DNA of 64,000 nucleotides from Octopus sinensis (lineage: Eukaryota), in assembly GCF_006345805.1 (NCBI RefSeq), contig NC_043008.1:34162001-34226000 (forward strand), written 5' to 3'. A program made the position numbers and the translations under genes. This document shows, piece after piece, positions 1-64,000 of this stretch. Numbering within the stretch: the stretch's first letter is position 1; the number at the start of each line of letters is the position of its first letter. A model generated the notes under the pieces. The model was not told the origin of the DNA. It made no database searches and worked only from the letters and a program-made list of their open reading frames with translations.

Positions 1-49
1 TGTGTGTGTTGTGTGTGTGTATATATGTGTGTGTATGCATGTATGTCCG

Positions 50-97
<48 letters not shown>

Positions 98-423
98 GGA
101 CGTCATTTGAGTTGAGAAACTTTCGAAAATACTTGGAATGATAATGTTTTTGGAACGGCGAATCAGGAAGCAAAATAAAGTTATGAACAATGTCGTGTAA
201 ATTTTGGGTCCAGCAACATTTACAGGATATGTGTGTCGAATTCCACGAAAAGCTTTGCATTTTTTTCTATCCAGAAGTGTTTTTTTTTTTAAAGAAAAAT
301 CCAATATTTACAGATTTTTGTGCTTTGAGATTCACCGTTTCCCTCCACAAAAAGAGAATTATACAAACATGCACACCTACGTACATACATTCATACACAC
401 ACTCACACATGCACATATATATA

Positions 424-640
424 TATTTCTTTACTACCCACAAGGGGCTAAACACAGAGGAGACAAACAAGGACAGACATTAAGTCGATTACATCGACCC
501 CATTGCGTAACTGGTACTTTATTTATCGACCCCGAAAGGATGAAAGGCAAAGTCAACCTCGGCGGAATTTGAACTCAGAACGTAACGGCAGACGAAATAC
601 CGCTTAGCATTTCACCCGGCGCGCTAACGGTTCTGCCAGC
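424..640 (-). mobile_element. tRNA-type SINE family A, long-tail variant
   Basis: Minus strand has A-box (TGGCAGAAcCG), B-box (GAGTTCAAATT), a shared body and tail ...TTTAGCCCCTTGTGGGTAGTAAAGAAATA; many copies in the window. Confidence 0.85.
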
Positions 641-1124
641 ACAGTTGTATATACACCGGTCTGCAGGTATGTCTCTCTGAGTGTCTGACGGTCTGCCTCT
701 GTCTGTCTGTCTGTCTAACCTCCTCCCTGTCAGAGTGTTGACAATATTTATTAACAAGTACAAGTTATTATTTTTGCTGGTCTTTACAGGTGTCATTTTT
801 CTTTACATATTTTTTTTGTTATCCAAGTCATTATCACTATTATAAAATGCGATGTCGTCAAGGAGAGGATTTTCATGAAAGTGTGTAGAGTAAGAAAGAT
901 TATTTCGAATAGTTTAATTAGAATAACAAGTTTTAAAAACCACGGGAGTTATAGTAAAAAAAACACAAAAATGATATAGTTGTTAGTATCTTCGTTTGTT
1001 ACCTGGATGATAGGTGTGGAGGGCGTTAGTAAAAGTGTTAGTAGAGGACATCGAATGGAGAAGGGGTAGAAGATAGAGACAGAGATAGAGAGATAGGTAA
1101 AGATAAAGAGTGAAAGACAAGGTA

Positions 1125-1170
<46 letters not shown>

Positions 1171-1845
1171 TAAAAGGGGAAAGCAGCATAATTGCAGGTA
1201 TAAAGATGCATTTGGTTAATGAGATTGTAAGGTATGTGCCAGCTGGAGTAACAATACCAACTTCATTATCACCCCCAACACCGTAAGTTAACTATTTTTA
1301 TGTTATATTATTTATTTATTTACTTAGTTTTTTTTTGTAACTTTGTAACTCTCCTTGCAAAGAAAATTGTCGAATTTCCACTTAGTCAATAAACAGACTG
1401 GAATTTCACTTATTTTACCTTTACATTCATACATGGTGGAAGTTAATTCGTGACCAAGTAAGACCACTTCCTAAACTCAGTAAGTCGGTGCAAGTGTTCC
1501 GAGAGTCCAAGAAGTTTCTGTGCGTGAATTTGTTTTGAGTGGATAATGCGTTGCACATCACTGAACTCACTTATCGGTGCATTCAACTGTAAAACCAGTG
1601 GTGCAACAGACGTTGAGACGAAGTTTAGATTTTTTTTGTTGTTTTTGTATGAATTTACCTTTTAGAAGAAAATTCTAGTGAGAACTAAGGGGTCTTTCAC
1701 TACAAAGGCGTGGTTTACATGTTAATTAAATTTATTGTGGGGACCTTAACAGGTGTTGCTACTCAGGGTCAGAGTTTTCTAAGTTTTGTAAGTACATATG
1801 TACAAATACACACTCAGGCACATATGTACTTGTATACATATCTCT

Positions 1846-2091
1846 GTATGTATGTATGTATGTATGTATGTATATATGTATGTATGTATGTATGAATGTA
1901 TGTATGTATGTATGTATGTATGTATGTATGAATATATGTATGTATGTATGTACGTAAGTATGTTTGTACTTACAAAATTTCGAAGTTTCAGGTAAAGGTA
2001 TTTCATGTAGTGTTGACAAAAAGATAGCTGTCGACGTTTACGGTCATAGTTTGAGATTATTTATCGCACGTAGACATCTATCTATCAATCA

Positions 2092-2146
<55 letters not shown>

Positions 2147-2187
2147 AATCTATCAATCTATCTATCTATCAATCTATCAATCTATCA

Positions 2188-2238
<51 letters not shown>

Positions 2239-2296
2239 AATCGATCCATCCATCCATCTGTTCATCTATATATCTATCTATCTATCTATTTATCAA
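1846..2296. repeat. (ATGT)n and (TCTA)n microsatellite arrays
   Basis: Visible tandem tetranucleotides; source of spurious MYVC/YLSI ORFs. Confidence 0.95.
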
Positions 2297-2614
2297 CTTA
2301 CCTACTTACTTGTCCTCTATCTGTTTGCCTGACGAGATAGACAGACAAGTAGAGAAAGGGAGACAAAGAGAGAGAAGGAGAGAAAGAGAGAGAGAGAAGG
2401 AGAGAAAGAAAGAGAGCTACACAGATAAATATGCATATGTGTATGTCAGTATCTATGCAATGCATGTATCTATGTGTGCGTGTGTGCATTTAATGTATGT
2501 ACTCTTTGAAATATTATGCACACACACACACACACACATACTATATATATATCTATATTAATATATATATATATATATAAATGTATGTGTGTTGTGGATA
2601 TATCTATCTATATA

Positions 2615-2659
<45 letters not shown>

Positions 2660-2784
2660 GTGTATGTGTGTGTGTGTGTGTGTGTCTGTGTGTGTTGGCG
2701 GGTCTGTGTTGTAAGAAGTTTACTTCCCAACCACATGGTACTGGGTTCAATTCCACTATAACATTTTTTTTATCGGTAAAGAGA

Positions 2785-3055
2785 TTCTTCAATTTATTTT
2801 CGTCCGTCTTTACATTCTGAGTTCAAATGCTGCCAAGGGTGAACTTTGTCTTTCATCCCTTTCGGGGTCGATGAAATAAGTACCGGTTGAGCACAGTGGT
2901 TGATGTAATTGACTAGACCCATTCCCTGCCACCTCCTACAAGTTTCAGATCCTTCAGGGGTCGATAAATTAAGTATCAGTAAAACACCGGGGTCGATGTA
3001 ATCGACTGGTCTTCTCCCTACAAATTTCAGGTCTTGTGTCTATAGTAAAAAGGAT
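2785..3055 (+). mobile_element. SINE family A, degenerate, with partial internal duplication
   Basis: ttctgagttcaaat...ggggtcgat...aagtacc body occurs twice. Confidence 0.75.
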
Positions 3056-3066
3056 TATTATTATTT

Positions 3067-4062
3067 GACGGAGCTACAGTCCTGGATCAAGCGTAGATCC
3101 AGAAAGGGCGCTTGACACCTTAGGTGTCGGCAAGCGCTCACAGCTTTCTGCCAGTCGGGCAACGCGGTCGGTGGAACTTCCACTATGGAGTTATATAGGG
3201 AATTAGTGGAGGGAAAGAGCCACGATGTCCTTGGGGAAACTCTAGGCGTCGGGAGGGATCAATTAACTGGTCTTTTCCGGAGGACTTTCGGGCCGAGACC
3301 TATGGATAACCTCCAGAAATCTTTGACCTGACAGTGCTACCGGGGGCTCTGCCGGTTCGAGAGAAGCTCTACAGACACGGAAGTACTGTCAGACGGACTT
3401 GTCCGAGGTGTGCGTAGGGCGACGAAACCGTCCTGCATGCATTTGTCCAGTGTCCGTGCATTACTGGCTGGTAGAGCTTTGTTGAACAGCTGTTGTCGCA
3501 TGTAGGATGGTTCTGGTTATCAGCCGAGTCCATCGTGAAGATAACCCCGCTACCTTCCTTTGGCCGGGAAGGAAAGACAATTCTCTATCTGGTGGTTATG
3601 GCAAAAGAGGTAGTATTGTGAACGAGATTGAAAGGACTGGAGACATACTTTCCTCTTCGGCCAAGCCCTCATTGACTTTTTCAAGTTCCACTTGAAACAG
3701 ATAGTGAGAGTAGAGAGGGAAGTCCTTAGCTAGTAAATTTGTTGAAAGGTGGGTGAATGTGGTGAGGATGGCCCGTGTGAATGGGCCTACCCTGCACTTT
3801 TGTTTGTAAACCGGAGGAGTTGGGAAGGAGAGAGACGCCTGCTGAGGTGTATCTGGTGATCGAGATAACCAGAATGTGTGGGGTTCCTCGGTTGTCCTTG
3901 TGAGGAACTACCCGCTTTTCAGAAATTTTATTGTTTAATTGTATTGTTAATTGTCTTTGTTATTTTATCGTTTACTTGATTTTGGTGTAAAACCGCACGT
4001 GTTCTTCGTTTTGCATTGCCCCTATTTATTTTGCGTTCAGCCCTTGTGGCCAATAAAGAAAC
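3067..4062 (+). mobile_element. L1/Tx1-like LINE, 5'-truncated ORF2 C-terminus plus 3' UTR (pseudogene)
   Basis: Manual translation gives ALPVREKLYRHG...CPRC..DETVLHAFVQCP (zf-RVT-like CCHC), with stops; ends in AGCCCTTGTGGCCAATAAAGAAAC before (TAA)n. Confidence 0.8.
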
Positions 4063-4093
4063 GCAAATAATAATAATAATAATAATAATAATT

Positions 4094-4406
4094 GAGTGAG
4101 AGAGCAGTGCATGCCATCAAAGTGACACTGGGGTAAAATATACGAACCTCCAAGAATTCCTTTCTACACACGGCTATGATGCTCCCCCACAACTTCATGC
4201 TTGTGATCAGAGATGCACATATTGTCAGCTACTAAGTGATGGTCAACAGGTTAATGTCAAACAACTGACAAGCAAATCAGTGGGATTGAGCAGAATATTT
4301 GCTGTAGCCCATCTTTTATACTAAGACAAAACAATGTACATGATAACACTTCCAATCAGTTAAGATCAGAAGCCATGAGAGCCACTGTCTGGTACTGCAT
4401 CAGGGC
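4094..4406 (+). mobile_element. Unclassified interspersed repeat associated with (TAA)n arrays, internally deleted copy
   Basis: Homologous to 50447-50904, 60665-61071 and 62444-62875. Confidence 0.8.
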
Positions 4407-4478
<72 letters not shown>

Positions 4479-5029
4479 CATTATTATCATTATTATTATT
4501 ATTATTTACGATTTTATAATAAAAGCAAGCTTCTTAAAAACGAAAATATCCAATTGTGGCATGTGAAAGAAATTATCCAATACGGAGTTGTGAACGGAGT
4601 AATGAACGGAAACATTATATAGTTTATGCCTGTTATCTATTTTAATCATTGGACTGCGGCCATGCTGGGACACCACAATGAAGGATTTTTGTGGAACAAA
4701 TCGATCACTATACATATTTTAAAATCTAGCGCTCACTCTATCAGTCACTATGACATAACCGCTATGTCACAGGGACATAAAAAAAACCAACACCTGTTGT
4801 CAAGTGGTGGGGTGCACAAATACAAATACATCATGTAAACATACATACATAATACGTAGCTATGTACGTAATACATACATACGTACATACATATACCTAT
4901 GTACGTAGTAAGTGCATATATACATGCATACACATATACATACGTACGTACATACATATGTACGTACGTGCATACATACATACATACATACATACATACA
5001 TACATACATACATACATACATACATACAT

Positions 5030-5762
5030 TATTGCTGCCCCCTCGTTATCGAGTATGGCCATTGCACAAAGCTTAACTGTTACTGGTACTGTGATCGGTC
5101 TTGTACAAAATTGGCAACTAATACTTTACTGGTAATAGCCGGCTGTAGTTGTAACTGGGCTTCATGTACCTTTGCATGTCGTTTAAGTCCTCCTGCCGAA
5201 TTACACTCTCTTCCACATGCACGACAGATATGATTAGTATGGTGTGTTACACCACCACCAGTGGCCAGGTTGTCACTCATCTGTCTCGTTTTATGACTAC
5301 GATGACTCTTGAGTCCAGCTTTATTGAGGCAGGGTCTTGCACAGACATTGCATGTCAGCATCAAAGGAAGACCCTTCCCTTCTGGAAGTGTAACAGCGAT
5401 GCCCTTCCTGACATCCCTCCTTACGTTCTCATGTGCAACTTGAGATTTCTCAAAAGTGGCTGTCTCCTCATGCGCAATCCTTCTCCACCTGCTACGATCA
5501 ATAGCTATGCCTTCCCATGTGTCAGGAGAGATGCAAGCATCTCTTAAGGAAACCTTCAGCAAGTCCTTATACCTCTTTTTTGGTTTATGTGGAGGTCGTT
5601 CTCCTTTAGCTAACTCTTCATAAAAGAGTTGTTTTGGCATCCTTAAATCCTTCATTCTGACCAGATGCCACTCCATCTGAGCCTTTGCTTTAACACAAGA
5701 GCTTCTATCTTTCACAACTTCACACCGGAGAGCCTTCCAATATTTCAAGATCACTGATGCGG
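5030..5762 (-). mobile_element. RTE-clade LINE 3' fragment with C-terminal C2H2-like zinc fingers
   Basis: HLVRMKDLRMPKQLFYEELAKGERPPHKPKKRYKD...WEGIAIDRSRWR is RTE-like; CNVC..H and CRAC..H..H motifs; flanked by (ATAC)n on both sides. Confidence 0.85.
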
Positions 5763-5949
5763 TCATACATACATACATACATACATACATACATACATAC
5801 ATACATACATACATACATACATCATACATACATACACACACACACATGCATACATACATACATACATACATACATACATACATACATACATACATACATA
5901 CATACATACATACATACATACATACATACGTACGTACGTACGTACATAC

Positions 5950-6647
5950 CAGTGGCGGCTCGTAGATAAAATTAGTGGGAGTGCTGCTTCAAACAATTTT
6001 TAGCCATTGTTTCAATATTGTGTAAAAGGAAACAAACATAAAAAGAAAATTTATACATAAACCTGATCGGTTCGCGTTTTAGCCACGGCTGGGTAATGTG
6101 TTTACTTCGTTCACTGAATACCGCCGCGAATTCCCCCTTGTTTTTCAAAAATCCCCCACTAAATCAAAAATAAAGGGTGGGGGAATGTGCCCTATTTTCC
6201 AAATGCTGGCAGCAACACTGAAGCTGAAAACAGGATAATAATCTAATTCTACACTTTACCACATTCAAGAATATAATGACGGTTTTAAGCGCAACACACG
6301 CGGTGTCAAAAAGAAACACTACATTTCACCCGGCACTGCTGTCGTTCACGCTATGCTCTCTCTCTTCCTAGTGTGAAGCTTCCTATCTCGGACTTGTGAG
6401 CATGCACACAACAGCCAAACACTGAGTCGCTGGAACTGTGAAGCGCACAGTTCTATACAAGGATTTTTGTATCTTTTTCATAAACTAAGGGATGGCTACT
6501 GACATTAAGCTTAAAGATTATATAACGTACAAGTATAAAGAAAAGATTAAAGAAAAATAGGACTCATTCTATTGAGTGTTATCGATAATATCGAGTGCAA
6601 ATAGGGGGTGCTGCAGTTCCGCTGTTCCTATACACGAGCCGCCACTG
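5950..6647. mobile_element. hAT-type non-autonomous DNA transposon (MITE)
   Basis: TIR CAGTGGCGGCTCGT...ACGAGCCGCCACTG; flanking 8-mers gtacatac/gtatatac (7/8 match). Confidence 0.75.
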
Positions 6648-6989
6648 GTATATACATACATACATACATACATACATACATACATACATACATACATGCG
6701 TACATACATATGTACATACATAGATACATACATACGTACATACATACATATGTACATATATACGTGCATACGTTCATACAGACGTACTTACATAAATACA
6801 TACATACATGCGTACATAATACGTACATAGATGTATACATGCATACATACGTACATACATATTTGCATACATGCATACATACATATTTGCATACATACAT
6901 ACATACATACATACATACATACATACATACATACATACATACATACGCATACATAAATAAAAGGCAAAGATCTTTCGAGAGTCATATTG

Positions 6990-7195
6990 ACCCATAAGAC
7001 CTGTTTTCTAGTTTCTGTGGTGTATATATTATCCCCTGGAAGGTATACCGATCTATCCCAGGATTACTCATCTTTGCCAGCTGAATGAACTAGAGCAACG
7101 TAAAATGAAGATTTTTGCGTAAGAATAACGCTCGATCCAGGAATCGAAACTACAATCTTACGATCATGACTCCAACACCCTAATCACTAAGCCAC
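6990..7195 (-). mobile_element. CORE-like tRNA SINE (family C), degenerate
   Basis: Similar to 41545-41790; B-box GTTTCGATTCC on minus strand. Confidence 0.65.
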
Positions 7196-7387
7196 TCAGC
7201 TGAACACACACAGTGTCTCTATCAACGAAATTCACTCACAAGGCATTAGTCGGCCCAGGGCCATAGTTGAAGACGCTCAAGGTGCCGTGCAGTAGGACTG
7301 ATCTGAAAGCATATAATTGAAAAGTAAACTTTTTAAACACCACGTCCATGCCTGCTTTCTCCTTAAATGTCCCGTGTGTGTGTATAC

Positions 7388-7431
<44 letters not shown>

Positions 7432-7539
7432 ATATATATATATTATAATATATATATATATATATTATATATATAATATATACATATGTATATATATATG
7501 TGTGTGTGTGTATTGTGTGTGTGTGTGTGTGTGTGTGGT

Positions 7540-7745
7540 TTTTGTGTGTGGTGTGTGCATTTGTGCTCCAACATTGCTTGACAACCGATGCTGGTGTTTT
7601 TACGCCCTCGTTAACTGGCGTTTTCGGCAAAAGAACCGATCGAATAAGTACTAGGCTCACAAAGAATAAGTCCATGGGTTGATTTGCTCGACTAAAGCGG
7701 TAATCCAGCGTGGCCGCAGTCAAATGACTGTAACAAGTAGAAGAG
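7540..7745 (+). mobile_element. SINE family B 3' tail
   Basis: ttgacaaccgatgctggtg...gccgcagtcaaatgactg shared with 58289-58695. Confidence 0.75.
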
Positions 7746-7798
7746 TAAAAGAATAAAAGAACAGAATATATTATATATATATAATATATATATATATA

Positions 7799-8250
7799 CT
7801 AGCAGTATCACCATCACCCGGTGTTGCTTGGGTTTGTTTCGACCCTTTAGAATTGGAATTTTTGAAAAGTAAATACTTTGCATTATACAACTTGTTATTC
7901 TCTTCAAGTGAACATTTTTTCAGTTGAAATACACCGAAAAATGGTGACACGGCAGTCAAAAATCGTAAAAAATAAGGATTTTCATAGAAAAAAAGTACCT
8001 TTTTGATGTAAATAATTTTTGGTCATAACATGGTCCGATTTGAATTTTATCTTCTACAGAATGATGAGCAAGCCTTCTTCTATCATACTCTCAATTTTGT
8101 TCAACTTGTGCTGCAGGGTCTCGAAGGAGATAGTGTTAGTTGAAGGCTACCAAACCTGCCGCACACAGACAACTTCAGCTTTATATGTATAGATTTGCTA
8201 CACACTACTTTCCTGCCACACACAGACAACTTCAGCTTTATATGTATAGA
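7799..8250 (-). mobile_element. Non-autonomous Helitron
   Basis: Minus strand 5' A|TCTATACATATAAAG at 8193 and 8250; 3' GC-rich hairpin-like CCCAAGCAACACCGGG followed by CTAG|T at 7799. Confidence 0.75.
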
Positions 8251-9315
8251 TTTGCTACACACTACTTTCCATCCTTAATAATGAAACTTGGTGGATCCAA
8301 AAGTTAAACACACAGACACACACACAGATACACACACAGACACACACACAGATACACACAGAGACACACAAGTTGAGTTTTATATATATAGATTTCTCAA
8401 CGGGGATTTCAGTGGAGAGTTTCAGGGAGTCGCTGGCAATGTATCGTGATGATCAAAAATCCGGCCTGCTAAAATTTGGTTAAAGTGATTCAAACTGCAG
8501 ACTCAATGCAAAATGGTCACATTTAATTCAAAGCGTTAAAAATGTTATGAAAACAATTGGTATGTGTTCACAAAGTCCAAACGATTAATACGAAAAAACC
8601 CTCCAGGCTACATCCGAAAATTCATTTATTTGCCGAATTTCTACAATGTTTACGTCGATTCATTTTTATATCTTGATTTATTATTTTTCATGCAATTTAC
8701 GCATGCTTGCATGCGTGGTGAACACAGTTCACGTCAAACAGCTGACTGAGTAAAGTTCACTATTCAATGCATGGGATAAGGCCTAAACAAACACATTATC
8801 GATTTTTGCACTTGCGAGATGAATTTCGCAGCAGAAATAGCGCAGTTCAATTTTCATTCGCCTAAACTTTAAGAGACCCATTTTTGGTGGTTCTACGATT
8901 TGTTGGCTAGGAGGAGATGTGCCGGGAAGTTAAACACACAGATACACATACAGACACACAAGTTGAGTTTTATATATATATATATATTCTGTTCTTTTAT
9001 TCTTTTACGCTTATATATATAGAGAGAGTGAGAGGGGGGAGAGATAGAGAGATTGATATATGTATTTGTGTGAGTAGTGTTGTTATCGCCTATCGTTATG
9101 TCACTCCCAACTGAGCAGAACTATGGTCAAAGATATTCCAACCGTGGCCACTTCGACTTTTCTTCAACCATATTATGTTTAGGATCCCACCTCCCATTAT
9201 GACACTTTTTGAATACACAAGCATTTGAAATTTCAAGGTGTGACTTCTATTTCAAGCAAGCTGTGCATTCACGTAGCGGCTTCCTTCGTTCTATCGTTAT
9301 TATGTTATTATACTA

Positions 9316-9907
9316 AGACGGCAAGCTGGCAGAAACGTTAGCACGCCAGGAGAAATGCTTAGCGGTATTTCGTCTGTCTTTACGTTCTGAGTTCAAATTC
9401 CGCCGATGTCGACTTTGCCTTTCATCCTTTCGGGGTCGATAAATTAAGTACCAGTTGCATACTGGGGTCGATTTAATCGACTATCCCCTTCCCCCAAAGT
9501 TCCGGGCCTTGTGCCTAGAGTAGAATAGATTATTCTAAGGCGGCGAGCTGGTAGAAACGTTAGCACGCCAGGCGAAATGCTTACCGGTATTTCGTCTGCG
9601 ATTACGTTCTGAGTTCAAATTCTGCCGAGGTCGACTTTGCCATTCATCCATTCAGGGTCGATTAAATAAGTACCAGTTACGCACAGGGGTCGATATAATC
9701 GACTTAATCCGTTTGCCTGTCCTTGTTTTTCCTACCTGTGTTTAGCCCCTTGTGGGTAGTAAAGAAATAGGGACTTATTTATCGACCCTGAAAGAATGAA
9801 AGGCAAAGTCGACCTCGGCGGAATTTCAGGTCAGCACGCATAGCCGGACGAAATGATGCTAAGCATTTTGCTCGGCGTGCTGAGGATTATGTCAGCTTGC
9901 CGCCTTA
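9316..9907. mobile_element. Cluster of three family A SINEs (+ 9316-9525, + long-tail 9537-9769, - 9770-9907)
   Basis: Repeated head AAGGCGGCGAGCTGG and body; third copy inverted. Confidence 0.85.
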
Positions 9908-9939
9908 AGGTAGTTAGTTCCATAGTACATACTCTAGTG

Positions 9940-10007
9940 CAGCGGTCCCCAACCTTGTTTTGACACCATGGACTGGTTTCATGCAAAATAATTTTTCCAT
10001 GGACAGG
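9940..10007. mobile_element. hAT-Charlie-like terminal fragment
   Basis: CAGCGGTCCCCAACC..GACACCATGGACTGGTTTC..TTTTTCCATGGAC, preceded by ctctagtg, close to the Charlie NTCTARAN target; only one end present. Confidence 0.55.
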
Positions 10008-10179
10008 AAAGATCATGTGCATAACAAAACAATAAACTGCATAATATATAACTGAATTTTTACATATATAATACAAATCTTTTAACATATATGAATATAT
10101 ATGTAATAAATAATACATATACATTATATGTTTTAAACATGTGCATACGTACATATATATATATATTTAAATATATATG

Positions 10180-10224
<45 letters not shown>

Positions 10225-10225
<1 letters not shown>

Positions 10226-10860
10226 TAATCCAAACAAGAAAACACAGAAAAAAACACAGCAACGCAGGACGTGGAACAATTAAAGTATTATTGACGCTCA
10301 GGAAAGAAGGGAAGGAGAGTTTAACGTTTCGAGGGGAGCTCTTCATCGGAAACAAGGAGAAGGAAAGATCCCAAGAAGGGAAGACAGAGGAAAACATATT
10401 TGAGCTGGTGGTGCTCAAGAGATCACATGTTGAAAGAACAGAAGTTGAGAGGTAGTCGAATCATGGTTTTTAAAATCAAGAGAGTTTCAAAAAAGGAATG
10501 CGTGTGTGTGTGTGTGTGTGTGTGTGCAAGGATGACAAGTGTGTTTGTGCGTGTGTGTGTGTGTGTGTATTTTGGGTGAATAATAAGCAATGACAAAGTC
10601 AGCTGTCATAAGGCACTCCTTTATGACTACTAGCTGTTTGTATCAAGCCAGGTCAAAGCCAGGTCAAAAAACAAAGGGCTATATGTATCATGTGTGTGTG
10701 TGTTGTTTGTAGTGTGTGTGTGTGCATCTGTGTGTTCGTGTGTGTATGCGTAGAGTGTGGGTGTGTGGCGAGTAACTGCTTAACCTAGTGTGTGTGTGCG
10801 TGTGTGCTTGTACGTGCGTGTGTGTGTGTAGGGATGTATGTGTGGGTTCATTTGTGTGAG
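10225..10860 (-). mobile_element. Probable non-autonomous Penelope-derived element with an HHR-like motif at 10319-10353
   Basis: GTTT-CCGATGA-aGAG(ctccc)CTC-GAAACGTT-AAAC; boundaries approximate. Confidence 0.5.
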
Positions 10861-10863
10861 AGT

Positions 10864-11173
<310 letters not shown>

Positions 11174-11177
11174 TATA

Positions 11178-11237
<60 letters not shown>

Positions 11238-11309
11238 TATATATATCCTTAAATCCTTAAAAATGTTTTAGCCCAAGGCCGCGGCCATGCTGGGGCACCA
11301 CCGCTGAAT

Positions 11310-11520
11310 GAGCTACACTAGTTTGTGAATCCACCTCTGATACGTGGCACTTGATCAACAAGGGAGTTCGATGCTGCTGCCCGCATCCGTGTCTCCTGTC
11401 GTGAGGTAGGTTCATCTGGGACTCCCAACAAGAAGAGATCCAGTTTAGTTTTAAGAAACCCACATCCACACCATGTAAGTCTCCAGGCATTTAGGGAGGA
11501 TGTTAAAGAGCTGTGGTCCT
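11310..11520 (-). mobile_element. CR1-like LINE 3' terminal fragment
   Basis: [17 protein letters not shown]...[11 protein letters not shown] resembles the C-terminus of the 29.3 kb LINE. Confidence 0.65.
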
Positions 11521-11555
11521 CTGAAACATATATATATATATACATATATATATAT

Positions 11556-11639
<84 letters not shown>

Positions 11640-11683
11640 TTATATATAATATATATATGTATATATATAATATATATGTATAT

Positions 11684-11745
<62 letters not shown>

Positions 11746-11920
11746 TTAAATATATATAGATACACACACACACACACACACACACAAGTAAGCCATAAAT
11801 CTAAAACAATGTGGAAAAAATAGTACTCGAATTTCAAAGGGAGAGTTATAGTATTATTACAACTGTCCGATGAACGGTAAAGTGACAGCTTATGAAGATT
11901 TTTTCAGCTTTAATAAAAAG

Positions 11921-11996
<76 letters not shown>

Positions 11997-12114
11997 CATA
12001 TTATTTGTATGTATACAATCGGTAGCAGTTCATAAATCTGAAAGGAGGCACACTTTAAACATTAGGGCAGTAATACTAAGAGAGTTGTTTGTTATGGTCA
12101 GTCTCTGACTGGTC

Positions 12115-12173
12115 ATAACTGACGAGATGCCGAAGGAGTTTTCCACCTCCTCATCCAAAACTCGCAGTCTTAT
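12115..12173 (+). ncRNA. Degenerate minimal type I hammerhead motif
   Basis: ATAA-CTGACGA-GATG..CATC-cAAAAC-TCGCAG-TC-TTAT; G12 is mutated; partial second copy at about 54323-54372. Confidence 0.45.
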
Positions 12174-12464
12174 TATGGCAACCGAATAATTATCACATAT
12201 CATATTACAGACAAATTCCTCTATTTATACAATATCGAGGTCTCATTCGTTCTTTTGTTGTCTTACCATTACTATTAATACATCAAAGCCATTAATAAAA
12301 ACATTGTTAGACTGTTTATCTCCAGGTCAGCGCTTGTCGTGCAGATCGTATAATGAAATGGATTCTAGCCGAAATCATTCCGTCTTTTATTTCAGAGAAA
12401 CTGTATCTAGAAATACATCCGTCAATGTTAGCTTTTGTAATAACTGATTCCAGTTGTTTGTGTT

Positions 12465-13957
12465 CGTTTGTTTCTTTCGTTCGTTCGTTCGTTCCTTCTT
12501 TCTTTCGTTCGTTCCTTCTTTCTTTCTTTCTTTCTTTCGTTCGTACCTTCCTTCTTTCTTTCGTTCCTTCCTTCCTTCTTTCTTTCGTTCGTTCGTCCTT
12601 CTTTCGTTCGTTCGTTCCTTCTTTCTTTCGTTCGTTCGTTCCTTCCTTCTTTCGTTCGTTCGTTCGTTCCTTCTTTCTTTCGTTCCCTCCTTCCTTCTTT
12701 CTTTCGTACCTTCCTTCTTTCTTTCGTTCGTTCCTTCTTTCTTTCATTCGTTCCTTCTTTCTTTCTTTCTTTCTTTCGTTCGTACCTTCCTTCTTTCTTT
12801 CGTTCCTTCCTTTTTTCTTTCTTTCGTTCCTTCCTTCCTTCTTTCTTTCGTTCGTCCTTCCTTCTTTCGTTCGTTCGTTCCTTCTTTCTTTCGTTCGTTC
12901 GTTCGTTCCTTCTTTCGTTCGTTCGTTCGTTCCTTCTTTCTTTCGTTCCCTCCTTCCTTCTTTCTTTCGTACCTTCCTTCTTTCTTTCGTTCGTTCCTTC
13001 TTTCTTTCGTTCGTTCGTTCCTTCCGTCTTTCTTTCTTTCGTTCGTTCCTTCTTTCTTTCGTGCCTTCCTTCTTTCTTTCGTTCCTTCCTTCTTTCTTTC
13101 GTTCGTTCGTTCCTTCCGGCTTTCTTTCGTTCGTTCGATCCTTCTTTCTTTCGTACCTTCCTTCTTTCTTTCGTTCCTTCCTTCTTTCTTTCGTTCGTTC
13201 GTTCGTTCCTTCTTTCTTTCGTACCTTCCTTCTTTCTTTCGTTCGTTCCTTCTTTCTTTCGTTCGTTCGTTCCTTCTTTCTTTCGTTCGTTCGTTCGTTC
13301 CTTCTTTCGTTCGTTCGTTCCTTCTTTCTTTCATACCTTCCTTCTTTCTTTCGTTCCTTCCTTCTTTCTTTCGTTCGTTCCTTCTTTCTTTCGTTCGTTC
13401 GTTCCTTCTTTCTTTCGTTCGTTCCTTCTTTCTTTCGTTCGTTCGTTCCTTCTTTCTTTCGTTCGTTCGTTCCTACCGTCTTTCTTTCGTTCGTTCGTTC
13501 CTTCTGTTTTTCGTACCTTCCTTCTTTCTTTCGTTCGTTCCTTCTTTCTTTCGTTCGTTCGTTCCTTCTTTCTTTCGTTCGTTCGTTCCTTCTTTCTTTC
13601 GTTCCTTCTTTCTTTCTTTCGTTCGTTCGTTCCTTCTTTCTTTCGTTCGTTCGTTCCTTCTTTCTTTCGTTCCTTCCATCCTTCTTTCGTACCTTGCTTC
13701 TTTCTTTCGTACCTTCCTTCTTTCTTTCGTTCGTTCGTTCCTTCTTTCGTACCTTCCTTCTTTCTTTCGTTCGTTCGTTCGTTCCTTCTTTCATTCGTTC
13801 GTTCCTTCTTTCTTTCGTACCTTCCTTCTTTCTTTCGTCGTTCCTTCTTTCTTTCGTTCGTTCGTTCGTTCCTTCTTTCTTTCCTTCCTTCCTTCTTTCT
13901 CTCCTTCCTTCTTTCTTTCCTTCTTTCTTTCTTTCTTTCTTTCTGTCTTTCTTTCTA
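12465..13957. repeat. 1.5-kb compound (TTTC/TTCG/TTCC)n pyrimidine-strand satellite
   Basis: Directly visible; accounts for the roughly 500-aa stop-free ORFs. Confidence 0.95.
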
Positions 13958-13989
13958 ATTTTAATATTTTAATAGCGGTTTTTGTTGTG

Positions 13990-14387
13990 AAGGCGGTGAG
14001 CTGGCAGAACCGCTAGCACACCGGGCGAAAAGCGTAGCCGTATTTCGTCTGCCGCTACGTTCTGAGTTCAAAATTCCGCCGAGGTCGACTTTGCCTTTCA
14101 TCCTTTCGGGTCGATAAATTAAGTACCAGTTACGCACTGGGGTCGATATAATCGACTTAATCCGTTTGTCTGTCCTTGTTTGTCCTCTTTGTGTTTAGCC
14201 CCTTGTGGGTAGTAAAGAAATAGGTATTTCGTCCATTATTACGTTCTGAGTTCAAATTCCGCTGAGGTCGACTTTGTTTTTCATCCTTTCTGGATCGATA
14301 AAATAAGTACCAGTCGATAACTAGGGTCAATGTACTTGACTAAACCCCTCCCTCGATCTTCCTGGCCATATGCCAAAATTTGAAACC
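13990..14387 (+). mobile_element. Long-tail family A SINE (to 14222) nested in an older family A SINE
   Basis: Junction AAAGAAATA|GGTATTTCGTC resumes the SINE body. Confidence 0.85.
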
Positions 14388-14679
14388 AATAGTGGTTTTC
14401 GTTGTTTAGTCACACCTTTTGTGTAGACCCTGGTCAGGGACGTTCTGACCGTGACCATCCAATCTTTTCAGATGTAATTTATCTCGGATATAATGAATGT
14501 AAGAATAAATTATCCAATGACCTTCCATTTTTAAAGAAGCATATAGAGTATAATTTGAGGGCTAATTGGCAGAGTCGTTAGAAAATTGGATTGAAATGCC
14601 TCGCAGCAGTTTTGCGATAGTCTCCGCTCTGAGATGAAATCTCACTGAAGCCAACTTTGCGTTTTATCATTTCGAAATC

Positions 14680-15092
14680 GATAAAAACATTACAGAAGTT
14701 CAGAGAAGTGGGTTGGCGTAATTGTTAGCGTATCGGATAAGATACCTTTTGGTATCTGTTTCGGTGCTGCGCATTCGGTCCCGTCGCAGAAAAGCGGTGA
14801 CACCTCAGTTAGGAGTTGCGAATGACAAACAGCATGAGCAATTGGAAAAACCAATGAAAACATTATTTCCTTGCTTTGATCGGAAGATTGACGAGCTTCT
14901 TTCCACAATAAAATGTATTTAAGAAGTAGTGTAGCTATGGAACAATGGGAGAGCAAAGGAGAGGTTCACCTCGAGCGGCGCTTTTGGGTCTACTGTATAA
15001 GCTTGTATAAGTTTGTAAGCCCGGTGGGGTGGGGCAGTGTGTCTACAAACTCAAGGGCCGCCCCGGGCAGCACTTACTCTAGCTACGCCATG
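14680..15092 (+). mobile_element. Degenerate hAT remnant
   Basis: KMYLRSS motif and right-end-like GCCCCGGGCAGC..CTAGCTACGCCA; heavily deleted. Confidence 0.4.
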
Positions 15093-15780
15093 CATTTAAG
15101 CCATGACCGTTGTATTCTTTTTAAAGGCATGGTGTATGTAGGACTAATTTATCCAAATTGTTCTTCTTTGGGTAAGGAGTAGCCTAGTCTTCTTATTTAG
15201 GAATGAGATTTGACTGCTATTTCTTGTAGGCCAAAAGACTAAATGAAGATGGCAACTTTCAAATAAACTTCTTCGAAGTTATACATTAACAATTTGTTGA
15301 ATCTTGCGGTACAACTCGCAAAAGCTTCACATAATAAATTATTTCATGTCTACCTCAAATCATTTTCGTTATTTCACAAGACATTCAAAAACAAGGGATT
15401 TATCGATCTGGCTTTTTTGTTTGTTAAACTAGATAACAGTTCAAAAGACCGAAAATAGTTTTAGAATAATTCATAAAACATTTCTGATAAAAGTAGCGAC
15501 GTAAGCGTTCGTACTATGACTCTTAGGTTGTAAATTATAATATATAATTAGATACATGTCCTTACGTCAAACATGACGACAGTTATGTTAATGATTGAAA
15601 ACGGCGTATCCATTCAAAACAATGAAAGAAACCATTGATAAAATTATTTAAGTCTTTGCCCTTGTTATTTATCAGAAAAATATGGCAGCAATTCGTCATT
15701 GTGATACTGCTTTTTACGTAGATCTTCACCTTTCGTAACACATTTTAAAATACAAAGACGTATGATTATATATATATAAA

Positions 15781-16095
15781 GGGTAAAGACGCCCTTCAGT
15801 CATGAATGACCATGGGATGCACCTAGAAAGTCCCTTCCGAAGCACAAGTCTAGGTAAGGTCTTTTTTTTATGGAAGTCTAGCAGTCGCTCTTGCAAACCA
15901 GCCTTTCCTCTCCACGCTACTGATGTTATCCAAGGGAAAACAAGTGACGTCGCAACTCATTTCTTCAGCCGAGTGAACTGGAGCAACATGAAATAAAGTG
16001 TCTTGCTCAAGAACACAATACAAAGGCCGGTCCGGGAAAAGAACTCAATACTTCATGATTGTGAGCTCGACGCTCTAACCAGTGGGCCATGCGCC
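15781..16095 (-). mobile_element. CORE-like SINE family C
   Basis: Homologous to 44031-44372; CORE-like gtgttcttgagcaagacactt on minus strand. Confidence 0.8.
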
Positions 16096-16109
16096 TATAT
16101 ATATATATA

Positions 16110-17840
16110 ACTGCCCACCGAAATGATCTCCAAGTACCTCGACCGTGTCTTTGTTCCCCTAGTGGCTTCCCTCCCCTCATACATTCACAACACCAAGCAT
16201 GCTCTCTGTCTGTTTAACTCTTTCTCCTTCCCTCCTGGCCTCTCTCAACTTCTGTTTACTCTCGTCATTGAATCTTTGTACACGGTGGTCCCGCACAACG
16301 AAGGCCTACTTAAGCTGAAACACTTCCTTGACCTTTGGCCAGACCCTCAGCCTGAGACCTTCACACTTTTTCGTTTGGCCGAACTTGTCCTCCCCCTCAA
16401 CTGCTTCTCGTTCGTGGGCGAGTTTTACCAACAGTTCTCAGGAGTGGCTATGGAAGCGAGAATGGGTGCCAACTATGCGAACCTGTTTACTGACTATGTT
16501 GAGGCCCAGATATTCTCACAGTTCGCTGGTCCCACTCCTGAGCTATAAGGTCGTTAAGTCGATGACTATATCGGCGCAAGCTCACTCTCCCGTGAACATC
16601 CTGACACTTTCCTCTCCTTTGTAGAAACCTTCCTCATCCCTCCTGTCCTCGAATTCTCTTACACTGTCTTTAAATCTTCCGTCGAATTTCTCGATATTTC
16701 TGTCTGCATACACCACTCCGCTCTCACAACCTCCATCCACTACAAACACACAGACTCATACTCCTACCATAATTTCTCCTCCTTCCACCCTACCCACATC
16801 AAGCTCTCCATCCCCTACTTCCATTTCCTCCGTCTACGCTGGCTCTGCAGTGATGACCATGATTTTGAGACCCAGTTTCAACTCATGGCCCGCCACTTCA
16901 CCCTACATGTATATTCCGTCACCATTATCCACACTGCCCTTGCCCGGGGACGATCTGTGAACCATGGTTTTGCTCTTTCCCCTCGCATCCGCCCCACCCT
17001 TACCCGTCTTCCCTTTCCCTTCACCTACCACCCCTCTACTCTACCCCTCTAACGCACCATTCTCCGAGCCTTCCGGTGATCCAAGTCCGACCCTTCCACC
17101 TTACACATCTTCTCTAACTCACCCCTTCCTTTTATCAAAGGAACCCATAACCTCCGTGACCTCCTGGTCCAGTTTCTTCCCTACCCCTGCCTCGCAGCCT
17201 GGCTCCTTCCCCTGCTCTCGCCCACACTGTCGCACCTGCTCCTACCTCTCCGACACCGCTGTCCTCACTGGCACCCACCGCCATCCTTATCACATCACCG
17301 ACTCCTTTGCCTGCACCTCCAGTAATGTTATTTACTGCATCTCCTGCTCTCCCTGTCTTTCCTTTTGCATTGGTCAAATGGGATACTGCTTGGCTGACCG
17401 GTTCGCGGAGCACTTTTGAGACACCAGACCCGGCAATGACACCCCGGTCTCGCGCCACTTCCACTCTACCGGTCATTCGGACTGTCTCTGCACATGGGCC
17501 ACCCGGACTCTCGCCTTCGCCGCGAACAAGCATTGTCTTAAATCTCGCTTAGTTCCTTTGCGCAGTATGGGCTCAACTAGCTATCTCTTTTCATCTGACA
17601 CCACCCCTCACAGATTCCCACACACCTCCCACATTCAACTGCCTCTCCCCTCCACCTACACGCTGCATACCGCCTACCTCGGTACTCTCGCCACACACAT
17701 ACCACCATACACTGTTCAAATCATTACTCACTTCACACACCATTACATACCCACCCACAAACACCTTACCACTCTACATACACCAGTACTCAGCACTTGT
17801 GCACCATCACCTCAATACTCAAGATATCAGCTTTCCTCAG
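16110..17840 (+). mobile_element. Penelope-like element (RT + GIY-YIG), pseudogenised; Neptune-like
   Basis: CPTEMISKYLD...GVAMEARMGANYANLF...(Y)IDDY RT motifs; CSRPHCRTC linker; CTSSNVIYCISC...IGQ...LADRFAEH nuclease. Confidence 0.9.
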
Positions 17841-17879
17841 GACCTGTGTGTCTGGAGTTTTTAAGGTCCAGCTAACATT

Positions 17880-18060
17880 AAGAATGTTTCAGGAGACCGG
17901 ATGGAATCAGCTGCTCTTTGCAGCCTAAAAGATATTTCCTCATCCAGGGAGCAAGAACGGCTGAGTGCGCTGCCCAGGTAGACAAACTTGTCTACCACTT
18001 TCAGTATTGCTCTTTCAACCAAGATAACTGGTTCCTCGTATGGATTTCTTGGTGCAGGAA
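17880..18060 (-). mobile_element. RTE-clade RT fragment
   Basis: LKVVDKFVYLGSALSRSCSLDEEISFRLQRA; 5' end abuts (ATGT)n. Confidence 0.75.
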
Positions 18061-18591
18061 TACATACATACATACATACATACATACATACATACATACA
18101 TGCATTCGCCTGGGGCTAAATGCAACAGTGACACCACCCTGCCCTGTCCCTAGCCATATTCAGTTGGCTAATGTCCCTTATATTATGGAGCAGTCACTGT
18201 CTATATCTCATTTAGAGAATTATTATTGCTGTCGAACAGATTTTCGAAATCAGTAAATGTATTTACTTGAAAATCTTTATATATATCTTGCACGGTGAGT
18301 CGTTCGTCGGAAGCGGTGCCTACCACACGTTGATAATGGAATACACCTTGAAACCTAGTGTCCGTGTGTGGCATCCGCTTCTTGGGGAATGATCTCCCTT
18401 TGCAAGATAGAGGACGCCGTGATGGCATCGGCCTATCTGGTGACGTTGATGTTCGCCTGGGGCTAAATAATGCACAGTGACACCCCCACCACCCTGCCCT
18501 GTCCCTAGCCTATTCAGTTGGCTAATGTCCCTTATAATATTAAATTGTTTTCTATCTAAAATAATTTCTATTCTGAAGTGTGTGTGTGTAT

Positions 18592-18632
<41 letters not shown>

Positions 18633-18856
18633 GCTGAGTGCACACGCACGCGTGTGTTTTATTTTGATAAATACCTGCTACTGCAGCCAATGAAAAACCT
18701 CTCGCTACAGCTCTTTGTAATTAGAATTCTTTCATTTTCCCTCTCCTACATTTATTATCTGCCACTTCCTCTTTTTACATTCATTGCATCAGTGTCCCCT
18801 TGTTGGTGAGAGTGTGAATAAAAACACATTGTAAATTATCTCTAGCGGTCGAGCGT

Positions 18857-18903
18857 CTATCATTGACAAGACCAAGGAAGGTCGAAATCACGTAATCTGG
18901 TGG
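18857..18903 (+). ncRNA. Type I hammerhead ribozyme candidate, U3-A8 core variant
   Basis: CTATCA-TTGACAA-GACC(aaggaa)GGTC-GAAA-TCACGTAA-TC-TGGTGG. Confidence 0.6.
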
Positions 18904-19734
18904 TCTCGGCGCTGGAGATTGCGGAGATTTATCTCCTCGCTAGCGATATAAACAAGAGAGCATTCAGCATCAAAAGCCAATATGAGAGTTTCTTTCATGG
19001 TATTTACCGCAGTGTAGTTTGTTCTGAAAGAGGGAATAAATATTACCGCTCGGTATTAATACAGCTTCTGTAACTCGTATATGTAATTATAAACAATGAG
19101 CGTCTAGAATTGTTATTAGTGTAATTTTAACTTTTACCAATGATAAGTCCAAATTCTATACTACGCACCTTTTGGTCAGAATCCTTTATATTGCATCGAA
19201 GTATAGCGTATATCAATACTCGCAGAGCTTGTAAGAACTAATTAGTGTGGCAAGTCTTTTTAATGGTTTAGTTAGAGGAGCAAACGTAGCGCCTATAACC
19301 GTTTTAAGAAGTTGGTAGGAAGGGAAGGCGTTATCCAAAGACTGTAAACGTGGTCAGAATATTTGGAGCAAATGGATTCCCAAGGAACAGGCGCTGGTGT
19401 TGAACCGGGCAAAAGATTAAGACCTTCCATCTAAGAATGGGAACACGTTTTTCCATAGGTTTCTACATATTTTCTGTTCACCGAATTTCACTCGCAAAAC
19501 ATTTGTGGAGCCGACGCTAAAGTAGAAGACACTTGACCAAGATGCCACGCAGTAGGATCTAACCTGAAACGGTTTAATCGCCAAGCAAATTCCTTAACCA
19601 TATTGTTGTAAAAGTATCAATGGGGTTGTGCCTTTCCTAAAAAATGCAAAACTCTTGAGATAAACTTTTGAAAAACAAGGAATACTGAACGGTAAAAATG
19701 TTAGATAAGAAACGTAATATATAACATATCTTAT

Positions 19735-20045
19735 TGCTGGCACTCCGTCGGTTACAACGACGAGGGTTCAAGTTGATTCGATCAATAGAACAGCCTGCTC
19801 GTGAAATTAACGGGCAAGTGGCTGAGCACTCCATAGATTCGCGCACCCCTAACATAGTTCTCAAAGAGGTTCAGTGTGGCACAGAATGCGACAAGGTCGG
19901 TCCTTTGAATTACAGGTATCACTAATTTTTGCCAGCTGAGTGAACTAGAGCGGAGGGGAATAAAGTGTCTTGCTCAAAGGCACAACAATCTGCCGGGAAT
20001 CCAGCTCACACCCTTACGATCGTGGCTGAGAAGGTTACCACACAA
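19735..20045 (-). mobile_element. CORE-like SINE family C (other tail subtype)
   Basis: Homologous to 39182-39500. Confidence 0.8.
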
Positions 20046-20146
20046 CTACATCGTTTCGAGTTCATTCCCATTGTGTGTTACCTTGGGCGAATGTCTTCTC
20101 CCAGAACCTCGGATTGACCAACGACTTGTGAATGAAATGTGGCTGA

Positions 20147-20274
20147 CTAAAAGTGTGTGGAAGCCCATCGAAGAAGATACGATCCGCAGTTCGATTTAAT
20201 ACTACAACCATCAGATTCCTGGTTGCCATGAGCGACATCCAGTCTGTCGTAAGGATTGGGGCCAAGTTTTCGAT
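20147..20274 (-). CDS. Candidate host exon (phase 1): DRKLGPNPYDRLDVAHGNQESDG...
   Basis: Acceptor gttactttcag|AT is identical to the one at 28854; open frame with a YDxL motif; no homology recognised. Confidence 0.25.
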
Positions 20275-21009
20275 CTGAAAGTAACTTTCTCCCACTAATT
20301 TTTGGGTCCGTAAATAAAAAGCAAAAAAGTGAAAAAGGTTATAGATGCCGTTCATCCTTCTCTAAGTAAAAAAAAAAAACAGCGAACAAAACCGAAATCC
20401 CCGAAATAGTAAAATAATAAAAATAAGCAATAATAAAATATAAATAAAATATAAATAGCAATAAGGTTGACTTTACAGTTAATTATTCCGGATTAATTAA
20501 AATAAAGGACTCGTAAAATATTGGGGTCAATTAAGCCGACTACACTATGCCCCCTCACCACCAACCCCACTCCTAGTTTTATGCCTATGCCAGAAATTAT
20601 TATTAAAGTATTGAATGTGGTGGATCTGTAGAATCATTAATGTATAATACTTGGAAAAAAGACTCTTGCAGCTCTGAATTCAAAGTTCCGCCATGGTCCC
20701 TTTGGTTTCAACTTTAATTCCTTTGGTTTTAACTTTGAATAAAATAAAGTAGCAATCAAGTACTAAACTGAATTAGTCGACTAGCCACCACCCAAGTTGG
20801 GCCTATGGCATAAATATTTTTTTTCTTTTCTATCTTTTAATCATGAGGGAAAATAGTGCCTATAACTTTTACTGAACCTTCTAGACTTGTGGAATGAATA
20901 AATGAATGAATGAATGAAGGAAGGAAGGAAGGAAGGTATCCTCAAACCGTACAACCGCCTGAATACTTGCAACATATTGGACTCAACTTAAGACACTCGA
21001 GGTGCTAGG

Positions 21010-21570
21010 TAGGGCCGGTTTTAAGCCAATTAAACAGACTTCTTTAACTTGGGCCCCGCGCACATACTCGAACGGAAGATGCTATGATGAATTATACATT
21101 TCCTAATAGTTTTATTGCTTTGAGAATTTACTTAACAGTGCCCATAACAGTCGTATCATGTGAAAGAAGTTTTTTTTTTTAACTGATTAAAACATACCTA
21201 CGGTCAACAACTTCACAAGTGAGACTAAATAATTTGGCAATGTTATCCATAGAAGACGACATTACAAAATCCATTGACTTTGAAATGATTCGGAAAAATT
21301 TCTCGGATAAATAAGCCAGATGAGTCTGTTTTTAGACTCTTTTATTCACAAACTGTATGTCAGTAATTATCTAATATAATTAAACATTAAAATTTTCACA
21401 TGCGTTTTCAATTTTTAGTATATCATTGTGGCTAATGGCAGAGGCTCAAGCTCTCAGCGCTTTTTCGCTGGGACTGGCGTACTACACGAAAGATAAAATA
21501 TCAATCTTCAGCATTTGTTGAGCAGTAGCCCCCACTGATAATTCTCTAACTGGGCTCCTCCAGCCCCGGT
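21010..21570 (+). mobile_element. hAT deletion derivative
   Basis: YLRSTTSQVRLNNLAMLSIE (hAT dimerisation C-terminus); left end TAGGGCCGG. Confidence 0.6.
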
Positions 21571-21892
21571 ATGAAATAGTGGTCCTATACAGTAAAAAGG
21601 ATCGAGTCTACTACCCAATCAAAGGCAGTGGACTGCAAGTATCAAGAGCGTCGGACAAAATGCCTAGAGTTATTTAATTACACTCCTTTACATTTTGAGT
21701 TCAAGTCCCTCAGTCACCACCGTTTATCATTCTAGGGCTGTTAACGTCAATGCGATAATCGGTTATACCGTTATTCTAAAATATGCATCCTTGAGTTTAT
21801 CTTTTATCTCTTGCTTGTTTCAGTCGTCAGACTGCGGCCATACTGGGGCACCGTCTTGAATAATTTTTAGTCGAATGAATCAACTGTATATA

Positions 21893-22320
21893 TGAGTGGC
21901 TGTGTGGTAAGTAGCTTGCTTACCAACCACATGGTTCTGGGTTCAGTCCCACTGCATGGCACCTTGGGCAAGTGTCTTCTACTATAGCCTCGGGCCGACC
22001 AAAGCCTTGTGAGTGGATTTGGTAGACGGAAACTGAAAGAAGCCCGTCGTATATATATATATATATATAATATATATATACATATATATATATATGTACG
22101 TGTGTGTATATGTTTGTGTCTGTGTTTGTCCCCCCAACATTGCTTGACAACCGATACTGGTGTGTTTATGTCCCCGTAACTTAGCGGTTCGGCAAAAAGA
22201 GCCCGATAGAAAAAGTACTAGGCTTACAAAGAATAAGTCTTGGGGTCGATTTGTTCGACTAAAGGGGGTGCTCCAGCATGGCCACAGTCAAATGACTGAA
22301 ACAAGTAAGAAGTAAAAAGT
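21893..22320 (+). mobile_element. SINE family B with internal microsatellite
   Basis: Head, (TA)n, and tail as in 58289-58695. Confidence 0.85.
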
Positions 22321-22329
22321 GTATATATA

Positions 22330-22520
22330 TATACACACAGGTGTGGTGAATAAAAGTGATGAGTAAAGGCAAAATGGCAACAGACACTTGCTTGCCACTA
22401 CCTGCGCTCCTATACGTAAGTGAAATATGGTCTATAACAAAGAAGGAAGAACGAAAAGTCACAACACAGAGAACCATTGAAAGATCCACACGAGAGACAG
22501 GGCGCGGACGATGGAATGTC
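22330..22520 (+). mobile_element. RTE-clade fragment
   Basis: LPALLYVSEIWSITKKEERKVTTQRTIER. Confidence 0.55.
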
Positions 22521-23004
22521 TATATTTGCCGCATTTGCTTATTTGCATCTTTTTGGTGCAAACTTTTTGTATCTTATGTTCTCATCGTTTCAATGTCTTC
22601 TTCAATTGTGATCTTGGTTCTTGTCAGGTTTTTCTGTTGTTTCCGTCAAGTCTGAGTGGAGTTTTCAGTTTGCTTTTTATCTCCAATTCAACATGGGGCG
22701 TCCAAAAAATATGGGCATTATTTTGCTTGAATTCGCACGCTTCGTTAATTTCCGTAAAAATTTCTTATTTATTTTCTTTTTGCAAGACATGTTCAGCTCT
22801 ATTTATTTGTAGTAAGTCACACGTGTGTTTTCGTATGGACGTTAGTATACATTTATGTACGTGTGTATGTGAATGAGTGAAGGGATGTGTTGTCATGTAT
22901 ACATACATACATAAATACATATGCATACATCTTTTTTGTATGCATGTGTGTGAGAGAGAGAAAGTGATGTCTAAGTAGCACTCTCTCTCTCTCTCTCTCT
23001 TTCT

Positions 23005-23041
<37 letters not shown>

Positions 23042-23209
23042 ACAAGAAAGATGTATGCCTATTTATTTATTTATGTGTGTGCGTATACATGACAATACAC
23101 CCTTCACTTATTCTCTCTCTCCCTCTTACACACGCACACACATCCATTTCATCTGATGTTTGATTCTGTATGTGGATATCTGTGTGTGTGCGCGCATGCG
23201 TGCGGCGTT

Positions 23210-24017
23210 CCACAATTGCCAGAAAAAAGCAGAGGAATTTTCTTTCTTGATGCTCTTGGTGACACAGGTAAAACATTTGTAACATTGCTTCTCTCCAAGG
23301 TAAGGCAACAAAAAAGAGTTACAGTTGCTGTACCATTGTCTGGCTTTGCTGCCACCATTCTTCCAGGAGGACAAACAGCTCATTCTGCTTTTAAATTACC
23401 ACTAAAACTGGTCACAAATGACAGTCCAATTTGTAACATAAGCAAAGATTCAGGTTCAGCAGAAGAGTTGTGCCAATGCCACCTTATCGTTTGGGATGAA
23501 TGCACCATGTCACATAGAGGCACAATGGAAGCTCTTGGTAAGACCTTACAGGACATCAGAGGCAACAATAGGAGGAGTTACATTAGATTTATCAGGAGAC
23601 ATCAGACAGATATTACCAGTCATTCCGAGAGGAACAAGATCTGATGAAATAAAAGTATGCATTAAGTCGTCACACCTATGGAATAAAGTACCGAAATTCT
23701 TCTTCAATACTAACGTGCAAGTTTTATTACATTGGGACCAATGTGCAAAGCAGTTTTCAACCTGGCTCCTCCAATTAGGAAATGGGAAAGTACCACTTGA
23801 TGGGAATGATGATATCAGTTTGGCTCATATTGCTAACATGGTGAATTCCCCAGCTCATTTGAAGAACAGGGCATTGCCAGACTTAAGCAATAATTATAAT
23901 TCACATAATGGTTGTGTGAAAAGGAAATTCTTACTTCCAAAAATGACACAATAGCCAGAATTAACCATGAATTAACAAATAAGATCCCAACAGTCATTAA
24001 GGAGTACAAATCAGCTA

Positions 24018-24018
<1 letters not shown>
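23210..24018 (+). pseudogene. Helitron RepHel PIF1-type helicase fragment, frameshifted
   Basis: FFLDALGDTGKTF, GGQTAHSAFKLPL, LIVWDECTM, SGDIRQILPVIPRG, WLLQLGNGK. Confidence 0.92.
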
Positions 24019-24064
<46 letters not shown>

Positions 24065-24247
24065 TTCAGTAAAAATTTAGATACAGTTGAATATGGTACT
24101 TAAGTTAAAGGCACCAGAACTTAGTATGGTGTTATCCATATAATTCAAAATGGGTGATTATAATCAAAATAAGCAGCAAGGATATATAATCAAAATAATA
24201 ATTATAATCGAAATAAGCAACAAGGATATCGTTGTTGCTTATTTTTA

Positions 24248-24278
<31 letters not shown>

Positions 24279-24280
24279 CA

Positions 24281-24312
<32 letters not shown>

Positions 24313-25075
24313 GGGGGTACCCAAAAGAAACCGTATTTTGCAGTATTATTTTATTCACTTAGTTTTACATGTTTACACTTTTATTGCCTTCAAAGTATTC
24401 TTCATTTGAAGCAATGCATCAATCCAGACACGTTTTCCGCTGTTCGAAGCAGTCTTAGAACTCTTGAAAAGTGATGCCTTTTAAAGCCTCAGTCGTTTTT
24501 TTTTCTTTTATTCACTTCTCCTACATCTGCAAAACTTTTTCCTTTAAGGACTTTTTTCATTCGGGGGAACAAAAAAATGTTGCAGAGAGCACGATCGGGT
24601 GAATAGGGAGGATAAGTAAATAGAGTTATGCCAGCTTTGGTCAAAAACTGTCTCATACTGAAGGCGGTGTGCAAAGATGTATTGTCGTCATGAAACTACC
24701 ACTCACCACTTTGCCACCGGTCGGAGTGTTTTTCTCTCGCCGTGTCTCGCAAACGCTTCAGAACTTCCAAGTAAAATGTTTGGTTAACAGTTTAACCAGG
24801 AGGAACAAATTCTGTGTAGACAATGCCTTTCGCATCGATGAAACAAACGTCTTGACATTGGACTTCACTTGACGCATTTGGGGTGGGGGGTATAGTAAAA
24901 TCGAATGCTTCAATTGACTTGATTGCTCCTTCATTTCCGAGTCGTAGCCTTAGCACCAACTTTCGCCACCAGTGATGACCTTAGAAAAACAGGTTTGGAT
25001 CAACTTCTCACTGTTGTGTCAGTTCATGACACGCATTCAGTCGTGACTACTTTTGATCTTCCGTGAGCAAGTAAG
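24313..25075 (-). mobile_element. Mariner transposase remnant
   Basis: YPPYSPDRALCNIFLFPRMKKVLKG; VITGGESW; one TA-flanked end at 24313. Confidence 0.85.
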
Positions 25076-25594
25076 GCACTTGGAAAAGTGGATGAAAGAA
25101 AACAGGGAAATTAGATGAGAGATAAAAAAAAAGGGAAAAATGGACGAGCCAGGTAGGATTGCAGTTCTATGGAGTAAGTTAAGAAGTCTGGAGTGTTGGG
25201 TGTGTATGTACACGTAAAGGCATGTATCTGTGTTTAGTGATGCGCTTATTGTGGGGTTGGAGTTTTGTGTGAGTACTTTTGTAATGTGTGTAGAAGTATG
25301 CAAGTGCAGAAATATGGTGGGGTGGGATAGTGGGGATGTGATGTGTTTCTATGTGTATCTATTCGTATTGTGTGTGAGAAAATAATGGAAGAGAGGATGT
25401 GGGAACGGGTACGAGTGTGAGATACAAAGAAAGGTAAAGGGAATGTTGAGGATGTGACAGAAGTGCGTGAGTGTGTGTGTGTTTGTACGTGCAAGGATAT
25501 GGGTGTGACATACTGTTTCATGTAAAGAAGGTATGAACAAAAGAAGCGAAAACGAGAGAAAAGTTGCGAGTTTAAGGAGGAAAAAACGAGAGAG

Positions 25595-26340
25595 AAAAAA
25601 AATTACAATGGCTTCAACCACTGCTTCCAGACGACTTCAGAATCTGCAACTCTTCTGGACGGTCTCCTTGTTTAAGTTGGTGAATGATGCTATAGTCCTT
25701 GCCGTCAGTTCATCTTTGGTATTACAGGGAGTTTTGTTGGTCTCTCGCTCAACTAGGCCCCCACACATAATAACCAAAGAGTTTGAAGTCTGGGGAGTTA
25801 GGTAGCCATATGTTAGGGGTGATGTGGTCACAGAAACTGTCTGACGGCCATGACTGGGTTCCTTTGCTTGTATGGCATGGTGCAGAGACCTGTTGCCAGA
25901 CATAGGGTTTTCCAGCAGCCACCATTTCGATCCTGGGTAGCACTACCTCCCCCAGGCATTTGATGTAGGTCTTCATGTTGAGTCTGAGGCTGTGTGAGAA
26001 GATGATTGGAGGTATAACGTCGCCATCACTAGTGATCACTGCAAACACTATGATGTTGACTGGATGTTTGATTTTTATCACTCTAGGCACATGTCCTCAG
26101 ACTGACGCCCAAACGCTCTGAAATATTCGTACTGGAGCTTCTGGCGCGAATGCCAAGCAGTACAGCATGTCGTTTCTAAATTTCTGCAAAAAAAAGAAGC
26201 AAAATGGTGTTACAATTTACGATATCTTTGTTTGTAGGCCTGTTCTATCAGAGATGATGTGGAGCTAAACAACAACAACATTACAATTTCTAACATTTTT
26301 ACAAAGACACAGAGGGGACAAAAATCAATTAAGTGTGACC
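25595..26340 (-). mobile_element. Tc1/mariner DD37D (maT)-like remnant, internally deleted
   Basis: KHPVNIIVFAVITSDG..YVWQQVSAPCHTS..WLPNSPDF..YYVWG. Confidence 0.8.
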
Positions 26341-26959
26341 GCAATGCATTACTGGTACAATTATGATTGCCACTGGAAGGATGAAAGAGAAACTCTATTC
26401 GACCGAATTTAGCCATCACAATTCTTAAAGTGTAACTTAAGATTTGATAAACTTCTTGTCATTGATAAATCTATCTATTTGGACTTTGGTGATTCAAATG
26501 TCACCTTCTAGTCATTCCACAAAAAGACTTTCTTTGTGATAAGGTCTTTTTGTTTAAGCTGCTTGATAGAAGGTGACTTTTATCGTCAGATTTTAAAGGC
26601 ATGTATCTATGGTAGAGCACTCGCCGGTATCTGAGGGGTACAGTTTCGACTCCCGTGACCCCTGCTGGCAACTTTTTCTGTCTTATAAAGATAAATATCC
26701 AATCTCTGATGTTCTTGCAGCCTCACTGCACTCGAAATTTTGTCTCTTGTTTGTAAAATACATAACTCAGTCGACTCTTCCAAATTTAGCTTGATGAGAA
26801 CGTTTCTTTCATTGTGTTAAAATGTGTAAATGTAGTCGAAGTCAACAGTATTTTTAATTTCTATCGCTGGGCATTTATTTTTATGAATAATATTGTATAT
26901 TGCTATAGCAAGAAAATCATACCGCATACGGTGAGATGATAACTTAAGAGTTTCAAGAT

Positions 26960-27510
26960 AGACATAGCCTGTGTAATATGGTTCCGGGTTCAGTCCCACT
27001 GCGTGACCCACTGAGCAGGTGTCCTCTTCGATATAAGAATGAATTTCGTAGAAGTGAACTGAAAGAATCCCATTGTATATGTGTGTGTGCGTGTGTGTGT
27101 GTGTGTGTGCGTGCGTGCGTGCGTGTGCGTGTGTGTGTCTTTGTGTCCCCCACCATTACTTGACAATCAGTGTGGATGTGTTTACATCGAAGTACCGGGG
27201 TCAATTCGTTCGACTAATATTCTTCAAGGCGGTGCCCCAGCATGGCCGCATTCTAATGGATGAAACAAGTTACGGATAAAAGATAAATGATAGTTGTTGA
27301 ATCACATACATAATCTCTTCCACGACTGAGATATAATTGTCATTGTCTTTCGCATCTTTGAGGTATAAGGGCCTCATTTTTTAAAATTCAATTATATGGT
27401 TCCAGGTTCAGTCCCATTGTGTGGCTCCTTGGGCAAATGTCTTCTACAGTCGGGCAGACCAAAAGCTTTGTAAGTGGATTTGATAGACGAAAACTGAAAG
27501 ATGCCGGCCA
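26960..27510. mobile_element. Family B SINE fragments (+ 26960-27290; - 27395-27510)
   Basis: Shared head and tail motifs. Confidence 0.7.
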
Positions 27511-27534
27511 TACACACACACACACATACACACA

Positions 27535-27581
<47 letters not shown>

Positions 27582-27630
27582 CATACATATATATACATAT
27601 ATATATATATATATACGTATATATATACAT

Positions 27631-27663
<33 letters not shown>

Positions 27664-27696
27664 CATATTAATACATATATATATACATATATATAC

Positions 27697-27731
<35 letters not shown>

Positions 27732-28108
27732 CACTACCGTCAGAAATTAATTAGCACCCTTGATTTGCTCTTCACTCAAGGTATGTGCTGTCACCTAGTG
27801 GCCATATCTCGAACTATTGCTTTGTTGCGAGTTCACTGTTGCGCAGAACGATGACGTTTTGTTTGCAGAGCAGTTTGAGAGTCTACAGCCTTATGATGTT
27901 GACATATCAGTGCAACAACAACTTGGAGTGCGGATGCAGACAAATCTTCCTTTGTTTAATAGATATAGGTAGCGCCTCGCAAGGACCGAAATCATACCAT
28001 ACTAAGTTTTCTCATCGCGTAAGACGTTTTGAACAGCTCATAGGTTAATTGATTTAACCTATTTAATGTAGAAATTTGAGAAGTGCTAATTAATTTATGA
28101 CGCAAGTG
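27732..28108. mobile_element. Tc1-type MITE
   Basis: TIR CACTACCGTCAGAAATTAATTAGCAC versus CACTTGCGTCATAAATTAATTAGCAC; TA on both sides. Confidence 0.8.
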
Positions 28109-28182
28109 TATGTATATATATGTATATATATATATATATATAGGTGTATGTATGTATGTATGGATGTATGTATATATGTATG

Positions 28183-28231
<49 letters not shown>

Positions 28232-28581
28232 GAGAGAGAGATGTGTGTGTCTTTATGTCTGTCTTTGTTCTCCCCCACCCATCACCGGTGTTGATGTGCT
28301 TACGTCCTCGTAAATTAGTAGTTCAGCATAAGAGAATGATAGAATAAGTACTAAGCTTTAAAAATAAAACGAAATCAAGATGGTGCTCCAGCATGGTCGC
28401 AGTCAAATGACTGGAACAAGCTAAAAAATATAGAATAATAAAGTAAGATATTTTGAAGTTAACCTTTTGTTCTTAAATTACAAAACAGACACATCGAAAT
28501 ATAATCTGATGTAGTGATCTCGATCCAAGATAAAATTAACTACATCACAATGCTGGCATTGTTTACAGTGTACAAACTTAC

Positions 28582-28854
28582 ATTTGAAATACTATTTTCC
28601 TCATTGTATAATGTTTTCGCCTCCACGTTCTTATTCAAATAGATTTGTCCAGCAGGACTAAAGTCGTATGAGATAACATCAGCGGCCGAGTACTTCTGGA
28701 GTGATTCACTTTCAACTCCAGATACGTACGTTTCTTCATTTTTGAAAACTTTGTGTATTAAATTCTGACGTTGGCATTCAGCAGCGATAGCTGAGTCTTT
28801 CTGTAAAAAAGGCTTTCTCAACTGATCATAAGCCGCCTCATCTCGCCTTCACAT
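28582..28854 (-). CDS. Candidate host exon, tyrosine-motif-rich (AAYDQL, TYVS, SYDF, IYLN, LYNE)
   Basis: Unique sequence; donor AAT|GTAAGT at 28582; acceptors at 28800 (phase 0, 219 nt open) or 28854 (needs a 1-nt correction). Confidence 0.4.
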
Positions 28855-28997
28855 CTGAAAGTAACGCCAGTCAATATCGCTATTGTTGTGAAAGCTTCCT
28901 CTTGAAGATAGAACCGTATGGATTTTATTATCAATAAAATTACTTTTGTCTTTAGTCCATTTCAATAACTCAGATGTTAGCAACAACGCTTATATAT

Positions 28998-29071
<74 letters not shown>

Positions 29072-29111
29072 TTATATATATATATATATAATATATATAT
29101 ATATACATATA

Positions 29112-29155
<44 letters not shown>

Positions 29156-29239
29156 TAAACTTACTTAGATAAACTTAGATATGTTTCGACCAAAGATTGG
29201 TCCAGGCCATGTCTAACTTAATAGCACCACCTGATAGGA

Positions 29240-30955
29240 TTATTCGAATCCTGTTTAAGTCAAGTTTTGTTTAAGTCAAGTTTTGTTCAAGTAGTGAGTT
29301 CTTGTTGGGTGAGTTGTATCCAGTTTTGTTCAAGTAGTGAGTTCTTGTTGGGTGAGGTGTATCCAATTATGGGTGGCTTATCTGGTATTCTTTGAAGGAA
29401 TCTATCCAGACTCTGTTTAAAGTTGATGGGATCCTTTTCCTCTTTAATCTCCCTCGGGACAATGTTAAATAGGGCAGGGCCTGTTGAGGAAAAGAAATTA
29501 TGTTGCAGTGTACATGTATGTTGTGATTTTGAATTGGGCAGGGGACGTATAGCCCGTGGTCCAAGTCTTGGGTGAACCTTGAAGCTAATGTTTAGGTCGT
29601 TTGGGCAAAGTTGGCGGTATATTTTCCACATCGTACAAATGATGTACCGCTCACGGCGACGCTGGAGGGAGTAAAGTTTCAAGGCTTTAAGGCGATCCCA
29701 ATAATCGAGAGCAGCCATGCCTTCAATTTGTTTAGTGAGAGCCCTCTGGGGTGACTCAATTCTGGAGATGTTTTGTCTTGTGTGAGGAGACCACAGTGGG
29801 CAGCAGTATTCAAGGTGTGGCCGTACAAAGGAGGAAAAAAGTGGTATGATGACACCTTGTTCTCTGGACCGGAAAGTTCTTAAGATCCAGGAACTCATCC
29901 TACGAGCTATATCGACCTTCTTGTTGATGTGTGCACTTCAACTGAGATCGTCATCAACAATTACACCCAGGTCTCTGATATTGTTAGAGGCTGTGAGCGG
30001 TTCCCCTGAAGGAAGAGAGTATGGTTGTTTTAGTGAGGAATTTCTTCCAAAATGCATCAGCTCAAATTTTCTCTCATTCAGTTGCATTTTGTTTCTGTCT
30101 GCCCATTGACTCACAGCATATAGATCAGACTGGAGTTGAGTTCGGTCTGCTTCTTCATTGACAATTTGCTGGAGCTTAGTGTCATCAGCGAATATTTTCA
30201 CTTTGCAGTAATGTACTACACTGGAAAGGTCGTTTACGTAAATTATGAAGAGTAGCGGATCCAAAACAGTTCCCTGGGGAACACCGCTGGTGACTTTTGC
30301 TGGGTTTGAGTGGACTCCATCAACTACAACATGTTGTGTTCTATTCGCCAGGAAATACTTAATCCAGTGTAGAACTTTTGCACGGATTCCAACATTTGCC
30401 AATTTTGAGAGTAGGATGTTATGGTCTACCCTGTCGAACGCTTTACTGAAGTCAAGATATATGACGTCAGAGTTCGAACCTGTTCACAAGGCTTTGAGTA
30501 CATCTTCAATGTGGTGTAAGAGCTGTGTTAGACAGTCTCTGCCACAGCGAAAGCCATGCTGATTTGAATTTAGGAGTTTGTGGGTCTCCAGGAAGTCAGC
30601 TATCCTTGATCTTAACACTCTTTCAAACACTTTAATGATGTGGGAGGTGAGTGAGATTGGGCGATAGTTGACTGCGAGGGATCTATTTCCCTGTTTGAAA
30701 ACCGGGATGACCGACTGGGATAGAAACTGTTTCGGTATATAACCTGCGTCTAACGAATTTCTCCAGAGGTTGGTCAGAGGGACTGCAAGTTGATATCTAC
30801 ATTCCTTCAGGAGACTAGCGGGAAATCTATCAGGGCCTACAGCAGAGTAATGTTTGACCTCATTTATTGCTGCTACGATGTCGGTGGCAGTGAAGGTTAT
30901 GTCTGAGATTTTGTGTTGGGAGCCAACTTCGTTCGTTTCCCTTACGTCAATATCA
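29240..30955 (-). mobile_element. CR1-like LINE ORF2 (complete RT domain), pseudogenised, 5'-truncated
   Basis: YRPISLTS, DFSKAFDRVDH, GVPQGTVL, IFADDTKL, VRPHLEYCCPLWSP, LKLYSLQRRRERY; contains a stop and a frameshift. Confidence 0.93.
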
Positions 30956-30958
30956 GTA

Positions 30959-31004
<46 letters not shown>

Positions 31005-31509
31005 GGTCCCGGGTTGATTCGGGGTTAACCACAGTAAATAAGGTACTCAATACATAGCAGAGTAAAATTAATTTATTATATAGAAGGAGCTTCTACAGGA
31101 CTAGAACTGTTTCATTCAAGAGAAATCTTCAGGAAGCTAGTTAACAAGAATTGTATTGGCATTTATACATTTAGGCAGGTTTATAGGGGTGGTGGCGGGG
31201 GACTTTTTGGGGGTAGGCATAGCGCAAAAAAATCATACTTGGGGGAGTGGTCAAGGAGTCAGTGGTAAATTAGATAGAAGAATAAATAAAAAATAAAAAA
31301 AGAATAAATACAAAATATATAGAAGAATAGAGTTTTAGGTAAATAGGAAATCTCAACACACACACATATACTACACACATACATACACACACACCATATA
31401 TATATATATATATATACACACACCACACATATTCATACATATATCTACATATTATATATATATATATATATAATATATATACCTTAATTTTACCCTCAAT
31501 TGTTGAAAT

Positions 31510-31960
31510 TATAATTCATCTCTCTCTGCTAAATGCTGCGGTTTTCACCGTTAATACATGGTGTTTGTCAATTTTAACCCACGCTGGTGGAAAGCGGAGA
31601 GCAGAAATTCTTCGCTTGCATATTCGAATTTGATAGCACTTTTAGTTCGAGCAGAATTCTAGAGGTGATTAGAAGCCGAAAGGGTATGCTCCCGACTTTC
31701 AGTGTTCCCAAATCCGATTCAAGGAATTCTGAGCTGAAGAAAGAATGTCGAATTGACTAATCTAGAAACGTACGTTCTCAAATAACCTTTGCACTTGATT
31801 TTTAATGTTTTTTCCCCCATACTTTTGTGAGTTGGTTTAGGCAAACACTATCTGAGAGAGATCTTCTTTAAGTATTAGAAATAGCTGAAGAAATTTCTTT
31901 AGCTGCTATTTCTAATGAGTTCAGTATGTGGCAAAGTAATTTATTTTACTAAGCCCTTAT
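31510..31960 (+). mobile_element. Non-coding HHR-bearing repeat (HHR at 31730-31780)
   Basis: TGAG-CTGAAGA-...-GAAACGTACGTT-CTCA; 3' part homologous to 37750-37930. Confidence 0.65.
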
Positions 31961-32409
31961 ATATAATGTAATATTATATACCTATACATATACATACATA
32001 CACATATACATGCATATACACATACATACACACATGTATATATACACACACACGACCACACATACACATACACACAAAAAATATATACATACACACACAT
32101 ACACATACACACATACACACACGTATCCACATACACACATGCACACACAACACACAAGTCCCTAGGGGCAATGCCTTGAAGAATTTTAGTTGAAGAAATC
32201 GACTTCAGTACTTATTTCTTTCTAAACCTGGTGCTTATCATATCGGACTCATTTTCCCGAACCATTAAGTTACGAAAATATAAACAAACCAGCACCAGAG
32301 TCCTTTCAGTTTCCGTCTTCTAAATCCACTCACAAGACCTTGGTCTGCCCAGGGCTAGAGTAGAAGACAATTTTCCAAAGGTGCAAAGTTCCTACCACAC
32401 AGACAGGTC

Positions 32410-32760
32410 CAGGTACAAAAAATATGCGGCCCATATGACATCAGGTTAGTATTCAAGAGTAATACAACACTTCGCAAATATCTCCTTCCAGTAAAACCAC
32501 CAATAGAAGAGAATATGACCAAAGACTGCATGTATTCCATCCCATGTAGTTGTGGTAGGTTATTACAAAGGCGAAACATTTCGCCCCTCAAAATAAGAGT
32601 AGATGAACATCGCAAAGCTGTGACACGAGGAGATATTGATAAATCGGGTATAGCTGATCATGTATGGAAAAATGGAGACATCCCCCCCGTGAGATGAAGT
32701 TAAAATAATAGACTGAGAATACCACTGGAAAATACGAAAACCCGAGTGCAGATATGAGTA
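32410..32760 (+). mobile_element. Penelope-like GIY-YIG endonuclease fragment
   Basis: IRLVFKSNTTLRKYL..DCMYSIPCSCG..PLKIRVDEHRK..KSGIADHVW. Confidence 0.85.
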
Positions 32761-32840
32761 GCATATGGGAACTGGTATTAAGGAAAGATAGGAAAATATT
32801 AGATTTATAAGCCCTAAAATTCACTCCGTAATTGCCCACA

Positions 32841-32907
32841 GGTATATAGCGTAGTGGTTAAGAGCGCGGGCCACTAACCCCAAAAGTTCGATTCCATGCA
32901 GTGATCT
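32841..32907 (+). mobile_element. tRNA-sized mini-SINE with (TAA)n tail
   Basis: A-box TAGCGTAGTGG and B-box GTTCGATTCC; second copy at 50304-50380. Confidence 0.65.
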
Positions 32908-33654
32908 TAATAATAATAATATTAATAATAATAATAACAGGTTCGAAATTTCCCCAACAAGATGAGGACAAATATCCGTCAAATGTAAATAATGCACATA
33001 ATTCCTCATCTCTTAAATATAGAACTGTATATATAAATATATATATGCTTGTCTGTCCGTATCACCTATGTACCTATCCATTTACCTACTTACATGTATA
33101 TAATTATATATGTGTGTGTGTGTTTGCGTGTGTGTATAAATATAATTATATATATAGGTACATAGAAGATACGGACAGACAAGCACACACACATACCCAA
33201 ATACATACACAAGAGACAGAAACACATGACTATATACACCAGGACACATAACAGATGCACGTATATTGTCACACAAACCCATACACATAGACACAATCAA
33301 ACACGCACACACACAAAGAGACAGATATACACGCACAAATACACACACACACACAAGCATAATCATACAAGCACATGAATATGCAGAATACATACATACA
33401 AACATACACGCACGCATACATATATATATGTGCATACACACACGCATACATACACACATACATACATATGTGTATACACATGCACACTGACGCACACACA
33501 TGTGCACAAACAAACAAACAAAAAGAACACAGCTCTGATAACGGACAGAGTCTACGACTATTTCAGAGGTTGGAAAAAGCAACGAAAATTTCAGAAAAAG
33601 TAAATAAATAAATAAATGAGTGGAAATCGAACCGGTGCGTGTGTTAATTAATAA

Positions 33655-35740
33655 GGCATTTATATTACCCATAAACGTTGTACACAGAGGTGACAATACA
33701 GGACGGAGAGACGTATGATTAAACAAGGTGTGTACATATAAGGCGAAAATGTATGAGAAAAGCGAATGAAATAACAATATGGAGTGAGGGACGTGGGGTC
33801 GCACAAGCCACGAACCAAAACCTATCTTTCTGTTTACCTCTTGATTTTCGCGCTCCAGTTGGCTCATTCATACTTATCAAATGCGCTACTGTCATCCAGC
33901 TTGCTGCAAATTTTCGCGGTGGTAGGTTTTCTTCTCTCCATCTTTAATTTGAACTAATTTTATTAACCTTTTGCAATTCCTTTCATGCGTGTCATACGAC
34001 CTCTTAGTGCTGTTACTTACATTTGCTCGCCGAGGAGGGGCGTTGGTTGTCCCTCCCCTTCCGGTGTGATTTGTGAGGTGCTCCCTTTGAATAGGATGTG
34101 TATAGGTGTTTGGTGAAAGTTCTTTGTAATGGACCTATATCATTTGGATACTTTAAGTTCTATGTAAGAAATGTTGTCAATGTATATGACTTCTATGTTC
34201 ACTGGCATCTTTGGGTTATATGGAACTTGGTCTGGAGTGACGTTTGGGTTCTTGTGGATGAGTTCTACAAGAGTGGTGTTATTAGCGTTGATTGCGTGAT
34301 GTTTATTAGTGTGCCTGGGGATGATGGGTTAGGTGTTTGGAGTTCGTGTGTGAGAGCTATGAGTGCAGGTGTTTGGATATATAGGATGGTGCGGGGAGTA
34401 TTTTTTTCGCTACTTGCTTCCATTCATAGTCCATGTTTTGATTAAGGGTCGGGGCTGGGTTGTCCAGGGTACCTCTCTTGAGTTTTTTTGTTTCCTTCCA
34501 CGGATCTTCAGATGTGGGTTTCATGAGAGTAGTGAGGGTTGGTTCGTCTATTTTTCTTTTGGAGTCGCCGGGGGTTGTTGAGTTTACCTCTTGATGTTCG
34601 CGCGTTGTTGGTTGTTCTTGTGGACATTCGGCTCTAATGGGCCCTTTTAGTCAACACTTATAACATCTAGGTTTTCTCCCCTCCACCATAACTCCCAGAG
34701 TAGTCTCGTCCGGTAACAGCACCTGGTCTGGTAAATTTTCCAAATCTTGTTGGGTGGCCTGGATTACAAGTTCCAGGCCTTGCCCCCACGAGTTTTGCAG
34801 GTGTAGCTTAGTGATCTAGAGGATGGGGACTCTATTCTCCAGGTTCAGTAGCACGGCCGCCACCAGCTACACCACGTCTATCTCCGGTGGGATCTCCCCT
34901 GTCTTAATTTTTTATGTACGCTTCCCGAGATTGGTCGGAAGCAGTGCCATGTCTGCCGTTTTTAAGGAAGCTGTAGAGTGCATTTTAGTTTTCCTCTCAG
35001 AGTCGAACCTTGCTTCCACTGTGGTAAAACGTTCCCCTCTGGCAACGTATTAGATGTCATGCCAGACTGGCTGTATGCACTTTTCTATTGCTTCTCTTGA
35101 TGCCATTTCTATCTTTGTTTTTCATGAGAATGTTTTATAAATGATGGTTTTCCGCTTTGTTATATGTTTCACGTCCCCCGTGGTGACGGGAGTCAATTTT
35201 ACGTTAGTTCCTTCCTTTTGCGCGAGACATTTGTATTTATTTAGTTCGCTCGGGCCGACTTGGACCGCTTCGCTTATGACACCGGCCACGGATGCGAAGT
35301 TAACCCTATCATTACCAGCCTGTGGTTTTATTTCCGGGTTGGTTTCCCTCTGTTCAGGTATGTCTCCCTTTACTTTGTTTCGTGACTTGGGAGGGAGGGG
35401 TACATTTCCTGGTACAACTCGTCTAAAAGACTATCCGGAATCTCGTATTGGGAGTGGGGCGTATCCTGTTAGTTCGATATCCATGTTTGAATACACAGAA
35501 GGAAAAGTAAAAATAATTCGCTCCTAAACAGGAGGAATTCACAAAACACAAACCTGCTAAAACAGGTAATGTGTCAAAGACACAGAAAATAGCAAAAAGT
35601 GCTAACAATTCAACAAAGTGGTAACATTCCAATAACAACGGTAATTTAAAACGATAAACCTACAATCGACACGGCAGCAGCAAAACGAAAGACACGTCTG
35701 TTAAGTGACAAGGCATTAAAACAGAATAACTCACCCCAGA
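33655..35740 (-). mobile_element. LINE ORF1 (gag-like)-only element, degenerate
   Basis: One frame from ATG 35484 with scattered stops; VEGRKPRCYKC*LKGPIRAECP zinc knuckle at 34622-34683; no ORF2 follows. Confidence 0.7.
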
Positions 35741-35766
35741 CACAATATTATAAATACACACACACA

Positions 35767-36909
35767 CACATGACAGAAGTAAATAGACAACCCCAAAACA
35801 TCGTTTCATGTTTAACTTGAAAAGGTTTATATCGTTTATTAATTGACATTTTTATGTTTCAGGTTCTATAAGTGATTGTTTAATCTTACCATGTACAAAA
35901 GAAGCATTGGAACTGTCCGAATTTCAAAGAGGCCGTATAGTGGGCCAATCTGAAGGTGGACAACGTAAAATCGCAAATAAACATTGGGATCCCACTTTCT
36001 ACAGTGAAATTCACCAGAGAAAGGAAGGGGTCCATATCATCTTGCCCAGGTCGGCCAGGGCCCTCTAACAGGACCCTTCACTTTGTTAAAAGAAGTGTGG
36101 AGGATAATCCACTTTGCAAGGCCTCTGACAGAGAAAAATATGTTGATGTCAGTCCCAGAACAGCTGTCGGGTATCTTCACAAACTTGGCTACTATGGCAG
36201 AACAGCAAGAAGGAAGCTACAGCCAGCCAATACAAAGCTGAGAAAAGATTGTGCCAGTGATATGGTGGAGAGGTCACTAGCATTTTGAGTCACTGTCATA
36301 TTCTCTGATGGGTCCAGATTTGTTGTATTTTCTGACAGTAGTCGAGTGTCGGTCTGGAGACTCTGTGATCAAGAAATTGATGTGAAAAAGTTGCAGCTAA
36401 CAATAAAACATGGTGTCTACTCTGTGAATGTCTGGGGAGCAATTTGGAGCAATGGTTGATCAGAGTTGGTGGAGTGTGAGGGAAGGAAAAATAAACTCAG
36501 ATATATATGTGTCTATATTGCAGAAAGGACTCCTTCCAATCTTCTCCAGTGGTGAAATGATTAAAGAAGAGTATTTATGGAAGATGGGGCTCCTTGTCAT
36601 ACAGCTGAAAAGACCCAAGATTGATTGGAAGATAATTGCATTAGAAAGCTTCCATGGGCAAGCCAGTCACCAGATATGAACACCTCAGGGGCATAATGGA
36701 CAGGACATTTTGTAAAAAGAACAAGAAGACATCCTCAAATACAGATTGTTTGTGACTGCTGCATAAAAAAATTGCATGAAATTCGTTAAGAGAATATCCG
36801 CCATCTGATCAGTAGCATGCTTATAAGGTCCTTGCACTGAAAAATTCGAAGGGCATTTAGATTTAAATAAATTTTAACGATTATTAGGGGGTCTATTTAC
36901 TTGTCATGT
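35767..36909 (+). mobile_element. Tc1 (DD34E-type) element, degenerate, both TIRs present
   Basis: TIR ACATGACA(GA)AGTAAATAGAC; CPGRPG, VIFSDGS, VNVWGAI, DGAPCHTA, WASQSPDMN. Confidence 0.88.
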
Positions 36910-36921
36910 TTGCGCGCGTAT

Positions 36922-37011
<90 letters not shown>

Positions 37012-37053
37012 ATATATGTGTGTGTGTGTACACACACACACACACACACACAG

Positions 37054-37452
37054 GGGCAGGCGTGGCTGTGTGGTAAGAAGCTTGCTTCCCAAACACATGG
37101 TTCCTCGTTCTGTCCCACTACAGAGCACCTTGGGCAAGTGTCTTCTATTGTAGCGGGCCGACCAAAGCCCTGTGAGTGGGTATGGTAGACGGAAACTGTA
37201 AGAAGCCCGTCGTGTATACATATGTATGTGTGTGTATAGATTTATATCTTTGTGTCTGTGTTTGTCTCCCCACCATCACTTGACAACAGATGTTGGTATG
37301 TTTACGTCCCCGTAATTTATCGGTTCGACAAAAGATCGATAGAATAAATACTAGGCTTACAAATAATAAGTCCTGAAGTCGATTTGTTCGACTAAAAACC
37401 CCTTTGAGGCGTTGTTCCAGCATGGCCGCAGTCAAATGACTGAAACAAGTGA
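37054..37452 (+). mobile_element. SINE family B
   Basis: Head, body and tail present. Confidence 0.85.
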
Positions 37453-37498
<46 letters not shown>

Positions 37499-37663
37499 AA
37501 TAATAATAATACGAACGAGGCTCTGCATCTTCCCCTGTAGAGCCTCGTTCGTATATTTTGAATTCGTTAGTACTGGAGATGTCGGGGATAGTTTGTCTGA
37601 GGTTACTCAAATCGGATGGGTATGTTCGGTTTTTAGTGCTCTCAAATTTAAATTTAATGAAAA

Positions 37664-37746
37664 CTTGTGCTGATGACGGGAATGCTTGAATAGGGATGTA
37701 TTTCTAGCATCTCTATATCTATCTAACCCAGAAACGCGTTCACAAG
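37664..37746 (+). ncRNA. Type I hammerhead ribozyme candidate with extended stem II
   Basis: CTTGTG-CTGATGA-CGGG..CCCA-GAAACGCGTT-CACAAG (6-bp stem I, palindromic stem III). Confidence 0.7.
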
Positions 37747-38427
37747 TAATCTAATTTCGAGTGAACTTTCGTTATTTTTCCCTCTATGCCTACGTGAATT
37801 GTTTTTGAGTATACATTGTCTGGGAGACTCTTCTTATAGTAGAGGAAATAGCTAAATTCTTTGGCTGCTATTTCTAAAAGTTCGGTGTGTGGTAAAGCAA
37901 TTTTTTGCTGAACCCTGATTATATAAAGTAATCCTTAAAAATCCTTTAAAATGTTTTAGCCCGAAGGCCGCGGCCATGCTGGGGCACCACCGCTGGTTAC
38001 TGTTTATATATATATATGTATTACTCTTTTAGTCTCACTAAAACATTAGACTATTATTCTCAAAGAGATATAACACCTAAGAAAATGATTATAATAATTA
38101 AACCAGTGCAGAAGGTAGGGTAGGCTATGCAAAATTATGTTAAAATATTAGTTTATTCTGTAGACACTTCAAAATAAGAATAGCTTATCTACTTACCATT
38201 TGTATTGTTTGAGATAAACTTTAGTCATGAAAAGAATGTTGCAAATGATAAAAGATGTTTCTATTTATCGCCAAGAAATGTCAATTTAGGTTAAAAGCGG
38301 AATGATGCCATCTCAGTGAAAGTGCAGTGAATTGTTTGGGGACGAGGAAAGAGTGAACAGTGTTCTACATACACACACACAGACACATGTATGTATGGCT
38401 GTATGTATGCGCGCACTCGAGTGTGTA

Positions 38428-38625
38428 TAATTATTCACAAGGAGAATGAAGTGAACGAGACATTCTATTACGTAAATTTCCAGTTGCTTCATCGATATTC
38501 GAGCTCTAGAACATTGCTATATCATTACGTAATATACGCAAAAATAGATTCTGTGATATCAATATAATGATAAAAATCGAACATTGACTCTTCAGAGTTA
38601 TGTACAAAATCCTTGTGAATAATTA
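38428..38625. mobile_element. Candidate MITE
   Basis: Perfect inverted repeat TATAATTATTCACAAGGA at 38426-38443 and 38610-38627. Confidence 0.5.
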
Positions 38626-38771
38626 TATAAACTCTACGGATATTTATGGATTTTCAGAAATATCATCTGTAAAACAATTGGTCTCCGATTTAAAGATATA
38701 TCTGATAGCCTGTACCCATGGATGAGCTTAATAGGGAAACATCTGAATGAAATTGATAATACATATAGCAT

Positions 38772-40500
38772 TAAGGTGGCGAACTGGCAGAAACGTTAGC
38801 ATGTCGGACAAATGCTTTTCATCTGTCTTTATGTTCTGAGTTCAAATTCCCACGAGATCGACTTTGCTTTTAATACTTTAGGAGTCGATTAAAGGAAAAA
38901 GCACCAGTTGAACACTAAGGTCGCTATAATCGATTTCCCTCTTTTACTCCAACTTGTTGACCTTGTGCCAAAATTTGAAACCCATATTATATGTAACTTA
39001 ATGCAATAAAGTGTTCCCTGATGATACGTTGTGGTTGAGCATTTAAATGCGCTTGGAACACCTATTACTAGGATCCAAACTGCCATAATGTTGAAAAATG
39101 CGTAGGAACTCTAATGTAAGCTTGTGTTTATCTTTATTTCTTCTATATTTGCTTTGTAGTAATTCTACTCAGTATTAAAACTGGTACTCCGTCGGTAAAG
39201 ACAATGAATGTTCAAGCTGAGCCGATCGACGGAACAGCCTGCTCATGAAATTTACGTGCGAGTGGCTGAGCACTCCTCAGACACGTGTACCCTTAACATC
39301 GTTCTCAGGGGGACTCAACGTGACACAGAATGTGACAGGGCTGGACCTCTGAAACACAGGTATAATTCATTTTTGCCAGTTGAGTGGACAGGAGTAGTGC
39401 TAAAAAAGTGACTTGTTGAAGGACAAAATGCGCCAGCAGAAATGTAACTCATGATCCAGCGATCGTGAGCCGAGTATCCTAATCGCTGAGCCATGCGCCT
39501 TCACATACTACTCAGTATAGAAGTTACGTATACTGGAAGTAAGTTGGTTAATGATTATCTACGCGCAGCTTTAAACATAACAGTCGTACTTCTATTTGTA
39601 CATACAATTTCTACTACACACACACACACACACACGCACACACACATATATGCATACACACACATACACATATGCATACAGACACACACACATATTTTAC
39701 ATGTTTCAGTCATTAGACTGCGTCCATGCTGGGGCGCCGTCTTGAAAAGTTTTTAGTCAAATAAATCGACTTGGTACTTATTTTAAGCCTGATACTTATT
39801 CTATAGGTGTCTTTTGCCGATCCACTAAGTTACGGGGATGTAAACACACCAATAATACCCGTTGTCAAGCGGGGGCGGGGGAGGCAAATACACACACACA
39901 TGTATATATGTATAATGGGTTTCTTTCAGTTTCTGTTCACCAAATCCACTCACAAGGCTTCGGTCGGCCCGAGGTTATAATAGAAGGCACCTGCCCAAGG
40001 TGTCACACAGTGAGACTGAACCCGGAACCACGTGACTGGGAAGCAAGCTTCTTACTACATATCAAAAATGGTCAAAGTTCTTTCTCAAGCCATACGTTCA
40101 TAAGGTCGGTTTACTGGATTCTGTGGCATATATATCCTTCTCTGGGCGATACGCCCATCCGTCACAGCCGTTTTCCTATTTGCCAGCTGAGCGAACCGGA
40201 GTAATGTGAAGTGAAGTATTTTGCTCAAGAACACAAGGCAACGCTCGGTCCAGTAGTCGAAACTACAATCTTACGTTCAAGAGTGCAACACCCTAACCAC
40301 CTAGCCACGCGCCTCCACACACGCACACGCATATAGGCGCAAGTGTGGTTGCGTAGTAAGAAGTTTGCTTCCCAAACACATGGTTCAGTGCTCGGTCCCA
40401 CAGCATGGCGTCTTGAGCAAATGTCTTCCATAACAGCCCCGGGTCGACCAAAGCCTTGCGAGTAGATTTTGTAGACCGAAACTGAAAGGAGCCCGCCGTG
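38772..40500. mobile_element. SINE cluster (A + 38772-38985; C - 39182-39500; B - 39690-40050; C - 40165-40318; B + 40334-40500)
   Basis: Family-diagnostic motifs; boundaries approximate. Confidence 0.75.
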
Positions 40501-40793
40501 TGTGTGTGTGTGTGTGTGTATGTGTGTATGTGTGTATGTGGTGTGTGTGTGTGTGTGTATGTGGTGTGTGTGTATGTCGTGTGTGTGTATGTCGTGTGTG
40601 TGTATGTCGTGTGTGTTTGCATAATATTTCAAAGAGTACATACATTAAATGCACAGACACACACACACACATATATACATGCATTACATAGATACTGACA
40701 TAGACATATGCATATATTTATCTGTCTAGCTATCTCTTTCGTTTTCTCTTTCCCTCTCTCTTCCCTCTCTCTTTCCCTCTCTCTTTCCCTCCT

Positions 40794-40840
<47 letters not shown>

Positions 40841-40846
40841 ATGTCT

Positions 40847-41130
40847 GTCGACCTCAGCGGAATTTGAACTCAGAACACAGCGACGGACGAAATACCTATT
40901 TCCTTACTACCCACAAGGGGCTAAACACGGAGAGGACAAACAAGGAAGGGACAAACGGATTAAGTCGATTATATCGACCTCAGTGCGTAACTGGTACTTA
41001 TTTAATCGACCACGAAAAGATGAAAGGCAAAGTCGGCCACGGCGGAATTTGAACTCAGAACGTAACAGCAGACGAAATACGGCTACGCATTTCGCCCGGC
41101 GTGCTAACGTTTCTGCCAGCTCGCCGCCTT
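40847..41130 (-). mobile_element. Long-tail family A SINE nested in a family A SINE
   Basis: Junction at 40897|40896 reads AAGGAAATA|GGTATTTCGTC on the minus strand. Confidence 0.85.
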
Positions 41131-41289
41131 CTAGTTTTTAAATATTGAATGGCTATGGTGGTCTACTTGAATAAGATAGTAATCTAAGGGGTTCAAAAGG
41201 GGGAAAATGGTTGAGAACCATTGCTCTAACAATTCTGCCAGTTCTCTGTCCTGTCCTACCATGTCGTCTTAAACGCAATAAAAAATGTT

Positions 41290-42000
41290 TTCAAATTTTG
41301 GCAAAAGGCCACCAGTTTTCAGAGATGGATCAAGTCAATTACATCGAATCCGGAACTCCATTACTACTTATTTTATCAACTCCGAAATGACGAACGGCAA
41401 AGTTAGCCCCGGTGGGATTTGAACTCAGAACTAACTGAGCGGGAAAAAAATTGCTAACCATTTTTTCTGACGTGCTAACGAGTCTGCCAGCTCGTCGCTT
41501 TTCATGCACTAAGAATAATAATTTCTTTGTATTATAGCTGTTGTGGAGGCGCGTAGCTTAGTAGTTAGGGTATCAGCATCATGATCGTAAGATTGTGGTT
41601 TCGATTCCTGGACCGAGCGACGCGTTGTGTCCTTGAGCAAAACACTTCATTTCACGTTGCTCCAGTTCACTCAACTGGCAAAAATGAGTAACGCTGCGAT
41701 GGACTGGTGTCCCATCCAGCTGGGGAACACATACACCATTGAAACCGGGAAACCGGGCCCATGAGCCTGGCTAGGCTTTAAAAGGGTGCATTTATTATTA
41801 TTTATTATAGCTGTAAGGTCTGTAATTTTGCGGGTGGAAGCTCTTGACGATGATATTGAACCCAGTGCTCTACGGGTACTTATTTTATCAACTCGAAAAG
41901 ATGAAAAGGTTGATCTCGGCTGGATTTGAACTCAGAAGAAATGCCGGAAGCAATGCGCTAAGCCTTTTGTCCGTCATGCTGTCGAGTCTGCCAGGTCACC
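41290..42000. mobile_element. SINEs (A - 41290-41500; C + 41545-41790; A - 41830-42000)
   Basis: Family motifs; the 41545 copy has tRNA boxes and CORE-like gttgtgtccttgagcaa. Confidence 0.75.
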
Positions 42001-42279
42001 TTAAACGCAATGAAAATACTTCTGTTTAAAAATGTATAATATTTATGTACAAATACAAAGGTTAACAATGTTGTAGCCGCTGTTGTTTAAAAAACAGAGC
42101 ACCATTTTAAAACGCAAAGAAAGTAAGACACAATAAAATAGCTTCATAATATATGTACAGAGATATGAGAAAACAAACATCTTCACATAAACCACATTTA
42201 CTAAACTCCAACAAAAATAAGAAAAGGAAAGGTAGACCGTGCAGTGAGTACAAGATAACAATCGATCACATTTTTAAGG

Positions 42280-42395
42280 TCAAGTCAGAGTACACAAGAC
42301 GGCATGATTGATATATGATATGCAAACACTACCAAATTAGGGTAGACAACAAATGGTACAAATATTCACCGAAAACTGTCAATGAAAATCCTGAA
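42280..42395 (+). mobile_element. R4/Dong-like remnant
   Basis: EYTRRHD*YMICKHYQIRVDNKWYKYSPKTVNEN (RHD motif). Confidence 0.55.
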
Positions 42396-43500
42396 AATGT
42401 TTATGTCACAAACATCACTCTTGGCTTTACATGTCTAAACGAAGAGGGAGGAAAAGGAAACCCCGTGGCATTTTCATTGAAAACAGAGCCAAAGAAAGAG
42501 TTTGTTTTGACGTCTACTTACTCTGACAAGAACATTTCTCGGAATTAGGTTGAGAATTTCTCGGAATTAGGTCTAACAACAGGATCTAGTCAAATATAAC
42601 TCGACATATTTATTTATTCATAAATTTGTCCTGCATTCATACTCTTGTAATAAACACCAGCTCTTCAATATTGTAACCAATAAGTAAAAGAATAAGGCGG
42701 CGAGCTAGCACAATTGTTAACACTCCGGGCAAAATGCTTAGCGGCATTTCGTCCGTCTTTCTATTTTGAATTCAAATTCCGTCGAAATCGACTTTGTCTT
42801 TCAGCCTTTCGGGGTTCATAAAAAAAAGTACCTGTTGAGAAATAGGGTGAATGTCATCGACTAGACCCCTCTCCCCACAAATTTCAGGTGTTGTGCCTAT
42901 AGTAGAAAAGATTGTGAAGTAAAAGAGTTGTGCCAATCGCAATCATGTTCATATGTTATTAAGTAGTTTCCTGCTTGGGAAGGAGAGAGTTAAACGCACT
43001 CTGAAGAGAGGTAAGAACGATGAAATTAGTCGATTTCATTCTCATTCCAAGCTGGGTATGGGCATGGTCATGTGCTTAATATTCCATTTCGTAAATGCGA
43101 GGTTTTGCATTCGATCCTAGTGCACTTGCACTTTAAGCTTTGAATCGACAAAAGCCTTGCGAATGAAACTGTATGGAAGCTTGTCAGAAGGATTGTTCTT
43201 GATTAAGAATTATAAACCTCACTCGCCTCTCGGTTTAACGCTGATCCTCGGGTGTCTTTAGCAGAATTTATTTTGTTGCAATCACTCAGGTTAGATGATG
43301 ATCCAAGGATAACTTCCTCTCCTTCTTTCTATCAGTCTTAGAAACCATCAAAAAAGGACTTGAATGCATCTCTTCTTGCTCTGATTACGTCATAAATCAA
43401 ACATGAATGTGACTACGTGTATTATTTATCACAATATAATTGTGTTTAACTTCCAGTGTATGGATTTCCACCTAAAGTTATAAAAGTAAATTCTGTAGAA

Positions 43501-43719
43501 CAGTGGTTTTCAACCAGGGTTCCGCGGAACCTTGGGGTTCCGCCAGTACAGTTCAGGGGTTCCGCAAGAAGTTACAAAACTGCTAAAATCGGCAGTAATT
43601 TTTAAGTCTCCTGTGCAGATATGTGTGCATAAGACTATTAAATTATTGCACAGGTGTTCCTCGAGCCAGTGGAATGTTTCCTTGGGGTTCCGCTCCAGCA
43701 AAAAGTTTGAAAAGCACTG
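43501..43719. mobile_element. hAT-Charlie-type MITE
   Basis: TIR CAGTGGTTTTCAA/TTGAAAAGCACTG; perfect 8-bp TSD CTGTAGAA. Confidence 0.92.
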
Positions 43720-44030
43720 CTGTAGAAGAAAATGTGGACAGTGTAGCCGACAATCAACACCCTAACTAATGTGGGTACCGTCCACCATTCTTATCTATTA
43801 ATCTAATGAATACTCTAAGTACGGTCCGTTCTTCTTGAAGTATTACCGGTCAATACCAGCGGGAAAGACATGAACAGGACCGTACTTGTTAAGGTCAGGT
43901 AAAAATAATATTGACCATTAAGTTAATTAGGCTTTCTTCACCTTACCGCATACATACGGTTAATTAGATACATTTTATTCCTTTCTAATTACTATGGCAC
44001 TAATTCATTTACCTGATAAATCTAGGATAA

Positions 44031-44372
44031 AAAGGTAAAGACCTCACTTCGAGCATGAATGACCTTGGGACTGCACCTAGCAAGTACCCTCCGAAGCACA
44101 AGTCTGGGTAAGGTCGTTTATGGAAGACCAGCAGTCACCCATGCATACCAGCCCCACCCCTCTCCACACCACCGATGTTATCCGAGGGAAAGACAAAAAC
44201 CGATACAGCTTGACACGAGTGATGCCGCAACTTATTCTACATCTTTATAAACTGGAGCAATGTGAAATAAAGTGTCTTGCTCAAGAACGAAACATATTAC
44301 ACGACCCGAGTTTCGAACTCAATACCTCATGATTGTGAGCCCGACGATCTAACCACTGGGCCATGTGCCTTC
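44031..44372 (-). mobile_element. CORE-like SINE family C
   Basis: Homologous to 15781-16095. Confidence 0.8.
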
Positions 44373-44857
44373 ACTTGCTAATTCTAGTTAGGAAATATAC
44401 TATCTTTTGTTGTTAGATTTGTACAGGACACAAAAACATGATTTTTTTCTTGTATTTACATATAATGTCTGAATGTTCACAAATACGTTATAAGTTTTTG
44501 TATCTCGAATTTTTAGATAGTGCCTAAATTTCTCGATTTTATTCTCATTCCAAGCTGGATATAGGCATGGTCGTGTTAATTAAATACATTTTAAACTATT
44601 CTCATAGAATTTAGGGAATCCTTAGTTAAGATCTTCCTCACGGTAATGTAGCTTATTCACTTTATGAACTGTTCAAAAGCATTCCGTCTACGACAATCCT
44701 GTATTAATTTTTTTAACGAACGGAAACAATCATTAATTTATCCGGATTCTATTGTCTCACTTAGATATTGTCACTCACAATTGAGTACACACCTATAAAA
44801 CAATTGATATTATGACGCAACTGATATCATGACGTAACTGATACTATGACATAATTA

Positions 44858-46537
44858 CAGTGCCTTGCAAAAGTCTACACCCTCCTTGGAAACTGGATGT
44901 ATTTTGTTTATTTTGATAGGAACAATTAATATTTTAAACTCCAATAATTTGTTTTAATAAGCAGATCTATCACACTTTTATTTAATACACAAAATATATT
45001 TGAAAAATTTAAAACTGATTCTTAAACAAGGATAATTTTGAAAAATGTCTTTTCAAAAGTCTACACCCCCTTTGGAATGTCTTCAGCTAATACAATTTGG
45101 ATGATCCTGCTGCATCAATTACAGCCTGCAGTCGCCTCGGGTAGCCTTCCAGGAGCTTGCTGCAGTGGTCTGCTGACAGTTTTCGCCATTCTTCATGAGA
45201 GAACTGCTCGAGCTGTGTCAGATTAGATGGGGAGCGTCGGTGCAAAGCCAGCTTTAGATCTCGCCATAGATTTTCTATAGAATTGAGGTCTGGAGACTGG
45301 CTGGGCCATTCCAAAACTGTGATTTTCTTGCTAGCAAACCAAGCTTTACTGCTTTTTGACACATGCCTGGAGCCATTATCTCGTTGAAACTTGAAATTGC
45401 AACCCAAGCGCAGAGCTCTAGCAGATTTCAGTAGGTTTGCCTCCAATATTTCTTGGTACTTGACACTGTCCATGATACCTTGGATGGTTGCCAAGGTTCC
45501 AGGCTCTGCAGCTTAAAAACAGCCCCCAAAACATGATCAAACCACCGCCATGCATTACAGTGGGGACGGTGTAATGAGGTTGGTGTGCAGTGCCTTTTTT
45601 CAGCCAAACGTAGCGTTTCGTATTTTTTCCAAATGACTCGACTTTGATCTCATCTGATCACAAAATCTTTCACCACATGGTCATGGAATCATTAATGTGA
45701 CTTTTGGCAAAGTTTAGCCAAGCTTGCTTGTGTAAAGGCTTCAGTAGGGGCTTTTTTCTAGCTACCCTCCCTTGCAGGCCAGACCGGTGCAATACACTAG
45801 AAATTGTAGATGTATGGACATCTGTCCCAGTACTGGAAACTGAAGCTTTCAAGTCTTCAAGTGTTGCACTAGGGTTGGAGGTTGCCTCCCGGACCATTTT
45901 GACTTTGCTCTTCCGGTAAGTTTGCTCGGTCTCCCAGTTCTTGGGAGGGTAGCACTGGTTTTGTGCACTAACTACTTCTTAACTACAGTTTTAACAGTGC
46001 TTTGGGGCAATTCTAAAGTTTTTGCAATCTTTTCATAGCCATTATTTTCATTGTACTTTTGAATAATAAGTTCCTGAGACAGAGGCTTGCCCATTTTTTT
46101 CCCGAGTTGGACACCTTGTGTTGACAGTCAGAGTCCAAAGACCAACATACCAAAAAACCATGTGGTGAATGATTTTGTAGGCAGTTAAATCACCTTATTC
46201 AGCAAAATGATAGACTGGCCAAGTTTGTTTGTTATGGTAGAACGCACATGTCACTTTTGATTGTTTTGGATTGTATACATCAATGACAAACTACCTGAGA
46301 ACACAATATAATATCTGGGAGGGGAGGGGGTAAACTTTTGCAAAGACATTTTTCTAAGTTATATGATTTTAAGAATCAGTATGAAATTTTAAAAATGTAA
46401 ATTCTATATCGAAGGAAAGTGTGGTGGATCTGCTTATTATTTAACAATCATTGGAATTGAAAAAATGTGCTGTTCCCTGTTAAATTATACAAAATATATA
46501 AATTTTCAAAGGGGGTGCAGACTTTTGCAAGCCACTG
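44858..46537 (-). mobile_element. Full-length Tc1 element (1680 bp) with IR/DR-type long TIRs; transposase disrupted
   Basis: TA-flanked CAGTG...CACTG termini; inner direct repeats near 45050-45077 and 46325-46345; ARKKPLL, VLEWPSQSPDLNSIENLW. Confidence 0.93.
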
Positions 46538-46572
46538 TAACACTATGATACAGTTAAATGTGACCCAATAAA

Positions 46573-46999
46573 TCTCTTATATAAAATCCGTTCTGACTGT
46601 TTGTCTCTGTGTGTGTGTGTCTTCTCGGATCTTGGGCATCCTCCAACCGATTGCGCTCAAATTTGATTTGTAGATACCGACGGTATCAGGGCGTGTATAA
46701 GTCTTGAAAAAATTGCAAAAATCGATTCCAGGTGAGAATGCGATTGATAAAGCCGTTTTTGTCCTGCTTTTCTTCAGTCAACATGTACATAACTGCACCT
46801 TCCATTTTTGTTGTTTTTGTACTGCTTAAAGGCACGTTTCTTTCCTGTCAAGCTTACTATTTAAACCATGTTTGTGTTCTCCCAGTCAACAGCCTTATCA
46901 TTACTGGTACTTGAAACGCTTCGGTTGCATATTTGTGTGAATAAAATCGTTTTACTTTGGAATAGAAAAAAAGTCTATCTTTATTTTTTTCTTTGCTAG
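46573..46999 (+). mobile_element. Probable non-autonomous Helitron
   Basis: A|TCTCTTATATAAAA start and CTAG|T end; terminal hairpin not clear. Confidence 0.5.
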
Positions 47000-48171
47000 T
47001 GTGACAAATTTAGGTTAAATCAGTGTTTCTCAAAGGGGAGGCCTAGTGGTTTTCAGAAAATTTGGTTTAAATTTTTGACAACTCAGCACCGTCCATTGGA
47101 CGGGGACGGGGGGCGTTTTGCTCGTGCCATTATATAATTGATTTTATGATACTTGACAGTTGATACAGCGACAACTGAAAATATGACATAATTGATACAG
47201 TGCTGTTATGACACAAAAGGAAAAAAATATGATGTAACTTAGACTAATAGACTGAATGGCACAAGTCCTAATTAAGCACATTTCATATAACGATGTAAGT
47301 AATTAGTACCAAGAGAACAGTTTTCATTATTTTAGAGACCTAATTATATTTAAGACTGATTCTGATGTTTTAGACTTTGTAGTTCTTAAAACTTAAAGCG
47401 TATGAAAGAATCATGCTACTCGACAAGGTTGGTGATTAAAAAAAGGGTTTTTAATAGAAGTAAATTGACGGGTGTGGAAAAAATGGAGAGAATGTCGGAT
47501 GACATAACCTTCGGTGAAGGTAAGGTAAAGCATAATGGTTAAGGCCGAGAGATAGATGAGTCCGAGTGGATCTGGATAGCGGTGGAACGAGACCAGCGAA
47601 TCCGGAAAGCAGAGCTACAACTGTAGCTGTAGAAAAGGGAGTGAGACAAGATAGCACGCATGTGAATAGAGAGGTTGATCGTGTTAAACAGATTGATCTC
47701 CATCTTGTCTCTAATCCAAGCTTACTCTAACCCCTAATCTATTTTGGCATGCTAGTATTTCTTTCTGTTGTTGTTTAATCACAAGCCACTCTTAGTCATA
47801 GATCAATGATGCAAGATTTTGCAAATGTAATCATCACGTCTCTTTTCCTTAGACAGAGTCTACCCAGGATTACATTATCCAATGTATCGTTCCTTGTTTC
47901 AGATGCTGTGAAATTTGAGTGACATTTGGTTGCTATTTCTTGCATTTCGAAAGACTTCGAAACATAGACTTCAGAGTCTATGTTTCGCTGATGAGAAGAA
48001 AAGCAGCGAAAATATCTGGAGAGATATCTCCCATAGTGACTGGAAAAAATGGAAACATTACTGATTTCTAACACAATCGCCCGCGCGCGCAAGACTAAAG
48101 TAATAATTATTTTCTAATTTCGATTTTTCCTCGCAACGTACATTTCGTACATCAAATGTGCTAACACTAAG

Positions 48172-48245
<74 letters not shown>

Positions 48246-48246
48246 T

Positions 48247-48327
<81 letters not shown>

Positions 48328-48328
48328 T

Positions 48329-48362
<34 letters not shown>

Positions 48363-48382
48363 ATCTATCTATCTATCTATCT

Positions 48383-48930
48383 AAGTATCACTTGAAGAAA
48401 AAAGTGAGAGTAGAGAGGCAAGTTTTGTCTAGTGAATGTTTTAAAAAAAGATGGGTGAATGTAGCAAGGATGGCACGTATGAATGACGAAGCCACCTTGA
48501 CTATGATTCTATGAACCGTAAAATTAATACAGAGAGTTGCTTATTTGCAAAAAAAAAAAAAAGAAATATAACATGTGACTTCATTGACCGAGGTTACCGT
48601 GGTCTTTTCCGTAGGCTTTTCTTTCCACGGGTAAACCTCACCTGTCCTCCCCTTTACACTTCATATTGACATTTCTGTGATAACGATCCCTATTGATCAA
48701 TTTTTTTTCCTCTCCCCCTTTTTTTTTAACCCCCCCTTTTTTTGTCCTCTTACTCTCCTTTTACGATCCCTTTTGATCGACCCCCCCCCCTTTTCTATTT
48801 TTTTAAAAATTTTATTTGTTATTTTTTTTTTTTTTTTAACCTTCAAAAGAAAAGCTCTACCTTGTAATTTGTTCTATCTGTGTGCAGCCCTGTGTGGCTA
48901 ATAAAGAAACATATCTATCTATCTATCTAT

Positions 48931-49003
<73 letters not shown>

Positions 49004-49581
49004 TATCTATCTATTATCTATCTATCTATCTATGTATCTATCTATCTATCTAAGTATCACTTGAAGAAAAAAGTGAGAGTAGAGAGGCAAGTTTTGTCTA
49101 GTGAATGTTTTAAAAAAAGATGGGTGAATGTAGCAAGGATGGCACGTATGAATGACGAAGCCACCTTGACTATGATTCTATGAACCGTAAAATTAATACA
49201 GAGAGTTGCTTATTTGCAAAAAAAAAAAAAAGAAATATAACATGTGACTTCATTGACCGAGGTTACCGTGGTCTTTTCCGTAGGCTTTTCTTTCCACGGG
49301 TAAACCTCACCTGTCCTCCCCTTTACACTTCATATTGACATTTCTGTGATAACGATCCCTATTGATCAATTTTTTTTCCTCTCCCCCTTTTTTTTTAACC
49401 CCCCCTTTTTTTGTCCTCTTACTCTCCTTTTACGATCCCTTTTGATCGACCCCCCCCCCCTTTTCTATTTTTTTAAAAATTTTATTTGTTATTTTTTTTT
49501 TTTTTTTAACCTTCAAAAGAAAAGCTCTACCTTGTAATTTGTTCTATCTGTGTGCAGCCCTGTGTGGCTAATAAAGAAACA
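48383..49581 (+). mobile_element. Two tandem, near-identical Tx1-like LINE 3' ends within (TATC)n
   Basis: HLKKKVRVERQVLSSECFKKRWVNVARMAR is homologous to about 3690-3820; period about 669 bp. Confidence 0.85.
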
Positions 49582-49599
49582 TATCTATCTATCTATCTA

Positions 49600-49636
<37 letters not shown>

Positions 49637-50062
49637 GTCTGTTTCTCTGTCTGTCTGTCTTCTGTCTGTCTGTCTGTCTGCCTATCTATCTATTTATCTG
49701 TCTGTCTGTCATTTTGTCTGTCTGCCTATCTATCTACTACTCGGTAAGCTCCATGCGTTTAATACCTTAAATTTACCTATCGTAGACGCAGGCTTGGCCA
49801 TGTGGCAAGAACTTTTCTTCCCAACCACGTTGTTCCGGGTTCAGTCCCATTGTATAGCTCCTTGGAGTGAGCGTTTTCTACTAAAGTCTCGGGTCGATCA
49901 GAACCTTGTGAGTGGATTAGGTGAACGGAAACTAAAAACTCGTCGTACACACACACACGCGCGCGCACACGCTAACGCACACGCACACGCACACATACAC
50001 ACTCACTCACTTACACACATACACACATATGTATATACATGTATGCATATACATGTATGTAT

Positions 50063-50124
<62 letters not shown>

Positions 50125-50125
<1 letters not shown>

Positions 50126-50299
50126 CAGTTCTATATTTAAGAGATGGGGAATTATGTACATTATTCATATTTGACGGATATTTTTCCTCGTGTTTTTTGT
50201 TGTTAACACAACGTTTCGGCTTATATACCCTCCAGCCTTCATCAGGTGTCTCGGGGAAATTTCGAACTTGGTTTCTCATTCCTAAGGTATTTTTCGATG
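50125..50299 (-). mobile_element. Short HHR-containing retroelement (HHR at 50205-50250)
   Basis: GACAC-CTGATGA-aGGCT..AGCC-GAAACGTT-GTGTT, intact core. Confidence 0.8.
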
Positions 50300-50381
50300 C
50301 CTATGGGCATATGGCGTAGTGGTTAAGAGCGCGGACTACTAACCCCAAAGATTCCGATTTTCGATTCCAAGCAGTGACCTA

Positions 50382-50430
<49 letters not shown>

Positions 50431-50446
50431 TAATAATAATAATAAT

Positions 50447-50904
50447 CATGTACATTGTTTTGTCTTGGTATAAAAGATAGGCAACAGCAAATATTCTGCT
50501 CAATACCACAGATTTGCTTGTCAGTTGTTTGACCTTAACCAGTTGAACATGTCCCTTGGTGGCTAAGAAAAAGTAGTGTCATAGCCGTGTGTTGAAAAGA
50601 ATTCTTGGAGGTTTGGATAATTCACCTTTGGAAACATGGGTGTTTCGTTCAACATCCTTAAACAACCCTTAATCAGAGACCTTTTGAGCGGGATGGGTTA
50701 CTCGACCAGAAGAAAATTCTAACCGGGCCCCACCTGCAAGGTCATGTGCTGTTTATCTTGATATGAGATCACCATGTCGCGCACATATGGTTGTGATGCA
50801 TGTGCCTGGTGTACCCTTATCAGAGGGTAGTCATGATGGGTATATTGGGCTTCGTATATTTTACCCCAGAGTCACTTTGACGGCATGCACTGCTCTTTCA
50901 CTCA
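50447..50904 (-). mobile_element. (TAA)n-associated unclassified repeat
   Basis: Homologous to 4094-4406. Confidence 0.8.
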
Positions 50905-50919
50905 CTACTACTACTACTA

Positions 50920-51177
<258 letters not shown>

Positions 51178-51266
51178 GTATATATATATGTTTATTGTCT
51201 ACACCACCTGTCTTCGTCTTTTGTTTTTCTTTGTGTGAATTCTCCCTATATATATATATATATAAG

Positions 51267-51308
<42 letters not shown>

Positions 51309-52219
51309 TTTGTTTGTGTGTGTATCTTTGAGGCTTTGTCTCCCACTACTGCATGACAACCAGTGTTGGTTTGTTTACGTCCCCGTTATATAGCAGTTCG
51401 GCCAAAAAGACCGATATTCTAAGTACCAGACTTAAACAATTATCCGGGTCGATTCGTTCACATAAAGAAAAAATTCTTCAAGGTTCTACTCCAGCATGGC
51501 CGCAGTCTAATGGCCGGAACAAATAAAAAATAAAAGATATTGTGCAATCTCTGATATGTAGCCAGGTATCGGATTTGACTTTGGCTCTCATCAGTTTGTT
51601 GTCATTACAAATATCTGTTGAGCGCTTGCTTCATGCAGACAAGAAATCCTCTAAAAAAGAAACAAGATAATAAATAAACCGCAAACTCCGTGAAAATTGC
51701 GCAAGAGAAAGAGTTGTTATTATTGTTCTTGTTGTTTCTTCGTTGCCTCAGGTCATGAAGTCGTGACGTAGTCCACTTTAGACGATAACATCTAGTAGCA
51801 GCAACGTCTAGAATGTGCTCTGTATAGGGAAGGGATGGTACGGCGAAAGGAATATGGTGGTGATAGAGACGAGAAGAAAAAATGGGTGTGTGAGATAAAC
51901 AAGAGTACATTAAAGTGTGAAAGCTTCAAGATGCAGTTTGAAAAAATGGAGGTCATAAAGGTAATGAAGCTATATACAAAAGAAAAAAAAGCAAATGTTA
52001 AGAAGAAAATAAATCTTAGGGAAAAGGAAGTGGAAGGAAGGATGAATGGTGAAATACAAGCAATGAGACATGTCTGGGTCGATTTGAGCTGATCGATCTG
52101 GTAACAGGAAAAGGAGTTGTGAAATTTATGGGGACAGAAAGTAATTACGTCTCAGAATTTGCTTCGGAGAAAGTTTTCATCCTCGTGTAGTATTCATAGG
52201 GATTCTCGACAATATAATT

Positions 52220-52613
52220 GGTTTTAAATTTTGGCACAAGGCCAGCAATTTCGGTGATAGGGAAAGTCGTTTACATCGACCCCAGTCTTCAACTGGTACT
52301 TATTTTATCGGCTTCGAAAGGAGGAAAGACAAAGTCGATTCTGGCGGCATTTGAACTCTGGACATAAAGATGGATGAAATACCTATTTCTTTACTACCGA
52401 CAAGGGGCTAAACACAGAGAAGACAAACAAGGACAGACAAACGGATTAAGTCGATTATATAGACCGCAGTGAGTAACTGGTACTTATTTAATCGACCCCG
52501 AAAGGATGAAAGGCAAAGTCGACCTCGGCGGAGTTTGAACTCAGAACGTAGCGGCAGACGGAATACCGCGAAGCATTTCGCCCGGCGTACTAACGACTCT
52601 GCCAGGTTGCCGC
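52220..52613 (-). mobile_element. Long-tail family A SINE nested in an older family A SINE
   Basis: Junction at 52384|52383 reads AAAGAAATA|GGTATTTCATC on the minus strand. Confidence 0.85.
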
Positions 52614-52719
52614 ATTTATCCTTTTAAACAACCTCAATAAACAACGAGCCGAAAGATATAAGGAAGACCTCGATAATTCTAGCCACTTTCTAATAAGCAC
52701 ATTGTACTTTTGCTCAATG

Positions 52720-53345
52720 ATTTGAACTTGTAACAGTGCCACCTTGTATATTAAAATTGACTACGAAAGACGCTAATGAAAGCCGAACTGTAGGCACCAT
52801 ATTTTATACTTCTCTGGTAGCTTTGAACCATCAATTACTGTCAGTTCATCCTCGGCTTGTTTCACAATCTGCATCCCGCAACTCCTATCTGACAATGTTC
52901 CTGCATATTCTTTTTCCTGCTGTTTTAAATTTTGCTTGTTTTTGCACTCCCCTAATAAATGACGGACTACACGACCTTTTTGCTCTGAATCGCATCTTTA
53001 ACCACTTTGTCAGCTTGTCTAGCCCCTGGAGGGCCCTCTGCAAGATTTGTTGGTCTATCGACAGAAATGTCAGGTCGTCCATGAAGGCCTTCTTAGGTGA
53101 TTGCATATGGGTTATTTGTTATGAAAAATATGTCTCTTTCAAAACCCTCTCCGTGACTTAGGATAAACCACCAATTTCTTGGTGGTGCCAATCCGTTGTC
53201 AAGTTACCAGCTGTAAACCTCATCCCGAAACTGACATAATATATCCTCGCTAATTTTGTTACATTCTCCGGAATGTAGAAATGATCCATGGCTCTCACTG
53301 GCAATTCATGCGGCACTGATTAAGCTATACCACTTTCAATCAACT
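52720..53345 (-). mobile_element. R2-superfamily (Hero-like) RT fragment
   Basis: SVPHEL..AMDHFYIP..FGMRFT..TTDW; KAFMDDLTFL; KWLKMRFRAKRS. Confidence 0.7.
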
Positions 53346-53630
53346 TTATTTAGAAGTCGTAAGAGCCTTACCATTTAGCAATCAATTGCTGGAAAGATCA
53401 GATGAATTTTACGTCCGTAAAATACCCAGTAATCCAAATCTTACACTTATCAACACAAATACGTATTCCCTAAAAGTAAATGCAGAGTGTTTTTTTCTTT
53501 CGTTTGTTCACCGATTTGTGTGTACGTGTGTATGTTTGTGTATGTATGTGTGTGTGTGTGTATGCGTGTGCATGCGTATATATGTATGTATGTATGTGTG
53601 TATGCATTCAGGCGTGCAAGCATATATTAT

Positions 53631-53673
<43 letters not shown>

Positions 53674-53902
53674 CGGACATTAAAGTAAATTTTGAATGCA
53701 GTATATCTGTGAAAACAGCCGAAGGAAAGATTGGATATCTCCCTCTTAGAAGACAGAAAACGTTGTCTACTGGCAACTCTCCCGGTGCTACTAAAGTTTG
53801 CTTGCAATATAATATACTCACATTCTTACATTCTTACATGCATGCATGCATGCATACATACATACATGCATACATACATACATACATACATACATACATA
53901 CA

Positions 53903-53933
<31 letters not shown>

Positions 53934-54191
53934 CGTTGTTATTACGTTAAACTTATGTCCAAATTTGGTCAAATGGGTTTCTTTTCAATTTTTATTTTTG
54001 CTTGCAATAGTTGGTTCTTTTGGTCAAACTATCACATCTCCAGCTGCTTCAGATGTCAAGAAATGAAAATTGTCAAAATGTAGTACAATGGTTTTGCTAT
54101 GGAATGGTGAAACAATTTTTTCGTTTTCTGAAAAAAGCAACGTTTTGGACTTGCGGCACCTTTGCATAACAGCAACGATGTATATGTACAT

Positions 54192-54226
<35 letters not shown>

Positions 54227-54464
54227 ACACACACCACACACACACACACACACACATATATATACATATATATACATATATATATATATATATTTATTGA
54301 TAAAAATGGTTAGAAAACAAAAGAGATGTCGGCGTGGTTTTCCACCTCGGCATCCGAAACGCGGAGTTTATCATGGCTACCGAATAATTGTCACATATTA
54401 CATTTACAGATATATATATATATATATATACATATATAATATATTATATATATAATATATATAT

Positions 54465-54505
<41 letters not shown>

Positions 54506-54549
54506 CACACACACATATATATATATATATTATATATATATATATATAT

Positions 54550-54580
<31 letters not shown>

Positions 54581-55104
54581 CACTTATATATATATACGCG
54601 CACACACATCAATGTTGACATTCAAGGGTTTATATAATTTCAGTGATCGTTGCTTTATACTATACAACTTGGTATGTTTCCCTGCTCTTATATCTCTATT
54701 AGATAAACAAAGATCGCATTGTTTCGTCAATTTCATTTCAGCTCTATTTTCTAATCTGTCATGTTACCAACAGGATTTTGTCCTTCTAATCTCTAGATAT
54801 TTTTCGTTTTTTTTTTTTTTTGACCCAATTGTATCGTGTTTTCTGCTCAGACGTTTTCAAACTATTTGTTTGTTTTTTAAGTGATGGAACAATAAGTAAA
54901 ATAGATACCAAATGTTTTTTTCTTCTCTATATCATGTTTCCAAAAACACGTTGCCTTGGTGTGTGTGTGTGTGTTTCACGTAAATAAAATCTCTACTCAT
55001 GGCGAGGAAACAATACTTTGCTCTTTAAGAGGTTTTAAATTCGAGCGTAAGTGGAGGTTCACTTTAACTTTATGCAGGAATACAATGCTAGATTCGCCGA
55101 CAAA

Positions 55105-55278
55105 ATAGGCGCAGGCGTGGCTGTGTGACAAGAAGCTTATTTCGCAACCACATAGTTACGGGTTCAGTCCCACTGAGTGGCACCTTGGGCAAGTGTCTTC
55201 TACTATAGACTTGAGCCGATCAAAGACTAGTGAGTGGATTTGGTAGACGGAAACTGAAAGAAGCCCGTCGTATATATG

Positions 55279-55333
<55 letters not shown>

Positions 55334-55621
55334 ATATATATATATATATAAACGATCAACGTCACCCTTTTCAAACCTAGCCAGGCTCATGGGCCCGGTT
55401 TCCCGGTTTCTGTGGTGTATGTGCCCCCCTCCCCCCAGCTGAACGAGACGCCAATCCATCGCAGCGTTACTCAAGAAACAGGAAGAGAGAGTCCCCGCCG
55501 GACCTTTTAGGTGTTTTCGCTCAATAAACACACACAACGCCCGGTCTGGGAATCGAAACCGCGATCCTCCGACCGCGAGTCCGCTGCCCACCATTGCCCA
55601 CTGGGCCACCATTGCGCCTCC
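55105..55621. mobile_element. SINE B head (+ 55105-55272) and family C SINE (- 55360-55621)
   Basis: tRNA boxes; tail shared with 41700-41790. Confidence 0.8.
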
Positions 55622-55691
<70 letters not shown>

Positions 55692-56537
55692 GAAATTAAA
55701 TATAAATTACAAAATGGGACAAGAACGCAAAAACACACAAAGAGATGACACAAAAAAAAAACAGACGGGTCATTCGAAGCCTCTAATCTTCAGTCGGGAA
55801 CCGGATCATTTTAGCAATTTCGGGAGGTATATGTATGTGCATGTGTGTGTTTGTGCTTGTTCCCCGCCATTGCTTGACAACCAATGTTGGGCTATTTACA
55901 TTCACGTAACTTAGCTGTTCAGCAAAATAGTCCGATACAATAAGTACCAGGCTTTTCTTTTAAACTATTCATTTAAACTAAATTAAATAAACGAGGTCAA
56001 ATCATTTAAACAAAAACTCTTCAAGGCATTGCCCCAGCATACCCGCAGTCTACTGACTGAAACAAGTAAATGATAAATTAACTGAAATTGTCTTACTAAA
56101 AACAAATAAAATATTAGATAAATTAATAAACAATATAAAAGTAAATTATTACCATACCATACAGAGATATTGAAGGAACGCAAAATAAACTATTTCCACA
56201 TATTTTGTTTATCTGAAAACAATTTTACGTTCGTAATAGTCGGCAAGACTTACGAAACATTAGATATGTTAGTAGAACAAGGAACACCCAGTCAAGCAAT
56301 ATTAGTGAATGACATTATTTTATACTTCATCGTAAAGTTAGACAATGCAAATACAAATGTAGTTAGATATAGAAAAACGCAAAATGGGCTGTGAAATTAT
56401 ATGAAGACAGAGAAACGAAGTTTTACGCACTGTAGAAGTGCTTATTATTCGAAACCTCGTCAGGCCAGTAACGGATGAAGGTCAGGATATATAATGTGAT
56501 TGTGGACTATGTTTCAGCCTATCGCTGTTCTGGTATA

Positions 56538-57807
56538 CGAGGGGCGTTCAATAAGTAATGCCCCTGACCCACTTGCAGTTATTTGATCTAGCTGAAATTT
56601 TGCATGTGCACTTATTTATACGTCTATAGATTAAGTGGTGAATTACAGCCCTGAACTAATTGTGGTTGCTGATTTACAGGTGTTTGAACTGAGTCAAGTG
56701 TGAAATGGAGCCTGCTGAGTGTCGAGCAGTAATCTGGTTTTTGTATTTGAAAGGACGCACACCACGGGAGACTTTTGATGAAATGAAAGTAACTTATGGT
56801 GATGATGCCCCATCATATGACCTTGTAAAACGCTGGCATTGTGAATTCAAACATAGCCGGAACTCTGTGGAAACAGCTCCCAGATCTGGTCGCCCCCTTC
56901 TGCCGTTGATGAGACGTCTGTCCGTCAAGTTGAGGCTGCCATTTTGGAAGGTCAACGCATAACTATTCGCCAAATAGCCCATAAGGTCAAGATTAGTACC
57001 GGGTCAGTGGAAACTATCATTCATGACCATTTGCATATGCAAAAGGTGTCTGCCAGATGGATTTCCAGGTTGCTCACACCTTTCCAGAAGCAAGAACGCG
57101 TTGAGTGCTCGAGGATGAATTTGGAGATGTGCCAAGAAGATGAGTCAAAATTTTTCAAAAGACTGATCACACAGGATAAAACCTGGGTCCATCACTATGA
57201 TCCATAGACCAAAGCCCAGTCAATGCAGTGAAAGCACCGTGACTCACCTCCTCCAAAGAAGGCAAGGGTGCAGCCCTCCGCTGACAAGGTTATGCTCACA
57301 GTCTTCTGGGACCAGGACGGAGTAGTGATGACAGATTTCCTGGCAAAGGGCACCACAATTACAGGAGCCTATTATGCTTCACTTTTGAGGAAATTAAGAG
57401 AAGCTATCAAAATCAAGAGGCGGGGCAAGATCAGCAAAGGCATCCTCCTCCTGCAGGACAACGCTCCGGTCCACAACTCGCGTGTCGCCAGATCAGAAGC
57501 ACAGGCGTGCAGCTATGAACTCCTTCCCTTGCACCCTCTGATTTTCACCTCTTACCAGCCATGAAGTTGATTTTGAAAGGAAAGCGTTTCCCAGATGATG
57601 CAGCCTTGATTTCTGAAGTCACGTCGTGGTTGGAGGACCAAGCTGGGGTCTTCTACAAAAACGGTCTCCAGAGCTGTATCAAACGATGGGAGAAATGCAT
57701 AACTCTGGGTAGTTCCTATGCAGGAAAAGACTAATAACTGTGCCAACTGTCGTTGCTCTACTGCTATGGGAAATGGGTCAGGGGCATTACTTATTGAACG
57801 CCCCTCG
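56538..57807 (+). mobile_element. Full-length mariner (irritans/Himar1-like), 1270 bp; transposase 56705-57734 disrupted
   Basis: Perfect 34-bp TIRs and TA TSD; HLHMQKVSARWI, ITQDKTWVHHYDP, LQDNAPVH; stops, frameshifts and loss of YSPDL. Confidence 0.95.
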
Positions 57808-58288
57808 TATCTGTATAGTATCGTGATCAAATGGAAAATTCCATGCAGTTTCGCACCAAATCATGGTTATAAACTGACATGTGCGGGATATACATCCGCA
57901 GACGTTTTCATGGTAAATCGTCAATAATGCCGCTCTGACCTCGTGTAAAAAGATCTCCTCTTGCCAAGCATACATTATGACTTCTCCCCAAGCTTACATT
58001 ACCACACACTAGCTACTGGTATTCAGTGTAATAGCTTATGATAAGTAACATCGGCAGTATCAATCAGTAAATAAACAGGTTACTAAAATCGTAATATTGT
58101 ACTTGGTTTTACATGGGAGCAACACACGCGAAGAATAAATAAGATAGCTCTCAGCTAACCAAATCCACGACACTGTACGCGCAGATAACTTCCATCGGTT
58201 ATATATATTGTATGGTGCATGCGTTAATAGACACTAAATATCTATGTTAGATGTGCTAATATACATAGTGTGTATATATACTATATAC

Positions 58289-58695
58289 ATAGGCGCAGGA
58301 GTGGCTGTGTGGTAAGTAGCTTGTCTACCACCCACATGGTTCCGGGTTCAGTCCCACTGCGTGGCACCTTGGGCGCGTGTCTTCTGCTATAGCCTCGAGC
58401 TGACCAAAGCCTTGTGAGTGGATTTGGTAGACGGAAACTGAAAGAAGCCTGTCGTATGTATGTAAATATATGTGTATGTATGTGTGTGTGTTTGTGTGTC
58501 TGTGTTTGTCCCTCTAGCATTGCTTGACAACCGATGCTGGTGTGTTTATGTCCCCGTTACTTAGCGGTTCGGCAAAAGAGACCGATAGAATAGAGTACTG
58601 GGCTTACAAAAAGAATAAGTCCCGGGGTCGAGTTGCTCGATTAAAGGCGGTGCTCCAACATGGCCGCAGTCAAATGACTGAAACAAGTAAAAGAG
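58289..58695 (+). mobile_element. SINE family B, near full length
   Basis: Head, CORE-like body, microsatellite and tail. Confidence 0.88.
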
Positions 58696-58829
58696 TATGT
58701 ACATACATACATACACGTATACAGATAGATGCCACATGTTCTTTTTAGAATTATTGGTATCCTTCTTATATCATATAAGCTGGGGATCATCGCAACTCTT
58801 AATATCATTCCTTTATCAATAAAACATAG

Positions 58830-59200
58830 TCTCAGTCTTAGGTTCTCCTGCGCCGTATGGCGCATTGGGCGGCAAGGCGTCTCCAACGTGGTCGGTCGGC
58901 CTCGGCGATTTCAGCTTTGCGGTCATTGATGAAAGCGCAGCGCCAAGTCACTTTTGGTTGCCCTTATTTTCTCTTGCCATGCGATGGCTTCCACAGAATG
59001 GTGGTTTTTGCATGCCGCGACGATAGTAATCGGAAGACATGGCCTACGAATCGCAAGCGACACTCAGTGACAACGTCATGGAGTAGACGGTATCAGTTCG
59101 GCAATGTATCTCGTCGTTTGTGATGTGGTCCTGGTATGATATTCGCAATATCCACCGGATGCATCGTAGCTGAAATACATTGAGCATTCGATTTTTTTGT
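58830..59200 (-). mobile_element. RTE-clade LINE 3' fragment
   Basis: LNVFQLRCIRWILRISYQDHITN..RLRFVGHVFRL..GQPKVTWR. Confidence 0.8.
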
Positions 59201-59309
59201 CAACCCAAATTCTGCACGTTATTATTTATAGCTTTATCTACTTCGAATTATTCCCTCGTAAGAAACTAAAACTATTTATTAATACCACCCTCATGCAATA
59301 TATGTGTAC

Positions 59310-59386
<77 letters not shown>

Positions 59387-60135
59387 CGTACGTGTGTGTA
59401 TGTGGGTGTGTGGAGTGGTCTTCCGCACAGTTTCAATCGATCGAATTTCACTCCAAAGGCATTGAGTGACTGGGTGATAGAAAACAAAGCAAGACATTTG
59501 CCGAAGATGTTTCACAGCTGGATAAAACTAGACAAAATGTAGTCTCAAAACAAACTCCAAAACCTCACTGCCATGCAGACATATTTTCTAACAAATTTTA
59601 TATTGTCTCTAATAAAAAGAAATATGTGAAACATTAGCCATAAAGAAACCGATTTTTAGGGTCATTAACAACTTGAAGGCGTTTTCAATGAGTTCGCAAA
59701 TTTATGTTTATTACTCCTCGTTTCGGGAAAAGAAAAGTAGGAGAAAAGAAAACCAAAACCTTGATAGTAAATTGGTGCATTATGACATCTCATTTCTTAA
59801 CTATACATCATTAAATTATTCCTATTAATACCCATTCGACCCACTTTTTCCTACATTTGATAAACAGAGGGAAGTGTTGACCAGGTCGTAGAAGTAGGAC
59901 ATAAAACTTAGACATCTAATAATGATAACAATAATCCTTTCTACAAGAACTGGCACAAGAACTGACATTTGAGGGAAGGGGGGGATAGTTGATTACATCG
60001 ACTCCAGTGTTTCACTGGTACTTAATCTATCAACCCCGAGAGGATGAAAGGCAAAGTCAACTCAAAACATAGCGACGGGCGAAATACTGCTAGGCATTTC
60101 GTCCAGCGTGCTAAATGATTCTGCCAGCTCGCCGC

Positions 60136-60655
<520 letters not shown>

Positions 60656-60664
60656 TAATAATTA

Positions 60665-61071
60665 CCCTGATGCAGTACCAGGCACTGGCTCTCATTACTC
60701 CTGATCTTAACTGATTAGAAGTGTTATCATGTAAATGTTTTGTCTTGGTGTAAAAGATGGGCTACAGCTAATATTCTGCTCAATACCACAGATTTGCTTG
60801 TCAGATGTTTGACCTTAAGCAATTGAGCATGTTCCTTGGTGGCTGACGATATCTGCATCTCTGATCACAAGCAGAAGTAGTGGGGGAGCATCATACCCAT
60901 GTGTGGAGAGGAATTGTTTAAGGTGTGAATAATTCACCTCTGGAAACATGGGTGTTTCGTTCAACATCGTTAAAGAACCCTTATTCAGGGAGATTTTGAG
61001 CGGGGTTAAGAAAATCTTAACTTGGTCCCACTTACAAGGTCACTTTGATGGCATGCACTGCTCTCTCGTTC
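60665..61071 (-). mobile_element. (TAA)n-associated unclassified repeat
   Basis: Homologous to 4094-4406. Confidence 0.8.
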
Positions 61072-61320
61072 AATAATAATAATAATAATAATAATGGTTT
61101 CAAATTTTTCTACAAGGGCAGCAATTTTAGGGGTGGGAATGAGTGGATTACATCGACCCGTGTCCAACTGGTACTTATTTTATCGACTCCGGAAGGATGG
61201 AAGGCAGAATCGACCTCGGTGGAATTAGAGAGAACTCAGAACGTGATGACAGCCAAAATACCGCGAAACAACGTTTCGCCCGGCATGCTAAAGATTCTGC
61301 CGGCTCGCGGTCTTAATGAC

Positions 61321-61392
<72 letters not shown>

Positions 61393-61398
61393 ATAATG

Positions 61399-61988
61399 AT
61401 TTCTTTTATTTACCACCAGGGCGACGGATGAGGAGTACACCACAAAGACGGGCTTAAAGTGTGTGGGGTTACATATAATAAAATGATAAAAGAAAAGGTA
61501 TACAATAAAACAAAGAAAAGAAGTACGCATAATATACAATAGTAAAAGGAAAGAATATGGGGGGGAAAAGATGATATGGATGTGGTCTTCCTGATACAGG
61601 AGGAACTCTATGGATAATCGAGGAACTCCACCATCTAAGATCTCCCTAAACACCAAGGGCAAGTGTCCTCTCCAATTACTTTTCACCAACTCACAGGTCT
61701 ACATTTAGAGTGGTGCCGTCCACTCTTGCCTTTTTCGCAAATTTCACCCACGTCTGAATAAATTTACTAGAAGATAGCACCGTCATTTCTACCCTTAATT
61801 TGGTAGGGTAGAAAAAGTCGACAAGGTCTCTGCCAAAGGGGAATATCTCTGTCCTCACACCTTTCAAACTCGTCCACCAGACAATCTCTTTCGCCACGGC
61901 CACCAGGCAGAGGAAACGCGGCTAATAGACTGATCCGTCCCACACGTAACAGCAGCTGTTCGACATAACTCCACGAGTACCTGGGACA
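61399..61988 (-). mobile_element. Third Tx1-like LINE 3' fragment
   Basis: YVEQLLLRVG..AVAKEIVWWTSLKG..RVEMTVLSSSKFIQTWVK; ends GCCCTGGTGGTAAATAAAAGAAAT. Confidence 0.75.
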
Positions 61989-62025
<37 letters not shown>

Positions 62026-62441
62026 GGTTGGGGTTTGGCTCAGGTTTGGTCTTATTCCTGGTCGAATTTATGTGGGTAACGGATTATTTCCTGTAACCTT
62101 AGATATCTACAAGTTTTCGGCAGTTTTTCAACTGCTTACACCGCCCCGCTGATAATCCTTGCTGTCTCTTAGAGAGAAACTTTCTGTAGGAGCTCTACGG
62201 GGCATTCTATTTCAATCTCCTTCAGCCATTTGTCTACATCTTGGCTTACTGTTCCCAACGCACCAACTATTATAGGCACGACCTTTACTGTTCGCATGTT
62301 CCAAATTCTTCCTATTTCAAACTTTAAGGGATTGTATTTTCTTTGTTTTTCTTCCCCTTTCTTTATGAATCAAATGGGCATGATGGGTCAATTAGTAAGC
62401 AACTTGGCTTTTCCATATCTATGATTGTAATATCTGGCCTA
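62026..62441 (-). mobile_element. R4/Dong-like 3' fragment followed by (TAA)n
   Basis: RPDITIID..CLLIDPSCPFD..KFEIGRIW..PIIVGALGTVS. Confidence 0.8.
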
Positions 62442-62443
62442 TT

Positions 62444-62875
62444 AGAGCAGTGCATGCCGTCAAAGTGACACTGGGGTAAAATATACGAAGCCCAGTATAC
62501 CCATCATGACTACCCGTCTGATAAGAGTACACCAGGCACATGCATCACAACCATATATGCGCGACATGGTGATCTCATATCAAGATAAACAGCACATGAC
62601 CTTGCAGGTGGGGCCCAGTTAGAATTTTCTTCTGGTCGAGTAACCCATCCCGCTCAAAAGGTCCTTAAATAAGGATTGTTTAAGGATGTTGAATGAACCA
62701 CCCAAGTTTCCAAAGGTGAATTGTTCAAACCTCTAAGAATTCCTTTCAACACACTGCTATGATGCTCCCCCACTATGATGCTCATGATTAGAGATGCACA
62801 TATCGTCAGCCACTAAGGGACATGCTCAGCTGGTTAAGGTCAAACAACTAACAAGCAAATCTATGGTATTGAGCA
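62444..62875 (+). mobile_element. (TAA)n-associated unclassified repeat
   Basis: Homologous to 4094-4406. Confidence 0.8.
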
Positions 62876-63118
62876 ATTATTATTGTTGTTGTTGTTGTTA
62901 TTATTGTTGTTACTAACGCAGCGAGCTGGCAGAATAGTTAGTACGCCGGATAAAATGCTTAGCGGTATTTCGCCCGTCGCTACGTTCTGAGTCCAAATTC
63001 CGCCGAGGTCGACTTTGCCTTTCATCTTTTCAGGGTCGATAAAATAAGTACCAGTTGAATACTGGGGTTGATGAAATCGACTCATCTCCACCTCCTCCAA
63101 GCTTCCCTTGTGGCAAAA

Positions 63119-63193
<75 letters not shown>

Positions 63194-63194
<1 letters not shown>

Positions 63195-64000
63195 TATGTT
63201 TGACTTTTGCTTTACATTTGCACAAGCTGGCTCCAAGTCTCACCCAGAGACCTCATGAAACAACAAGTTGGAAGTTCGTGCTGGTGTTATGCCTAGTGTG
63301 CCATATATTTGGTTTTGTACTTAGTGTTGTACTAGTGAATGGCTAAAAAAACATACGAAAATTATGTTTGTTTTAAAACTTGAGATTACATAGAAAGTAT
63401 TTTGTGTAGGATATGAGCAGTTCCCATGAGCACTATCTTTTGAATTTCTGCCATTTTGGGGTTTCCTGGTATCTGAACTAGGTAGCAATCATCCCCTTTT
63501 GCTATCATTACCAGGGCATCTATGACAACAGGTATTGTTTTAGTCTTCAGGTTCCACATTTTGCTGATTTCTATTTCCAGATCCTTATATTTGCTCAGTT
63601 TCTGGTAGGTCTTGATAGATACGTTTATATCGATTGGGACAGTCATATCAATGAGGAGGCATGTTTTTTGTCTGAAGTCTTTTACTATGATGTCTAGCCT
63701 ATTCGCATCTATCTTTCTGTCAGTTTGAATGGTGAAGTTCCAGAGGAGTGAGATGTGGTCATTTTCAAGCACTGGAGGTGGTTTGTGTTCCCACCAGTTT
63801 TTATCATGGGGCAAGTCCAGGCTTTTGCAAATTACCCAGTGAATATATTGTGCAGCTCTATCATGCCTGTTGAGATACTCTTTAGGCGCAAGAAGACTGC
63901 ACTTGGAGATAACATGATCAATAGTTTCATTTTATTGTTGACATACACGACATGTTAGGCTACTGCCGTTCTTTAATATGTTGACCTGGTAGTTCCTTGT
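63194..64000 (-). mobile_element. R4/Dong-like LINE (CCHC finger + RHD + restriction-like endonuclease), runs off the window
   Basis: CRVCQQ*NETIDHVISKC, RHDRAAQYIHW, LWNFTIQTDRKIDANRLDII, LIDMTVP, KLSKYKDL; (TAA)n immediately 3'. Confidence 0.9.

What the first reader, a model, noticed from the sequence alone, without database searches (positions are those of the whole stretch)
13990..14387. SINE that inserts site-specifically into its own family
Seen: three independent loci have the same junction, tail-AA(A/G)GAAATA|GGTATTTCRTC, after which a second SINE body resumes (14222|14223; 40897|40896 minus; 52384|52383 minus). At 14.2 and 52.3 kb the downstream half is more diverged and ends in the older short tail. 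Only one head is present, and at 52.6 kb that head is diverged like the host. Established: Tx1-clade endonucleases can be sequence-specific for tRNA or snRNA genes. Inference: a Tx1-mobilised SINE uses the A/B-box spacer of tRNA-derived SINEs as a landing pad, with a homology-assisted 5' junction. The alternative is a dimeric master element.
Basis: partly seen in the sequence, partly recalled or inferred. Interest (0 to 1): 0.8.

Follow-up and report, generated by a model that had tools for sequence, protein, structure and literature searches.

The report
Octopus SINE repeatedly joined to older SINEs
In this octopus-like genome stretch, a young short retroposon (SINE) is joined at exactly the same base to an older, more decayed relative at three unrelated places, which looks more like repeated targeted insertion into its own family than copying of one double element, though 64 kb cannot prove it.

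Summary
The window holds five copies of a young "long-tail" SINE subfamily (tail ...CCCCTTGTGGGTAGTAAAGAAATA). Three of them (14.2, 40.9 and 52.4 kb) are followed at the same base by GGTATTTCRTCC and the rest of an older short-tail SINE that lacks its first ~47 nt. Flanks are unrelated, so the loci are independent. The downstream halves are about 2-3 times more diverged than the upstream units. They have lost CpGs like free-standing old copies and share almost no private mutations. The E (14.2 kb) and G (52.4 kb) pair therefore argues against a single dimeric master (p about 0.005, one full pair only). The outer target-site duplication at 14 kb also looks old. The best reading, at about 45% confidence, is repeated position-specific integration into resident older copies, resolved in register through head homology. 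Rivals are a multi-master dimer family, template-switch chimeras and ectopic conversion. Nothing supports or tests a Tx1 partner, since no LINE with this tail lies in the window. No octopus genome data could be reached, so the decisive genome-wide and orthologous empty-site tests remain undone. The closest precedent is the target-specific SINEU-3/Tx1-Mar system of crocodilians.

The parts
13990..14222 (+). E-up: full-length young long-tail SINE unit (head, body, long tail ending AAAGAAATA)
   Evidence: It has 4 differences in 119 nt from the young consensus and keeps 10/11 CpGs.
14223..14387 (+). E-dn: older short-tail SINE unit lacking its first ~47 nt. It starts at GGTATTTCGTCC and ends at GCCAAAATTTGAAACC.
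   Evidence: It has 15 differences in 119 nt from the standalone-old consensus and keeps 5/9 CpGs.
14209..14233 (+). Junction GTAGTAAAGAAATA|GGTATTTCGTC (14222|14223). It contains a short palindrome, GAAATA-GG-TATTTC.
   Evidence: The predicted hairpin is not significantly stable.
13971..13988 (+). Left copy of the target-site duplication around the whole composite E (AATAGCGGTTTTTGTTGT)
   Evidence: 16/18 identical to 14388-14405. Both mismatches are CpG-type transitions.
14388..14405 (+). Right copy of the target-site duplication around composite E (AATAGTGGTTTTCGTTGT)
40897..41130 (-). F-up: full-length young long-tail unit. It shares the rare head variant GCGTAGCCG with E-up.
40847..40896 (-). 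F-dn: first 50 nt of an older unit (GTCGCT subtype), cut after GGTCGAC by an (AG)n array
52384..52616 (-). G-up: young long-tail unit. Its head carries several states otherwise seen only in old copies (ACCTGG, GAGTCG, TCGC).
52220..52383 (-). G-dn: older short-tail unit (GTCTTT subtype) lacking its first ~47 nt
   Evidence: It has 17 differences in 119 nt and keeps 5/9 CpGs.
424..643 (-). A: monomeric young long-tail copy, 5'-truncated by ~7 nt, tail followed by (TA)n/(TG)n
9537..9769 (+). C: monomeric young long-tail copy. Its tail is followed by GG and an inverted old SINE fragment.
9770..9906 (-). D: 5' part (head to ...GGGTCGATAAATAAGTCCC) of an older SINE in the opposite orientation, abutting the tail of C. 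Its 3' part is missing.
9315..9536 (+). B: SINE with a third tail variant (...CCTTGTGCCTAGAGTAGAATAGATTATT), directly upstream of C
62962..62974 (+). Example of an unoccupied target site (GCGGTATTTCGCC) in a free-standing old copy. Others are at 9362, 42741, 60078(-), 61252(-), and in the young units themselves.

Best explanation
A young subfamily of an octopus SINE with tRNA-type A/B-box-like promoter motifs (head + body + 60-nt 'long tail' ending AAAGAAATA) has repeatedly integrated at one fixed position of resident, older copies of the same SINE superfamily. That position lies between nt ~47 and 48 of the head (...GC|GGTATTTCGTC), between the A-box-like and B-box-like motifs, and the insert has the same orientation as the host. 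Shown: the junction is identical at three unrelated loci. The part 3' of the junction is as old as free-standing old copies, and the part 5' of it is young. Inferred: reverse transcription is primed at a nick just 5' of GGTA on the top strand. Most 3' flanks begin with GGTA or a near match: the three composites read GGTAT, copy C reads GGGAC (GGTAC in the consensus), and the O. bimaculoides copy may read G(G/A)TAC, while copy A, followed by (TA)n, does not. The cDNA, being homologous to the host's own head, then anneals to the host's upstream end, and the 5' junction is completed in register. The product therefore has one head, no new visible target-site duplication, and keeps the old outer duplication of the host. 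The partner LINE and the source of the specificity are unknown. The specificity could come from the endonuclease, from microhomology, or from easier completion where homology is available. Once formed, a composite may itself be copied. The 14 kb and 40.9 kb copies could be such sisters.
For: Three identical junctions against 0.01 expected, with unrelated flanks. Pairwise E-G mismatch is 23/232 upstream against 33/162 downstream, p=0.005. In the homologous 119-nt region, young units differ from their consensus at 4-7 sites. Downstream halves differ at 15 and 17 sites (5/50 for F), within the range of free-standing old copies (6-32); p=0.0003. E-dn and G-dn share only 2 same-state differences out of 15 and 17. 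One is a CpG decay and the other a subfamily marker also present in copies H and K. F-dn and G-dn carry different old subtypes, GTCGCT and GTCTTT. CpG retention is 29/33 upstream against 14/24 downstream, p=0.014, and the downstream value equals that of standalone old copies, 51/86. The outer duplication of E has lost 2 of its 4 CpG instances, which is ~9 times likelier at the old than at the young decay rate. Monomeric long-tail copies end at exactly the same AAATA, so this is a true element terminus. At least nine copies keep the site unoccupied. In G-up, 5 of 7 non-CpG head differences match states of old copies, against 1 of 6 for A, C and E (weak). Target-specific SINEs driven by a target-specific LINE are documented: SINEU-3 with Tx1-Mar (PMC4494074).
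Against: Only three composites exist, with one full-length pair for the age test. The host's 5' part is never seen separately, so integration is inferred, not observed. No partner LINE and no LINE inserted at the same site are in the window. E and F share a rare head variant and a downstream change, as sister copies of a dimer would. Heads of E and F look young, so the crossover would have to lie in the first ~20 nt. Only E has a recognisable outer duplication. At the C-D junction the other half of the interrupted SINE is missing although no homology could have helped there, which fits a chimera or a target deletion as well. The hairpin at the site is not statistically supported.
Confidence: 0.45

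Rival explanations
1. Dimeric (composite) SINE subfamily. One or a few master copies (young unit + 5'-truncated old unit) arose once and were then retroposed as a unit through the old short tail. The junction is constant because it is inherited.
For: The junction is constant. The whole composite E is flanked by one target-site duplication placed right after the short tail. E and F share GCGTAGCCG in the head and CCGCTGAGG downstream. Their upstream (16/231) and downstream (6/50) differences are statistically compatible. Dimeric SINEs are common (own knowledge; PMC4758252).
Against: For E against G the two halves do not have the same age: p=0.005 pairwise and p=0.0035 on private differences. 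Downstream CpG loss equals that of old free-standing copies. Only 2 of 15-17 downstream differences are shared. F-dn and G-dn belong to different old subtypes. A neutral downstream half in an evolving master lineage could give at most ~2x the age of G (~12%), but ~20% is seen, Poisson p=0.003. Monomers A and C end exactly at AAATA, which 3' truncation of a dimer would not give.
Confidence: 0.22
2. Recurrent template-switch chimeras. Reverse transcription starts on an old-type SINE RNA at a new genomic site. At GGUA(U) the enzyme jumps to the 3' end of a young long-tail RNA (microhomology or end-to-end jump) and copies it to its 5' end. This is the mechanism of U6-L1 chimeric retrocopies.
For: The 5' partner is full-length with an exact 3' terminus, and the 3' partner is 5'-truncated. 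There is one duplication around the chimera (E) and no separate host 5' part. The C-D junction, with an antisense SINE piece, and the CCTT-microhomology chimera at 2775-3070 show that SINE-SINE joints of other kinds exist here. Template switching is the standard explanation for SINE module exchange (PMC4758252).
Against: Both parts would be the same age, yet the downstream halves and the outer duplication of E look old. That would require decayed genomic copies as RNA donors. Switch points in known chimeras vary, whereas here there are three identical ones. Old-type states in the head of G are unexpected under this model.
Confidence: 0.18
3. DNA-level spread. An existing composite converts resident old monomers by ectopic gene conversion or unequal recombination, using the head and the downstream body as homology arms.
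For: It would give old outer parts, a young middle, a constant junction and no new duplication, as seen.
Against: The arms are short (about 47 and 165 nt) and only ~85% identical, and the heterology is 185 nt. Three of about twelve old copies in 64 kb would be a very high conversion rate. The model does not explain the GGTA-like flanks of non-composite copies or the C-D junction.
Confidence: 0.07

Closest known systems
SINEU-3 / Tx1-Mar of crocodilians (Kojima 2015, PMC4494074)
   Same: A SINE found almost only at one position of another repeat family, by independent insertions. This is explained by a target-specific LINE partner. Tandem copies arise from sequential insertion at the same site.
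   Different: There the target is an unrelated Mariner DNA transposon. Both target halves and a 16-bp duplication flank each insert, and Tx1 LINEs sit at the same target. Here the target is the SINE's own superfamily, only the 3' target half is separately visible (one head, in register), and no partner LINE is known.
Tx1L in Tx1D (Xenopus) and other Tx1-clade target-specific LINEs (Keno, Kibi, Koshi; as summarised in PMC4494074)
   Same: Retroposons that use a fixed sequence in a multicopy element as a landing site.
   Different: Those are autonomous LINEs with a known endonuclease. Here no LINE is identified, and Tx1 involvement is untested.
Dimeric or composite SINEs (Alu, tRNA dimers; PMC4758252)
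   Same: Two SINE-related units head to tail with a constant joint, and one outer target-site duplication (copy E).
   Different: In a dimer family both halves share one genealogy. Here the halves of E and G differ about two-fold in divergence and in CpG decay.
U6-L1 and other chimeric retrocopies made by template switching (Buzdin et al. 2003, cited in PMC4758252; bioRxiv 10.1101/2025.02.02.635956)
   Same: A full-length small RNA copy joined by its exact 3' end to a 5'-truncated second retrocopy, with one duplication around both.
   Different: The truncation point of the 3' partner varies in those chimeras and both parts are coeval. Here the point is fixed and the 3' part looks older.
R2 integration, helped by target sequence carried on or co-transcribed with the element RNA (Eickbush; mentioned in PMC4494074; otherwise own knowledge)
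   Same: Homology between the cDNA and the upstream target can give a uniform, in-register 5' junction.
   Different: R2 is an autonomous rDNA-specific LINE. For this SINE the role of homology is inferred only.

Membership tests
tRNA-derived SINE | Internal Pol III promoter: A box and B box in the head | tested here: inconclusive
   By eye there is a B-box-like GAGTTCAAATTCC at nt ~72-84 and an A-box-like TGGCAGAA at nt ~12-20 in all copies. No formal promoter model was run.
tRNA-derived SINE | Head recognisable as a tRNA (cloverleaf or sequence) | tested here: not met
   ARAGORN finds no tRNA-like gene in the window. Rfam gives no match at gathering score. The tRNA origin therefore rests on the box motifs only.
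tRNA-derived SINE | Retroposed copies with target-site duplications and a LINE-like 3' tail or simple repeat | tested here: met
   Duplications: 18 bp around E and 10 bp around K. Old copies L, M and N end in and sit in (ATT)n. The partner LINE tail was not found in the window.
Target-specific SINE (SINEU-3 / Tx1-Mar type) | Same insertion position and orientation in independent copies of the target repeat | tested here: met
   Three loci have an identical junction and unrelated flanks.
Target-specific SINE (SINEU-3 / Tx1-Mar type) | Target copies predate the insert and are independent of each other | tested here: met
   Downstream halves are older and unshared. This rests on n=3, with one full pair.
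Target-specific SINE (SINEU-3 / Tx1-Mar type) | Both halves of the target flank the insert, with a duplication of the target site | tested here: inconclusive
   No separate 5' half is present. GGTATTYCGTC occurs both in the upstream head and at the start of the downstream half, which could be an 11-bp duplication or simply homology.
Target-specific SINE (SINEU-3 / Tx1-Mar type) | A LINE with the same 3' tail and the same target preference | not testable with these tools
   No LINE with this tail is in the window, and no octopus genome was reachable.
Dimeric SINE family | Both units share one genealogy and age across copies | tested here: not met
   For E against G, 10% upstream against 20% downstream, p=0.005. 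CpG retention is 29/33 against 14/24. Only 2 downstream differences are shared. E against F is compatible with a shared origin.
Dimeric SINE family | Whole unit flanked by its own target-site duplication | tested here: inconclusive
   Met for E. Not found for F and G.
Template-switch chimeric retrocopy | Full-length 5' partner ending at its exact 3' terminus, 5'-truncated 3' partner, single outer duplication | tested here: met
   (duplication in E only)
Template-switch chimeric retrocopy | Both partners integrated at the same time (same age) | tested here: not met
   This could be rescued only if the donors were decayed copies.

The most novel reading that the evidence does not exclude
A SINE subfamily that 'homes' into a fixed position of older members of its own superfamily. 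It uses the target's homology to its own head to finish integration, so that each event turns a monomer into a one-headed dimer. This would be a self-targeting, safe-harbour strategy for a non-autonomous retroposon, and a recurrent rather than one-off route to dimeric SINEs.
Probability: 0.4. Interest if true: 0.7.

Novelty: new variant of a known kind. Interest (0 to 1): 0.5.

Why it matters
Dimeric and composite SINEs are usually explained by a single founding accident followed by amplification. If the same joint is instead made again and again by targeted integration into resident family members, that would show three things. First, a non-autonomous element can inherit sequence-specific targeting. 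Second, a SINE family can serve as its own safe harbour. Third, homology between insert and target can shape the 5' junction. It would also matter for repeat annotation and age estimates in cephalopod genomes, where SINEs make up ~8-12% of the DNA. Such composites would be mis-called as one family with one age.

Tried and rejected
(1) Getting more copies from public data failed. A protein-database search with the SINE's open antisense frame gave a single hit, Octopus bimaculoides A0A0L8H450. Its gene and a window ORF are not in the contig index. A metagenome scan for the tail gave 0 hits. A search with the window's LINE reverse transcriptase gave only relatives at 66% identity or less, on short non-octopus contigs. 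Sequence strings are not found in the paper library.

(2) The 'G head is diverged like the host' argument was rejected as a strong point. Heads of monomeric young copies are as diverged.

(3) A hairpin or cruciform at the site as the cause of specificity was rejected. The RNA fold of the element (z=-1.6) and the DNA folds of the site (z between -0.75 and +0.5) are not better than shuffles.

(4) Segmental duplication of the loci was rejected, because the flanks are unrelated.

(5) Random nesting was rejected. This SINE family covers ~5% of the window and the exact site is about 1e-4 of positions.

(6) I first read the copy at 2775 as another chimera at the same site. It is better read as a diverged 5'-truncated old copy.

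(7) Searches for duplications around C, C+D, B+C+D, F and G found nothing.

(8) A weak tail-like match at 48868 and 49538 (81% over 42 nt, E=2.9) was treated as chance.

Full report
**What is there**

The window carries about sixteen copies or fragments of one SINE superfamily with tRNA-type A/B-box-like promoter motifs. The consensus head reads AAGGCGGCGAGCTGGCAGAA...GAGTTCAAATTCCGCC. The only database relative of its antisense open frame is an Octopus bimaculoides predicted protein at 87% identity. The source is therefore an octopus or a close relative.

The copies carry three tail variants, all containing a CCTTGTG core:
- an old 'short tail', ...GGCCTTGTGCCAAAATTTGAAACC(ATT)n;
- a second tail, ...CCTTGTGCCTATAGTAGAAAAGG(ATT)n;
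- a 60-nt 'long tail'...GTTTAGCCCCTTGTGGGTAGTAAAGAAATA.

Exactly five copies carry the long tail. I label them A (643..424, minus strand), C (9537..9769), E (13990..14222), F (41130..40897, minus) and G (52616..52384, minus). They are 88-93% identical to each other and form the youngest subfamily in the window.

**Check of the observation**

In E, F and G the last base of the tail is followed by GGTATTTC(G/A)TCC. After that comes the rest of a SINE of the older type, starting at the position homologous to nt ~48 of the head. The 22-mer across the joint occurs three times with at most one mismatch, against 0.01 expected.

E-dn and G-dn run to the old short tail. F-dn is cut after 50 nt by an (AG)n array. 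Each composite has a single head. The flanks of the three loci share nothing with each other, so these are independent sites rather than segmental duplicates.

Of the two remaining long-tail copies, A is followed by (TA)n. C is followed by GG and the 5' part of an old SINE in the opposite orientation, labelled D. Both end at exactly the same AAATA. That base is therefore a real element terminus, and the long-tail monomer is a mobile unit in its own right.

**Are the two halves the same age?**

- Pairwise, E and G differ at 23/232 sites upstream and at 33/162 downstream (Fisher p=0.005).
- In the 119-nt region present in both halves, the young units differ from the young consensus at 4-7 sites.
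- In that same region E-dn and G-dn differ at 15 and 17 sites (F-dn 5/50) from a consensus built only from free-standing old copies.
- That lies inside the range of those free-standing copies, 6-32 (p=0.0003).
- E-dn and G-dn share only two same-state differences. One is a CpG decay and the other a subfamily marker also present in copies H and K.
- F-dn has the GTCGCT variant and G-dn the GTCTTT variant of the old family.
- CpG sites are retained at 29/33 in the upstream units and 14/24 in the downstream halves (p=0.014).
- The downstream figure equals that of free-standing old copies, 51/86.

A master lineage whose downstream half drifted neutrally could give at most about twice the age of G, roughly 12%. 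About 20% is seen (Poisson p=0.003).

So for the E/G pair a single dimeric master is disfavoured. The joint seems to have been made at least twice, on older partners. The caveat is that this rests on one full-length pair and small counts.

E and F may be sisters. They alone share GCGTAGCCG in the head and CCGCTGAGG downstream. Their upstream (16/231) and downstream (6/50) differences are statistically compatible.

**Flanks**

Only E has a clear outer target-site duplication: 13971-13988 AATAGCGGTTTTTGTTGT and 14388-14405 AATAGTGGTTTTCGTTGT. It encloses the whole composite. Both mismatches are CpG decays. Losing 2 of 4 CpG instances is about nine times likelier at the old than at the young decay rate.

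This favours the view that the outer boundaries belong to an old event, namely the host's own insertion. It counts against both a young dimer copy and a young template-switch chimera, but it is a single duplication. No duplication was found for F, G, C or the B-C-D cluster.

**Heads**

G has 7/49 differences, but the monomers A (5/42) and C (4/49) and also E (5/49) are similar, probably because the head is CpG-rich.

There is a slightly better hint. Five of the seven non-CpG differences in the G head coincide with states seen in old copies (ACCTGG as in O, GAGTCG as in P, AGTAC as in N, TCGC as in M and P). The figure is one of six for A, C and E. From nt 59 onward G is of the young type (TGCCGC). 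This fits an old head joined to a young body but is not significant on its own.

**Mechanism**

The anatomy is a full young unit with an exact 3' end, a fixed joint, an old 3' partner, one head, and an old outer duplication. This is what one expects in three steps:
1. The young RNA is reverse-transcribed from a nick at ...GC|GGTATTTC in a resident old copy.
2. The cDNA is homologous to the host head and pairs with the host's upstream end.
3. The 5' junction forms in register.

A possible 11-bp duplication is GGTATTYCGTC, which is present both in the head and at the start of the downstream half.

The 3' flanks of non-composite copies may also start with GGTA. The C-D junction reads GGGAC where the old consensus has GGTAC. 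The O. bimaculoides protein back-translates to ...AAAGAAAT-G(G/A)TACATCAT. This suggests either that GGTA is the end of the RNA or that it is a short priming microhomology. Four bases cannot explain the preference for SINEs. The specificity would then have to come from the partner's endonuclease, or from the easier completion of integration where homology is available.

I found no LINE with this tail in the window, so the Tx1 assignment is untested. Old copies L, M and N lie inside (ATT)n arrays, which points to a microsatellite-preferring partner for the old family. Dong-R4, CR1, L1-Tx1 and RTE are the recently active LINE groups in O. vulgaris (PMC13282606). The predicted hairpin at the site is not statistically supported.

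**Rivals**

- A dimer family with several masters fits the constant joint, the duplication of E and the E/F similarities. It does not fit the age asymmetry.
- Template-switch chimeras of the U6-L1 type fit the anatomy, the C-D joint and the CCTT-microhomology chimera at 2775-3070. They predict coeval halves, a young duplication, and usually variable switch points.
- Ectopic conversion from an existing composite fits the ages. It needs unlikely efficiency with short, diverged arms.

I put targeted integration at about 0.45, dimer amplification at 0.22, template switching at 0.18 and conversion at 0.07.

**Comparison with known systems**

Target-specific SINEs are known. SINEU-3 of crocodilians sits almost exclusively at one position of Mariner-N4_AMi and is thought to be driven by Tx1-Mar LINEs with the same preference. 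Tandem copies arise there by sequential insertion (PMC4494074). Tx1-clade LINEs target U2 genes, microsatellites or DNA transposons (same paper).

What would be new here is a target inside the element's own superfamily, together with the one-headed, in-register product. That would make dimer formation a recurrent process. I therefore rate it a new variant of a known kind, conditional on the integration reading.

**Limits**

No octopus genome sequence could be reached with the tools. The genome-wide census, the tree of downstream halves and the orthologous empty-site test were not run. These tests would settle the matter.

Noticed in passing
window 2775-3070 (+): Another SINE-SINE composite of the same superfamily. 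A 5'-truncated old unit stops inside its tail at ...CAGATCCTT and is joined to a second unit starting at CAGGGGTCGATAAATTAAG. The joint lies in a CCTT(T)C microhomology, which suggests a deletion between tandem copies or a template switch.
   Followed up: partly
window 9315-9906: Cluster of three SINEs: B (third tail type, +), C (long tail, +) 20 nt later, then D (old, inverted, 5' part only) abutting C's tail. The 3' part of D is missing and no duplications were found.
   Followed up: partly
window 59971-60138 (-), 61096-61314 (-), 62915-63100 (+): Old SINE copies L, M and N sit inside (ATT)n / (GTT)n / (TAC)n microsatellite arrays and end in (ATT)n. This suggests a microsatellite-preferring LINE partner for the old subfamilies.
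   Followed up: partly
window 12463-13956: A 1.5-kb satellite-like array built on TTTC / TTCG units (periods 4, 20 and 24; 81% matches), directly upstream of composite E. It generates long spurious ORFs on both strands.
   Followed up: partly
window 2695-2770, 10848-11170, 27388-27666, 39908-40640, 55220-55753 and others: A second, unrelated SINE-like repeat (…CCAACCACATGGTTCYGGGTTCAGTCCCACTGCG…-type, usually followed by TA/TG microsatellites) is scattered through the window. It was recognised from recurrent ORF peptides and blast hits of F's flanks.
   Followed up: no
window 23156-23954 (+): Two adjacent ORFs match the PIF1-like helicase family (E=9e-27 and 2e-16). They are probably a frameshifted Helitron-type remnant.
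   Followed up: partly
window 29287-30402 (-): LINE remnant with an RVT_1 reverse-transcriptase domain (E=1e-12) plus a C-terminal ORF. The best database relatives are only 51-66% identical, and its 3' end does not match any of the SINE tails.
   Followed up: partly
window 45087-45494 (-) and 57268-57564 (+): Fragments of Tc1-type (DDE_3) and mariner-type (Transposase_1) transposases.
   Followed up: partly
window 16123-17419 (+): These ORFs look by eye like a Penelope-like element, with an RT motif followed by a GIY-YIG-like CX..C / YIGQ segment. There was no Pfam hit at E<=0.01.
   Followed up: no
window 14037-14049 and 41071-41083 (-): In E-up and F-up the head copy of the target motif reads GCCGTATTTCGTC instead of GCGGTATTTCGTC, so the first G of the landing site is changed. 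Either they are sister copies, or this is a young sub-lineage whose own site is altered.
   Followed up: no
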